Assembly: GCA_000002445.1 (NCBI GenBank) | Contig: CH464491.1 | Span: 192,001-256,000 of the forward strand | DNA length: 64,000 bases | Source: Trypanosoma brucei | Taxonomy: Eukaryota | Direction: 5' to 3' | Part shown: one piece after another, positions 1 to 64,000 of the stretch | Position numbering within the stretch: the first letter of the stretch is position 1 | How the letters are laid out: every line of letters starts with the position of its first letter | Program-made: the position numbers and the translations under genes | The notes under the pieces: generated by a model | Told to the model about the DNA's origin: nothing | The model's database searches: none | The model's input: only the letters and a program-made list of their open reading frames with translations

Positions 1-734
1 ACAGCAAAATATAAGAAGACTCGCTAATAGTGGTACAGAAGTGGAGTGGATTGAATTGTAAAAAGAAAGCAGAAAAGAAAGATGAGAGGTGCTTATTTAA
101 AAATATGTAATAACGGGAAATGTGCACTCTCTCGTGCCAAAATACTTGTCCTCACCGATACGCACGATGGGCGAGAACGGAACATGAAGATCCTCGGAGG
201 AAGTTAGGTAGATTAATAATGGGAAGGTTGATGCTCAATAAGAAACGTATGATATGAGAAGCGATGGGAGAAGAAGAAACAGGTAAAGGGGAAAATAATG
301 GTAACTAAAGGGCTGACTGTCGCGAATGAATGACTGAAATTCAGCAGCTCTGTTTTCGGCTCGTGCGTGGGGGGGGAATGGAGGGAAGGGGTGACGTTGG
401 CAGGAGGAGGTGTGGAGTCTGTGAGTGCGTGGACCTAACACTGCGCCGTCTGGAGGGTTCGGTATTTCGGTTCTCAATTCTTCGCGCCTTTTTCTTCCTT
501 GCTTTTCTCCCGTATTTTCTCCCGAAACTTTTGGGGGGATGAGGAGGAGGAGAGTTGGAGTACAGCAGCCTCTTTTGTGCTTCCCTTGCAGTTGCTTATT
601 GATGTTTTTTGTTTTTGCTGAAGGACAGCCTCCTGAATGTTACAGTTTCCCTTTTGCGTATCACGTCTATCTTGAGAGTGAAACAAATTGTATCTTTGAG
701 CACCCAATAGTTTTGCGAGGGATATTCCCCAGAG

Positions 735-810
735 CCTCGTCTTTTGCCTCGTTTTCTTTCCTCTGCATCCTTTTCCTCCACCTGTGTACTTTCCTTTACA
801 GCAAGGTGTG
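735..810 (+). promoter_or_regulatory. Polypyrimidine tract plus AG dinucleotide (putative spliced-leader trans-splice acceptor) upstream of the Skp1-like gene
   Basis: gcctcgtcttttgcctcgttttctttcctctgcatccttttcctccacctgtgtactttcctttacAG lies ~30 nt before ATG 839. In kinetoplastids this is the standard SL-addition signal. Confidence 0.55.
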
Positions 811-838
811 CGGTGGTCATTTGTCGCTGAGTGTGTGC

Positions 839-1576
839 ATGGCGTCAGAGAAGTCACTACAACCTCTGGAACTCCAGTTCACCACGCGTTGCTCCAATGA
901 CGACACTTCGGAAACGGACGCTCACTGTGTACGAGTATGCCTTGAAGGTGGCGTTGTCTTCCAGTGCCCTGCGTCGATGCTGCGTGAGGGTTGTTTGGCA
1001 ATGTCGGAATTATTTCCTCCGGGGAGCGCCACATCGGGGAATGCGACCGCCGGAGATAACGTGAAGCTACCCGCTCTTTCGATAGAGGGCAGGGCTTTTG
1101 AAAATGTGGCGCTGTATCTGGAGCACTTTTACAACGTACCAGCATCCGATTCCCCCGTGGACTGTGATGCTGCGACCGACCTGAAGGATATTCGTCCAAC
1201 GAGTTTGTCGTGCCCCCTCCAATTCCAGGAGTTGTACGAACTCACGGAGTGGGAACACCGGTTCGTTGTGCAGCGACTACTCATGCTCCCTAGAGAGAAG
1301 TGGTATCTATGTAAGGAGGGGAAATGGGTAGATTTAATTTCAGGAGCGGGGGTAGCACGGGGGATGATGATAGACGTTTCGCATCTCTTGCGTGTGTTAA
1401 ACGCTGCTGTTACATTAGACATTCCACCGCTGCGTTGCCTGTGTGGTGCGGTTTTCGCTAACTTGTTGTTGGATTTGGATGAGGTGGACATGTTGGAGTT
1501 GATGGGTGTCAAGGAACAGTTGGGGCCGGAGGAAGAACAGGCGCTTGTTAAAGCTTACCCGTGGCTAAGCCTGTAG
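839..1576 (+). CDS. Skp1-like protein (SCF ubiquitin ligase adaptor family)
   Basis: Translation from the first ATG after a pyrimidine tract plus AG (MASEKS...). The C-terminal half resembles Skp1, including the terminal EEEQALVKAYPW motif (Skp1 ends ...EEE..R.EN.W). A POZ/BTB-like N-terminal half carries an insert. The upstream part of the track ORF (425-838) is pyrimidine-rich and GTG-initiated, and is treated as UTR. Confidence 0.6.
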   Translation: MASEKSLQPLELQFTTRCSNDDTSETDAHCVRVCLEGGVVFQCPASMLREGCLAMSELFPPGSATSGNATAGDNVKLPALSIEGRAFENVALYLEHFYNVPASDSPVDCDAATDLKDIRPTSLSCPLQFQELYELTEWEHRFVVQRLLMLPREKWYLCKEGKWVDLISGAGVARGMMIDVSHLLRVLNAAVTLDIPPLRCLCGAVFANLLLDLDEVDMLELMGVKEQLGPEEEQALVKAYPWLSL

Positions 1577-1674
1577 CGGCTGTTTGTGTGGTGTACTGGG
1601 GCTCTTCAAAGTCTCCCTGCGGAGCGGGTTGGTGGCGGGAACATACCGTTGGCAACCTGTTTCGGTCACTGTAC

Positions 1675-1697
1675 TTTTTTTTTTTGGGGGGGGGGAA
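1675..1697. repeat. Abutting homopolymers T13 then G10
   Basis: …gtactttttttttttttggggggggggaatggg… lies in the Skp1-like/cyclin intergenic region. Confidence 0.85.
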
Positions 1698-2418
1698 TGG
1701 GTGTTGACGAGGCTTCACACGTGTGGCAAAAGCCTACTTGCTCCCGCAGAGGGAGACCTGTGTAGTTCTTCACTTCTGCCTTACCGTACCCTCGCGTTCA
1801 AATGCGTCGTGGCCGCTTAACATGCCTTTTCCTCCGTCTAACCCGTCTCATTTTGAGTTGGGGTGCACTGGAATCCCACATACTGACGAACTTCGTTGTG
1901 GTTTATAGGCGTTTTGTCGAGGTTATTGCACCGCAAAGTCCTATTGCCCAGTCACGGACCGACATGATCGAGTCGGATGGACTTTGGGAAATGCGGGCTT
2001 CGTGTGCGGATCATCTTATGTGTGCCGTTTCAATCTTGTGTTATGTGCTGCTCCGCGGAAGTTCCGTAGGTGTACCAGAGGCATATCTACGTTCTTCCGT
2101 CCTCAGTCACTTCAACACTATATCGAGGGGAATCTCCTTCGTTTTCTTTTTTGCGGGGAACTCCCCGCCCGCTGATATTTCCAATGCTGCTTTTTTCCTC
2201 CCATCGTTTCGATGTGCGGTAGTCTGTGGAGAGATAGGCAATTTTCAAGACAAATAGGAAAGCAACGAGGAACCGATAAGGGATTTGCTTTCGAGGTTTA
2301 ATAGGGCAAATTCAAAAATTATTACTTTTGCGTCGAAGGTTAGTCGACGAGGGAGGTCCGTTTTTTTGTTTCCTTTCCCTATTTTGGTTGATTTCTTCCT
2401 TTTGGAGGGATCGTAATC

Positions 2419-4263
2419 ATGGGGTTTAGCGACGGAGCCGTTGTCAAACTGCTACACGAAATCGTAGGCGATCAAAGTGTTCCCCAAGTGGAACAATTCC
2501 CAAGTTTTGGTGGCCTTCGAAAGCATGATTTCCCCACTCCATTGGTTTTCGTGTTCTGTGGTGAGAGTTGGCCGACTTCTTTACAATCCTGTTCCTTACA
2601 AGAAATGGGAAGTTGCTCTTTCTCCATGGCGCCAGACGACTCACTCACATCACTGCAGCTTGAGCCGCTTTCGATTATTGATGAGGAGGGATCTGCATCC
2701 GGTGACTGCGGTTCGCGAGGGGCTCTGATGACTCGGTTCCAACTGGTGGGCACAGTGTTTGTCATAGAACGTTATCAACTCTTTTCCACGAAAGACTCGG
2801 CATCTAAATCATTTTCAGAAGAATGCAACGAGGTGACTAGGTCGACTGTCATTGTCCGCGTTACGATTGATGCAAGCAGATCTCTTGGTGACCAGAAGGT
2901 TGTGGCTCGCCCAGTGGTGCTCTCGGAGGATGAGGGATTGCACCATGCGTTTTTTAACACCCTCAAACCAGTGGTTCGGTTGAACATGTCGAATTGTGAT
3001 GAAGCTTCCGACAGTAGCGCCACATTTGGTAGTTCACCGAGCGATGCGGAGAGTGGTCAGGGCCTTTCAGGATCACAAAGTAGTGGAGACAGCAACAGTG
3101 ACTGGACTAATGGCCTATCCTATGGAAATTGTGCTGCGGAGCCCACGCCACTTCACCCGAATCCAGTTGATTCGCACCCGGCGCCTGGCACTGTTCATGG
3201 TGATGCCGTGGACAAGGCCTGTGAACCGTCCATTTTTCCAAGTGCATCACTTCCTACTGGTTTCGATCTCCGCCGCGCAACAATTTACAGCATGCTTGAT
3301 CAAGAAGCGTACCAGAACATTGATGTGTACAGGGGTTGGAATAATTTAACCGATGAGTGGAGTGACGTGAGCCGCCCCGCTGTTGTTAACCTCATCGACG
3401 TTATCGTCACCTGTTTGAAGTGTTCACGCGCTGCCGCACATGCTGCTATCTCGTACTTAGACGCCTACGTGGCCGGCGTGGACAACCTGCCGAGGGGGCG
3501 GACTTTCTTCAGCGGCATTGTTCATGCCTGCGCTGTTTTGGGTTGCAAACAGGTGGATCATTTCTTTTCTCCAACCAAGCAGTTTATGGAGTACCTTCGT
3601 TCCTCTTGCCGGATTACTGGGAAGGACTTTGTTCGCTTTGAGCTTGAGGTGCTGGTAAAACTGGACTTCCGCCTGCAGCAGCTTACATCTTTGGAGATTG
3701 TTGAAACCCTCCTGCACCTCTGTGGTGGCGCTGCTATCGAGGAGGCACTGGAGGCACGGTGCCGACGGCGGGAACTGGCTCGTTGGGACAAAGCTGCTGC
3801 GTGGGATGCAGAGAGCACAACAAAGGTTGACTGTGAGGGCACTTTACGGGGCTTGGACCAATGGTTGAAGCTTTGTGACTGTGCTCGCCTCCTTAACGAC
3901 GTTGTTGTGCGTGAGACAAGGTCGACGATGCTCCGTCCCGTCGTTTTAGGCGTTGCAATCGTGGTGGTTGCGGCAAGGTGGGTCGCGTACCGCCTTCCAC
4001 AACCACTGCTTGAATTAGTCCCCACGAGGTTCGCAAGCGCAGCGTGGGCTGATGAGGGGCCAGTGTTGGACGAAATGAGCTTCCAGCTTCTGGTCACCTT
4101 TGCCGAACGCGCGAGGTTGCGTGACGACGATCAAGCCCATTGTGGCATCGGTGAGGAATTGATTACAGGCCTTGAGTTTGTCGAAGAGTGCCTTCGGTTT
4201 TGTGACGGAGGGACTCTGGACGAGGTTCTTCGCCAGCGGTATCGTCACACATTAAAATCATAG
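2419..4263 (+). CDS. Cyclin-box protein, PHO80-like cyclin (putative)
   Basis: A 614-aa ORF with ATG at 2419. The C-terminal third (~aa 330-470: ...AVVNLIDVIVTCLKCSRAAAHAAISYLDAYV...IVHACAVLGCKQVD...FELEVLVKLDFRL) matches the cyclin fold pattern of PHO80-type cyclins. The N-terminal 300 aa is Ser/Asp-rich low complexity; the true start may be downstream. Confidence 0.5.
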   Translation: MGFSDGAVVKLLHEIVGDQSVPQVEQFPSFGGLRKHDFPTPLVFVFCGESWPTSLQSCSLQEMGSCSFSMAPDDSLTSLQLEPLSIIDEEGSASGDCGSRGALMTRFQLVGTVFVIERYQLFSTKDSASKSFSEECNEVTRSTVIVRVTIDASRSLGDQKVVARPVVLSEDEGLHHAFFNTLKPVVRLNMSNCDEASDSSATFGSSPSDAESGQGLSGSQSSGDSNSDWTNGLSYGNCAAEPTPLHPNPVDSHPAPGTVHGDAVDKACEPSIFPSASLPTGFDLRRATIYSMLDQEAYQNIDVYRGWNNLTDEWSDVSRPAVVNLIDVIVTCLKCSRAAAHAAISYLDAYVAGVDNLPRGRTFFSGIVHACAVLGCKQVDHFFSPTKQFMEYLRSSCRITGKDFVRFELEVLVKLDFRLQQLTSLEIVETLLHLCGGAAIEEALEARCRRRELARWDKAAAWDAESTTKVDCEGTLRGLDQWLKLCDCARLLNDVVVRETRSTMLRPVVLGVAIVVVAARWVAYRLPQPLLELVPTRFASAAWADEGPVLDEMSFQLLVTFAERARLRDDDQAHCGIGEELITGLEFVEECLRFCDGGTLDEVLRQRYRHTLKS

Positions 4264-7206
4264 GGATAAATTTTTAAGGGTCATCTTTAAGGGAAATGAG
4301 AACATTTTTTCCCTCTCTTTTTGCGTATGTGATGGATGGGGTGATCATTCATAGAAACTTTCAATTTGTTAATTACCAATGTGTGATTCTTCACATGCGG
4401 GTTTAATACTGCGTGCCGTTACACAATTCGTGCGGCCGTTTATATGAATTACTTTATGTTTGTTGGGATGGTAAAGGTACAGTTTTTTTAAAAAGGGAAA
4501 TTTGATATTCGTAATTGGATGAGGGAGGTGTTGAGAGCCGTTTTTAAAACGTGCGCACTCCCACAAATTCACATGCCAGAAAAAAATAATAATAACAGAA
4601 AAATAATGAGGTAAAAGTAGCATGAAGTGAATGAAGACGTCATATGGTAAATAATGGATGGTAAAACATAAACTGACATCATTGAATTTTGTTTTTATAG
4701 GAAGGTGAAAGAAAACATGGGTGTGTTAGAAGGCGAAGGACAGCGGCGTAGCGCTGCATGTTGTATGTGGCATGCAGTTGGTTTGTGGACTTTAGGTTCC
4801 TCCAACTGCTGCTCGCGTAGGGGACTAATGAAGGAGGTGAGATTTTCATTTGCTTTTTTTTTTTATTTTGCCGTGTTTATCTTCTTTTCTACTTTCACTC
4901 CTTTCCTTCTTTTTCTATCGTTTAGGAATGGGGGCCGTGCTATCAGAAAGGAGGCTTTTACCTCATTGAAAGGAATGCACTGACACGCCCCGTTGGTGTC
5001 GATTTTCGTGTTATGGGCCCATTTCCATTTCCATTTTGTTTCCGCTGTTATTATTATTATTTTTATGTTTTTCTTTTTATTTGGAGTGTGCAAGGGAGGG
5101 TAGTTTGTTTGTTTGTGTTATGTTTTGTTGTGTCGTGCTTTTTTTTTGTTTTCTGCTGGTGAGGAACATGGGACAATGTTGAAATATTTCTGTTTGGACC
5201 GCTCCGTAAGAGGCAGTCTCATGTGTGGAGCCCTTTTTTTTTTCCATTGTTTAGGTGAGAAGATGACGGAGAAGAAAAAGTGGTGCACTTCAAGTGGGCA
5301 TTTTAATTCTCCCCCATACTTTTTCCTTTTCCCATATGAAGAATTTTGGTTTTTATTCCCCTTCATTTATATCTTTATTTTTCGTCTTTGTAGTTCTTTT
5401 GAACAAAAGAAAACAGAAAACTTCGCCATTCTCTCGTTGGTTGTGTGCTACTTTTTACTCGAGGTGATTCTTCTTCTTGTACAAGTGCCCGCAACCGTGG
5501 GTGTTTATTTTTCGTACCGTTGACTTTCTTGAGGGGAGAAGCAGAAGAAGAAATGATCCCACTGAGGTGTGGCACTAACGATAATAAAGGCTATAAGAAA
5601 CATGGGAAATAGAACAAGTTTGTGAGACCTTGTTCTCGCTGTGTTTTCTATTCCCTATTTATGCCCTATTTCTATTGTTTCGCGTCACGTTATGATGGTG
5701 ATAGTCCCTTAGGAGTCGATTATGAGGTTGCTGGGCTACACCTCCAGTGTACCGACGGGGCCGGTTGTGTGAAGATGCGGTTATTACCGCTTTGTCAACA
5801 CGCGGCGGTCTTGTGCCTTTTTTTTTATTTCCGCCGGTGTGGTTCCCCTACACTGCATTTTCTGTTGTTTTTTTTCTTCTACCCTCCAGCATTTTTTTTT
5901 TGACATTTGTTTTGTTCTTGGTTTGCCGCGCCACCTTCCCTCCCCCCCTCCGCGTATGTTACAGTGTCTCAAGCCCATGTGCCGTCAAAAAGCCCATTTT
6001 TGTGGCGCCAACAACCAAAACAAGTAACAGAGTGGATGGAAACGTGAGAAACGTGGGAGGACGAAAATATTCAAAAAAGCAGCGCAGCTGCAGGTGTGGT
6101 GGCGCAAACGGGAATTACAGCAAGTTGACATGTGTTATCCCCCCCCTTTTGACTCTAGCATTTCTTTAGCATAAATTTTCATTCATTTTTTCCCCATCAT
6201 TTTTTTGTTCTTATTTTTCAGCCTTTCTTTCCCACGCGGCGCGGTGCCTCAGTGGCCTTTTGTGTGTATCTAGACGCGCAGGCTCTCATTTTGTTGAAGC
6301 GTTATGCGGGGTTGTGGTGAAGGTTCGTTGTTTACCGACGTTCACTTATTTTTCATTTTTCTACTCGCTTATTATTTTTCCTTTCTTTTTCCGTTTTATC
6401 TTTATGCTTTTGTTGTATTTATTTTTCGTTTTTTTCTTTGTTAAAATAATTGTGTGGGTAAAAAAAAATATTTTTTTGCCAGATCTTTCCTCCTTATTTT
6501 TAAAAAAAAAATATGAAACGTATATGTGTGTGTTATATCCGTTTCAGCTTAATGGAGGTGCGGCCGTGGTATGTGTTTTCTCCACCTTGTTCCGTTTCAT
6601 GTGCCGGCGTCATGGGGGTAGAGGTGTAAGGAGAATAGAGAAAAGTAAAGAAGTTACCCCCTAGCCATGAGAGCATTGTGTTAATTCACTTTGTGAATGA
6701 TGCCGCTACATAAAACAGAAAGTCATACGTTTTAAATAGAGAGGGGAGGAAAGTGTGCCACACAAAGGCAGAGTACGTACGCTGCTTTTGTGAGATTTGA
6801 GCGCCTCTACAACCCACTTCTGTTGTATTTCTCGTTACCGTGATGGTTAATGCTGTTAATTTATTGGGTTGCGGCAACGGTCGGCATTTCCTCCACTGTA
6901 ATTATTGAATGAGTGAAGAAACCGCAGGTTCTGTGAGAGTGTTTTTAATAGTAGGAGGTGTAGTGAGCAAAATATTTATGTAGAGTACAAGGAAACTAAT
7001 GTTAGTGAGTGCTGGGTAAGTATATGAATGAACAGGGGGGAGGGTACTGAAGAGTTTTGAGGAGTATCTTTGAAAGGTTATTGGGGATATAAAGGGGCTT
7101 CCTCGCACTTCAGGAAAAAGAGGATTGGAAGCAAAAATGAAGTGAGGATGACGTATGGCGAACTGCTCGCCGTATCTTATGGACACGTTCACGTGTTTGA
7201 CATATC

Positions 7207-7217
7207 GGGGGGGGGGG
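7207..7217. repeat. G11 homopolymer
   Basis: catatcggggggggggggatgc read directly. Confidence 0.85.
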
Positions 7218-9277
7218 ATGCAGTATTTTTGTGATAATGGGAAATAAGAATATGAAACGAAGTGAGTGTGGGAGGAGGCATCAGGTCAAAATAGAGGGGA
7301 AGATAAGCTAAATAACTAATGATGAATGTGATTAGACAATGAGGATGGGACGATATCAATACATGTATATCAACTGGGAGACCCTTCTGTGTGATGTGAT
7401 CACTTGGTTGACTGTTTGCCCGTTTGGTGTGTTTTTGCTTTCTGCATGGACAAAGAGAAAAGATGGGGAAAAAAGAAGCCGCAACGCATCTGATATGTCG
7501 TGTGTCATGTTTTTAAGCCACCGCGTCTCTGCAGGGGATGACAGGGGTCAAAAGTACTTGGCGCCGGTGTCTCGGCTGGTCCCCACGGATTTTTCTTTTG
7601 TATCGATCACCTCCCCTCCCTCCCTCTACCTCGCGCTCCGTTTTTATCTGAACCCATTTTTTTTTTTTTTTGAGTTCCCTATTTTTGGGCATACCAGAGA
7701 GGTGAAGGAACGAAAACGAAAACGGCAAAAGCGAGTGATATGCCTGTTGATGAGGGGTCGCTCAGTTTACTGTTTCCTTTAGTTATTACTGGGGAAAGTT
7801 TTTTACTTTGTATTCCGGGGCTTTCGCCTTTTCAGTTTTCTGCTTCCAGTGACCCATTGCCCAGAAGCCGTTCTTAACATTATCAGTATTATCATTACCT
7901 TCTCTTTTCCCGAAGACTGTATTGGTATTAAGTACATTCTTGTGTTTTTTTTTCCTCCTTGCTTACCCCCTCCACTACAGTTACTTCTGCTATCATATAT
8001 ATTTATATATACATATATTGTTGTATTTCCATACATCTCTGCCCTGGCTCTTTCACCTCGAACTCCGTTTTTATCTACGCAAGAAACATTGTCGGTTCGT
8101 TGTCCATTTGTACCTTTTCGGCACGAGAGTCAAGGGGGACTGCCGTGGTTGAAACAGTTGAGTAAGAATGGAACGAAATGGAGAAGGTGATGCGAGAGTA
8201 TATCTTGAAGGGCTACGCGCGTATTGCCGGCAACTACAGAGTGCCAGACTTAAAGAGAAAAAAAACTGGTAGTGCAGACGTTTATACATGTATATGCACA
8301 AAAACACACGTATTTCCCTTCTTGTTTTAAAAAATGCTTGCGTTGTGTATATTTGTATATATATACGTATATACATTTTCCTGAGAGCGTTGTTCCACGC
8401 TAGCGTTCCAATGTCCCCACAATATCCCATGTTCCCCTTTGTTTTATTTGCTTCCTTTTTACTCCATTTTTTGTCAAAGAATTCTTATATATAAATATAT
8501 ATTTTTCAACCCCAGCTTTTTCTTTTGTAAAAGCTGTTATGTTTACCTCACAGCAACTCGTGCGCGGGCGGCCCCTTCTGCAGGCCCTAGTCGCCCGTGG
8601 TTACTTTTTTTTGTTTAACCTACCAACTGTTCCGTAGTTTTGCTTTCTCATTTGTTTCTCCACCTTTCCTTCTCTTTCGCGTGATGTTAACGTCTGTTCT
8701 CTAAGGATATGTATAGTAAGAACAATGGCCCAGGTAACAGCAGCAAAGGTATGAGCAGGAAATGCTCCTTTTGCCATAACCCAACCGCTCAGGAATATCG
8801 CGGCAGTATTAACAAAAAATAAAGCCCTCATTATTGTTCTGTCCAGAAGTTGGCTGTGATAAGTTGTGCAGAGGGGGAAGTGCTCTTGTGTTATATTACG
8901 CATATGTTTGTTTGTTTGTGTGTGTGTGTTTGTGCTAATCCGCTGGTTGTTGAGGTTCTGCTTGACTACATCGCCCCGTTGTTGCTGGTTGTGGATGGGA
9001 TTTGGCGAATTGACCACCTTAAAGGGTGAATATTAGTGAAACAAGATAGTGTTTGAATGTCACTCGTGCCAACTTTTCTTCCAGACCTCTTTGAATTCCC
9101 TTTTGTTTTTTTAAATCCTTCTATTCCCCCTTTTTTGTAAGAGACGAACATAGTAGTTTTGTTGCACTGGCCAAGTGCGGCAGCAAGCGTGACTTTTTTT
9201 TTTTTTTAAAAGTTTCGGCTGATTTGTACAGAGGTGCTTGGGAAAGTGGACAGTTATACGGTACTAGAACCTGCCGC

Positions 9278-10951
9278 ATGCCCTTGAATTCATCTCACCG
9301 CGAGCGTGTTTCTGTCGGCGGCTTAACTCCATGTATCAAAAAAGCAACTGTCACGGCGCCTGAAACGGCCTTTACGAGCCACGGCGGAGGTCATCGGGTG
9401 CTGGATGTTGCGGCGTCGGGGAGTGAAGGATTGCACCCTGACTCTGGGGAGGGGCAGCGCCTGCATCCAATGAGTGATTTTGAGAGTCTTTACAAAGTGC
9501 GCAGACAACTTGGCAGTGGAGGATACAGCGTTGTATTTGAGGTTGTCGATTGCATTACTCACGAGCGAAAGGCAGCAAAATTTGTCGTTGGAAAGGTGGA
9601 GCGCCGGGCTGCGCGTGCCCGTCTTACTGGCCCAGTGGAGTTGAGGCTGCACGGTGATGGGAGAAACGGTGATAGACGGAAGGTAAGTAGTATCGGCGGG
9701 TTGGAGAAGGCACGGAGTGCCAACAGCCGGCCGACGGTCTCAGACTCGCTTGTCAAGGAGGTGGCGATGGGGTTAATGGCGCAACACGCAAACCTTGTGC
9801 ACACCAGTGACGTGTTTGTACACGACACGGAGGATCTTCGACGTCGCCTGCGGGAATATGCTCCACAGTTATCACTGGAAACGGTGCGGCGATCTGAGGG
9901 CGCTGGTCCGTATGACGTCGCACGGGGTGCTGCTTGCGGTGAATCACCGTCGAAATCGTGGCAACCTCACAGATTGCGCCAGCGGAGTGGTGGTAGTGGG
10001 AGCGATACCACTGCTTCGGTAAGAGGCGGGGATGCGCCAATTTTGCATGAGTGCAACACATCTTCGGCCGACCAGATCACACAAGGAGTGGAAACGGCTA
10101 AACGCTACCTGCAGGAAAGTCGGGTTCAATGCATTCTAGTGATGGAGTTGTTGACCGGAAATGATCTGTTTACACTGGTGTCCCGCGGTCCGCTGAACGA
10201 AAGAATGGCTGCATCGTACATGTTTGACCTCTTTCTTGCCCTCCGGTATCTGCATAATCGTAACATTGTTCACCGTGATGTCAAGGTCGAGAACATGGCG
10301 CTTGACAGTGAGAACAGGGTTCGACTTATTGACTACGGTTTCTGTGAAGTATTACGGAGGTCAGGGGATGCCAACCCGAATGGTGTTGAGGGTAAGAACC
10401 CTGAGGGTTTGCTCACACAGTTTTGTGGTTCACACCATTATGTAGCTCCAGAAGTTATCACTAGTGCGTGGCTCACCCGACACGGATCGAAGAATAGCGA
10501 AACAACCACTCACTCGGGTGTGAGCCTTCCGCCCATTGCACAACTATCTGCTACCGGAGCCCCGCCTCCGAAAGAGAGCGTGGAGGGTTGTGTCGTTGGC
10601 CGGCAGAATGTGGGATCTGCTGGGGCCCTTCGTACGCACCTAACCCGAAGGGGTGTAGGGTATGGCCTCTCTGCCGACATTTGGTCTGCGGGTATTGTAA
10701 TGTTCGTGTTGCTGCACTCAGCATTCCCATACCATGACGAGCGCCGCAGTAGGCTCCTTAAAATGATCGTATCCAACAAGCGGTCATTGGGGAGCGCGTC
10801 GCGTTTAAGCAGTGATGCAAGGGATCTGCTGCGAAAGTTGCTCACTCACGATGCCAGTCGGCGTCCGCCGGTAAATGAGGTATTGGAACACTGTTGGTTT
10901 AGAAAACAATTAGGAGAAAAGGTGGGAGGGAAACTATCGCTCGTGGCGTAA
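9278..10951 (+). CDS. Serine/threonine protein kinase with large inserts in the N-lobe and C-lobe
   Basis: Motifs seen: glycine loop LGSGGYSVV, VAIK-type lysine (AAKFV), catalytic loop HRDVKVEN, DFG variant DYGF, APE (YVAPEV), DIWSAG. The track start 9224 is TTG; the first ATG is 9278. There is a ~120-aa insert between beta4 and beta5 and a ~65-aa insert between APE and subdomain IX. Confidence 0.8.
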   Translation: MPLNSSHRERVSVGGLTPCIKKATVTAPETAFTSHGGGHRVLDVAASGSEGLHPDSGEGQRLHPMSDFESLYKVRRQLGSGGYSVVFEVVDCITHERKAAKFVVGKVERRAARARLTGPVELRLHGDGRNGDRRKVSSIGGLEKARSANSRPTVSDSLVKEVAMGLMAQHANLVHTSDVFVHDTEDLRRRLREYAPQLSLETVRRSEGAGPYDVARGAACGESPSKSWQPHRLRQRSGGSGSDTTASVRGGDAPILHECNTSSADQITQGVETAKRYLQESRVQCILVMELLTGNDLFTLVSRGPLNERMAASYMFDLFLALRYLHNRNIVHRDVKVENMALDSENRVRLIDYGFCEVLRRSGDANPNGVEGKNPEGLLTQFCGSHHYVAPEVITSAWLTRHGSKNSETTTHSGVSLPPIAQLSATGAPPPKESVEGCVVGRQNVGSAGALRTHLTRRGVGYGLSADIWSAGIVMFVLLHSAFPYHDERRSRLLKMIVSNKRSLGSASRLSSDARDLLRKLLTHDASRRPPVNEVLEHCWFRKQLGEKVGGKLSLVA

Positions 10952-12096
10952 AGCGATGAGGCAAGTGGGTTCGTTTGTGTATTTCCTTCACCGGCTGCTA
11001 AGGGCGGCCTTCTCTCAAGTTTTGTTGCCCTCTCCCCAGTTTTTGTGATTATAGTAATGTATAATGAAAAGAGTGGGGTAAGCTTGTGCTCGTGCATGCT
11101 GTTTATTTTTATATTAATGAGACGTCTTTTTTTTTTTTTGGCTGAGGAACGATTCCCCCCCTTTAAATGTCGCTGGTACCGTTACGTTTCTGGAGGAGTA
11201 CTGCAGATATTATTTAATACAGCGTTTTTTTTCTTTCTAAAAAGTGTTCTTTTTCCTTTGCTTTCCGCAGCCAAAAATTCCCCTCTATGATCGCCATTTG
11301 ATCCGTTTCATTTGTTCTACCCCCACTCGTTTCTTCTCCCTTTCCTCTCCCCTCTTCTTTTTTTTTTTGTGATACCTCCCGCTTGTTTTGCGGGCCAATC
11401 GCTTCCCAAAGCGCAGTTTTTGTAATGGAGAAAAGGGGGAGGGAGACAGTATAGTGATCGATTTGCGGCGGCGAAAGCTCCCCTGTGGTGGGGTTACAAC
11501 CACTTTTTCTGTTAATATAAGTTTTTTTTTTTTGTACCATGAAGCGTGGACGTTACTTCTCTCGTTCACTTCAGGTGAGAGTGCGTATGCGAGCTCGTTT
11601 TCACACACACACACACCCACGTGTGGGTGTTTGTGTATCCTAGTAATGACACTAATATGCGTTGTTTTCATTTCCTTTCTGATCCAGTGTATTATTGCGG
11701 TTTAATTTGCATTGGTGTGCATTATCCCTGAGTATATTTATACCTTTAGTTCTCCTCTGTTTCCGCATATGATTTTCTCTTCTTGTGTAACTTGTGGATG
11801 GGAAGTAAGGCGACTTCATCAGAGTATTGGTTGGCCGGTAAACACGCTGTGTGTAGAGATACATAAGTACACCAAATATACCGTGTGCAAATTGTGTCTG
11901 TTCATAATCGGCGACACTGCTCGGGGCAAGGGTTGGTGTTCGTTAGGCCAAGTCGCAACACAAACTGTCGCATAACCGGCAGCAGAACAACCAACAAGTA
12001 AGAGAGGGGAAATAGAAGGGTAAGGCGAGTGCGTAGCATCTGAGGGAGTAAAGTAACAGACTTCACACATACACCCCTAAAAAACCAGGACGAACT

Positions 12097-12471
12097 ATGT
12101 CGCTGCTGAAGGGAAAGGAGGTGGAAGTCACACAAGACGACCAGCGCCGCATCTGCATTTTTGCTCGCATGCACCGTCGACGGAAGGAGCTTACTGCCAC
12201 CATTACGAGGTTGAAGGAGCAGGCGGCTAAGTTGAGTGATGCCTCTGATGAACTTATGATAGCCGATGGGGCAATGTATTTGTTCGGTGAGACCTTCGTG
12301 GCCATCGATAACGATGAGGCGGGTGAATGGCTGGCGAAGGAACAGGCGCAACTTCAGCGGGATCAGGAAACAACAGAGGAAGAATTAAAGCTTGTTGAGA
12401 GTCAATTGAGCGACCTGAAAGCGAAACTGTACGCCTCACTTGGTAGTCAAGTGTATCTTGAAGACGAATAG
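12097..12471 (+). CDS. PFD4: Prefoldin subunit 4 (beta-type prefoldin)
   Basis: A 124-aa ORF with ATG at 12097. The coiled-coil/beta-hairpin pattern and segments (VTQDDQRRICIFARMH...; ...LKAKLYASLGSQVYLEDE) are similar to eukaryotic PFDN4 (…VTWEDQQKINKFAR…LKVQLYAKFGSNINLE). Confidence 0.7.
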   Translation: MSLLKGKEVEVTQDDQRRICIFARMHRRRKELTATITRLKEQAAKLSDASDELMIADGAMYLFGETFVAIDNDEAGEWLAKEQAQLQRDQETTEEELKLVESQLSDLKAKLYASLGSQVYLEDE

Positions 12472-13096
12472 AGCAGCTGAACACATTACAGGGGGAATTA
12501 AAAAGAAGGGAGAGTTAACAGCGTACGTCTTGTACCCGCAGATGCCAGCCGCCCTTCAGCGGACATGCATGCAGAGCAAATAAACTAACAACCTTGTTGA
12601 TTTCTCTCCCGCCACTGCCGCTAATTCCCTTTCTAACGGGTTTACCGTATGGAGAGATTTAATTACTGTTGATACCGCCGTCAAACTCAGCGCGGTAGCA
12701 CAACAATTTTGGTGTACCTGTTTATTTTTTCCCTTCTTGGTGATGCTCATTAATTTCCATTTGTTGCCGCCGACTCTACTCTTTTTTTCTTTTTCTCGGT
12801 CCTCGAAGGTTTTGTGTTTATAATTATTGTTATTATTCTGTAGTGAACGCGCGAGGCGAACAGGATTACTCAACAGGAAAGATACAAGAAGCCAAGCAGG
12901 CCTAAAAGAGGGGAAGGGTAACACAGGTCCAGCGAGGAGCGATTTAGCGGCAGCGAATAAATAGCGAGTGGAAGCGAGGGTGCAAAAACGTCATTGTTGG
13001 CATAAAGTCTATACCTGAAGACAAGCGGCGGCTGTGGCTCTCAGCCGTTGAACGTGTGGCTTTAACTCGTCGTCGTCAACCCGCCTTCTTGCTTAG

Positions 13097-15487
13097 ATGG
13101 AGCCGATGGAGCAACCACCTGAGCAGATGCTTGATGTCATTCGCCGCGCTTATGACAGCGTATACTTGTATGGCAACTGCTATGCTGGCATCAAGGTGGC
13201 CACGTCAGCGCTTAATAGTGGTTGTGTAGATGAATGTGACTTGTCAGTCAGCGAAAATACCGCAGCGTCATCAACAGAGCACTCCGGTGGCCTTTCGGGG
13301 GTTCGGCTTAGCGACTCTTCAACACAAAGTTGCAAGACTAATAATTCTTCCCTTGCAGTTGCGTCAACGAAAGCTCAGAGGGGCTCCACGTCCATGTCCA
13401 ATAGCGTATTGGGGGCATTAGGGAGCGGAGCAAATGTAAAAGATGCAACCGTACCGATGACGCTCAACAGGTTACAGGAATTTCACTTACTGCTCCTCCG
13501 AGCTGAGGGGTACTCCGGAGTGCGGCAGCATGAAAAGGCACTGAAGGACGCGGAGGCGGCCATTAGGATTTCCGGCGGGCGCTCCGCTGAGGCTCACTTT
13601 ATTCTTGGTAGGGAGCTTCTCCGCCTTTACCGTCTGGAGGAATCCGTGGCGGCTTTTCAAACCGCGGAGTTACTTCTCCCAGCTTTGGCAGTGGACGGTG
13701 TTCCCTTTCCTAGGGAGACCGACGATGAGGAGTTTTGGGCGCAGCGCGGGTACAGGTTACAGGACGCTGAGGAACTAAAGTTGAAGCGGCTGGAGGTTGA
13801 GGCGGAGGAGCAGCAGGCACGGGCGTGGCGGGCCTTGGAGTGTAACTCTTCAGGTAACGCAGCCGGAACGAGGCAAAGGTTTCTGGAACCTCCTTTCTTA
13901 GCATTGAAGGATGTCAAATGTGGTTACCCTAACCTTATGAAATGGAGGCAGCTTTCCCGTGAGGCGGGCGCGCTTTTGTCAGCGCACACGTCCCATGTGT
14001 TTTCTGGAAGTTACCTTCAACCAACGATGGCTTTTATGGAGCGTAGGATCAGTTCGGTGCGGAATGGGTCCGTGGTTTGCATCCACAACACGACTTCATA
14101 CCCTTTGAAGTGGGTGGGCAGTTGGTTCCCCGACTGCGGCTTTCACGCGAATATGACTTTTCCTCAAGTCATTGAATCTGGAAATTGCGGCGTGGCGTTG
14201 CTCCAACCCAAGGGATGGGGTGGCTATGTCGGTTACGTTTGTTATCGGGTGGCGGAATGTGGTATATGTTGCTTTTTTTGCGTTGAGAGCACCTTCATGG
14301 GGTCTGTTCGATGTGGAGTTCGTTTTTCTTCACCATACAGGATTGAGGAGCTCGGTGATGGCGACCCCGACGACGCTGCGCTGAAGGAGTTTATGAACTT
14401 TAAACTACCCAACTCCAGCGTGTGGCTTCCCTCCCACACCACGGCGCCCCCAGTGAATCGCCGGCTGAAGGCATGGAGCGCCGTTTCCGAGGGCAATCGG
14501 TCGAGTGTGTTTACTGTTGCTGAGGTTCTTCCCATAGGCCTCCGTGCGGTGGAACTGCTAACTGCGCTTGAGTATGCTGGACCAATGGTGCTGAAAAAGT
14601 TAAGTGCCGTCAGTCAGCGTTACCGTTCGTTGGTCAACGGCCTACCACCACCGATGTTTCACAGTCCGGGTCGCATTCTCTACCCGGACTATTGCCTCCG
14701 AGGCGACCGTGTCAGGTCCCCATGGACTGTGCTGGACCAAGACACCGTGAGGTGGTTTTTTCTGAATGAGGGGATCGTGGGTAATAGAGAGAGGTGTGTT
14801 TTGGCTGATTCAACTCACATGACAAGTGGCATACTGCGCTTCACGAGAGAAAAGGGTGGATCTATGGATGCAAAGGTGTACTATGGCGATGGGTGTTCGC
14901 TTATCGCACAGGTTAAAGGTAGTTGGATACCTTTTAGCAGCACGCTGTCATTTATTAGCTCCACGGGTCGTACCTTTGCCACTTGTTACCTCAACCACAG
15001 CTCGCAGCTGACGCTTTCGTGGGGTAGTGCAGGTGCCAAGAGTAAACCGGAGGATGTGGAGTACGTTATGGAGCGCCGGGAGGCACGTGCAGAGACGGGG
15101 AATTGGCGCTCCGCTTCAGCAGTGGGTAAAGTAGCAGGTCCTATGGGTGTTACCGGTGGTGATGATACCTCTGGCACGAGGTCTCGTGTTGGCCGTTCAT
15201 CTGGTCAGGGTTCTACCAATTCTCATTCATCCAACACCGGTACAAGGTTTGGCGCTGTTGAGGCGTACACCGTTCGGCGTGTGTCACGACGAGGTGGTGA
15301 TTCGGCCATTGAGTTAAGTTCTTCCGGTGCTGGTGGTGGTGAGACGATGGGAGAAGTGATATTTAGTACCGCAAAGGGTGGAACACCGATGAAAGGTGCC
15401 TCGATTTGCGAGGTGCATCTTTACCCTGGGGTTGACGCATTGTTGCTGTCGTTGATGGCTTACTGCCGCTTTAATTGGGAGCAGTAG
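13097..15487 (+). CDS. Hypothetical protein (TPR-like N-terminal segment; possible F-box-like motif)
   Basis: A 796-aa ORF with ATG at 13097 and codon-like composition throughout. The N-terminus has an amphipathic helical pair (…EKALKDAEAAIRISGGRSAEAHFILGRELLRLYRLEESVAAF). A motif LPIGLRAVELLTALEYAGPMVLKKLSAVSQRYRSLV loosely fits an F-box. No firm family assignment. Confidence 0.55.
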   Translation: MEPMEQPPEQMLDVIRRAYDSVYLYGNCYAGIKVATSALNSGCVDECDLSVSENTAASSTEHSGGLSGVRLSDSSTQSCKTNNSSLAVASTKAQRGSTSMSNSVLGALGSGANVKDATVPMTLNRLQEFHLLLLRAEGYSGVRQHEKALKDAEAAIRISGGRSAEAHFILGRELLRLYRLEESVAAFQTAELLLPALAVDGVPFPRETDDEEFWAQRGYRLQDAEELKLKRLEVEAEEQQARAWRALECNSSGNAAGTRQRFLEPPFLALKDVKCGYPNLMKWRQLSREAGALLSAHTSHVFSGSYLQPTMAFMERRISSVRNGSVVCIHNTTSYPLKWVGSWFPDCGFHANMTFPQVIESGNCGVALLQPKGWGGYVGYVCYRVAECGICCFFCVESTFMGSVRCGVRFSSPYRIEELGDGDPDDAALKEFMNFKLPNSSVWLPSHTTAPPVNRRLKAWSAVSEGNRSSVFTVAEVLPIGLRAVELLTALEYAGPMVLKKLSAVSQRYRSLVNGLPPPMFHSPGRILYPDYCLRGDRVRSPWTVLDQDTVRWFFLNEGIVGNRERCVLADSTHMTSGILRFTREKGGSMDAKVYYGDGCSLIAQVKGSWIPFSSTLSFISSTGRTFATCYLNHSSQLTLSWGSAGAKSKPEDVEYVMERREARAETGNWRSASAVGKVAGPMGVTGGDDTSGTRSRVGRSSGQGSTNSHSSNTGTRFGAVEAYTVRRVSRRGGDSAIELSSSGAGGGETMGEVIFSTAKGGTPMKGASICEVHLYPGVDALLLSLMAYCRFNWEQ

Positions 15488-15837
15488 TGCTGCAACAACA
15501 ATAATAGCTAATACTGCAGCGCTCCTGGTGTTGTGACTTTATCTATCTAGTTTCGTTCTACATGTCTGTGGTGTGAGAAGGACAGTATTCGCTTGCGCCG
15601 CCTCTTTATCGTTTTAAGAGGCAATAGCGGGTTCTGTAGTGGCGGAGCGGGGGAAAGGGAAAGATAAAGGAAAAGCGACCGCGTCTGCTCCCTTCGTAGA
15701 GTGGATCGAACTCTGAAAACGGGTGCTCTTCGTTTTATTAGCTTTTGCTGTGTTGAAAATGGTACAGGTTGCGACCGTTGTTTCTCCTTTTTTTTTTTCA
15801 ATCTCTTCCATTTGGTCGGTGCAATTACTTGTGTTCC

Positions 15838-15858
15838 TTTTTTTTTTTTAAAAAAAAA
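15838..15858. repeat. T12A9 palindromic homopolymer junction
   Basis: cctttttttttttttaaaaaaaaagg is self-complementary and could form a perfect A:T hairpin. Confidence 0.8.
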
Positions 15859-17194
15859 GGCTGCGGTTAGTTTGTTTGCTTCTTTAAGGGCCTGGAAATG
15901 GAGCTAGCGGGTGATACTCTACTGACTTCGTTATCTGTCTCTTTTCTGTTTTGCATTCCGCACAGGGATTTTTTCTGTTTTTTCTTCTGTTCTACCGTCC
16001 CCACGCGTTTTACGTGTTTACCCGACCTCGTGCACGACCTTTTTGCTGACGCTGCGTGTGCAATTGTATGTACGTATTTTCATATGCTGCTTTGTTTGAA
16101 GTTCGGTGTTCTTTTTTTTTTTCTATTATTTCTTTTTTTTTTTGGTGGTGGTGGCTTTTTTTTTCTTTTTCTCGTGCGTGGTTTCCACCGGTTGGGGTCC
16201 ATATGCCCCAGTTTTGGTGGAACTATCGGATATACGTTACTTAGTTTGGAAGGGGGAGGGCAATACATGTCCCGCAGTGCCCGCCTTTTAACAGTTTGCC
16301 AAAAAAAAAAGGAAAAGGGGAATCATTGTGCTAAACTCCAAGCTCAAGATGTTTGTGGTTGAGTGAAGTATATTGCCAGCTCTGTTATGTGGCAATTTTT
16401 CATCCAGTCGTACAATATGAAGAAGTGGGAAGGGCGAATGACATATAAAGGAGATGATAATTTTCGAATCTCCATTTGGTGTCGCCTCGGTTGGTCTCGA
16501 GTACTGAAGGGAGATGTGGTTTGATTCGCTCCATGTAGCTGCGGTTTCTCTTTTTTATTTTTGGTTGATTACGTGTTCTGATAAGTTGTTGCTCTTGATC
16601 CGTAATTTTCTTTTTTGAAACCAGTTTCTCGGTATCTTTGTGAGTGCGAGGAGTTCAGGAGCGACTCTCTTGACGGGTAAGGCAAGTTTAGTGTCGCCAC
16701 GTACGCAGTGCATATGGAGCCATTTTTCGACGGTTTCTTCTTTTTTTTCTTTTGTTTGTGCACTCGTCACGCGCATCTGCACATCTACAAAAATATGTAT
16801 GCATGTGTATGTGCATGCGCGTGTGCGTGATGCTGTCAATGACGATGGTTGTGTGGGCACTTTTACCACGTGTTGACCCCGTTTCTGCCTCATTCATCGT
16901 AGTTTGGCATGCCGAACAAATGTGTAGATGGGAGGGAAAACCTAAGAACAAAACGAAACCGAAGGGGAAACCGCAAACCTCCTTGGTCGTTTTTTATTTG
17001 TTTATTTTTATATCGTGACGTCAATGTCGTTAGTGAATTTTTGAAATTGCTTTTTATTGTGCGCGCATTACCCCTTTCTCGTTTTTTCTCGTTAATTGAT
17101 TCTCTGACTCCAGCGCAACCGCTGACTAGGGATAATTAAGCGGTTGCTCTTAGCGCTTCACCTGCGCCTCGCTTTCGTTTGAGTGCGACAGGTT

Positions 17195-19702
17195 ATGGGC
17201 CACGCTTTTTGCCTTCCTGAAAAGCGCGGAAATGATGCACGACCATATTTTGGTGCGCCGATTAGTGACTTGATTGTGTGTGAGCAGAATGAGGTACAGA
17301 AGTCCACAAACTGCATTTTAGGTGTTCCACTGATACTACAGGACGTGGTCTTTTACTGGAACGCACAGTCTAATACTAAGGGTGAGAATGGAAAGGCTGA
17401 CGTGTCGCCCAACAGCAGTTGGGTGGATGAGGTGGAGCAGACGTTTAACAATTTTGTGAGGAAGCGAAAACTCCTGACTAGTAGTGCGTCTGCTGTAAAG
17501 GCACCAAAGAAGAACGCTAAAAAGACGAATAAGCACGAGAAGCGACTGTTTCAGAAACCATTTGAAGCACTTACCAGTAAGACGACATTGCATGCTCAGC
17601 ACTTTATGGCAATCATCACCCTTTTTTTACGGAAACTACCAGAACCCTTGCTACCAGTTCCCGTCGCACGGAAGATGGAAGATATACTGACAAGTGGACC
17701 TTTGACTCCGACTGCGAAACTGCGGGCGATTGGAAAGGTGTTTCGAGAAACGTATAGTCTCGCAAACCCCAGAGAATACGCTTCCTTTCAGTACTTGCGC
17801 CAGGTTTTGCACCAACACCACGCAGAACTGAAAACAAACGAAGTCGAAGCGTTGGTTCGGGCGATGTTGCGTGACCACCGTGCGCCAGTGGAGGAATATT
17901 TAATAGAACTGCTATGGCCGACCGCTGATGGTGAGGGCAAAATGAAAGCCGGAACAGCGGAGGCGGACAGCACAACCCCGGCAGACGAGCGGGACAATGC
18001 TGTAGATGGCGAAGCCAAGGCTTTACCTCAACATCTCCACGACTCAAATAGTGAAACGGATTCATCTCCTCCTAAAGTGGTCGATAGACCAACTGATGTG
18101 GTTAAAGCGGGAAAGCAAAAAAAAGAGGATGTTGCGAATGATGAATGTGTGCGGAAGAATGCAGCGCCACCTCCTGCGGAGAAGGATTGTAAAGTTGAGG
18201 AGGACGCTGCAGGTGCTCAGTCGCAGCGGGAGGACATGAGTCCGCATTCTTCCCGCACCTCCGACACTCATATTCTGGAAGTGGAAGAACATGGTGATGA
18301 GGTTGAGGCTTTTCACCACGTTAATGGCGAACACTGCGGGGATGTTGACGGGCTTGACCATGACAAATCGGTGGAATGTAGGGTAACGCAAGTGGGGTCA
18401 GAAAGTTGTGCGGGTCCCGGTGAGGGAACAGTGGATGAAGAGGGACCGCTGCAGGACGTCGTGGAGAGTCCCACCGTAAGTGATGGGGCCTCGTGCGTCG
18501 ATAGGAGGGGAGGGTTAGCTCACGCGATTACCGATGCCAGCGAAACTGAAGTGTGCGATGTTGTTCAGAGAGGCAGTAGGGAGGATCGTGGATGTGTGGA
18601 GTTGGATAATGTGGTTGACACACCCGACGGGGGCCATTACTCTACCGCGGCGGCCAAAGGCAAACTGAGGCAAGCCAACAGGCCAGTACATCGAGACGAG
18701 CGATTGTCTGCCAGTGGTGATGCAGCAAGTCAAATCGGGGGTCCACTGACGGCAACGACAGCATCTCTTACAAACAATCAATTTGCACCACGCAAACCTA
18801 GAGACAAGCCGAGGACCGGTCGATCGCGAAAAAATTTGAGGGTCCTCACTGAACGGCACCCACAACAAGTGGCACTTCTTCGGGCAAAGCAGCTTTTTCT
18901 TGCTGGCGGCGCCGGTGCAACGGAGCTTCCTTCGTTGCCCAATCAGCCAGCCTCCTCACCACCAGGTGGTGAGTTAGATGATGGCGATTGCTGCGTTAGT
19001 AGTGTTGATCCATCCTCAACGCGGATCGCTGGCGGTCACACCGGGGTACAATACACCGCTGCTGAAGAACAGCCCCTCTCTCCCGAAGGGCATTTGCAAA
19101 GCGCGGCAGTTTTTTCAAATACCGATGATAATCAAGACACTCGCAAATGTGGGCCCGATAATGAATGGATGGCAGCGCAGCATTTGCAATTGGCGTTTGT
19201 TCAGCCACTCATGGAACAGATGGCGCAGCTGCGCATGCAATGTGATGCTCTTTCGCAGCAGCAGTTACGCTCGGCTACCGAGGGAGAGACATTGCAACTC
19301 GTTTCGAATGACATTAAGCTTGTAAAGGAAGCACTGTGCCAGCTGACACAAAGCCATGCTGAGACGGTAGGGGACCTCCTGAAACTTCATGGGGAGTTGA
19401 AAAAATTGGCAAAGCGAGAGACCTTTGAACTGGAGAAGCGCCACTACTGCGAGGAAGATCTGGAAGCGAGGAAAACCGCCTTGGAGGTGCTGCAGCGCTG
19501 CACCAAGCTAGAAACACAGCAATATGAAGATCAACAGAAGGTGAAGAGCTTAACCACGAAGGTAAGAGAATTGACCGCAAAGGTGGACCGTAGCGAAAAG
19601 GAGAACCTTGACCTTAAAATGAAGCTTGCGACAGCTCAACGTCAAACCACGTTAATGAGGGAAAAACTGATGTCTTCGGGTCGTGAAGGCAGGAGTGTGT
19701 GA
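17195..19702 (+). CDS. Hypothetical protein with RhoGAP-like domain and C-terminal coiled coil
   Basis: The track start 17183 is GTG; the first ATG is 17195. The N-terminal ~230 aa contains a RhoGAP-like signature (…HFMAIITLFLRKLPEPLLPVPV…). An acidic low-complexity middle region is followed by a C-terminal ~200 aa heptad-rich coiled coil (…LKKLAKRETFELEKRHYCEEDLEARKTALEVL…). Confidence 0.5.
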   Translation: MGHAFCLPEKRGNDARPYFGAPISDLIVCEQNEVQKSTNCILGVPLILQDVVFYWNAQSNTKGENGKADVSPNSSWVDEVEQTFNNFVRKRKLLTSSASAVKAPKKNAKKTNKHEKRLFQKPFEALTSKTTLHAQHFMAIITLFLRKLPEPLLPVPVARKMEDILTSGPLTPTAKLRAIGKVFRETYSLANPREYASFQYLRQVLHQHHAELKTNEVEALVRAMLRDHRAPVEEYLIELLWPTADGEGKMKAGTAEADSTTPADERDNAVDGEAKALPQHLHDSNSETDSSPPKVVDRPTDVVKAGKQKKEDVANDECVRKNAAPPPAEKDCKVEEDAAGAQSQREDMSPHSSRTSDTHILEVEEHGDEVEAFHHVNGEHCGDVDGLDHDKSVECRVTQVGSESCAGPGEGTVDEEGPLQDVVESPTVSDGASCVDRRGGLAHAITDASETEVCDVVQRGSREDRGCVELDNVVDTPDGGHYSTAAAKGKLRQANRPVHRDERLSASGDAASQIGGPLTATTASLTNNQFAPRKPRDKPRTGRSRKNLRVLTERHPQQVALLRAKQLFLAGGAGATELPSLPNQPASSPPGGELDDGDCCVSSVDPSSTRIAGGHTGVQYTAAEEQPLSPEGHLQSAAVFSNTDDNQDTRKCGPDNEWMAAQHLQLAFVQPLMEQMAQLRMQCDALSQQQLRSATEGETLQLVSNDIKLVKEALCQLTQSHAETVGDLLKLHGELKKLAKRETFELEKRHYCEEDLEARKTALEVLQRCTKLETQQYEDQQKVKSLTTKVRELTAKVDRSEKENLDLKMKLATAQRQTTLMREKLMSSGREGRSV

Positions 19703-21597
19703 AATATGCGACTCGTTATATCATATCAAATCCCTTATCCACTGCCTTTACACAGTTGTGCGTGAAGTTGAGACCGTCCTTTTCCTTTGGTTTTGTTACA
19801 GACATTGAGATTTACTTACCATACGGATGCTCTTTCCCGTTACGTGGGCAGCTATGTTTTTTTTTCCTCGTTTTCCTCAGTACCACATAGATCGTGCTCC
19901 GGTCGATTTCCGGTCGACCATACATTCATTTATATACATATATATGTCTAGGTGAGTGAGTGTGTGTAGTGTATACATTACTGCGTTATTGTACATGAAT
20001 TGTGTACCTTGTGTTTGCGTTCTACTTACTTCACATGATGGCGCGCTAAGAGTTTTTCTTCCCTTCACTTTTGTTCTTTGAATATCGCATTGCCGTCGGT
20101 TTCCCCTTCATCTTCCCAACCCGGGCATAACCTTGCATACCCTTTGTACCAACAGTGGTGTGCAACGGTGGTTGCTTATCAGAGTAGGGAGAGTTGGGGC
20201 GATGTTTATTTTTGGGTGTTTGTGTACTCTTTTTTTTTTTTCATTCTGCTTTTTCGTTGTGACCTAGTAGACTAATACGGAGGGCACAGTAATGAATGGG
20301 AGTTCTTGACCTTTCCGTTTTCTATACTTAACACAATGTACCCAAAACAACAACAGCAACATAAATATGTTCTGTGTTTACATTGTCTGGTAGCGGGCGG
20401 AGCAACATCGAGTGATGACAGCAAATTTGAAGGGAATGAAGGCCCTGAGAAAAAAAAACAAATGGATGCAAGATGCGTTTTCCAACTGTATTTTCATGCT
20501 TTGTCCTTTTCTATGTTGCTACTGCTTCATTAAAATCTTCTTATAGTAATGTAGTACTTCGTATGCGGTTTCGTCGGGTGGTATCCCGGTGTTCCAGTGA
20601 CAGCGGTTCCCCTTCCGTGTTTTTTTTTTTTCGGGGTTCCTAAGGAGAAGTAAATCAAGCAACGAAAGGCAGCTCAGGTGGCGGAAGTTCAGTATATTAA
20701 CGTTATTTGTGCGCGTATATGTAGGTTACATTTAGCTTTACCACTAGACAAAACCTCTCTCCCATCCCTGGAAGGCAGTGTGTCTGTGTGCCTTGTTTTC
20801 TTCTTTTGCTGTGCCAACTGTACTACCGGTGATGACTAAAGCGGGAATATTTCGCATGTGTGTACGAATACACATCGCCGCTGCACCTGAACAAAAGAGG
20901 CATAAAAAACACGCTTTGGATGGCAATACCGGCTCTGCAAGGCCCGCCGTATGTTGTGATGAACTCCGCGTGCTGTATTTCCCAACGCTGCGAGCTCGCA
21001 TGTGCACATTTTCTCCCGTTCACCGTTTAGCGTTTTCGGTTTCTTTCAACTGTGGAAATTTGTCGTAAGTGTTGCAGTGGTTCCGCGAAGTTTGACGGTG
21101 AGCTATACGCAGATATGCGCAGTATGTTGCATGACGGCGCGCCTGGCTGAGAATCACCCTCTCGTGGGTGTTTTCTTGGCTATACGATCCCTAACCCTAC
21201 TAGCTTTCACGTAGTGCTGTTGGTGTGCAATACACCAGCTGCAGCCCAGTCCGGTGCCTCTTGCGGCTGATGCTACGCAGAAAAGTGTATATGCTCCTCC
21301 TCTTCACGTCATCATTGTTCCTGCACTGCGACGGCGGAACCAGTTCTGTTGCTTTCCTCTCTAGCCGGTTTGTTTATTTGACAATCTTGTTAGACAGTTG
21401 AGGCGCCGATTTCACGAAAATGAGGCGGTGGTTTGTGTGCTGGCTGAGTACAACGGGGGAGGGTGATGGTACAGTTCCTGCGGTTGGCATTTCGGCGCCA
21501 CACTTTCTCTTCCGTTCCTTCTTCAAACATTGCTTCCGGCGTCGCTTTTCTTCATCCTTGGCGGTGAATGGTGCACCATGTCTTCTTTCGAGCTGTA

Positions 21598-21612
21598 CCC
21601 CCCCCCCCCCCC
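21598..21612. repeat. C15 homopolymer
   Basis: gtaccccccccccccccccgcattc read directly. Confidence 0.85.
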
Positions 21613-22243
21613 GCATTCAGCAACTCTTCTTTCCTCTTCTTTTCCCGGCCACATTGCTACAGCCACCTTAGGAGGGGGGAGACGGATGTTGCGTTGCGGT
21701 GGGGAATTGTCGAACTGATGACAGAGTGGAACTTGTTTGAAACGTGTTGTGGGGGTGGAAAGCTGTTGGATTCTTGCAGAACGTGTTGCTTTCTTCCGAT
21801 CTGAGGTAGTACCTGTTATCACCTTTCCGAAGTGGATTCCCCTTCTCTTCCTGTTGCTTCAGCTTACATCATTTATTCCCTTCATTGTCTTGTTCCCTTG
21901 ACGAAAGTGTGTCCAGACGAAATTCGTTTTAGCTTTTTTCTTGTGGAAGGAAGAGGTAAAGGTAGATATCGGGGAAGACACCCTGACGCATTACCGCGCG
22001 TAGCCGTTTCCCCTAAATTACAAGCTGCACTTCTCTCTTCATTGTGACTTGACAGTAGAAATGTGAGTGTACGTGTTCGACAGATGTATTCAGTGGGATC
22101 GCATTTACCACTCCTTTATGGTTGATCACATATCCCTGTGTGTGCTTTTTGCGTCACCTCTTTCTTTCCCTCTTTCAAATTTGTTTTTGTTCATTTTCGC
22201 GTTCTACAGTAGGGAATTATCGTCGTGGAAGCGTCGAAGGGTA

Positions 22244-24523
22244 ATGGCAAAACATCCCGGTGAGGGGGAGGGCGAACAGCAAAGGCTGTCAATGGGGGCA
22301 AAGCGGAGCACTCATGCCCAGTCGCCGTCACAGCCACCGGACGCGACGGCGGCACCAATCGAAATTCTGGATGCGTCGAAGCCCTTACCCGGCGATAGCA
22401 GTGACTGCAGACCTGGAAGTTCTGAGACCATTATAGTTTTCCCACCTCCAAGTATTTTTAAGCGTGTGGGCAGCACGCAACGCCCATTGCGGGGCGACAC
22501 AAAACCTCATGCCTCTGGGACTGCTGTGTCTTTCGACGAAAAGACCACCTCCCGGGAACCCATAAGCCACCAAACAAAAGTCAATCCTCCTCCATCCATA
22601 AATGTGCACCGTGTGCCCACCGGTGGGCAACCAGTACCGGCTGGCCCAAGGCAAGTGAATGAGGTGCCACCGAAAATGGATGATGACGCGGCGGACACCG
22701 CGTCGACGCCTGAACCTGACGACGAACATCTAAGAAGTCTTACAGTGGACGTGATGTCTCCCATAATTTCGGAGGAGGGAGAAGCTAAGGGCACTGTCAC
22801 CTGTCCGGTGGACGCTATTTGTGAGCAAGTTGACAATTTGTCCTCAGACGGTGACAAAGCTGATATAGCATTTGTATTGTATTCTCAGTACCTTAAAGAT
22901 TATGAACGAAAGCCATCGTTTACCGCAGATACATGGGATGAAATCAAGTACGTGGGCGATAGCGGAAGGCGGTTTGGTGTCCTGTACGATGAGGAGCGGG
23001 GCGCTGTTCAACTTATTTTATTCGGGAAATGTTATCGAATCTTCATCCTCTCTTTCCTGTTGAGGTTTATATGTCTAATACTTTTCTGGGCGGTTATGTA
23101 CATGTTGGCGTCTCGTAGCAAATTTTCGCCTGGTGGCTTGTACTTTGACACGTTATGCACTATTTTATTTGCCGGTGTGGTTGGTTCGATCATATCTAGA
23201 GTGACGCGTGTCCCCTCAGTTGCTTGCGCAGTCCTAGCGGCTGCTTTATACAACAACATTCCTCCCACAGGCAGCCTTACGGCAGGCACATCTTTGGATA
23301 TGAGGGGCGTAATTAGTTTGTTTGGGCTCACCGTCGGTATGATTAGGGGCGGGTTGGCATTAAATCTCAGGGCTTTAAAAGCCAACTTTTTCCGGTATTT
23401 GTGCTTCAGCGTTGTGCCAATGGTGGCCGAGGCTTTTGCGCACGGTTTTCTCGCAAAGATCCTGTTTCGTTACCCGACTACTACTTGGGCGTTGTTGCAC
23501 GGGTTTATTGTCACGGCTAATGCTCCAGGTATCATTATACCCGCCTTGATTGAACTTCAAAGAAAGGGATATGGTACCCGAGGCGGTCCCGGTGTGATGA
23601 TACTCATCTCTGTTTCTGTTGAGGCCACCTTCTGTGTTTGGACCATCCAGCTGTTGTTGGCAATCCAGTTCAACACCATGGGTCTTCTTCTTGCGGGGTT
23701 GCTTGGACCTATACAGATAATAGTGGGACTTGTGGTTGGGGTTGGGCTGGGGTACGCATTTTACTTCGTTGTATTTGATATTCTGTATAAGGAGGGACAG
23801 CGTGTGCCGCTCCGGGAGTCAACCATCCTTTACGCAACGCAGCGTCACCTGTCACACGTTAGACTCACATCATGCTTCATTGTCATGCTCGTTTCCATGG
23901 TTTGCACTTCCGTTGGCCGCATGGTGTCTTGTATTGGTGGGGCTGCTGTGATTATTGTAACAATGCTGGCCTTGTTTAGTCATTGGTGCGACGTCGCTAG
24001 CAAAATGGAGCACCTTACCGCTAAGGGTGACGTATTGGTATTCTTCCGTGTGCTGTGGGATTACGTTGCCATGCCTGCTCTGTTTGCAATGGCCGGTGCC
24101 AGTGTTAATTTCTCAGAGGTTTTCAGTGGGGATTTCTTTGCTCCTGGAATTGCGTGTGTGCTTGCTGGGCTCGTGGTGCGCTGCCTCTCTTCAATGATCA
24201 CACCGCTGCTTCTTCGCATGCCCTTCACATGGCGGGAGCTCGTTTTCTGTGGCATTGGATCCCTTGGTAAGGGGCCCATGCAGGCAGCTTTTGGCGCGGT
24301 CCCACTCATGTTTTTGCAAACTATGGGCGCAAATAGCGGGAACAGCACTGGCACAGCAGATGATTTCTCAGCCGATGATGATATTAAACACGCCCAAACT
24401 CTCAAAAATAGTGCCGTGCTTTCGATGCTTGTGGCTTGCCCTCTCTGCTCTATCCTGCTGGGGGTACTGGCTCAGAAGCTGTTGCGGCGTGACGCCCCCA
24501 GTGTTCCAGCTGCTGCAAAGTAA
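22244..24523 (+). CDS. Polytopic membrane transporter, cation/proton antiporter (CPA/NhaP)-like, with N-terminal hydrophilic extension
   Basis: The track start 22067 lies in pyrimidine-rich sequence; the first plausible ATG is 22244 (MAKHPGEGEG…). The C-terminal ~500 aa has more than 10 hydrophobic helices (…FAHGFLAKILFRYPTTTWALLHGFIVTANAPGIIIPALIELQ…). The family call is tentative. Confidence 0.55.
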   Translation: MAKHPGEGEGEQQRLSMGAKRSTHAQSPSQPPDATAAPIEILDASKPLPGDSSDCRPGSSETIIVFPPPSIFKRVGSTQRPLRGDTKPHASGTAVSFDEKTTSREPISHQTKVNPPPSINVHRVPTGGQPVPAGPRQVNEVPPKMDDDAADTASTPEPDDEHLRSLTVDVMSPIISEEGEAKGTVTCPVDAICEQVDNLSSDGDKADIAFVLYSQYLKDYERKPSFTADTWDEIKYVGDSGRRFGVLYDEERGAVQLILFGKCYRIFILSFLLRFICLILFWAVMYMLASRSKFSPGGLYFDTLCTILFAGVVGSIISRVTRVPSVACAVLAAALYNNIPPTGSLTAGTSLDMRGVISLFGLTVGMIRGGLALNLRALKANFFRYLCFSVVPMVAEAFAHGFLAKILFRYPTTTWALLHGFIVTANAPGIIIPALIELQRKGYGTRGGPGVMILISVSVEATFCVWTIQLLLAIQFNTMGLLLAGLLGPIQIIVGLVVGVGLGYAFYFVVFDILYKEGQRVPLRESTILYATQRHLSHVRLTSCFIVMLVSMVCTSVGRMVSCIGGAAVIIVTMLALFSHWCDVASKMEHLTAKGDVLVFFRVLWDYVAMPALFAMAGASVNFSEVFSGDFFAPGIACVLAGLVVRCLSSMITPLLLRMPFTWRELVFCGIGSLGKGPMQAAFGAVPLMFLQTMGANSGNSTGTADDFSADDDIKHAQTLKNSAVLSMLVACPLCSILLGVLAQKLLRRDAPSVPAAAK

Positions 24524-25048
24524 AGGGCAGCGGAAATAAATTTGCAAGCAAACGCAAAGAAGGTTATTTTTGACTTTGGATGGCTGAGGCTGTTTGGGGA
24601 GGTCGGCGTGCGAATGCGGAGGAGCGAAAACTCGTGACTCCGCGGCAGCCGGCATGTATGAATACCGATTTGCAGGCTTGCAGACGCGCGTATGCAATAG
24701 CTCGCGGATCTCATCAGTATGTGTGTGTACGAACAGGGCTTAACGGTTGGACTTGTCATACATAATAATCTGTCTTTCTCTTTGCTATCCATAAATTTGG
24801 ATATGCTTGTGGTTTATTAACACCGTGAGGAATGAGGAAGATGCGGCTACACTTTGGTGAATGGGGAAGAGGTTCCCATCTCCTTCTCCTCCTTTTTCTT
24901 TTCTCCCTTCTCCCCCTCCCAACTTCCAACTCCGGATGGGCAGTGCCTTCATAAAGGCACACGTGTACGTATGTACGAGGTTCCCCCTCCCCTGTGAGGA
25001 GCAACGTCACTTGGGCTTAAACGATGTATGCCCATGTGATGTGGTACT

Positions 25049-25498
25049 TATATATATATATATATATATGATGGCGTGTTTTCCTTTTCACTCAGCTCTT
25101 GTTGGTGTTGTTATTATTATTACTAATATTAATATTTTTGTAAAACTAATTACTCAGTTTCACTTGTTAATGAGGACGGTGTGGTTTCGTAATAATACTT
25201 GTAATGTTTCGCTCCGACATCGATGGGACGAACTTTACGTGTCTGTGTGCACAAATACACGTATAAATAAGAAGTTGTAGTAATATATATATATATATAT
25301 ATGTGGATGGAGCGGGCATTGCCGCCTTGCGGGAGGTAATGAGCAGAAACGTGAAGGGGGTGCATGTGCCATTTAACATTAGAGGTGTTTATGTTTTTTT
25401 TTTTTAGTAGAGAGGAATCAATCCCCAAGGGGATATGGTATGCTGAAAGGGTTTAAAGGAAGATATTTAACTAATATATATATATATATATATATATA
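25049..25498. repeat. Three (TA)10-12 microsatellites within 450 bp (25049-25069, 25283-25302, 25474-25498)
   Basis: Direct reading of the intergenic region between the transporter gene and BUD32. Confidence 0.9.
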
Positions 25499-26104
25499 GA
25501 TCATAAGAGTATGTAAGTGTGCCTAAATGGAGGGGATGTATAGCATCGATAATACGCGTTTACATTTGTGCTAAGGGGGAAGGGGGCGAAAAGGCGGGAA
25601 TGATACCATAAAAATTACGGACCGGTGCGTGTTCGGTTTCTCGGGTTCATCGGCTTCCTTCTAGGAAAATGATTGAAAACAGACGAATTCGGCTTGTGCG
25701 TGTCGTGCCTACAGCCATTTTGTGCCGTCGCTGTTTTTCGCCTTTTTTTTTTTGTGCCATACCGCTCTACTCCGGTCTGCCTTCGTTTTTTTGTCGAAAA
25801 TAAGTAGTATTTTAGCGGATTTGATTATTATTTTTGCTGCTTTCTTTTTTTTTTCCACTTCAACACATGGCGTCCCTTATGCCCGTTATTAATATTATTT
25901 CCCTTTTTTTTTCAGCACTATTACTTCTTACGGCTGTCACCATGTGGTTTGATGATCGCTGTGGTACGTTTCAATCGCATTGGGTCTCAGCTTTCCTTTT
26001 CTTCCATTTTTATTTACTTCTCTTCCCCGCCTTCTCACCTTCCTCTCAAATAGTTTTGGCTTTGCTGTTGAAGTGGGGAGTCACGGGTAAGCCGGTGGTG
26101 GTTG

Positions 26105-26845
26105 ATGAATACGCACGCGGCCGCTGTTACGGTTGGGTCGGTGCTGTTTCAATGCGCCGAGTCACGTGTGTATGAATGCGATTTCTACAGTCACCCTGCC
26201 GTATGCAAATATCGGCTTCCAAAGCCTTACAGGCACCCTACATTGGATAAAAGGCTTCGTGAGCAGCGCTCTGTGCGTGAGGCAAGGGCATTGGTGAGAT
26301 GTCAAAAGCAAGGGATCGCGGTGCCAGCGGTGTATGCCATCGACCGTGAGAGTTGCGCCATCGTAATGGAACGAATTATTGGGATGAGTGTACGGGACGT
26401 GCTTAATGAGGCGCAGCGGCCGTTGGAGGGCGCAGTGTCACCGGTGGCCGCCCGCCTGTTGGAAGGGATGGGTGAAGTGGTGGGGCTTCTGCACAATGCT
26501 CATATAATCCACGGGGATCTTACAACCTCAAACTTCATGTACCGAACAGCAACTGTGGCGGAGGGGAAGGCTGATAGTGCAGCATGTGGAGCCGCTCCAC
26601 GTGATCGTCTCGTCGTGTTGGACTTTGGTTTAGTGATGGACAAAAATAGTGCGGAAGAGCGTGCAGTCGACTTGTATGTTCTTGAGCGGGCCATTAAATC
26701 GTCGCACCCGTCGCTCGAAGGCGTGGCTTCAGCGTTTATCTTAAACGGCTACCGTCGTACTGCAGATCCACATCAAGTGGAAGCGACTATCACACGTCTT
26801 GGGGCTGTGCGGGCGCGTGGTCGCAAGCGTAGTATGGTGGGATAG
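26105..26845 (+). CDS. BUD32: Bud32/PRPK (TP53RK) atypical protein kinase, KEOPS complex subunit
   Basis: At 246 aa it has the size of Bud32. Motifs seen: …ESRVYECDF…, catalytic IIHGDLTTSNFMY, VLDFGL, and C-terminal …DLYVLERA… typical of the Bud32/RIO-like family. The track start 26102 is TTG; the ATG is at 26105. Confidence 0.75.
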   Translation: MNTHAAAVTVGSVLFQCAESRVYECDFYSHPAVCKYRLPKPYRHPTLDKRLREQRSVREARALVRCQKQGIAVPAVYAIDRESCAIVMERIIGMSVRDVLNEAQRPLEGAVSPVAARLLEGMGEVVGLLHNAHIIHGDLTTSNFMYRTATVAEGKADSAACGAAPRDRLVVLDFGLVMDKNSAEERAVDLYVLERAIKSSHPSLEGVASAFILNGYRRTADPHQVEATITRLGAVRARGRKRSMVG

Positions 26846-27297
26846 GCAATAATAGCATTTACTTGTCGTTGGCGGTGACACTCCCCTTTTTTCTCTTCAC
26901 TATTTTTGCGTTTCGTTTTTCCCACTTGGTTTACTTGTCAGGACCGATGGTGCCGTATGGGTCGCCCTTTTTACTTGGGCGGCGTTCGCATCGATGTGTG
27001 CTTCCGTATTTGCACGATGTTGAAGGGACGTGTCCGCTTCATATCTCTGCTTAATATTTGATTTACCTCTTCGACGCGGTTCCGCAGGCGGCACTACGCT
27101 CTACTTCCTGAGCTTGTTGATTATCTTCTTTTTTTACCCTTCGTAAACTTGGTGTAGGCGCTGCGGCACCCCGCAACCGCAGTTAACATTGGATTCGAAG
27201 ACGTCCCAAATACAATAGGGAGGCTTGGCAGAAAAGAAGAAAAGGGAGTTAAGGAGGATAGGCTTCTTCACTTCGATATAGAACACCATAGAAGCAA

Positions 27298-30144
27298 ATG
27301 CACGCTGGCACTCCAACGACGCGAGCCGCAACCCCCGTGCATTCGAAACATCAGCCACTGTTGATGCCAGCTAGAAAGAGAGCCTTGTCGCCCATACCTC
27401 AAAGGCTGCAGCAACGCCCCTCATTCGGTGTCGCCTCACCGAAACGAAACATGTTGTTTCAACGAGTTAAAGCACAAGATGAGGCGAGCGTATCGCTTCC
27501 TGATGAAACTATTCGAGAGCTTCGCAATACCCGAAGCCTATTTCTATGCTGCCGGAACCTTTTATCGTTCGGTCACATACAGTATCTGGAGCACATGACA
27601 AACCTTTCCTCACTGAATGTTCACATGAATGCCATCTCACGTTTGGAGTGTCTGTTTAATCTGCGAAACCTCGCTGAGCTCGACGTTAGTGCGAATGAAT
27701 TGCGTGACGTTGATGAAGGTGCGTTTGTGGGCCTTTGTAAACTCAGGCGTCTCAATCTTTCCAGCAACTTTCTCACTTCGCTGAGCGGTTTCAAGCACCT
27801 TCCCGCCCTAGAATGGTTGTCCGTCAGCTTCAATGAATTGGAAGATCTTGGAGAAGTGCAGCAGCTTCCGTGCCCACAGAAGTTAGTCTACCTCGACGTC
27901 TGCGGGAACAAAATCCCCTCCGTTGCCAACCTAGTGAAACCACTGGGAAAGTGTTGCGACCTGGCGGAACTCCGTGTAGAGGTTCCACGAGCCGCTCTTC
28001 TTCTTCCCACGACGCCACCCCAACTGCAGCTACGGGAGAATCCATTCTGTGCAACTGAGTCAAATTATGTGGAGCGCATTCTTGCAAAATTCAAGAGACT
28101 GAAAGTACTAAACGGCGTGCCATGCGGCTGTGATCTCACTGAGGATTTGCATGTATCATCCTATAGCGCTGCTGCGAGTGAAGGACCGTTAACCAAAGAC
28201 AATGGAATTAGTGTACGCGAGTGCAAGTTACACCCAATAACCGCTGCAGATTCTCGCGATACAGCGTCGAGGGGTGAGTTGCGCGATGCAGGACACTGTC
28301 GGAAGGAGGTGGTAGGGGCTGCAGATACCAGCGGTGTTGCTGGTAACGAAGTGAGAAACAGCAACGACTGCGATGGTTCTGGAAGTTTTCTCAACGTCGT
28401 AGAGATTACCTCTTCATCAGAGGGCCTAACCTCCCCGGTGTGTGTCTCTCGGGGTGTTACCACCGACTTGTCGGTGCCCCCCCATAGGGTTATGCACCTT
28501 TCAAGTACGGATGACGTTGCCGCGCAAAAGGTTCTGGAAGATGATAACGCACACCTCAAGTTGAGTCTTAGGAGGTTGCAGGAACAATTGTCATTGCGCA
28601 TGGCACTTGAGGAGGATCTGCGTCGTAGTCTCGAGGAGGCTCGTCGCAACCATGCGTCCCTAGTTGAATCTTCCGAAGTTGAGTCCAAGCGGTTCGGTCG
28701 GCAAATCGATGCACTGAAGGATGAATTGTCGCGGCGTGCTCAAGAATCCGGTGTGCTGGAGCGGCAGCACCGTGCCAACCTTGAGAAGCAAATGAAGAAC
28801 CACAAAGCCGCTATGCGGGAGTTACGCCAACGAGAAGCTGTTCGGGCTGCCCAAGATCTGGAGGAAAAGCTTTCGCAGGTCCACAAAGAGGCTGATAAGC
28901 GGTCGGCTGAATTACAGGAGAGAGTTGATAGCACTCTCAAACAGAATGAGTGGCTGCAAAAAATGAACGTGCAGATCGAGGAGCGTGTGAAACAGCTTCA
29001 GGCCGAGTTTCTGTTGTGTGAGCAATCTGCCAAGCTTTGCGAAAAGCGTTACCTACTAATGTTGGAAGAATGTTCCTCTCGTCATGCGGTTGAAGTGGCT
29101 GCGCTTAACGCACTTGTGTCTAGTGGTGCGGCATACCTGCATCTGTGGCAACACCACGGGCGAATGCTGTTGGTGTCCCACAGCAACAACCAGCAGGAGT
29201 GGAAAGAATATACGAGTAAGCTGAAGAAGCACTACGAAGGGATAGTCACGCAGCTTCATGCCGCGCAGGCCGCACGAGGCACACGTTTCGACGTTGCTTG
29301 TGACCCTATCGTAGTCAGCAACGAGAACCTTCGCATGGACGAAGAAGTGCCCAAGCTACAGGAGGCCCTGTCCCTTGCACGTGAATCTGAACAATTGGTG
29401 TCCCGTGAGAATGTACGGTTGCTTTCGTGTGTGGCGGCGATGGAAAAAGAGTTGGCTGATTCGGTAAAGTTGCTGCAGGAGCATCAAGCGGCTGCCCGTT
29501 CCGCGCAAGATGAGTTTACCCGGGAGCGTGATAACCTTCTTCGCACACTACACAATCTACGGGACACAATTCGTAAGAAAGATACAGCATACGACGAGCT
29601 GGAAGCTGAAGCGGAAGCCAAGATCGATGAAAAGAGGGCCATCATCGCCAAACTGGAGGCTCGGCTTGAAGAAGCCAGGGAGTCGGCGGAATGTCAGCGG
29701 GAGGAGGCGGCGAAACTTCTTCGTGTGGAGGAGGAGCTGCGGCGTGTCAAAGCTGAGTTCAGTGCAATCGAAAAGGATGCTTCACTACAAACTACTACCC
29801 AGCAGCCTCAGCTCAAGGAGTTGATGGATGCGCTCGACGACAGCAAGCGGAAACTGGCCACTTTGACTGCTCGTGAACATCAACAGTCTGTGAAGCTCGC
29901 GCGTGCAGCGGAAGCCCTAATGCTCGTTCGTAGGCAACTCGTACGGTTGGATGAGGTAAACACTTCTTTAACCAATGAACTTAGTGAACGTGAGGCTGCT
30001 TTGCGCGCAGCAACAACTGAAAATAGACACCTTCAACAGCAGTTGCAAGAGATACAGGAGACTGAGCGAGCCCGGCACCGAGCAGCTTTGCAAACCCTAT
30101 CCCAATTGATGGTGGGGGGTATTGAAGGTGCAACAAGGGCCTAG
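27298..30144 (+). CDS. Leucine-rich-repeat plus long coiled-coil protein (centrosome/flagellum-type architecture)
   Basis: ATG at 27298. Residues ~80-230 form LRRs (…LSSLNVHMNAISRLECLFNLRNLAELDVSANELRDV…LNLSSNFLTSLSGFKHLPALEWLSVSFNELEDLGEV…). The C-terminal 500 aa is a heptad-rich coiled coil (…LQERVDSTLKQNEWLQKMNVQIEERVKQLQAEF…). Confidence 0.7.
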   Translation: MHAGTPTTRAATPVHSKHQPLLMPARKRALSPIPQRLQQRPSFGVASPKRNMLFQRVKAQDEASVSLPDETIRELRNTRSLFLCCRNLLSFGHIQYLEHMTNLSSLNVHMNAISRLECLFNLRNLAELDVSANELRDVDEGAFVGLCKLRRLNLSSNFLTSLSGFKHLPALEWLSVSFNELEDLGEVQQLPCPQKLVYLDVCGNKIPSVANLVKPLGKCCDLAELRVEVPRAALLLPTTPPQLQLRENPFCATESNYVERILAKFKRLKVLNGVPCGCDLTEDLHVSSYSAAASEGPLTKDNGISVRECKLHPITAADSRDTASRGELRDAGHCRKEVVGAADTSGVAGNEVRNSNDCDGSGSFLNVVEITSSSEGLTSPVCVSRGVTTDLSVPPHRVMHLSSTDDVAAQKVLEDDNAHLKLSLRRLQEQLSLRMALEEDLRRSLEEARRNHASLVESSEVESKRFGRQIDALKDELSRRAQESGVLERQHRANLEKQMKNHKAAMRELRQREAVRAAQDLEEKLSQVHKEADKRSAELQERVDSTLKQNEWLQKMNVQIEERVKQLQAEFLLCEQSAKLCEKRYLLMLEECSSRHAVEVAALNALVSSGAAYLHLWQHHGRMLLVSHSNNQQEWKEYTSKLKKHYEGIVTQLHAAQAARGTRFDVACDPIVVSNENLRMDEEVPKLQEALSLARESEQLVSRENVRLLSCVAAMEKELADSVKLLQEHQAAARSAQDEFTRERDNLLRTLHNLRDTIRKKDTAYDELEAEAEAKIDEKRAIIAKLEARLEEARESAECQREEAAKLLRVEEELRRVKAEFSAIEKDASLQTTTQQPQLKELMDALDDSKRKLATLTAREHQQSVKLARAAEALMLVRRQLVRLDEVNTSLTNELSEREAALRAATTENRHLQQQLQEIQETERARHRAALQTLSQLMVGGIEGATRA

Positions 30145-30726
30145 TCGTCATCTTTTTTTTTTTTTTTGGGAGGGGAGCACGGCACGCTTGAACATGAATT
30201 ACCTCTAGTGCGTTGCGGGACAAGTGGGCGCGCTTATGAGAATCGCATTCCTCCATCCGGCCATATAAGCGCCCTAACGCAACCGTAACCAACGACAAAC
30301 GGGTATGTTGGGGAACTGTTTTCACGAGGCGACCGGCTACATGGTTCTGCGGTAATGGAGTTTGGGGGGAGGGGATTGCACATTGTATGTTGAAGTAGCT
30401 TTTCTTTTGGGCCCTGTTGCAGACAGCGCCAGAAAAGTGAAGGGATGGGCATGTTTTTTGCAGGATTATTTTACAAAACAAAGAGAGACAGGAAGTGGTG
30501 TGCGAAGGTTAGCGTCAATTGGGTAAGTTTCCTGTATTTGCTTTCCATTGTTATTGTAACTCAGCACCCTTTGAATTTTTTTTGTTTTAGTCTTTGTGGT
30601 CTGCAGGTTCAAGGAGCGAAGGAAGGAAGGAAGGAAGTTCGCTGTGAGGAGTTGGTAACCCTATAGGCCAACCACGAGGGAAAGAAGGGGAAGGAATTGT
30701 TAAGTGTGTGGCTTTGTAGGGGGTAG

Positions 30727-31467
30727 ATGGTGGTTAGTCTGAGGAGGTTTCACTCATATGCCAATAGCAGTAGGGGCGGTGCCACCACGTGCTTGATTAC
30801 GGGAGGGGGGAAGGGGCATTTTGCTCTAACTGTGTCAACCCGTGGTCGCTTTTATCGTCCGTTGGTGGACGACGGAATTAATTTGTGGCGTCGGCGCATG
30901 GGTCGAATCCACAAGGGTTGGAGGACATGGGAATACCAGCACACACGACCTGATCCACGGCCTTTCCCAGATCCACCGGTGAATGATTACTTTGGTCGGA
31001 GCCGCATTTGGAACCCGATTGCATGCAAGTTAGGCTACGTAAGGAAGAAGGCTGATGAATGGGGTTGGCCCAACAAGCCACCGCCGCCGACTGGGTTGAG
31101 GCACTCGCAAGAGTTTTTCCCTTTCTTTTTTGAGAGGTATTTTCCGGATGCGGAGGTCCGTTTGTTGCTTGATAGTGTCCTAAACAACGAAACAAAGCGG
31201 CCTGTTTTTCAGATTCCGTGCAGCATGTCCAAGGTAGAACTTGTCAACTACCTCAAAAACATTTACGGTATAGACAACGTTGTTCGCGTAGAGGTGCGGA
31301 ATCGACGTGGTCGCCGATACAAGAACGAAGTGGGTGAGATCAAGATGATGGACGACTACAAAGTCGCCGTCGTGGAGCTTGACACACCGGTTTCTGTTGA
31401 GCTGAAGCAAATAAAGGGAACGGAGGACACGTCCGATAATAGGCCCCAGGAACGAATCACTCAATGA
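30727..31467 (+). CDS. Ribosomal protein uL23 (L23/L25 family)-like protein, probably mitoribosomal
   Basis: The C-terminal part (…PVFQIPCSMSKVELVNYLKNIYGIDNVVRVEVRNRRGRRYKNEVGEIKMMDDYKVAVVEL…) resembles the bacterial L23 core (…KAEIKAAVQKLF.VEV..V.T......). The long basic N-terminal extension is typical of organellar ribosomal proteins. The start is uncertain. Confidence 0.45.
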   Translation: MVVSLRRFHSYANSSRGGATTCLITGGGKGHFALTVSTRGRFYRPLVDDGINLWRRRMGRIHKGWRTWEYQHTRPDPRPFPDPPVNDYFGRSRIWNPIACKLGYVRKKADEWGWPNKPPPPTGLRHSQEFFPFFFERYFPDAEVRLLLDSVLNNETKRPVFQIPCSMSKVELVNYLKNIYGIDNVVRVEVRNRRGRRYKNEVGEIKMMDDYKVAVVELDTPVSVELKQIKGTEDTSDNRPQERITQ

Positions 31468-32344
31468 GGGGGGTTTCTGGAGGCAGCGTGAAGTGAGAAG
31501 GAAGGGAGGGAGCTGGGGTAGCTGACGTTTATTTATTGGTTGCACGTGAGTTTGATGCCAAGCAGCGTGCATCTTTTTTTTTTCTTTCTTGTATTAGTTG
31601 CGAGCAGAAGGAGTGGGCCGCGACAGCACTAACCCATTTGGTTCAACTCCTTGTTTTTCAAATACTGCAGTCATTTCCATTTTTTCTCTTGTCGCACGTC
31701 GATGGGATCACATTTCAATCGGCACTACTATTCACCCGTCCCACAATGTTCTTTTGGTAGTGTTTCGCAACCATATATGCGGGTTGTAACTCTAAGTTGG
31801 TGAGGTCTTGCAGAGGGATGTGGAGTACTGCTATTGATAAAGGTTACGGGGTGTGGCGAATAACAAGGCTTACTGATATGATATTTTCTCTTCGTACTTC
31901 GGGTCCTCCGTCGGGTGTGTCCGTGTGACAGGAACCCATATGCGTCGCGTGTCGTATTTTTCTTCTGCATCCTTTGTTGTCGATGGGCGTCAACTCGTGG
32001 AGGAGCGGCTGCACCAGGATCGTTGCTAATTTAGTTGGATGTGGAGGTAACCGGTGGAAATTTGGTGCAATTGTGTTCCTGGTGGCGAGTGCGCTGTTGA
32101 ACTGAATTGCGGTCACGACATTAGGGGATTGTGATCCCAAGCAAGGTTGGTACGTTTCCACCTTTCTTGTTTACGTACTTCCCCCGTTTCTCTTTTGGAC
32201 GTTACGTTTTTTTTTTTTCGACTGACCGGTGTTACTTTGTTTTATGCCAAGCTACACGTATGGGGGACTTCTTTTTTCCCCTGTATTGTGCTCTACTGCG
32301 CGTGCAGCTAGCATGTGTCACCCGTATGTCTGCACCTCTTTGCA

Positions 32345-32470
32345 CTACGCCACTGCTCTTTTACTTACCTTGCCGTCACTCAACTCTTCTTTACCCCCTT
32401 TTTTTTTCTTTATTGCTTTCCTTCCTTCGCTGCGCCTGCGCACTTCTTCTTGTGTTTCATATTTACGGAA
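32345..32470 (+). promoter_or_regulatory. Polypyrimidine tract(s) plus AG upstream of cyclophilin A (putative trans-splice acceptor region)
   Basis: …ctcttctttaccccctttttttttctttattgctttccttccttcgctgcgcc… followed by AG sites before ATG 32513. Confidence 0.5.
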
Positions 32471-32512
32471 GTTGTCGTTGAAACCACCTATACCTATACT
32501 ATTTCGCATAAG

Positions 32513-33046
32513 ATGTCATACAGGCCCCACCACGCAACTGTACCCACCAATCCCAAGGTGTACTTTGATGTGAGCATTGCAGGTCAGGCAGCCGGCCGCA
32601 TCACCTTTGAGCTCTTCGCTGACGCCGTACCAAAGACGGCGGAGAACTTCCGTGCGTTATGCACTGGTGAGAAGGGCTTCGGGTACGCCGGCAGCGGCTT
32701 TCATCGCATCATTCCGCAATTCATGTGCCAAGGTGGTGACTTCACTCGCCACAATGGCACAGGCGGCAAGTCCATCTATGGTGAAAAGTTCCCCGATGAA
32801 AGCTTCGCCGGAAAGGCGGGTAAACACTTCGGCGCTGGCACGCTTTCCATGGCCAACGCTGGCCCCAACACGAACGGTTCCCAGTTCTTCATTTGCACGG
32901 CTCCCACTCAGTGGCTTGACGGCAAACACGTCGTCTTCGGTCAGGTGCTTGAAGGCATGGACGTCGTCAAGGCAATGGAAGCTGTCGGCTCGCAAGGGGG
33001 AAGCACAAGCAAGCCCGTCAAGATTGACTCGTGCGGCCAACTATAA
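32513..33046 (+). CDS. CYPA: Cyclophilin A, peptidyl-prolyl cis-trans isomerase
   Basis: A 177-aa product [58 protein letters not shown]…[14 protein letters not shown]… reads as a canonical cyclophilin A. The track ORF start 32315 lies in the upstream pyrimidine tract; ATG 32513 follows a poly-Y plus AG. Confidence 0.95.
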
Positions 33047-34080
33047 GAAGAGCACGTAGAGGCGTGCACATGCAACATGAAATTACGCTCCGATCCCACT
33101 GCTTCCCTCCCCTCCCCGTACTGATACACGCACAGACGAACACCGACTAATTTTTTTTTTCCCTCAAGAAGTGCAAGTTGAAAAGGGGAAAAGCAAGCAG
33201 TAAAAGGGACAAAGGAGATTATTAAAAGCAGAGGAGCAAATAAAAAAAAAAGAAATGAATAAGCAAAAGAAAATGTCTGGCTTCCAAATGAAAAAGGAAA
33301 GAAGAAAACATATGGATCGTCATATTCTTTGAGGACGGTTTGCTGGAGAAAAGAAGAAATAAATGACAATTTCTTATGGTTAAAGAAAAAGAAGAAGAAA
33401 GAAACAGAAGATAGAGAATTGTCATAAATAAGTGAAAGATGGGAGGGGACAAAGTAATTAAGTGGGAGTCATACTGCGGGGAATACCACAAGGGGAAAAA
33501 TGCTAGGGATGAAACGAAACAAAAAAAAATGTATGAGGGCAAACTCACCTTAACCCCTAAAGAAACTGATGCTAGTGTGCTATGTACTCCTTTCAACCTT
33601 ATGTACCCCTTGTATTTGCGCTCTTCTCTATTATTTTCTTTTTTTTTTTTACTTGTGTATTTTGTGTCACCTGCACCTTCTGCGTCACGCCATATGGACG
33701 TCGTTATACAGCTCCTTTGTGCGCTCGGCAGCTATCGGTTTTTGAACCGCAACGAGCAACCAAAAAATAGGACTAACAAGAATTTGTACAAGCACTGAAG
33801 GGCAAAGTGCTTAGGTTAGATTGAGTGCATACACTCATCCACCAAGGAGGGAGAAAATAATTAACAAAAGGTGAAGAAACGAAAAGGAGAGAAGGAGGGA
33901 AAGAAGAGCAGTTAGTGTGTTAAGTGAAGAAAACAGATTAAAGAGGAAAAATATTTTTGTTTTGTTTGATTTATTATCCGTTCGCTGCTACAGTGTACTT
34001 TATTATTATCATTATTATTTTTATTATTGGAAGTTGTTCAAACCTCAGAGGGTGTAACAACTTCACCGGGAACGGGCAAT

Positions 34081-37000
34081 ATGAAGAAACTCAGATCATT
34101 TCTTCCCTGGGTTTGTGGTGTCTCATGTGGTGCTGCGGTTCCCTGCCACTCGTCCCGATGCACGTCAACGCTCGCTAGCACCTCATGGCACGGCAGAGAT
34201 TCGAATGCGCCTTCACACCGTCAACAAGCGTGCCTTTCATCAACTGAAAAGAGACTCCGACGCTCGGGCGAAAAGTTGGCGCGGCGTAGTACTTCCGCAG
34301 TGCTTATTAAAATAGCTGATCTCTCGTCAACGTTACCACCGCAGGGAATTCGGTGCTGCGAGGACTTGGAGGGGGCTCCGCTTAATACAGATGACCGGTT
34401 GCAGGTGTTGCTCAACACATGCATAAGTACCCCATCCGCTGAGTTGTATGAAGAATTAATAAGATCCAGTGCTGCACTCTACAGGAGCTCAGCCGCGCAG
34501 CACTGGGGTTTCTACGCCCGGGTGTTGGCAAACTATGGTGTGCAGTGCTTGGTAGATCAGAACACTGGGAAGGCAGTTGAGGTTCTCCGGAAAGCTATTG
34601 AAATAATTTCCTTCTTCGAGGCTGATACCGCTGTTCTACACCTCCGTGTCCTTCTGGCTAATGCTGCGGCGTGTGAGGGTCAGTACTTCGCTGCACTGTG
34701 TGAATACGAGTCGTGTCTTGCGGTGATGCGGGACTTTCCTGTGGAATCGTCACTGCGGCAACTCGTTTCTGGATCCGAGATGTATATGCCTCTTAGCCGA
34801 AGTTATATCAATGAAGACTACGATCGGTTTCTAGAGGATGAAGAGGTGGTCCTTCGTGCTTTGGGGCAGGGCCAAAAACAGGCGGATGCGTGTGTTGACA
34901 AAGCGGAGAAAGCCCGTGTCGCAATGACTATGGCTCGTTTGCAGCGAAGGCGAGGAGAGAAAGACGCAAGCCTGACGCTGTACACCTCGGCGCTTCGTAT
35001 GTTGCTTGGTGCTCACAACCCAGATTTGGAGATCCAAGTACTGCATGATATTGGTCTTCTGTTGTGTTTTGAGGTGCTAGACGTCACGCAGGGTCTACCG
35101 TACTTGCAAGCTGCAGCTGAGATGGCGTGCGACAGAGCACGCGTGGAGCTAAACGGCCCCAACTCTGATCAGGGCGAGAGCGGACCGAGTCACAGCAGCT
35201 ACCCACTGGTGCGTACAAATATGGAGAAGGGGCTGCGCGCTCGCCGTGCTGTGTTAGCCCTAGTCGACACAGCTGTTTGTTATGCAGAAAATGATGAGGT
35301 GGGGAAGTCGCTAGGGTTCTTTGAGGAGGCAAAGTCACTGATGACGGAATGTGGAATGCAAGAACACTCCGCGTGGATTTGTATGAAGTACGCGGACGCA
35401 CTTTCCAGCGCCTCGCTCCTTGATGCAGCTATACGCATCTACCTTGATGCCATGGACACAATTCGCCTTACGGAAATAAGTGGTGAGAAGATGCAGCTGG
35501 CATGTATGGGGATGGGAATGTATTTGACGCAGTCGGAAGTGGAAGGTCGTCTGGCACACTGTTTTCAAACCCGTGTAGGGGATTACCGGCGTGCTTGTGT
35601 GCATTACTGCCAAAGCATCCGACGGTGCGGGGTGGCGGTTCGCTGCCCATTCCAAGTTTCACAGGAAGGCAAAACACTGGCGGAGGAGGAAATAGATCCA
35701 GAAACCTTGTGCTGGATGCTTGAGAAGTATGCCGACTGCTGTGTGCGTGTCGGAAACGTTAAGATTGCTAAGGAGGTTTTAGAGCACCGCGTGCGTGTGG
35801 AGCAAGGTGTGGGGACACCATGTGCTGCAGCACTGTTGCATCTTGCCGAATTACACTCCAACGATAACGTTCCCAGAGCTATCGAGCTTTACACTCGCAT
35901 TCTATCACTCCCCCAAGATGCAGTGGAACCGGATACACTGCTTCAGTCGGCGTACAATTTTATCGCAGTTTGCTACCAATCGAAGGACGAGGACTTTGAG
36001 GCGGGACTTTCTAACGTGCAGTGTTCCCAATCCTCTGGTCAGGGCGATATGGTCGATGAAAATACACCGACTTCCAGTGAGCTAGCGCCAGTGGATTACG
36101 AGAATTCCATTATTGCAACATTCAAGAAGTCGGCTAACGTTATATTAGCTAGTCACACCGTTAACAAGACGAAGCTGTGTACAAATCGCGATGACGAACT
36201 GAAGACTCTTATGGCTCTTAGTCGTGCTGGTTTCTTTTGTCAGCGTCGTGGCTATGAATCAGGTGCGGAGGAGCTGTATCGGCTTGCAGTAGACTACGCA
36301 CGGCTGACTGACGTGAAATGTAAGGAATATTCCCGCGAACTTGCCGTTATGCTCGCAAACTACGCCACCGTTGTTGTGCACAAGGATACCGAGTTGGCCA
36401 AGAAACTGTATGAGGAAGCCGTAGCAACGTGCCCAACCGATGAGAACGTGTCGAATGCGGCTGCTTCCTTCTTTGTTCTGACGGCAAACTATGCGGAGGG
36501 TCGTGCGTGTATTGAGCGCCTTGTAGCAGCAACAACCACTAATGCTGTACTTCAGGGGTTATATGGGAAACTAGCATGGTTGGGTGTGGTTTGTTGGGAT
36601 GAACTTTTGCATGAGGAGCGCCTTCTTTGCTTAAAACATATGCTCTTTGCGTTAGGAACAGAGTCTGATGCGGTCGTTGCAGTCACTGCCAAATCGCAAC
36701 CAAACCCATTTGCGGGCCCTCTTCCGGAGGATTTTAAGCAGCGGCTGCTTCGTGGTGTTACGATATCGAATGATCAAGAGACGGTGAGTCTTGCTTGTTA
36801 CATAGCGCAAACGAAACTGTTTCATGAGGGGAGGTTTATCAACTCATGTTATAAAGTGGCACTAAAGCGATTCCCTCAAGGTGCAACCATTCTGGTAAAC
36901 TATGCGAAGTTCTGCGGTGATTACAATGCTGTAGTTCTCGCTCGCAAGTACTATGCTAAGGCTTTTGCTTTGTCACACACCGATCTGCGCATCACTGAAT

Positions 37001-37749
37001 GCTACGCTCACTATCTAGCATTTTTGAACGGAGGGGAGCGTCAGAGAAGTGAGCACCGACAGGTTGTTTGTGGGGAAAGTTTAGTGCGTTTCCAGGTGGA
37101 GCGGAGCGCCCTTGTAACGTGCGCTATACAGCACGCCCAGTCGCTTACACTCTATGGTAATTATGTGGCAACGAGCATGCCGTCACCAAGTGTTCCAGTA
37201 GTTTCCTTTGAAGAAGCCCTGCGGCTGAATCCTGCCGACTCCCGCGCAACTTCCTTGTACTGTTCATTCTTATCCAACGTGTATGGTAGCGCGTTGGACA
37301 TGAAGAAGAATCCTGAGGCGAAGGAGCAGCTTGCCCGGAAGGTGACAGACTGTTATCTCAGTTGCCTGAAACTGCAACCGCATTCCGTGGCCGTACTGAC
37401 GGGGTTGGGGAGTATCTATATTGACCTTGGGGGGCGGTTCGAAGATGCGGTGAGGGTATTGGAAAGAGCACGACAGCTTAGCCCCAACAACCCGACAGTG
37501 CACCGTCTCCTTTGTACGGCTTTTCATGAGGAGTGGGTGAGGGAACAGCAGTCTGAAACAACGCTGACGAACAAACGTCTTCAGTGGTTACTTACCACTA
37601 CACACAAGCTATATGAGGCTACCATTGCACTAGAGCCAACCAACAGTGTGGTATTGGCAAGGTATTGTCAATTTGCGCATCACGGTCTTCAGGATAATGC
37701 CCTGGCCACTCAGCTGATGCAGCGTTTGCGTGAGCTTTCAAGAGAGTAG
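34081..37749 (+). CDS. Large TPR/alpha-solenoid hypothetical protein
   Basis: A 1222-aa ORF from the first ATG (the track start 34027 is TTG). It has repeated helix-turn-helix TPR-like units along its length (…AIELYTRILSL…, …AEELYRLAVDYARL…, …AKKLYEEAVATCP…, …ARKYYAKAFALS…, …AVRVLERARQLSPNNP…). Confidence 0.6.
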   Translation: MKKLRSFLPWVCGVSCGAAVPCHSSRCTSTLASTSWHGRDSNAPSHRQQACLSSTEKRLRRSGEKLARRSTSAVLIKIADLSSTLPPQGIRCCEDLEGAPLNTDDRLQVLLNTCISTPSAELYEELIRSSAALYRSSAAQHWGFYARVLANYGVQCLVDQNTGKAVEVLRKAIEIISFFEADTAVLHLRVLLANAAACEGQYFAALCEYESCLAVMRDFPVESSLRQLVSGSEMYMPLSRSYINEDYDRFLEDEEVVLRALGQGQKQADACVDKAEKARVAMTMARLQRRRGEKDASLTLYTSALRMLLGAHNPDLEIQVLHDIGLLLCFEVLDVTQGLPYLQAAAEMACDRARVELNGPNSDQGESGPSHSSYPLVRTNMEKGLRARRAVLALVDTAVCYAENDEVGKSLGFFEEAKSLMTECGMQEHSAWICMKYADALSSASLLDAAIRIYLDAMDTIRLTEISGEKMQLACMGMGMYLTQSEVEGRLAHCFQTRVGDYRRACVHYCQSIRRCGVAVRCPFQVSQEGKTLAEEEIDPETLCWMLEKYADCCVRVGNVKIAKEVLEHRVRVEQGVGTPCAAALLHLAELHSNDNVPRAIELYTRILSLPQDAVEPDTLLQSAYNFIAVCYQSKDEDFEAGLSNVQCSQSSGQGDMVDENTPTSSELAPVDYENSIIATFKKSANVILASHTVNKTKLCTNRDDELKTLMALSRAGFFCQRRGYESGAEELYRLAVDYARLTDVKCKEYSRELAVMLANYATVVVHKDTELAKKLYEEAVATCPTDENVSNAAASFFVLTANYAEGRACIERLVAATTTNAVLQGLYGKLAWLGVVCWDELLHEERLLCLKHMLFALGTESDAVVAVTAKSQPNPFAGPLPEDFKQRLLRGVTISNDQETVSLACYIAQTKLFHEGRFINSCYKVALKRFPQGATILVNYAKFCGDYNAVVLARKYYAKAFALSHTDLRITECYAHYLAFLNGGERQRSEHRQVVCGESLVRFQVERSALVTCAIQHAQSLTLYGNYVATSMPSPSVPVVSFEEALRLNPADSRATSLYCSFLSNVYGSALDMKKNPEAKEQLARKVTDCYLSCLKLQPHSVAVLTGLGSIYIDLGGRFEDAVRVLERARQLSPNNPTVHRLLCTAFHEEWVREQQSETTLTNKRLQWLLTTTHKLYEATIALEPTNSVVLARYCQFAHHGLQDNALATQLMQRLRELSRE

Positions 37750-38572
37750 ATCGTCGACCCCTCCAATCTTTTTGTTTGTTGCTTGATCATGTTTCTCACA
37801 AGCCCATTTGTTTCTGTCGGTGAAGGAGTGCTCGAAGCGGATGAGGCTAACTTTCCCATTTTATGTTTGTTTTCTTCTTTTTTAAGTGTCTACTTGTTTT
37901 TGTAAGCTCCGAGCGACATTCTTAGAATCCGAAAGAAAAATGGCTGTCGAGGGACGACCTTTTTTTTTTTTTATGCGACGTGTATTATTTGTACCACAAC
38001 AATACTTTTTTCTTTTTGAACACGACTTGTACCGTTCGAGGCCCTACCATACGTGTATATATGTATATATGTATACATCCATATACCTGTAGTGATGTAC
38101 GGTCCTTCTTACTTTTCGTATGGTGAGGTGCGTTATATAAGGATATATTACGTGCCACCACCAGAAATTTCTTTATTTGTACCAACATTAATCACGATGA
38201 TCATCATAACTATAATCATAAGCTACGGGCATGTGTGCCTGTTTATGTTCTGTGGTAGTGGTGGTTGTGGAAAGTGTGCGTCCATGCATTTCAGTGTGTC
38301 TTTTCCTGAAAGAGAGGACTGTTTGCACCATATTTTTTTTTCTGTCCTTGATCTCTCCGCCACTCATACTTGCCCTCTGCTCCAACTTTTTTCCACTTCT
38401 TTGCGGTATGCACTTCGTAACGTAGAAGAACCATTGTTTTTTTGTTTTTTGCAATCAATTTCATTTTAGTTTTTACGGGGGAAAAAGGGATTCTGCAAGG
38501 TTGTTTGGGACGAGTTATTAAGCGTGGTTTTGAACATTCGGACACGAGATTTCAACAACAAAAAAGGATAAT

Positions 38573-39814
38573 ATGAACAAGATTAGTGCTACCGGTGTTC
38601 TTGTGGAGCTGGACGGCGATGAGATGACCCGCGTGATTTGGAAGAAGATCAAAGAAACTCTCATCTTTCCGTTTGTTAATGTCCCTATCGAGTACTACGA
38701 CTTGAGTATGGAGAATAGGGATAAGACGGAGGATCGTGTGACAGTTGAGGCGGCATATGCTATCAAAAAACATGGAGTTGGAGTAAAATGCGCAACCATT
38801 ACACCCGATGAAGCGCGAGTAAAGGAGTTCAACCTCAAGAAAATGTGGAGGAGTCCCAACGGGACAATCCGAACCATTTTGGGTGGCACAGTCTTTCGCG
38901 AGCCCATTATATGCAGTAATGTTCCCCGACTCGTCACAACATGGAAAAAGCCTGTCGTTATCGGGAGACACGCGTTCGGTGATCAATACAGCGCCACAGA
39001 TGCCGTTGTTAAGGAGCCGGGAACATTTGAGATGCGTTTCATACCCGCCAACGGCGGGGAACCGAAGGTTTACAAGGTGTTTGATTACAAATCAGGAGGT
39101 GTTATGATGGGAATGTACAACACCGATGACAGCATACGGGATTTTGCCAGGAGCTGCTTTGAGTTTGCCCTCGCCAGGAAGTGGCCTCTGTATCTTTCCA
39201 CGAAGAACACCATACTGAAGCATTACGATGGGCGTTTCAAGGACATTTTCGCGGAGATGTACAAGGCCTTGTACGAAACTAAGTTCAAAACTTGTGGCAT
39301 TTTCTACGAACACCGCCTAATTGATGATATGGTTGCTCACTGTATGAGGAGTGAAGGCGGATACGTGTGGGCCTGCAAGAACTACGATGGCGATGTCCAG
39401 TCGGACAGTTTGGCTCAAGGATTCGGGTCCCTCGGGATGATGACTTCCATTCTCATGACGCCGGACGGAAAAACAGTTGAGGTTGAGGCTGCTCATGGCA
39501 CCGTCACGCGGCATTATCGGGACTATCAAAAGGGTAAAGAAACGAGCACGAACCCCGTGGCTTCCATATTTGCATGGACTCGCGCCCTTGCACACCGGGC
39601 TCGCGTGGACAACAACAACACGCTCCTGGAGTTTACCCAGCGACTTGAGGATGTCATCATCGCCACTATTGAAGCGGGCGCCATGACGGAGGACCTCGCC
39701 ATTTGTATAAAGGGTGAGAAGAATGTTGTTCGTGCGGACTACTTAAATACCGACGAGTTTATCGACGCGGTTTCGCAGAGGTTGAAAGTGGCAATGCAGA
39801 AAAGCAAAGTGTAG
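38573..39814 (+). CDS. IDH: NADP-dependent isocitrate dehydrogenase
   Basis: A 413-aa product with hallmark eukaryotic NADP-IDH motifs (…[13 protein letters not shown]…, …[20 protein letters not shown]…, …[32 protein letters not shown]…). There is no N-terminal presequence. The C-terminus is -SKV. Confidence 0.95.
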
Positions 39815-41020
39815 TCCGGGACCTGAGCGCAACCAGCTATTTGGTTCTCTGCGTCGTGAGTTATGGCACAACATCTGAGCAATTACAGAATGTGTCTTGG
39901 AAGTGCTTATGTTTCGACTGCACAGTTTGTTCGTGCTCGCAAGATCGTAATATGAACCTACGCAGGTTCCTTTCTTTCTTTGAGCATGGATATGTGCTCC
40001 CTCTTCAATGTGACTCCGTTGGCACCACATCATTTCTATTTATTTTGCATTTGCGCGGGACATAATGTGTCACTGCTGCATACGAAAGCACTGTTTGGTG
40101 GTGTAAGGGATTGGACCGATGATGGGGTGTTTTTTTGTTTGTGTCGAAGGGTATTGTAAGGGAGTTTTTTTTCTTTATTTGTTGATTTCTCTATTTTTTC
40201 CCCCTTCCTTCTATTATCTACAGTTGTTAACTAGTTTGTTTTCTCTTTAATATTTTATGTTTGTTCTCGAAGCAAATGTGGTAGATTTCCATAGGGGCAG
40301 CATCGCCGGTTGTTATATATTTCCCTTTTGTCGCTCCCCCTCAGCCAACCCGAAGCTACGGATGGGTACCAAAAGTGTGGAGTAAAGATGAAAGTGTGAA
40401 GGGTGGTGGCATCCTTAAGTCAGCGCTTGCTGGCACCGTATGCGACTCCTTTCCTTTCCATTGTTATTTGTGTCCCTTCGCTCACCTTCCCCTCCGAAAA
40501 AAAAAAAAACGTTTAAATATTTAATGCAATCGATTTTTCTTTTGGGTTTCTTACAAAGGTATGCTTCTTGATTTTGTTTGTTTTTACTACTTTAAAAAAA
40601 CGGTGTCTTCCTTCCGACTAGGGAAGGGGAGAAGAGTTGGTGCGTGCGGCTGCATGAGTAAAACGGTACCGGGACCGGGCTCTCTAATAGACATGAGGGA
40701 GGTCAATGGCACATTCGCATATATATATCATTTTATCTTTTAACACTATGGGGGTTTATTTTCGTTTTTGAAGCTGAGCATGCGTGGGAAAATGAGGCGG
40801 TGGGGGAGGAGATTCCTTGAAGTCGCTTTCGTCATGTGCTATCCGCAAGACTCTTTGAGGGGTCAGTTTCCGAGGGAGACAGATAACAACATCATCATAA
40901 TGTACTCAACCACACACACAAAAAGCAATAACTCATTGCACCCTTTCATTTTCTTTTCCACCTCGACCGATCTCTCTCTAATTCACGGCTCGTGTTGTGT
41001 TTATGTGACAGTAGGAGGGA

Positions 41021-44000
41021 ATGGAGGTGTTCGATCTGGCGGCCTTTCGCACTAGGATGAATGATGTGGAGAGGGATGTCAGGGTAATGGCATTGTTTGA
41101 CCTCCAACAGGCGTTGAAGTCGACCGTTTTTAAACCCGACAGCGTAACGTTAAGTAAAATAGTAGAGTATGTTACGACGTGCTTTGCACAGAGCGAACCT
41201 TGTAGGGAAGTTCGATGCAATGCAATAAGACTTGTCCCACAGCTACTCCTTTTGTCCGGTGAGAAGGACCAGGAACGTTTAGTATCGCTCCTCTGCACAA
41301 GTTCCACTTCACAAAGGGCGCGTTTCGGCGAGAAAGGGTATTCGGAGCTGCACGACAGCGCCGCTCGTGCCCTCAAACTGGCTTGCGAGTGCATGTCTTC
41401 AAAGGCCCGAGCAGACGTCGAGAGTTGGCAGCGTCTGGTGCCTGTTGCACGGAAGATCGCCGACGCACTGTCATCTGCGTTGGAGAAGGGAGTGGAGGGA
41501 GTTGTTAGGGAGGGGATATACGACTGCATTGGGGTCCTCATATATCCGTTTGGTAGGGTATTCATATGTGATGTTGGTTGTGTTTTGACCAAAAACGCTT
41601 TGGCCGATGTCCATCACACGGGCCAGTTGCGTAGACGTGCTATTAGTTTCCTATCGTTAGCATCTCCGTTTCTTTCGGAGGATCTGTTCGATGCCGTTTT
41701 TGAAGTTGGAGTCCGCGGGTTACGGGAGGGAAATCACCGTGGTGCGGTCGTCATGCCTTATTTACAGTTGTACGAAGGTTTGGTTAAGGGTTGCCCATCA
41801 CGTGCGAAGACGGGTGCACTCGAAACTATGAAATTCCTCACCGACGGACTCAGTGCACGTTTAAGTCACGAAAGCGCGGATGCGGATGCATTCGATGACG
41901 ATGATTACGAAGTGTGTGACGCTACAGTGCGGCTGATGCACTTGATGGTTTGTCAGTATTCCAAGGAACTGGCTACCATCCATTGTGCTCTTTTTGTCCA
42001 AGCACTAGAGATTGCCAGGTTTGATCCCAATTACTGCGACAACATGGGGGGCCTTGATGGTTGCGATTCGTCGGATGCATCCGGGTTGTATTTCACGGAG
42101 GACGATACGGACATGTCGTGGAGACTGCGGATGTGGGCAGCTCGATTACTTGCGTTATTGATTGAACTGTCTCCCTTTTCCACGGAATTAACACATCAGC
42201 TAGGTTGTGAGGTCTTATCCTTAATTGGGGACCGTGTGGAGGAGGTTCAACTTGCCGCTATTCATTTCGTTGACACCGTCATCCAGAGTTCGAGGGGTGC
42301 ATCTGTTTGTACATCGCTGTTGCTGTTTCTGCAGGGTGCAATCGACCCTTTGTTAGGTGCTCTGAACACCCGAGAGCCGAAGGTAGTTGTTGCGGCTGCC
42401 AAAGCGCTCCAGAACCTTTTCTATTTCCACTGGAGCGTTTTCACGACGGAGGTGTGCCGCGCACATGACATTGTGGATAAGTTGTTAAAGGCCCACCTGA
42501 CTGGTAAGGAATATGCGGTCGTTGAGCTTACCGCGCTCGCTGTGCGCATGTTGGAGGGTACCTCTCATGGCCAACCAAATATTAAGTTGGTTACCAAGCT
42601 CCTGGATACAGTTTACGCGGCGGTAGATGCGTATGTGTGCGGTGGGATTGGTCAAATTGTTGTTTGCTCGGTGAAGGCCATGGCGCATACCTCCGGACTT
42701 GCGGGCGCTGCTTACTGTGAAAGGTGCATGGAGCTTTACATATCACTCGCGCTGAACGCCAATTTCGGTGGTGAACTGATTTCCTCCGCTGTTGAGGCAA
42801 CCAGGCACTGTATGTCTACGTTTGCGGCATCACTGTCTGTGGACTACTTTCGGCGTTGCGGAGGGCGTTTAGTGGTGCTATCGGAGGGAAGGCAAGTTGC
42901 CATTCGTTTGCTGAAGGATTTGACGGCTTCCGTGCCGGCGGCTCAGCTCCAACCCCAGGAGCTGGAACGACTGAGTAATAGTATCGGAAGGCAAGACCGT
43001 GCGGTGCAGCAACACATTGTGTCCATTGTGTGCAACGCTCTTGATAACAGCGGCCAACTTACCGCGGAAACGTTGGAGGATATGTTCGAGTTTGCGCGGT
43101 CAAACTCTCTAAAAAGTGGTGATCGTTTGTTGGTTCAAGCAACGCTCGAGATGTTGGAGAAGATTTGTAGGAGGTTCTCCAATTTAGGTGGACGAATAGT
43201 GGACCAACTGCTTCCAACCGTTTGGGAGATATTATCGTCCGCACCAAAATGCGCTGGTCATCACCCCTTGCTGCTTGTGAGAGGCACCGCGGTGCTGATC
43301 CGCTCGCTGCACCAGATGCTGGAGCCCGCGCAGCGTTCTGACTTGGTTGAACAAACACTTCGGTACGTTTCCCGGTCGAAGTTTCGTGAAACGAGTAGTG
43401 AGATACTAAGAGGTGTAGCATCGGTAGACGAAGGCATACTCGAGAGGGTTGGTTCACTCATGTCTGGGGACGATTCGCTTCTCTGCATTTGTGTGGGTAC
43501 CATAGGAATGTCCGTACCGCTGCCCGATATGTGGGAGGCACGGCTTTTTAGATTTCTTTCGTCCACCGGTGCCGAGAACTTAGGTTCTGTTGTGCCTCTG
43601 GCTGTGGGTCGTGCTGTCTCGAATGCACAAAATCGTTCTCTCATGGAGCGGGTTGTAGAATCAGCAACGAGAAACACAGGCGGTGCAGCTTTATTTTGGA
43701 GGGCGATCCATGAGGCTGCACTCACCACGGTAGCTGGGGCAGAATTATCTCCCTTTAGTGATCCGTTCTTCTGCAAGGGCGTCGTAGAAAAGCTTATGGA
43801 AAATCTGCTCGAGGATGATACGGAGACTGCTGCCACCGTTTTGGGAAGTTTTGCTCCGTTTGTCCGTGATTATCTGATTGACATAACGGCAACTCATTTG
43901 AGCGATGAGTTGGACTCCAAGAAGGCTGTGTGCATAACTGTGCAGCGTTATTTGCTCTCGAGTGTCAAAAATACCGATGAATGCCCCAGGTTGGTGAGCG

Positions 44001-44683
44001 CTATTGAGAGGGCTTTGCGTTGTCTCAGTCGCAAGGCAGATTTAAGGGTTCGATTTGCCGCACTTCAACTTTTCGCCACGCTCCTCTCGGTGAAACCACA
44101 TCTTCTTATTGGTTCGTATGTTCGAGATGTGGTGTACCCATGCGTCCTTGAAGAGTTGTTAGAGGACCCCACTCTCGTGCTCGCCATCAACCTTGGAAGT
44201 TGTACTCACAGGGAGGACAGGGGAAAAGAGATGCGGAAGTTGGCGTTTGAGTGCGTTTCAATGCTGCTCCGTGATGCGGAAGACCGGGGAAAGGAAAGTA
44301 TCCTGGAATACTGTGGCCGCTATGAGGAACTTGGCCGATGTCTTGTTCATGCTTGCGGACCGAGAGGAGGGGGAGAGACAGACGGAGACATAAACACTAA
44401 GGCAATGGACCTCATTGTGCGGTTTCTACGACTTTGCCCGTCATCACCCTGCGACGGTTCTCAGGTGATGGTTTTGTACGAAAAGCTCAAGATGGCGCTA
44501 GGGGTGGACATTGAGCGCACTGCTCAAGACGCCTCCAAGAAGCAACTCTTGAAGAGGCAAGCACTCAACTGCATCATGTGTCTTAGTGAGTGGCCACCTT
44601 TCTCATGTCACCCACAGTGGCAGTCGCTCGTTTTACTCGCTCAACAAAATCCGCTGTTGCCAGAAGCAATCAAAGTGACGTGA
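41021..44683 (+). CDS. CAND1: CAND1/TIP120-like HEAT-repeat protein (cullin-associated NEDD8-dissociated protein)
   Basis: At 1220 aa it matches CAND1 in size. The N-terminus (…MNDVERDVRVMALFDLQQALKSTVFKPDS…) parallels the CAND1 N-terminus (…[27 protein letters not shown]…). It is an all-helical HEAT-like repeat throughout. ATG at 41021. Confidence 0.65.
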   Translation: MEVFDLAAFRTRMNDVERDVRVMALFDLQQALKSTVFKPDSVTLSKIVEYVTTCFAQSEPCREVRCNAIRLVPQLLLLSGEKDQERLVSLLCTSSTSQRARFGEKGYSELHDSAARALKLACECMSSKARADVESWQRLVPVARKIADALSSALEKGVEGVVREGIYDCIGVLIYPFGRVFICDVGCVLTKNALADVHHTGQLRRRAISFLSLASPFLSEDLFDAVFEVGVRGLREGNHRGAVVMPYLQLYEGLVKGCPSRAKTGALETMKFLTDGLSARLSHESADADAFDDDDYEVCDATVRLMHLMVCQYSKELATIHCALFVQALEIARFDPNYCDNMGGLDGCDSSDASGLYFTEDDTDMSWRLRMWAARLLALLIELSPFSTELTHQLGCEVLSLIGDRVEEVQLAAIHFVDTVIQSSRGASVCTSLLLFLQGAIDPLLGALNTREPKVVVAAAKALQNLFYFHWSVFTTEVCRAHDIVDKLLKAHLTGKEYAVVELTALAVRMLEGTSHGQPNIKLVTKLLDTVYAAVDAYVCGGIGQIVVCSVKAMAHTSGLAGAAYCERCMELYISLALNANFGGELISSAVEATRHCMSTFAASLSVDYFRRCGGRLVVLSEGRQVAIRLLKDLTASVPAAQLQPQELERLSNSIGRQDRAVQQHIVSIVCNALDNSGQLTAETLEDMFEFARSNSLKSGDRLLVQATLEMLEKICRRFSNLGGRIVDQLLPTVWEILSSAPKCAGHHPLLLVRGTAVLIRSLHQMLEPAQRSDLVEQTLRYVSRSKFRETSSEILRGVASVDEGILERVGSLMSGDDSLLCICVGTIGMSVPLPDMWEARLFRFLSSTGAENLGSVVPLAVGRAVSNAQNRSLMERVVESATRNTGGAALFWRAIHEAALTTVAGAELSPFSDPFFCKGVVEKLMENLLEDDTETAATVLGSFAPFVRDYLIDITATHLSDELDSKKAVCITVQRYLLSSVKNTDECPRLVSAIERALRCLSRKADLRVRFAALQLFATLLSVKPHLLIGSYVRDVVYPCVLEELLEDPTLVLAINLGSCTHREDRGKEMRKLAFECVSMLLRDAEDRGKESILEYCGRYEELGRCLVHACGPRGGGETDGDINTKAMDLIVRFLRLCPSSPCDGSQVMVLYEKLKMALGVDIERTAQDASKKQLLKRQALNCIMCLSEWPPFSCHPQWQSLVLLAQQNPLLPEAIKVT

Positions 44684-44998
44684 TGTGGGAGAGTGACGTA
44701 GCACGATCGTTTGTAGCATGTTTTTTTAAATTCGTTCCTTTCCGTGTGTGACAAGTGTTGTCTAGTGTGTATCGCTCGGTTCTGGTCGCGCTTGCATATA
44801 AGCTAGCAATATCGCAATTTCTTTGTCATTTATTGCGTCCCCCCTTTTCCCTCTTGAAACAGTGTCACTCGAGTGCGATCCTCTACTGCCTTTTTTTATT
44901 CGTTGTGAGGATTCTTCTCTTTCTCTCTTATTTACCGTTCTGGCTAGCTGTTGTGCACATCCACTATTTTTTTTTGAAGTGTGTGGGAGGCTCACGGC

Positions 44999-46309
44999 AT
45001 GCGTACAGGGCGCCTGTTGAGGTGCTTGGGGAATGAACTTAGTGTACCCTTGGGTTCTCACACTGCCGTACTCAGTAGGGTTTTTTGCCCAAAGATTCAG
45101 TCGCCCGAGCTGGCGTCCTTGGCTGTGGAGACAATTGAGGTGATACCGCAGCTTGACCTCCTTCACACGGTGGCGGTGCTAGATATATTCTCGCGTCATG
45201 GGATTCGTCATGAGCCGCTCATGCTTGGTTGCTTATGGAAGGTTTTCAAAGCTGAACCACCGACCAGTTTGTGTCAGGGACACGCGAGCCTGATGCAGGG
45301 TTTTGCTGTCCGTACGGCAACTGCTTTTCGCATTATGTGTCAGCATGGGTTAGTTCATGATCCCCAGCTTGTAGCTATTGCCCTCGGGCGGTGCACTGAA
45401 TGCGCCCCGCACATGACATTAGGTAGTGTCGTTGACGTGTACGAAGCTGTGAAGGAATGGGATCGGAAGTTTTTTAGCATTGCCGAGGCTGCTTTGCACT
45501 CGGGGGGCGCGTCTGAAGAGCAAATGGATGACGTCTCCAGTGACTCTCCCACTTTATTTTCAAGTCAGCCAAATATGATGGATGTTTTGTGCGGCGAGTT
45601 GGAGTCCCGCCTCATCTCGGTGGCGCGGGAGGATTATGAAGCCTCCGTTCAGGATGCGGAAAGGTTGCTGGGGTCACTTGCTGCCGTGGGAGTTGCAACT
45701 GGTGATGTTGTTTTAGCACTTTGTCAGCTGATCAAGCCCCTAAAAGTGACGGCTGATTCACTGTTGAAGATGATGGTGAGTTTACACCAAGTCCACATGC
45801 GAGTCGTGGACGTACTGGATTACAATGCCAATGACTGGGACATTCAATCGGCCCGAAGGGAACTCGTGAGGACACTCACAGCTAAACTTTTGTCACTACG
45901 GTCTCGGGGGAGCTTCGCCCGTCATTGCGATCGGCAGTTGGTGGTAGGGTTTCGAAGACTGTTTGAAAAGTATCCGGCACTCGCGGATGATGCACCTCAG
46001 CTGTGGGATGCGGTGCGCGCCGTCCGTGTGCCGCAGAAAGAAGTCATGAAAATGAATGAACCTTGTCGATTCCTTGGCGGTGAGTTGTTCAAGGGTAAAT
46101 ACGCTGTGAAGGTGAAACCTGTCACAACAAGTGCGGCGGAGGTGGAGCGGTTTGTTCCGCCGCAATTTAAGACGTGGAGCGGACCCTCTGTGGGGAACAA
46201 TCGTCACAAGAGTCCGAAGACACCGCGTGTGGTGGGTTTTGGAGTCCAGAAGATTTCAAAAGACTACATCAAGATGAAGCGAAAAAAGTTCGCCCCCAGC
46301 GTATGGTAG
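44999..46309 (+). CDS. Hypothetical protein, possible mitochondrial targeting
   Basis: The track start 44981 is GTG; the first ATG is 44999 (MRTGRLLRCLGNELS…, basic/hydroxylated N-terminus). 436 aa with no recognisable domain. Confidence 0.45.
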   Translation: MRTGRLLRCLGNELSVPLGSHTAVLSRVFCPKIQSPELASLAVETIEVIPQLDLLHTVAVLDIFSRHGIRHEPLMLGCLWKVFKAEPPTSLCQGHASLMQGFAVRTATAFRIMCQHGLVHDPQLVAIALGRCTECAPHMTLGSVVDVYEAVKEWDRKFFSIAEAALHSGGASEEQMDDVSSDSPTLFSSQPNMMDVLCGELESRLISVAREDYEASVQDAERLLGSLAAVGVATGDVVLALCQLIKPLKVTADSLLKMMVSLHQVHMRVVDVLDYNANDWDIQSARRELVRTLTAKLLSLRSRGSFARHCDRQLVVGFRRLFEKYPALADDAPQLWDAVRAVRVPQKEVMKMNEPCRFLGGELFKGKYAVKVKPVTTSAAEVERFVPPQFKTWSGPSVGNNRHKSPKTPRVVGFGVQKISKDYIKMKRKKFAPSVW

Positions 46310-46630
46310 GGCACTGGCCGGATGATGGGATGCCCGTTCGGATGCATAGTGCTTTCTGTAGCCTTTGCTACGTGTGCGTGGTGGAATTCTAGTTTTCTTT
46401 CGTGTTTTGCCGTAACGTCCGCTATGGTTTCGTATTTTTTGTTGTTGTGTCGTATGCGCCATTGCCTTTACCATGTTGGTGTCACTTTCATTGCTTATTG
46501 TTCTCTTCGCGTTTGTATTTGTTTCATTGTCTCAATTTGCGGAGGAATCACACAGACGCACACGTAACGTGGTGTGTGCTGGATTACTTGTCCCCAAGCA
46601 TTAGACAGTGGCGTCGTCTCAGTAGTAGGA

Positions 46631-48853
46631 ATGCCTCACAAGGAGGCTGAGGTCGGTACTCTCGGATTTAAGACTCCCGCGCGTAGGTCCAGATGCATCG
46701 GCGACCAGGGATTTCATTCGGCCACGAAGCCCTGGGTATCGCCCCATTCATTAGTTAAGGTGAGCCCTAGGTTAAGGGTCCCATCCACTTCTAGGTTACC
46801 TGCACTTGCGGAGGCTCCCGTATTTCCTCGTGCCCTTGTCCCATCCAAAGCGCTAGGTCCAGTTGCAATATCAAAGGCCCCCCTTGCGGCACAGTTGGAA
46901 GCTTTTGTGCGCCGTGAATATAAGATTTATTCCACCGGGAACCGCGATTGCACGCATGTGGACACCTTGCACATAGTGAGGGAGGCCTTTTCGGTCTTCC
47001 TGGAACACTTCTCAGAATATAGAGAGGTGCTATCTCTCATCCGCGACGAGTACGAGGCGGCATTCCAGGAGCTCCTTAGTGAGGTTAAGCGCCTCCGAGC
47101 TGTTGAGTTGGAGACAAGCAGTGACCGTAGTGTGCACGCGATGGAGATGTTAAAACAGCGGGAGGCCTTTAAGTCGATTGTTAGCAATCACTATGCTCAA
47201 CTTCAGGCAACTGAAGGGATAGTTCATTCCCTGCGCGACCAAATTACTTCGTATGAAGAGTCTAACGAAACGCTACGAGCCCAACTGAAGAAGGCGAAGG
47301 AAGAAACCCGGGAGGCTACGGATACATCCAAATTGTTAACAAAGTCCATGATTGAGGAGGCCGCTCGTAACTCTCAGCTCCTTGCGGCGCGCACGGCAAA
47401 TGAGAGGGAAATAGGTCGCTTGAAGGTTCAAGTGGATATGGTGAGGGAAGAACTGAAGGATGTGGAGAGCAGATACACCGCACTTTTGGAGAAAACACTA
47501 TGCACTGGTGGGCCGGATACGATTTTCAAGGGTAAAGACGTGCGAGCTAAGAAGAAACTTGATCAAGAATGCGAGCAGGAAGCGAAGAAGAAGCTTGAAG
47601 AATCTGAAGAGAATGCGAGACAGAAGGCATCTGAGGAGGAGGAAAGAAGGAATCGGGATAACGCTTACTTTGCTCTCATTAATGAGCGCATTGACGAATT
47701 ACTCCTCGAGCGGGAGCAGTTAAAGCAGCAGTTGGCTGACGCACTTGCGAGCCGTTGCGCTTCTGCCTGCGGTAGTGGTGGGGGTGGTCGGCCTGCAAGC
47801 ACCTCCCGCGCAAGAAGGTTCTCCGCAGATCCAGGAGCTCTGGAGAATGACCGACGACTTGTAGAGGGTGATGCCACCTACAGTAGGTTGATTGCTGCAT
47901 GGTTACGGGAGGAGCAGATGACGGGTGCTGAGTTAGACCGACTTGATGTGCTGATACCCCCTGGTGCGTCAGAGGATCATCCATTTGGGTTTTTAAAAGC
48001 TACCCTCCCCGTTCGAAATCGGTACCTGAAGAGGGAGGACACCATAGATATGTTGAACAGTTGGTGGGGGTTCCGGCGGAATTCGTTTGATTCGTCGATA
48101 AAACATCACTTTATGTGTTGGTTGCAAAAAACAACTGGATCTGAGTCAGGTGCGCAGGAATTAGGTGTGAACATAGTTCACGTCTGCGAGCACAACATTT
48201 ATGATCCCGATTGTCGTGCATTTCTCTTAATATTTCGAGAGTGTGTACCTGAAGACGTTGTTCATGCGTGGACGAAAGATATAGCGTATTTCGAGGAGCT
48301 ATGCCGTGAGTCTATGAGTGCTCACCGTTTCGTCCGCTGCTCAGTACTTTATGATAAACTCCGGAACAAATTACAAGAAAAGACGTATTTGAACATGCTA
48401 GAATTGCGCCTTTACCTCTGGCGTAACAGCGATGCGAATGGAATGATCTCCGTTGATTTTCTCTTTAGGAAAGACTCTCGCTTTCTGTACTTACTGAAGA
48501 AGCAGCTGCTCAGAGAGGTGGAGGAGTTCACTCTGCGGGTGGTTGAGGCAATTCGCTCAGTTGCCCTCGACGCAGATACCGTAAAGCTTCAAGATGTAGT
48601 AAACGCACTTAGCGCTCAGGATCCCGGTATTCCACAGGGCACGCTGCGCCGTCTGGTGGCGGAGGCAACTCAACTAACTTCTATGGATGTTGCTACGTGT
48701 GGAGTGGACTTCACCGTACGATTGCGGCCCCTTATCTACCGGTTCCGAAGCGCCGTTTTATTGAGGCGGGTAACGCCTCCTGTTGATACAAGTCAGCTGA
48801 ATCCAAATATATTTGACGCGAAGGCAATTGTTGAAGAAGCAGAGGAGGTGTAG
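46631..48853 (+). CDS. Hypothetical coiled-coil protein
   Basis: The track start 46574 is GTG; the first ATG is 46631 (MPHKEAEV…). A central ~250 aa is a heptad/charged coiled coil (…LRAQLKKAKEETREATD…EEAKKKLEESEENARQKASEEEERRNRD…). A C-terminal globular region follows. Confidence 0.55.
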   Translation: MPHKEAEVGTLGFKTPARRSRCIGDQGFHSATKPWVSPHSLVKVSPRLRVPSTSRLPALAEAPVFPRALVPSKALGPVAISKAPLAAQLEAFVRREYKIYSTGNRDCTHVDTLHIVREAFSVFLEHFSEYREVLSLIRDEYEAAFQELLSEVKRLRAVELETSSDRSVHAMEMLKQREAFKSIVSNHYAQLQATEGIVHSLRDQITSYEESNETLRAQLKKAKEETREATDTSKLLTKSMIEEAARNSQLLAARTANEREIGRLKVQVDMVREELKDVESRYTALLEKTLCTGGPDTIFKGKDVRAKKKLDQECEQEAKKKLEESEENARQKASEEEERRNRDNAYFALINERIDELLLEREQLKQQLADALASRCASACGSGGGGRPASTSRARRFSADPGALENDRRLVEGDATYSRLIAAWLREEQMTGAELDRLDVLIPPGASEDHPFGFLKATLPVRNRYLKREDTIDMLNSWWGFRRNSFDSSIKHHFMCWLQKTTGSESGAQELGVNIVHVCEHNIYDPDCRAFLLIFRECVPEDVVHAWTKDIAYFEELCRESMSAHRFVRCSVLYDKLRNKLQEKTYLNMLELRLYLWRNSDANGMISVDFLFRKDSRFLYLLKKQLLREVEEFTLRVVEAIRSVALDADTVKLQDVVNALSAQDPGIPQGTLRRLVAEATQLTSMDVATCGVDFTVRLRPLIYRFRSAVLLRRVTPPVDTSQLNPNIFDAKAIVEEAEEV

Positions 48854-49857
48854 GATCGACTGGCACCGTGGTGTAGTAGGCGGTTATAACGTATTTCTTC
48901 AGTACCTCTTCTACTTTGATCTGTATTGTACCTTTCAGTTCTTTTGCCTCCCTTCACTGATTGTCTGTTGGTTTTTGCCACCTTACGTGTGATGTTATCG
49001 AGAAACATGTCATTTTTGCTGTCTTCCTCTATTCTGCGTTGACGCATATCGAGGAAGGCTTTAACTTTTTCTTTTACGTTTTTTCTTGGACGTATTTTCC
49101 TTTGTTTGCTGTCAAAGCGGAGCAATTCATTGAATCCACCATGCGTTTTGTTACTCCATATTTACCTTTATATGCCTATATCTATCTATCTATATATATA
49201 TATGCATATATTTTTACTCACTGCTCGAGGTGTAGTAGCTGATCACCTGTGGTGACCACGAAGGTGGAGGGCGAATAAAAAAAAAGGAGAGATGGAGGCA
49301 GTGGAAACGTGATATTGTGCCTCGTAACATCTGTGTTGCGTTCCAAACCACTGCCTTTCCATCATTTTGCCACCGTTATGTTCGTTCATTCCTTCACTCC
49401 TTTGTTACTTCATTTCTATATTTAGTGTGCGTTGGTGGTTGGTTTGGTATGAGGAACGTGTGTTTGTATGAGCGTTTGTAGGTACCATGTATAGGTGTAC
49501 TGTATTTCTATTGTCTAACCTCTTTTTTTTTTTTTGTACAGGTGGTGACCAGGCTGTTGTATTTCGTTTTTGCTTGGTGTTGACGGTTGTTTACACTTTC
49601 TTGTCTCCTCTTGTTTTCATCTCTGTGAGACTGTTGAGTACTAGTTGTTTGTGACGGTGACGCGGAGTTTATTTCCCCCTTTCATTTTGTTAACTATCGC
49701 CTGATTCGGTGAGCAACAGTAACGCCCAATACCTTCACTCTTCACGTGCTAACTGCATGAGTGGCAATGTCCTAATGAATGGGGAGTTGTAACTCGGAGT
49801 TGTGTAGATGTGTTATTGGAATTTTTCTTTTGATGTTGCTTTGCTGGTGTGAGGTGA

Positions 49858-51069
<1,212 letters not shown>

Positions 51070-51620
51070 CGTTGAAGCGTGATTCACTCCGTAGCCGCCT
51101 TATGTGCGTGTGTGCTTGTTGGGGGGTGGGGCTTGGGGCGTGGTCAGTCTCCATTCCCTTACGTATTGTGTTGTTGTGTGTACATTACGCGTTTATTTCC
51201 TCAAGTCGAAACGAAACCAAGAGGGGGTGGGGGTGCATCAGACAGAAAGGGGAAGCAACATGGAGAATTGCGAACAAGGAGCGGATTGAGAGGGGAAAGA
51301 AAGGAGTTTGCCAATTGTTCTAGGCACATTCGTCGCGTGGGCAGCAACAAGGGTTGTGTGTGAGTGCACATTCGTAATCACAACCATACGCTCCCCCTAT
51401 CTGCTTCTTCGTTTACCTACTCTTTGCACAATTCCAGCACAGGGTAAGTGTGATAGCAATACCAGGGAGAAAAACAAAAAAAAAACAATAGAGTTAAAGG
51501 AGAGAAGCAGAAAGAAACGGCAAAAAGGGACAGCGTTAGACTGACTGCCAATAATAAAAGAATTTAATAACAAAACAATTAGCAAGGTTGTAAAAGAAAA
51601 TAATAATAAAAAAAGTAATA

Positions 51621-53036
51621 ATGCAGGAAGGCCAACTGTTTCAGTCGATGATGAGCGTGAACTTTTTGACAGATCGTCCCGTGTCGCCTATCAGCTCTGC
51701 GTCCACTGCAGAGGTGACAGCGGGACATGATATCTCGACAATTAATCGTACACTTGACGCTTCTTTCATGTATGACGACGGGGCACTGATGGACTTCGAT
51801 TCGAAGCACTGGATTCGGGTGACACGTCTGGACCCGAGCACATCGAGCAAGACGTTGCGGCAAATGTTTTACCCTTATGGCGGTGATGAGGCCTTCGTTA
51901 TATGGGACAACGCGGTGGTTGGGTACGTCGGCTTTGACAACCACTTCATGGCGGAGCTCGCTGTGGAGAAGATGAATACATTCATTCCTTGTCGCCAGGC
52001 GCAAGCTCTTTGCGTACGTCCTGCGTCGATGGACGAAGTTGTTCTCGCGAGGAGCGCTGTTTCCTCAGGTCAAGAAAGCATCGTTCCGCTCTTGTACTCG
52101 GATTGTCCTATCAAGTGCATTGTGCAGGTTATTGAGGGACACAGACAGCCAAGTTACTGCGCAATGGAACTGGTTGAAGAGGTGAAGCGCGCGCCTCGCT
52201 CGTTGTTTGCTCGTGTTTCAGAAACTTTAAGCCAACTCAAGGCGAATTCCTTCTTAGTTGAGGAGTTTCGGGAGGCCCTCGTTCGGAATCTGCTTCTTCA
52301 CATTTTCGAGGAGGATCACACAGATACTAAGGCGAACTGTGGTGTGCTTCTTGGGGAACTCTTCTGTTCCGGTTTTCTGACCGGCGACCCCTTCCAAATT
52401 GCCTCTGGCATTCTCCAGCGTGGCGTGAAGTCCATTGGGCAGATTGACAATGTGTGTGCTGTGGCGCATGCTTGTGCGTCGTTGCCGTTTGCTATGTCAA
52501 AGGCTTCTTTCTGGGCTCTGGTCGGCCAGTTGTCTCTACAAACTGAGGAGCCTCTGCGGTCCGCTCTGCGGGGGCACATTCGCCGTTTCCATCAAAGCAC
52601 GGAGTTCATTTCGCCCAAACCGACTGCTAACGCGCCGCTGCCAACGGCAGACAGAGCTGCGTCATCATTTCCAGGTTTGAAAATGCGAACTGTGTACGTT
52701 TCTCACCTTCCCGCTTCAATGCCTCAGCGCACTTTTATGGACCTTCTAACTTCATGTGGAGGTGTAAACAAAGTTCGCGTTTGCCGCGGGAAGGGTTACA
52801 CAACCCTTTTTGCCTTCGTGGAGATGGCCACCGCCGACGGTGTGGCGGCTGCTCTACGTCTCGGCCGAGCAAACGTTCTTGGCTGCAACATCCGCCTGCA
52901 GATGGCACGCAATCCGATTCAGGATTCCCAGTCTGATGATGCAGTTATTAACGCGAACGGTACAGTCGCCTGCGAATGCCTCTTTGGACGTCATGGGGGC
53001 ACATTGGGCGATGTGGCAAGCGACAAGGGGTACTAA
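51621..53036 (+). CDS. RNA-binding protein with RRM domain(s) and MIF4G-like middle region
   Basis: ATG at 51621. A C-terminal RRM is seen (…RTVYVSHLPASMPQRTFMDLLTSCGGVNKVRVCRGKGYTTLFAFVEMATADGVAAAL…). An N-terminal RRM-like fold (…HWIRVTRLDP…VGYVGFDNHFMAELAVEKMN…) is also present, and the middle is helical-repeat. Confidence 0.6.
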   Translation: MQEGQLFQSMMSVNFLTDRPVSPISSASTAEVTAGHDISTINRTLDASFMYDDGALMDFDSKHWIRVTRLDPSTSSKTLRQMFYPYGGDEAFVIWDNAVVGYVGFDNHFMAELAVEKMNTFIPCRQAQALCVRPASMDEVVLARSAVSSGQESIVPLLYSDCPIKCIVQVIEGHRQPSYCAMELVEEVKRAPRSLFARVSETLSQLKANSFLVEEFREALVRNLLLHIFEEDHTDTKANCGVLLGELFCSGFLTGDPFQIASGILQRGVKSIGQIDNVCAVAHACASLPFAMSKASFWALVGQLSLQTEEPLRSALRGHIRRFHQSTEFISPKPTANAPLPTADRAASSFPGLKMRTVYVSHLPASMPQRTFMDLLTSCGGVNKVRVCRGKGYTTLFAFVEMATADGVAAALRLGRANVLGCNIRLQMARNPIQDSQSDDAVINANGTVACECLFGRHGGTLGDVASDKGY

Positions 53037-54830
53037 CATTTAAACAAATAGAATTTCCATACAAAAAGCAAAGCCTTCTTTCCATAAACATCCAGACCAT
53101 AGATATGAGATACATACAGAACAAGTGCACGAACCCATTTGTATGCACTCGGGGGAAAGCAACTAATCACATGAGATCCATGCATGAACTCACTTGTATA
53201 TGTGCATAATGGGTTTGTTTACACACTTAACTCGTTCATTCAATTTTTTCTGTTTGGTCCTGTTGCGGTCATCGCCGGTCGTAATATTGCGTTTCTTTCT
53301 TCCCCTTTGTTGAAACTATGGCTTCTCCCCTTTTCTTGATGGTGAAGGAACGAATAAGGGAGTGCGGGGGAGACGATCAAGCACTATTAACGAAGATACG
53401 GCAGCCGAAAAGAGCTGCTTTTCTCTTCATCCTGGTCCACTCTGTTTTTTGTCATATTTTTGGCGATCAACTGCTGCGCCACAGTGCTTGTTGTTATTTC
53501 CCCTCTTTGCTTTCTCCCGCTTCATGTGTTTGATTTCCTCTTCTCTTTTGCTCTCCTAGCGTTATTTGTTGTTATTTTTATGCGGGTGTTGAGTATTATG
53601 ATAAACGCGCCGCGTGGCATAGAATGTAAACACACATACAGAGAAAACAAAGCAAATCAACGGTGCATCGCTCTCAGGTTTGTGTGTTGGACTCACAATA
53701 ATGTTTTTGACCCTCTTTTTTTCGCGTTTTACTAATCTGAATTCCGATTATTATTTTTCGCTTACCTGCCCTCTCACATGTACTTCTTTTTTTTTTTAAT
53801 TTAACTTTTTAAAAGTGGTTTCATTGCTATTGTTGTTATTTACTGGTGATATTTTTCCCGTCCCCAATCGTTTCTTTCCTCGTTTCGCCTCCTCAGAATT
53901 GAGAAACGAATGGAAGAAAACTCAAGCACGGCAGAATGGCAAATGTTGAAACATAATTACGTATATTTAAGTATATATCTATAGAAAGAGGGAGAAAAAG
54001 GGGGAAAAGGCAAAAAAAGAGAGGGCGAACGTGGTGCATTTCGCGGAAAGGCTGGGAGAGTGAACCTCAAAACGTGTCTGTGCTTGTGTGTGGAAGTTAG
54101 GAGGCCGTTTCTAGTCACAAAGGTTGCAGCTGCTATGAGGGAAATACATGTGGGCAACACGGAATTAAAGAAGGAAAGAGGGGCTCTAAATGCGTTGAAA
54201 AGGACAGGAAAGAAATTTTAAAAATTGCGCATTTCTGTTTTCTTTTCCTCATTTTCTTTTTGCGAAAGAAAAGCATATGCGGGCAATGCGTTTGATATTG
54301 CATGCGTAACAGGTGTTTATATATGCATGTGTGTATAAGGCGGGACACGGGGAATGGGGGAAAATGAAAGGTAGTGAGAGAGAAGAGGAAAGGGGTAATG
54401 GAGAGAAATACAAGCGAAATATGACACAACGGGGTGCAGGTTCTATGGTAACAGCAGAAAGACGCGCACCCCTCGCTCAAATAATAGCAACCCTTCCTCA
54501 TTTTCTATTTACATTTTATCCTCCTCTTTTACCTTTGCTTTGCTAGTTTTAATGATTTGTTTCTCCCCTTGCTGAGGCCGCATTTCAGCTTTCACATTTT
54601 TCTGCCAGTTTAATCCCAGGACCCACTGTCCGACCTCTACACGCCTGCTGTGGTACTGTTGACGTTTCTTTACCCTTCGGAGGAAGTACGTTTGGCTGTG
54701 TTTAAATGTTTGTTTTCCTTCCCCTTCCCCTATCATTCCTTTTCACTTCCTCATTTTTATCCTTTGCTATTGTGGTACGCGGGAACATCTTGTTGCCTCA
54801 TCACCATTGGACTCCCTCCCTTTAAAGCTG

Positions 54831-56804
54831 ATGATTAGGGTGCCCTCCCGCTGGCCATGCTCGTCATCACCCGTCGCCCTTGTGCAAGTTAATGACGACT
54901 TCGTGGCAATATGTGGCGTGGTTTCATCAGATGAAGAATTAGCATCGTGGGAGCTGGACTGTAGCATAACATTAAATCGTCAGGTAGCCGAGAGGGTCAC
55001 TGCACAGGATTTCTCACCTGCGGGGACTCATGAGGTATGCTTCATCGGTCCTTCAAAGCAAACTAAAAGACGATTTGTGGAGGTTCCCGTCCATCCAGGT
55101 GGCGGGGGTGACACTCTTCGAGTATTGACGCCACTTAGCACGTATGAGGCCAAAACAGTTTTGCTTGAGGGCCCTCGAGTAAGTACACCTGGTTTTATGG
55201 AACGACTTTTTGCCTCGCTAGTTGGACGGTACGTAGTCGTTGATTGTGACGTCATGACACAAGAAGGATTACAGTTTCGCGTAAAAGACGCTGAGCTGAA
55301 GAGAGGGTATCGTGGCCTGGCGTTGGTGGGTTCAACAGCCCGTGTAAAACTGAATCAGAGGTCTGCTAAATATTTTTGGCCAAGCGATGTGCTCGTTGGA
55401 TTGGAGGAGCAGGCACAGGAGCTAAGAACAGTGATGCAAGCCATGCTACAGTCCCCAGGGCGTTGGCTAGGTGTTTCTCTTCATGATTCGTCCGGCTGCG
55501 AGGCCCTGACAGTTGTTCGCAAGTGCGTAGCTGACGCAAACGGAACGCTGGTGTGGTGGTCCCCATCGTCTGTTTACGGTCAGGGAGGGGACTATTGTGC
55601 AAGTCGACTCATTGTGCTGTGTATACCTGACATGGATGAGGTCTTCCCATCTTCGGACAGTTCGTTGGCGGGTCTGACCGTGCGGCTGCTGCGAGGAAGC
55701 ATCGACAGTTTGTTGAATAGCGGTTCTAGCGAGAAACCTGCCCTGGTGTTGGTCGGCATCACTAAGAATGAAATCATTGGAGTGGCAAACTCGCTCTTTG
55801 CCGCAAAGATATCGTTTGAATTTCCTGACGTCGACAAGCGGGCTGTCCTTCTGGCACATGTTCGCGGGGGCGATAGGATGGACCATATGAGTGAAGCGCA
55901 CACGCTTGTTGGCCTTTCCCGCTCCGAAGTCCTGGACGCGGCGCGACGGCAACCCCGATCTCGTGGCCCTCTCAATAAAGTTTTGCGGTGGTCGGACATT
56001 GGCGGTCTCGACGATGTGAAGGATCGCTTACACCGCGCTTTGATCCTCCCTCAACTGGAGCCTGGGCTGTTTGCCCGTTTTGGTCTGACACCCCCTCGTG
56101 GGATACTTTTGTACGGTCCACCGGGATGCGCTAAAACGAGTTTAGTTAAAGCATTGTGCTCGGAGGGATGCTTCTCTTTTATTTATCTTGACTTCGCGGG
56201 GCTCATCAGCGCATATGTTGGAGAATCTGAACGGATATTGCGTGATGCGTTTCACCGGGCAGCTCGCCAGGCACCATGCATTGTTTTTTTTGATGAGGTC
56301 GATGCTATTGGTGGAAAGCGCGCGATGAATTCCCGCGACGGTGATCAGGCACGGCTCCTTTCAACCCTCCTTACGGAGATGGACGGGTTTTCTTCATCTA
56401 ACGGGGTATGTTTTGTCGGTGCCACTAATACACCACATCAGATTGATGCTGCCCTGCTTCGTCCCGGTAGGTTCGACTATCTCGTGTATGTTCCGCTTCC
56501 GCCCCTGGGAGACCGGCGCAGGGTTCTATCGCTTGTGCTTGGAAACACAACGGCGGATCTCGACAAACTTGCCCGCGTCACCGAGGGCTTCAGCGGGGCT
56601 GATCTCCCGGCGCTTGCAACGAGTGTCCTTCTGGAGTTGTTGGACGGCACCGATGAGGGTAGCGCTTCGGAGTGCCTAAATGACTCCGAGGCACTAACCC
56701 AACTTCTCGTCTCTCGAGCTGGGGAGTTCCACAAGACCTCATACGATGTTGCGGCGCTTGAGAGGTTTAACAGAGACTGCTCTTCCGACTCGGGAGCTGT
56801 ATGA
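54831..56804 (+). CDS. AAA+ ATPase (Cdc48/PEX1-PEX6-type D2 domain) with non-canonical N-terminal region
   Basis: Motifs seen: Walker A GPPGCAKT, Walker B IVFFDEVD, SRH/arginine finger …LLRPGRFDYLVYVPLP…. The track start 54807 is TTG; the first ATG is 54831. The N-terminal ~400 aa lack clear Walker motifs. Confidence 0.8.
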   Translation: MIRVPSRWPCSSSPVALVQVNDDFVAICGVVSSDEELASWELDCSITLNRQVAERVTAQDFSPAGTHEVCFIGPSKQTKRRFVEVPVHPGGGGDTLRVLTPLSTYEAKTVLLEGPRVSTPGFMERLFASLVGRYVVVDCDVMTQEGLQFRVKDAELKRGYRGLALVGSTARVKLNQRSAKYFWPSDVLVGLEEQAQELRTVMQAMLQSPGRWLGVSLHDSSGCEALTVVRKCVADANGTLVWWSPSSVYGQGGDYCASRLIVLCIPDMDEVFPSSDSSLAGLTVRLLRGSIDSLLNSGSSEKPALVLVGITKNEIIGVANSLFAAKISFEFPDVDKRAVLLAHVRGGDRMDHMSEAHTLVGLSRSEVLDAARRQPRSRGPLNKVLRWSDIGGLDDVKDRLHRALILPQLEPGLFARFGLTPPRGILLYGPPGCAKTSLVKALCSEGCFSFIYLDFAGLISAYVGESERILRDAFHRAARQAPCIVFFDEVDAIGGKRAMNSRDGDQARLLSTLLTEMDGFSSSNGVCFVGATNTPHQIDAALLRPGRFDYLVYVPLPPLGDRRRVLSLVLGNTTADLDKLARVTEGFSGADLPALATSVLLELLDGTDEGSASECLNDSEALTQLLVSRAGEFHKTSYDVAALERFNRDCSSDSGAV

Positions 56805-56952
56805 GAGAACTTCAATATATGAGAGCGTGTATGTTTGGTTGAGGTCCTCCTTTCTTTGTACCGCTTTCTACTATACATCACGAACCATGATACAAGTGGT
56901 GGTATTCTTTCTCTCGTTTTAGCTATTCCTCTCTTCTCTTAGCTCTGTATTA

Positions 56953-57588
56953 ATGGATTGGACTGATCGTGTCCTACTAGAGGATGATAACGATATGGGA
57001 AAAAGCATAGTTAGTCACCATGTGCTGATGAACTGTTCACAGAGGTCAAACATCAAGGACAGTAATGTGCAGACATTATCCACGGAGATGCTCCACTGGG
57101 ATGACTACAGGGAGGCCCATGGAATAAACGATGGTACACCGAAGATGGCAGACACATTTCAAAACGCTTGTGAACCATTATTTCAAGGGCATGTTTGCCG
57201 CTCTGGAGGTAGCACCAAAAGGCTTCTTTCCGTTGCAACGAAACCGGTTCTAGGTGAGGGTGGCGATCGAACATTCTGTTCCGAGATGCAGCACTGGGAT
57301 GACTATAGGGTAAAAAATAATATTCAAGACGGGTCTCCAGCTATGCAGTGTCTTTTTCGTCAATTTGACGGTCATGATATGTTCATTCTGGACAGTGGGT
57401 GGAAACTGTTAACGCTGAAACAAATGTGTATTACCTCGACGCGGCAGGCGTATGGTGCAAGCGTTAACCAGCGTGTTTCAGAGATGGTTCGATGGGAGGA
57501 GTCTCAAAACCAGCAAGGGATAAATTGCTTCCCAGCTAGCGGATCTGCAGAGGCAGTTAGTGCCATAACACCTTACAACAGTGGGTGA
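56953..57588 (+). CDS. Small hypothetical protein with internal duplicated 'HWDDYR' motif
   Basis: ATG at 56953 lies ~15 nt after a pyrimidine tract plus AG (56860-56940). The 211-aa product contains two copies of a ~30-aa unit (TEMLHWDDYREAHGINDGTPKMADTFQ / SEMQHWDDYRVKNNIQDGSPAMQCLFRQF). Same strand as the unit. Confidence 0.45.
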   Translation: MDWTDRVLLEDDNDMGKSIVSHHVLMNCSQRSNIKDSNVQTLSTEMLHWDDYREAHGINDGTPKMADTFQNACEPLFQGHVCRSGGSTKRLLSVATKPVLGEGGDRTFCSEMQHWDDYRVKNNIQDGSPAMQCLFRQFDGHDMFILDSGWKLLTLKQMCITSTRQAYGASVNQRVSEMVRWEESQNQQGINCFPASGSAEAVSAITPYNSG

Positions 57589-57595
57589 CTACGGA

Positions 57596-57722
57596 AATTC
57601 TTTTCCCCCCTCTTCCCCTTATTTTGTCGTTCACAATCCTGATTTGCTCCTCGGAATTTCTCTTTGGATTGCTAAGGTGGCTCCCCTTACCTTATTGTTG
57701 TTGTTTTGCTCGCCGCTATCAA
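57596..57722 (+). promoter_or_regulatory. Polypyrimidine tract plus AG upstream of the NUP gene (putative trans-splice acceptor region)
   Basis: ttcttttcccccctcttccccttattttgtcgttcacaatcctgatttgctcc…cttaccttattgttgttgttttgctcgccgctatcaAG precedes ATG 57751. Confidence 0.5.
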
Positions 57723-57750
57723 GTGACTTCCTTAGTGTACTTAGTCCCTC

Positions 57751-60700
57751 ATGAGCGCAGGATTCGGAGGTGGTTTTGGCCAACCGGCAGCAACGGGATT
57801 TGGTCAGCAGCCTACCGGTGGTTTTGGGCAAGCACCGCAGGGTGGGGCGTTTGGCCAGGTTGCTCCAGCGGCTACTGGTTTTGGTCAGCCCTCTCAGAGT
57901 GCTGTCACCGGAGGTTTCGGGCAGACAAATACTGGTGGTTTCGGACAACCTGCAGCAACTGGTTTCGGTCAACCTGCTCAGGGTGCTGTCACCGGAGGTT
58001 TCGGGCAGACAAATACTGGTGGTTTCGGACAACCTGCAGCAACTGGTTTCGGTCAACCTGCTCAGAGTGCTGTCACCGGAGGTTTCGGGCAGACAAATAC
58101 TGGTGGTTTCGGTCAGCCTGCTCAGGGTGGGTTTGGCCAGACAGCGGCAGCGGCTAACGCCTTTGGACAGGCGGGCCCCTCAGGTGGCTTCGGGCAGACA
58201 AATACTGGTGGATTCGGCCAGCAGTCCAACAGTGGGTTTGGTCAAGCTGGTCGGGGCGCGACAGCCGGATTTGGGCAGCCCGGAACTGGTTTTGGTCAAC
58301 CAGCTACCGGAGGATTCGGTCAAGCAACTTCTGCCTCTCCATTTGGACAAGCAGCGGCAGGCCGCGGTGTTGGTGGTGGTTTTGGTACTGCGGCTGGCAC
58401 AGTTGGTGGTTTTGGGCAGCCTGCTGCGACGGGTGGTTTCGGTCAAACGGCAACTACAGGTGGATTCGGGCAGCCTGCTCAGGGAGCTGCAGCTGGTGGT
58501 TTTGGTCAACCAGCTACCGGAGGATTCGGTCAAGCAACTTCTGCCTCTCCATTTGGACAAGCAGCGGCAGGCCGCGGTGTTGGTGGTGGTTTTGGTACTG
58601 CGGCTGGTACAGTTGGTGGTTTTGGGCAGCCTGCTGCGCCGGGTGGTTTCGGTCAAACGGCAACTGCAGGTGGATTCGGGCAGCCCGCTCGGGGAGCTGC
58701 AGCTGGTGGTTTTGGTCAACCAGCTACCGGAGGATTCGGTCAGGCAACTTCTGCCTCTCCATTTGGACAAGCAGCGGCAGGCCGCGGTGTTGGTGGTGGT
58801 TTTGGTACTGCGGCTGGCACAGTTGGTGGTTTTGGGCAGCCTGCTGCGACGGGCGGTTTCGGTCAAACGGCAACTACAGGTGGATTCGGCCAGCCTGCTC
58901 AGGGAGCAAATACTTTCGGACAGGGGACTCCTTCGGCTGGTGGTTTTGGGCAGGCCGGTCGAGGCGTGACTGGAGGCTTCGGTCAAACTGGCGTGACCGG
59001 TGGTTTCGGGCAAACGGCAACTACAGGCGGATTTGGCCAACCTGCTCAGGGGGCTGCAACCGGTGGTTTTGGTCAAGCTGGTCGGGGCGCAGCGGACGGA
59101 TTTGGTCGACCTGCTCAGGGAGCTGCAGCTGGTGGTTTTGGTCAACCAGCTACCGGAGGATTCGGTCAAGCAACTTCTGCCTCTCCATTTGGACAAGCAG
59201 CGGCAGGCCGCGGTGTTGGTGGTGGTTTTGGTACTGCGGCTGGCACAGTTGGCGGTTTTGGGCAGCCTGCTGCGCCGGGTGGTTTCGGTCAAACGGCAAC
59301 TACAGGTGGATTCGGCCAGCCCGGTCGGGGAGCTGCAGCTGGTGGTTTTGGTCAACCAGCTACCGGAGGTCTAGGGCTCGCGGGCGGAAGTGGTTTTGGC
59401 GCTGCTGCCGGCGCTGGTGGGTTTGGGCAGCAAAGCACTGCTTCCCCGTGGGGTGGTGGTGCCACCCCTGCGGCACCTGTCGATGTGTCTCTCCTGAACC
59501 TTCCGGAGTTTGCCGACAAGCCTTATGGCAACGTTTTACTCTTTGCGCCTGAGAAGCCACCAAAAAAACCAATTTCAGTTGGTCATACACCATCTCCAGC
59601 TGCCCCCTTCAACCCCATCTCGGTACCACGTTACCAACAAAGGATACCGGTGGGTATCCCAGCACCCACAGTGTCCGCTAACGTGAAGCTTCAACCTACG
59701 CCTTTTTCAACCTCAGCCTTATCCTCAGTGGAGCTTCGTGAATTGTTGAACGCTTCAAAAGTTAACTTGGGGGTATCCGATGATGTCCAAAAAATCGACT
59801 CACCGAAGGTCTCGCGGGTGGTGGCAGCTGGTGAGAAGCCGCCTTCACATGATGCGGCGGTCTTTGCGCCTGTGTGCTCAAAAGAGGAGTATATACTGGA
59901 TCCACCTCTAGCCACACTACAGGGGCTTGCGGTTCGACAGTTGCAGGAGGTTTATGGTTTTAGTGTTTACCGCCGGGATGGTAAGTGCTCCGTTCACTTT
60001 CTTGAGCCTGTGAACCTTGTTCGATGTGATATCGCTGAGATCGTTGAGCTTCGTCCTAGTGGTGAAGTTAAGCTTTATCCATGTGTGCAAAACCCTCCCT
60101 CCATCGGCCAAGGTCTCAATGTGAAAGCTCGTGTAACCGTGAACGGTGTTATTGGGACGACAAGCAACGACCTTCTTATCCGCTGCCAGAAAGAAGGTAA
60201 CAGATTTGAGTCTTACGATGTGAACACGGGGACGTGGGTTTACGTGATGAATGTTGGCGACGATGGTCAAAATGAATATGACGATGCTGACCGCGAAGTT
60301 GACATAGTCGAGACTGATACGCAGGTCCAAGATGGTGAGCAGTTTCCTGTTGCCAATGATATTGCTGACGGCGGGGTGCGTGCTATTTCCCAGCTGGACA
60401 CATGTGCCCAATTGAAAAGGTCTGATCCACCGTCACCACCATTTCTACAACAGCAGCAGCAGGTGCCCGTATTGCACCAAAATGAAGCGGTTTCAGCATT
60501 GTCGTTTTCACGGTATGCCCCATTTGACGATCAGTCTCTTATTCTTCCGCAACGCACGCAGAGGGTGTCTGTGCTGCGACAAGCTGTGCACCGCCCTGCT
60601 GCGGATACAACCTCGGGGATCTCCGACTTCGAACTGCCGTACACGCTTCCCAGCCCCAAGAAAACCCCTCTCTGTGAGCGGAAGGGCCCGTTGGTCGTGA

Positions 60701-62412
60701 AGGAACCCTACGCGAAGGCACACGGGCCTGTTTACGTTGTGAAGAGGGAGGACAGTAAGATGTACGAAATGAATGCAAGCGTGGTTTCGCGGGGCGCAAT
60801 GGCAAGTCTGAGTCGGAGTTTCCGATGTGGGTGGTGCACCGGAGGGCGTCTGGTTGCCCCAATGTTCGCCTGGGTTCGTGACGGGACAGAGAGTAGGCAT
60901 TCTGTGGATGAAGTTCTCGGCTCGCGAGTGGTTATGTCAACTGTTTACTTTGCCCATGCAACAAGTAAGCACTACTTGCAGAGTTGCGCCATATCAGTAC
61001 TGCGCGCGCTGTGTCGGCACGCGCACAGGGTGGATGCCTCTTCGGACAAGGAAGGCTTTTTCCCGCTTCTGGAGCTAGGATTGTGCCGAGACACCGGCTC
61101 CACCTCCCTTTCGACCGAAAAGTTACGTGAGGTTATCGCTGCTGTCGATGCCGTTCGTTTCGACGGAGCTTCTGCAGTGGGGGAGTCCACGGCACGGCAA
61201 GCCAAAACAATTCTTTCTCTACTCGATGCCCTTTATGGATTGCCTGATGCCGACGAGGCAGACAAAAATGCCATTACTGAGAGGCGTTACCTCACTCAAC
61301 TGCGGAGGCGGAACCTGAATTCGTGGTTGAAGACGGAGCTGGAATATATGGATTTGTGGACCGACCTGGACGTGGATGCGAACCCATCGCAAAAGTTACT
61401 TCGGAAGTTGCTGTGCGGCAAGCTACGGGAGGCCTCGTCTGTGGCGAAGGCATTGGGGAGCACAGAACTTTCACGCGTTGTAGGAATATGTGGAGAGGGG
61501 AACCATTTTGGGAGCTACGTGCAGACGTCCGACAATAGTTGCATAGACGAAGCACTTGGCATCCGGGAGCGTGTGGTGAGCCTCCTCTCTGGTATTGTTG
61601 AGCCTTTTGTCTCTCAGCCCCAGTACGCGTGGGCTGAGGACGAAAAGGGTGGCCGCACCGTTGCGAAGGTGCCATTGGCAGCAACATGGAAGCAGTTGCT
61701 GGGAGTATTTGCCTTCTACGGCTGCACACCTGACAGCTCCGCGGAGGAGACAATTGACTGTTTTCTCAAACGGCTTCGAGCACCAACCTCACGTCGTGAG
61801 AATTCCTTTCCTCCATACGCTGAACGTATCTCAGCTGACAAACTAGGAACAGGTCGCGGTCGGAGTTTCGTTTCCCTCGGGGAGTGGTTTCCTGATGCCG
61901 CGCTGAGCCTGTTGGAGGGTTTCGCGATGGGTGTGGCTCCCGCCGCCACTGCACTTCATCCACATTCATCAAGTTACTGTGCAACGGATTACTTGACACC
62001 ATTCATAATTATAGTAAGTGTCCGTGCTTTGAAGTTACAGCGCACAGACACCTATGACGACGCTGAAACAAAAGCACTTCTGGGGTTTGCCGCAGCGCTG
62101 GAGTGTCTTAGTGATGCGTGGTTCTGGGCTTTACTGCCGCTCCATATGATAGTTGACGACAAGTGCCGGGCTGTGGCTGTTGAGCAGTGTTTGCGCCGTA
62201 ACGCCCACCGGTTCCAGGGAGGGGCGTGCCGCACCAACACGGACTACGTACATTTGGCAGAGCTGTTGAAAATTAATGCTCGGCTGTTAGATGTGGAGAT
62301 GCTGTTAGAGAAAGTCCCGGCAGATGCACCTGTGAATGCGCCAAGCATTCGCACTCACTCGTCTCTGCAGGAAGCGCTTCACCGTTTCAGTCGGGGGTTT
62401 ACAAAGAGATGA
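57751..62412 (+). CDS. NUP158: Nup98-96-type FG nucleoporin (kinetoplastid Nup158-like)
   Basis: A 1553-aa product. The N-terminal ~565 aa is a GGFGQ/FGQ FG-repeat array. The segment …SVYRRDGKCSVHFLEPVNLVRCDIAEIVELRPSGEVKLY…GLNVKARVTVNGVIGTTSNDLLIRCQKEGNRFESYDVNTGTWVYVMN… aligns by eye to the Nup98 autoproteolytic domain (…VTLDGVWP…LIKSP…YRPETGSWVFKVSHF). It is followed by a ~700-aa helical Nup96-like C-terminal half. Confidence 0.85.
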   Translation: MSAGFGGGFGQPAATGFGQQPTGGFGQAPQGGAFGQVAPAATGFGQPSQSAVTGGFGQTNTGGFGQPAATGFGQPAQGAVTGGFGQTNTGGFGQPAATGFGQPAQSAVTGGFGQTNTGGFGQPAQGGFGQTAAAANAFGQAGPSGGFGQTNTGGFGQQSNSGFGQAGRGATAGFGQPGTGFGQPATGGFGQATSASPFGQAAAGRGVGGGFGTAAGTVGGFGQPAATGGFGQTATTGGFGQPAQGAAAGGFGQPATGGFGQATSASPFGQAAAGRGVGGGFGTAAGTVGGFGQPAAPGGFGQTATAGGFGQPARGAAAGGFGQPATGGFGQATSASPFGQAAAGRGVGGGFGTAAGTVGGFGQPAATGGFGQTATTGGFGQPAQGANTFGQGTPSAGGFGQAGRGVTGGFGQTGVTGGFGQTATTGGFGQPAQGAATGGFGQAGRGAADGFGRPAQGAAAGGFGQPATGGFGQATSASPFGQAAAGRGVGGGFGTAAGTVGGFGQPAAPGGFGQTATTGGFGQPGRGAAAGGFGQPATGGLGLAGGSGFGAAAGAGGFGQQSTASPWGGGATPAAPVDVSLLNLPEFADKPYGNVLLFAPEKPPKKPISVGHTPSPAAPFNPISVPRYQQRIPVGIPAPTVSANVKLQPTPFSTSALSSVELRELLNASKVNLGVSDDVQKIDSPKVSRVVAAGEKPPSHDAAVFAPVCSKEEYILDPPLATLQGLAVRQLQEVYGFSVYRRDGKCSVHFLEPVNLVRCDIAEIVELRPSGEVKLYPCVQNPPSIGQGLNVKARVTVNGVIGTTSNDLLIRCQKEGNRFESYDVNTGTWVYVMNVGDDGQNEYDDADREVDIVETDTQVQDGEQFPVANDIADGGVRAISQLDTCAQLKRSDPPSPPFLQQQQQVPVLHQNEAVSALSFSRYAPFDDQSLILPQRTQRVSVLRQAVHRPAADTTSGISDFELPYTLPSPKKTPLCERKGPLVVKEPYAKAHGPVYVVKREDSKMYEMNASVVSRGAMASLSRSFRCGWCTGGRLVAPMFAWVRDGTESRHSVDEVLGSRVVMSTVYFAHATSKHYLQSCAISVLRALCRHAHRVDASSDKEGFFPLLELGLCRDTGSTSLSTEKLREVIAAVDAVRFDGASAVGESTARQAKTILSLLDALYGLPDADEADKNAITERRYLTQLRRRNLNSWLKTELEYMDLWTDLDVDANPSQKLLRKLLCGKLREASSVAKALGSTELSRVVGICGEGNHFGSYVQTSDNSCIDEALGIRERVVSLLSGIVEPFVSQPQYAWAEDEKGGRTVAKVPLAATWKQLLGVFAFYGCTPDSSAEETIDCFLKRLRAPTSRRENSFPPYAERISADKLGTGRGRSFVSLGEWFPDAALSLLEGFAMGVAPAATALHPHSSSYCATDYLTPFIIIVSVRALKLQRTDTYDDAETKALLGFAAALECLSDAWFWALLPLHMIVDDKCRAVAVEQCLRRNAHRFQGGACRTNTDYVHLAELLKINARLLDVEMLLEKVPADAPVNAPSIRTHSSLQEALHRFSRGFTKR
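57901..58152 (+). repeat. Tandem 84-bp repeat (x3) inside the NUP FG domain (28-aa unit AVTGGFGQTNTGGFGQPAATGFGQPAQG)
   Basis: Near-identical copies begin at 57901, 57985 and 58069. Confidence 0.9.
58291..59390 (+). repeat. Tandem 210-bp repeat (~5 copies, one diverged) inside the NUP FG domain (70-aa unit …GGFGQPATGGFGQATSASPFGQAAAGRGVGGGFGTAAGTVGGFGQPAA…)
   Basis: The string tttggtcaaccagctaccggaggattcggtcaagcaacttctgcctctcc recurs at 58291, 58501 and 58711 (exact 210-bp spacing), then at 59137 and partially at 59347. The copy at ~58921 is diverged. Confidence 0.9.
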
Positions 62413-63706
62413 GAACAGTGGAAGGCAAACAGAGGTTGGAAATATAGGGTGATGCGAAGGTGACGAGGGTTGGTGAATGAAAAGGATGTTGGGAATATAA
62501 ATATTGAAGAGAAGAAATTAAGGAGTCAAAATAGAGCGGAAAGATGTCTCGTCGGTTTGTATGCTGCGGACACTCGACGGTCATTGTGCTAGGTAGCTTT
62601 GTAGGGAAGACATGCTACAGCCAATGGCACGTGCGGTGAGTGTGGTGTCAGGACGGTGGTAAGGGAGGAAGAAAATAATAATATAAGGCGACGGTGAAAT
62701 GGATGGTTGACCGACCCCGCGACTATCCTGTTGCTGAACATATTTATGCAGTGCGGAGAAAACTGTAGACCGCTTCCTCACTGTAATGTTAGTGTCATCA
62801 ACGCACTCTTACTGTTTTAAAGTGTCGTATGCAACGGTGCGTGGTGGTGTGTTTGACGACTTAATGTGCCGGATGTTTGTATTGCGAACTACTTGATTTT
62901 ATCTTTAACCTTAGAGCTACAACGTTTTTTTTCTTTCTCCTCCTTTCCTTTTCATCTATCTGTAGAGTACATATGGGAGGAAAGGGTTAAATGTGTATTT
63001 TTAAATTTTGTATTCGCCTGGGAGCAGTTGTTAATTGTGATGGGGTCGCGCAAATTTTCATGGCATAAGTCACTTCTCCGCCGTGTAGGTCTCAACCGTC
63101 CGACAATGAGGAGTACACGATGCGACTTTGTGGGGCTTAAGGTGTACGTTATGTCTTACCTCGCTTCAGGCGTTAGTTGCAGACTTCGAAGGCGCAGATA
63201 AAGGGATGTGAATGCCATTCTGCAGCTTCAATAACCGTTTCACCTTCTTTAATGCACAAATACGTGGCGGTGACAGCGGCGAGACGGAAGGGGATACATA
63301 CAGATGAAACCCTGCTGTTTATTGTTTTTTTTTTCGCACTGCGTGTGATGATTGGCGTGTAGATGTTACTTTGGGCGGTGACGCCCGTGTTTGTCTCCAT
63401 TGTGTTCCATTTCATTCCACTTTTGTAAACTTTTTCCTTTTTGCTCTTTTTGTTGACCTTTTCATTTGGGGTCGGAAGGGTTCCGCCTGGCTTGGGGCGG
63501 TAGTGGTTTTTCGGGGTGGTGGGTTGAATTCGACCAAATTGACACACAAAAAGGGAGGAAGTCAAAAGGGTGAGGGAAGCCAGGCGGGGAGGGGACATAA
63601 AAAATTTCAATTCGGTGAACACCGTGTACGTGTGTAAGTTTGAGTGTGAGGAACAAAAACATTTGCAACGTTTCGCAGCATTCTTGAAGAGTTCTCTTAG
63701 TGGTAA

Positions 63707-63724
63707 GTGTGTGTGTGTGTGTGT
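63707..63724. repeat. (GT)9 microsatellite
   Basis: gtgtgtgtgtgtgtgtgt read directly. Confidence 0.9.
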
Positions 63725-63816
63725 CTGTGGGCGAGGGTGGAATGTTCTTCACACATGGGCCGTCCTTTTCGCTTCGGTATCAAAATAGTGGACGGATTGG
63801 GGATGTCCATGTATTC

Positions 63817-64000
63817 ATGAAGAACCTCTACCGCTTTTGGGTCTACAAGGGCCTCTGGTTCTCGTGCTTGGCGTCCTTGGTGGACTTTCTTAATAGCGTT
63901 GTCGTGTTCTGTCTCGTGGTATTCCTCACAACAGTGTTTGATTGGCCGGTTGCGGCCGCCTGCGACGAGGTGAGCTGTGGAACCGTAACCTTAACCCATC
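63817..64000 (+). CDS. Partial CDS (5' end) of a hydrophobic/membrane protein, continues beyond the window
   Basis: ATG at 63817 with the frame open to the window end (MKNLYRFWVYKGLWFSCLASLVDFLNSVVVFCLVVFLTTVFDWPVAAACDEV…). It is not in the ORF track because no stop is reached. Only 61 codons are visible. Confidence 0.25.
   Translation, partial: MKNLYRFWVYKGLWFSCLASLVDFLNSVVVFCLVVFLTTVFDWPVAAACDEVSCGTVTLTH

What the first reader, a model, noticed from the sequence alone, without database searches (positions are those of the whole stretch)
57751..62412. Nup98-96-type nucleoporin whose FG domain is built from nested, nearly identical tandem DNA repeats, with an apparently non-canonical autoproteolysis motif
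The sequence shows a 1553-aa ORF beginning with ~565 aa of GGFGQ-type FG repeats, encoded by an 84-bp x3 array (57901-58152) and a 210-bp x~5 array (58291-59390). The copies are nearly identical at the nucleotide level, suggesting recent homogenisation and probable copy-number polymorphism or assembly collapse. The repeat flavour is GGFGQ, not the GLFG of opisthokont Nup98. By-eye alignment places the Nup98 autoproteolytic domain at ~59.8-60.27 kb. Where human Nup98 has the catalytic HF|S tripeptide right after …SWVFKVS, this protein reads …TWVYVMN-VGDDGQ…. If that alignment holds, the self-cleavage triad is absent and the protein may stay as one Nup98-96 fusion polypeptide. From memory, a failure to cleave has been suggested for trypanosome Nup158; I cannot verify that here.
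Basis: partly seen in the sequence, partly recalled or inferred. Interest (0 to 1): 0.5.

Follow-up and report, generated by a model that had tools for sequence, protein, structure and literature searches.

The report
Trypanosome nucleoporin TbNup158, naturally uncleaved

Summary
Window 57751-62412 (+) is a 1553-aa ORF, 100% identical to the annotated nucleoporin of T. brucei gambiense DAL972, which is TbNup158. It has 58 FG motifs in aa 1-565 (37 GGFGQ, no GLFG), a Nup98-type autoproteolytic-domain fold (aa 707-834) and a Nup96 domain (aa 1215-1513). In a profile alignment the last strand, GTWVYVMN, matches human GSWVFKVS and yeast Nup116 GTYVFIVN. The next three residues are V-G-D, where canonical proteins read H-F-S in the same register. 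There is no H[FY][ST] at the domain junction. Other Trypanosoma, Leishmaniinae, Phytomonas and free-living Bodo saltans also lack the site.

All of this is published. DeGrasse 2009 reported the GGFGQ repeats, the beta-sandwich at 713-851, the missing catalytic residues and the lack of cleavage by Western blot and mass spectrometry. Asakawa 2015, Schmidt & Görlich 2015 and Obado 2016 extend it.

The DNA repeats are real: 84 bp x3, and four good 210-bp copies interrupted by a diverged 216-bp unit. Three assemblies give 1553, 1553 and 1552 aa, so they show no copy-number change or collapse. Between-strain differences cluster in the FG-coding DNA and look like gene conversion. Verdict: correct, already known, low interest.

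The parts
57751..62412 (+). Complete TbNup158 gene (Nup98-Nup96 orthologue), 1553 aa plus stop codon
   Evidence: ORF listed. It is 100% identical to XP_011779253.1 of T. brucei gambiense DAL972 (P0001).
57751..59445 (+). Cohesive, charge-depleted FG-repeat domain, aa 1-565: 58 FG, mostly GGFGQ, with G/A-rich spacers
   Evidence: Motif counts and composition. The length and FG count equal those published by Schmidt & Görlich 2015 (565 residues, 58 FG). The GGFGQ flavour is published.
57865..58121 (+). 84-bp (28-aa) tandem array, 3 copies, 89-96% pairwise nucleotide identity
   Evidence: TRF, the repeat finder family D3, pairwise counts.
58252..58881 (+). Three head-to-tail 210-bp (70-aa) units. 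Units 2 and 3 are 96.7% identical; unit 1 is 87% identical to the others.
58882..59097 (+). Diverged 216-bp FG segment that interrupts the 210-bp array
   Evidence: Start-to-start spacing of 426 between good copies; sequence and translation.
59098..59369 (+). Fourth good 210-bp unit (95-97% identical to units 2 and 3) plus a partial unit
59446..59868 (+). Linker between the FG domain and the folded domain, aa 566-706. It is conserved among kinetoplastids (NLPxFAxKPYGNVLLFAP...).
   Evidence: Consensus of alignment A2. Its function was not tested here.
59869..60252 (+). Nup98-type autoproteolytic-domain fold (beta-sandwich), aa 707-834, ending in the strand GTWVYVMN
   Evidence: Pfam PF04096, E 3e-15. 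PDB profile search, E 5e-14 to 3e-10 against Nup116, Nup98 and Nup145N. AF2 model pLDDT 92. Foldseek TM 0.60-0.79 against APD crystal and NMR structures only.
60253..60261 (+). V835-G836-D837, the positions that hold the catalytic His-Phe-Ser/Thr in self-cleaving Nup98-96 and Nup145
   Evidence: Profile alignment register. No H[FY][STC] occurs here: the three H[FYW]x tripeptides in the protein are HFL 749, HYL 1074 and HFG 1252.
60262..61392 (+). Acidic stretch, then the N-terminal part of the Nup96-like moiety (aa 838-1214). It includes the conserved RSFRCGW segment.
   Evidence: Conserved columns in alignment A2. Equating RSFRCGW with the Sec13-binding strand of Nup96/Nup145C is my inference from memory and was not tested.
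61393..62289 (+). Nup96 alpha-solenoid domain, aa 1215-1513
   Evidence: Pfam PF12110, E 5.8e-28. The kinetoplastid profile matches human Nup96 (5a9q_5, E 1.1e-6) and Xenopus Nup96 (7vci_F, E 1.6e-6).

Best explanation
The gene encodes TbNup158, the Trypanosoma brucei orthologue of human Nup98-Nup96 and yeast Nup145.

The N-terminal 565 residues are a charge-depleted GGFGQ repeat domain. This domain forms the cohesive FG phase of the pore's permeability barrier. The middle domain keeps the Nup98 autoproteolytic-domain fold. It has lost the His-Phe-Ser/Thr catalytic tripeptide, which here reads Val-Gly-Asp, so no N-O acyl shift and no self-cleavage can occur. The protein is therefore built into the outer-ring (TbNup89) complex as a single FG/alpha-solenoid polypeptide through its Nup96-like C-terminal half.

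The FG-coding DNA consists of long units (84 bp and 210 bp) that are kept similar by gene conversion or unequal exchange.

Shown here: the architecture, the fold, the absence of the tripeptide and its absence across kinetoplastids, and the conversion-like polymorphism pattern. Taken from the literature: non-cleavage in vivo, outer-ring membership, and phase separation of the FG domain.
For: Identity: 100% match to the DAL972 protein. The cluster includes proteins named 'Nuclear pore complex protein 158'.

Architecture.

Fold: AF2 model pLDDT 92 and pTM 0.86. All 22 significant Foldseek PDB hits are Nup98, Nup145N or Nup116 APDs.

Missing tripeptide:
- The profile alignment puts VGD where canonical members have HFS.
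- All 14 trypanosomatid orthologues lack it at that position.
- So do Bodo saltans (ASE) and Phytomonas (DPN).

Literature:
- DeGrasse 2009 (PMC2742445): no catalytic residues, and no cleavage by Western blot and MS.
- Schmidt & Görlich 2015 (PMC4283134): the TbNup158 FG domain (aa 1-565) phase-separates.
- Asakawa 2015 (PMC4483485): Leishmania and Phytomonas also lack HFS.

Repeat dynamics:
- All 7 aa differences between DAL972 and TREU927 lie in the FG domain, at paralogous repeat positions.
- Against T. b. equiperdum there are 25 nucleotide differences in the 1695 FG-coding nt and 4 in the other 2967 nt.
- For 10 of the 14 differences inside the repeat units, the alternative base is already present at the paralogous position of another copy.
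Against: Nothing found here contradicts the identification.

Limits:
- Non-cleavage in vivo rests on published experiments, not on anything testable with these tools.
- The conversion-like pattern could partly reflect mis-assembly or mis-polishing of near-identical repeats in one or more assemblies.
- The T. b. equiperdum copy carries a compensated -2/-1 nt indel pair at 59114-59127, which may be a sequencing error.
Confidence: 0.96

Rival explanations
1. The protein is still split into Nup98-like and Nup96-like halves, either at a non-canonical self-cleavage site or by a separate protease.
For: The APD fold is fully retained and highly conserved: 35 invariant columns out of 136 among 14 species. 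An acidic linker follows the last strand, as in canonical proteins.
Against: No H[FY][ST] occurs at or near the junction in any of the 14 trypanosomatid orthologues. The positions equivalent to the nucleophile and the general base vary freely between species (V/E/I/A/D, then G/E/S/D/P, then D/G/E/A/R), so they are not under catalytic constraint. Published Western blot and MS show the full-length protein.
Confidence: 0.02
2. The near-identity of the FG-coding repeats, and the strain differences within them, are assembly artefacts. On this view the array is collapsed or mis-phased, and the true copy number differs.
For: Units of 210 bp at 95-97% identity are hard to assemble from short reads. 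The only indel between assemblies is a suspicious compensated frameshift. Several other species' gene models are N-terminally truncated just at the FG region (P0002, P0004, P0008, P0010, P0012).
Against: Three separately deposited assemblies give 1553, 1553 and 1552 aa with the same unit order. The copies carry enough diagnostic differences (7-28 nt per pair) to be placed. The predicted 158 kDa matches the published protein, for which MS peptides gave 35.7% coverage.
Confidence: 0.08
3. The retained but catalytically dead APD is a decaying remnant with no function.
For: The catalytic tripeptide is lost.
Against: The domain is the most conserved part of the protein from Bodo to Trypanosoma. The non-cleaving yeast paralogues Nup116 and Nup100 use the same fold as a docking module for Nup82/Nup159 (PDB 3pbp, top hit). 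TbNup158 contacts the Nup82/88 orthologue TbNup76 complex. A docking role is the likelier reading; this is an inference.
Confidence: 0.03

Closest known systems
TbNup158 (Tb927.11.980 / Tb11.03.0140) of Trypanosoma brucei brucei TREU927, as described by DeGrasse et al. 2009 and Obado et al. 2016
   Same: It is the same gene in a sister subspecies: 1553 aa in both, with 7 substitutions, all in the FG domain. [quoted passage not shown]
   Different: Only the 7 FG-domain substitutions, which sit at paralogous repeat positions.
Human NUP98-NUP96 and yeast Nup145 (self-cleaving peptidase family S59)
   Same: Same order of modules: cohesive FG domain, linker, APD beta-sandwich, acidic stretch, Nup96/Nup145C alpha-solenoid. 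The Nup96 part belongs to the outer-ring Y complex.
   Different: The HF(S/T) tripeptide is replaced by VGD, so there is no autoproteolysis. The FG flavour is GGFGQ with G/A-rich spacers rather than GLFG. The FG region has no charged insert of the kind a GLEBS motif would make: 1 D, no E or K, and 10 R in 565 aa.
Yeast Nup116 and Nup100 (non-cleaving Nup98 paralogues)
   Same: Nup116 is the best PDB sequence match to the APD (3pbp_B, E 5e-14). Both have an APD fold used without cleavage.
   Different: Nup116 and Nup100 end just after the APD and have no Nup96 part. Nup116 still has the His (…IVNH), whereas TbNup158 has Val.
Engineered uncleavable Nup98-Nup96 of Schizosaccharomyces pombe (Asakawa et al. 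2015)
   Same: It is a joint Nup98-Nup96 molecule that works as the sole product, and the authors cite TbNup158 as the natural precedent.
   Different: It is an artificial mutant of a normally cleaving protein. In kinetoplastids the uncleaved state is the natural, lineage-wide condition.

Membership tests
Nup98-Nup96 / Nup145 orthologue group (fused FG-Nup plus outer-ring alpha-solenoid) | N-terminal cohesive, charge-poor FG-repeat domain | tested here: met
   58 FG in 565 aa; 0.2% D+E and 1.8% R+K. It falls in the published Nup98-type class.
Nup98-Nup96 / Nup145 orthologue group (fused FG-Nup plus outer-ring alpha-solenoid) | Nucleoporin2 (PF04096) beta-sandwich domain | tested here: met
   57.1 bits against a cut-off of 28.4. 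AF2 plus Foldseek give TM up to 0.79 against 1ko6.
Nup98-Nup96 / Nup145 orthologue group (fused FG-Nup plus outer-ring alpha-solenoid) | C-terminal Nup96 (PF12110) domain in the same polypeptide | tested here: met
   98.2 bits against a cut-off of 25. Profile hits to human and Xenopus Nup96 chains.
Nup98-Nup96 / Nup145 orthologue group (fused FG-Nup plus outer-ring alpha-solenoid) | Physical membership of the outer-ring (Y / Nup84 / Nup107-160) complex with Sec13 | not testable with these tools
   Published affinity captures show it for TbNup158 (Obado 2016).
Nup98-Nup96 / Nup145 orthologue group (fused FG-Nup plus outer-ring alpha-solenoid) | GLEBS (Gle2/Rae1-binding) motif embedded in the FG domain. 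This is present in many members but not all; for example Nup145N and Nup100 lack it. | tested here: inconclusive
   There is no charged insert in aa 1-565, which argues against a GLEBS motif. No GLEBS profile was available to test it formally.
Active peptidase S59 (self-cleaving nucleoporin autopeptidase) | Catalytic His-(Phe/Tyr)-(Ser/Thr) tripeptide directly after the last beta-strand | tested here: not met
   VGD at aa 835-837, in a register that gives HFS in canonical relatives. The Pfam match ends at profile position 138 of 148.
Active peptidase S59 (self-cleaving nucleoporin autopeptidase) | Production of two polypeptides in vivo | not testable with these tools
   Published Western blot and MS show only the full-length protein (DeGrasse 2009).

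The most novel reading that the evidence does not exclude
The one aspect I did not find in the papers I read concerns the FG-coding DNA of TbNup158, which looks like a hotspot of ongoing gene conversion.
- Between T. brucei subspecies it diverges about 11-fold more per site than the rest of the gene.
- The changes are mostly swaps of variants between paralogous repeat positions.
- Each Trypanosoma species has rebuilt its FG domain from a different long unit (70/28 aa in T. brucei, 37 in T. melophagium, 76/19 in T. vivax, 53-166 in T. cruzi).
- The FG count nevertheless stays at about 46-58.
This would mean concerted evolution under a constraint on FG number and composition rather than on sequence.
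Probability: 0.55. Interest if true: 0.2.

Novelty: already known. Interest (0 to 1): 0.1.

Why it matters
A naturally uncleaved Nup98-96 matters for nuclear-pore evolution. It ties the main barrier-forming FG domain covalently and symmetrically to both outer rings. It also shows that autoproteolysis is dispensable. These points were made and tested experimentally in 2009-2016, so this window adds no new biology. The small additions here are two. First, the loss of the HFS site extends to the free-living bodonid Bodo saltans, so it predates the divergence of trypanosomatids from Bodo. Second, the FG-coding repeats show a gene-conversion-like polymorphism pattern without any change in copy number among the three assemblies examined.

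Tried and rejected
- Single-sequence phmmer against the PDB aligned the last strand only to Nup116. The local alignments to human Nup98 stopped about 30 residues short. A profile of 14 kinetoplastid APDs solved this.
- I looked for a displaced cleavage site. The three H[FYW]x tripeptides in the protein are HFL 749 (inside the conserved FLEPVNL strand), HYL 1074 and HFG 1252 (inside the Nup96 part); none is at the junction. HFS occurs in four other species' proteins, but at non-homologous places: in the Nup96 part of T. theileri, T. grayi and T. melophagium, and in an early APD strand of T. vivax. I rejected these as cleavage sites.
- Looking up the TREU927 protein to fetch its DNA returned nothing, so the DNA-level comparison rests on T. 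b. equiperdum alone.
- The position-by-position comparison of the downstream flank failed, probably because of an indel (717 apparent differences). I ignored it.
How far the loss extends beyond Bodo, for example into diplonemids or euglenids, could not be settled.
- The stop-free alternative-frame ORFs over the repeats (57770-58969 +, 58180-59355 -, 57585-58157 +) are by-products of the repeat, not genes.

Full report
**What is there**

Window 57751-62412 (+) is one uninterrupted ORF of 1553 codons. Its product is 100% identical over its full length to XP_011779253.1, 'nucleoporin, putative', of Trypanosoma brucei gambiense DAL972. Its 90% cluster holds the T. b. brucei TREU927 protein (1553 aa) and T. 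b. equiperdum proteins named 'Nuclear pore complex protein 158'. The window is therefore T. brucei chromosomal DNA, and the gene is TbNup158. All real ORFs of at least 200 aa in the 64 kb lie on the + strand. That fits a trypanosomatid polycistronic unit.

**Checking the observation**

The first 565 residues contain 58 FG dipeptides; the remaining 988 contain one. Thirty-seven are GGFGQ, and there is no GLFG or FxFG. The domain is 34% Gly and 19% Ala, with one Asp and no Glu or Lys.

At the DNA level, Tandem Repeats Finder reports two arrays:
- an 84-bp array x3.0 at 57874-58121 (95% matches);
- a 210-bp array x5.1 at 58287-59369 (75% matches).

Resolved copy by copy:
- The 84-bp copies are 89-96% identical.
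- The 210-bp array has three tandem units (58252, 58462, 58672), a diverged 216-bp unit (58882-59097), one further good unit (59098-59307) and a partial one.
- Units 2, 3 and 5 are 95-97% identical. Unit 1 is 87% identical to them.

It is slightly generous on 'x5, nearly identical', and its coordinates are about 30 bp off.

**Domain architecture**

Pfam gives Nucleoporin2 / 'Nup98-96 autopeptidase S59' at aa 712-831 (57 bits) and Nup96 at aa 1215-1513 (98 bits). A profile of kinetoplastid sequences matches Nup116, Nup98 and Nup145N APD chains in the PDB at E 5e-14 to 3e-10. It also matches human and Xenopus Nup96 at about 1e-6. An AlphaFold2 model of aa 707-842, built on 14 orthologues, has pLDDT 92 and pTM 0.86. 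Its 22 significant Foldseek hits in the PDB are all Nup98-family APD structures, with TM-scores of 0.60-0.79. The next hit has E 0.7.

**The cleavage motif**

The Pfam match stops at profile position 138 of 148, just before the motif. In the profile-to-PDB alignments, the last strand GTWVYVMN (aa 827-834) pairs with Nup116 GTYVFIVN(H) and human Nup98 GSWVFKVS. I projected the same profile register onto 150 representatives from a 1.8-billion-protein library. Canonical relatives read ...W.F.V.|HFS|(R/K)YGL, or they end at HF. TbNup158 reads |VGD|DGQNEYDD.

The three H[FYW]x tripeptides in the protein are HFL 749, HYL 1074 and HFG 1252. None is at the junction.

The equivalent three residues vary freely in all 14 trypanosomatid orthologues: VDA, ISE, EEG, ADD, DSR and others. 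They are also non-canonical in Phytomonas (DPN) and in the free-living bodonid Bodo saltans (ASE). The loss is therefore at least as old as the common ancestor of Bodo and trypanosomatids.

**Comparison with the literature**

- DeGrasse et al. [quoted passage not shown] - Obado et al. 2016 (PMC4758718) place it in the TbNup89 outer-ring complex. They argue that the uncleaved state keeps the FG-Nup symmetric.
- Asakawa et al. 2015 (PMC4483485) note the same absence in Leishmania and Phytomonas, and cite TbNup158 as a natural uncleavable Nup98-96.
- Schmidt & Görlich 2015 (PMC4283134) expressed TbNup158 aa 1-565 (58 FG, the same numbers I count). They showed that it phase-separates and described the GGFGQ motif and GA-rich spacers.

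**The repeats: what can be added**

Three separately deposited assemblies give 1553, 1553 and 1552 aa with the same unit order. I therefore see no evidence of copy-number polymorphism or assembly collapse.

There is a clear signature of exchange between copies:
- All seven amino-acid differences between DAL972 and TREU927 lie in the FG domain, at paralogous repeat positions (227/297/509; 376/518).
- Against T. b. equiperdum there are 25 nucleotide differences in the 1695 nt of FG-coding DNA, and 4 in the other 2967 nt.
- For 10 of the 14 differences inside the long units, the alternative base is already present at the paralogous position of another copy.

This fits gene conversion. Mis-polishing of repeats cannot be excluded, and the T. 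b. equiperdum copy has a suspicious compensated -2/-1 indel at 59114-59127.

Across species, each Trypanosoma has its own long perfect period: 70/28 aa in T. brucei, 37 in T. melophagium, 76/19 in T. vivax, and 53-166 in T. cruzi. Leishmaniinae have none. The FG count stays at 46-58. This is the familiar rapid turnover of FG repeats under a compositional constraint.

**Mechanism**

Shown here: the gene encodes an FG domain, an APD fold without its catalytic tripeptide, and a Nup96 solenoid, all in one reading frame.

Inferred from established chemistry: without the Ser/Thr nucleophile and the His base, the N-O acyl shift that cleaves Nup98-96 cannot occur.

From the literature:
- The protein is full-length in vivo.
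- It sits in the outer ring on both faces of the pore.
- Its FG domain forms a selective phase.

The retained and highly conserved APD most likely serves as a docking module, as it does in the non-cleaving yeast Nup116. This is an inference. It is supported only indirectly, by the reported contact with the TbNup76 complex.

**Verdict**

The feature is a textbook-level known protein of T. brucei. Novelty: already known. Interest: low.

Noticed in passing
window 56953-57588 (+): A 211-aa ORF lies 162 nt upstream of TbNup158 and has no Pfam match. It is also called as a 211-aa gene in T. b. equiperdum (L001 703-1338). By eye it has three copies of a motif of the form S-EM-x-HWDDYR...I-x-DG-x-P, the third degenerate.
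   Followed up: no
window 1-64000: Apart from 58180-59355 (-), a repeat-frame by-product, and 40978-41592 (-), a 204-aa ORF lying antisense to the TIP120/CAND1-like ORF and not examined, every ORF of at least 200 aa is on the + strand, which fits a single trypanosomatid polycistronic unit. Neighbours with Pfam hits: cyclin (2419-4263), Na/H exchanger (22067-24523), LRR protein (27298-30144), TPR protein (34027-37749), TIP120/CAND1-like (41021-44683), TSNAXIP1_N (46574-48853) and AAA ATPase (54807-56804). The ORFs at 13097-15487 and 17183-19702 have no Pfam hit.
   Followed up: partly
window 57585-58157 (+), 57770-58969 (+), 58180-59355 (-): Long stop-free ORFs (190-399 aa) lie in the other frames and on the opposite strand across the FG repeats. 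They are by-products of the G+C-rich repeat (GC 0.587 at 58-60 kb), not genes.
   Followed up: yes
window 59114-59127 versus L001 (T. b. equiperdum, GCA_003543875.1): A -2 nt and a -1 nt deletion 10 nt apart shift the frame for four codons (AQ-AA becomes VR-SC) and remove one residue. This is either a real compensated frameshift in the FG domain or indel errors in that assembly.
   Followed up: partly
window 57751-59445 versus L001 and P0017: Between-subspecies divergence is about 11-fold higher per site in the FG-coding DNA than in the rest of the gene (25 differences in 1695 nt against 4 in 2967 nt). Most differences swap bases that already exist at paralogous repeat positions (10 of 14). 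This is a gene-conversion-like pattern with no change in copy number.
   Followed up: yes
proteins P0019, P0021, P0023-P0029, P0032, P0040 (unnamed metagenome or transcriptome relatives): These are a dozen more distant proteins with an APD followed by about 650-980 further residues (P0025 is a shorter fragment, with about 250). All lack HFS at the junction (REV, TGD, SSN, TER, DDQ, EHP, ERE, ADS, ERD and others). They are probably other kinetoplastids or euglenozoans. Of the eight I looked up, none carries an organism name; P0025, P0027 and P0040 were not looked up.
   Followed up: partly
proteins P0005, P0006, P0009, P0011, P0013, P0014: The long-period perfect repeats in the FG domain are species-specific in Trypanosoma (periods of 37, 76/19 and 53-166 aa). 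They are absent in Leishmaniinae. FG counts stay at 46-58.
   Followed up: partly
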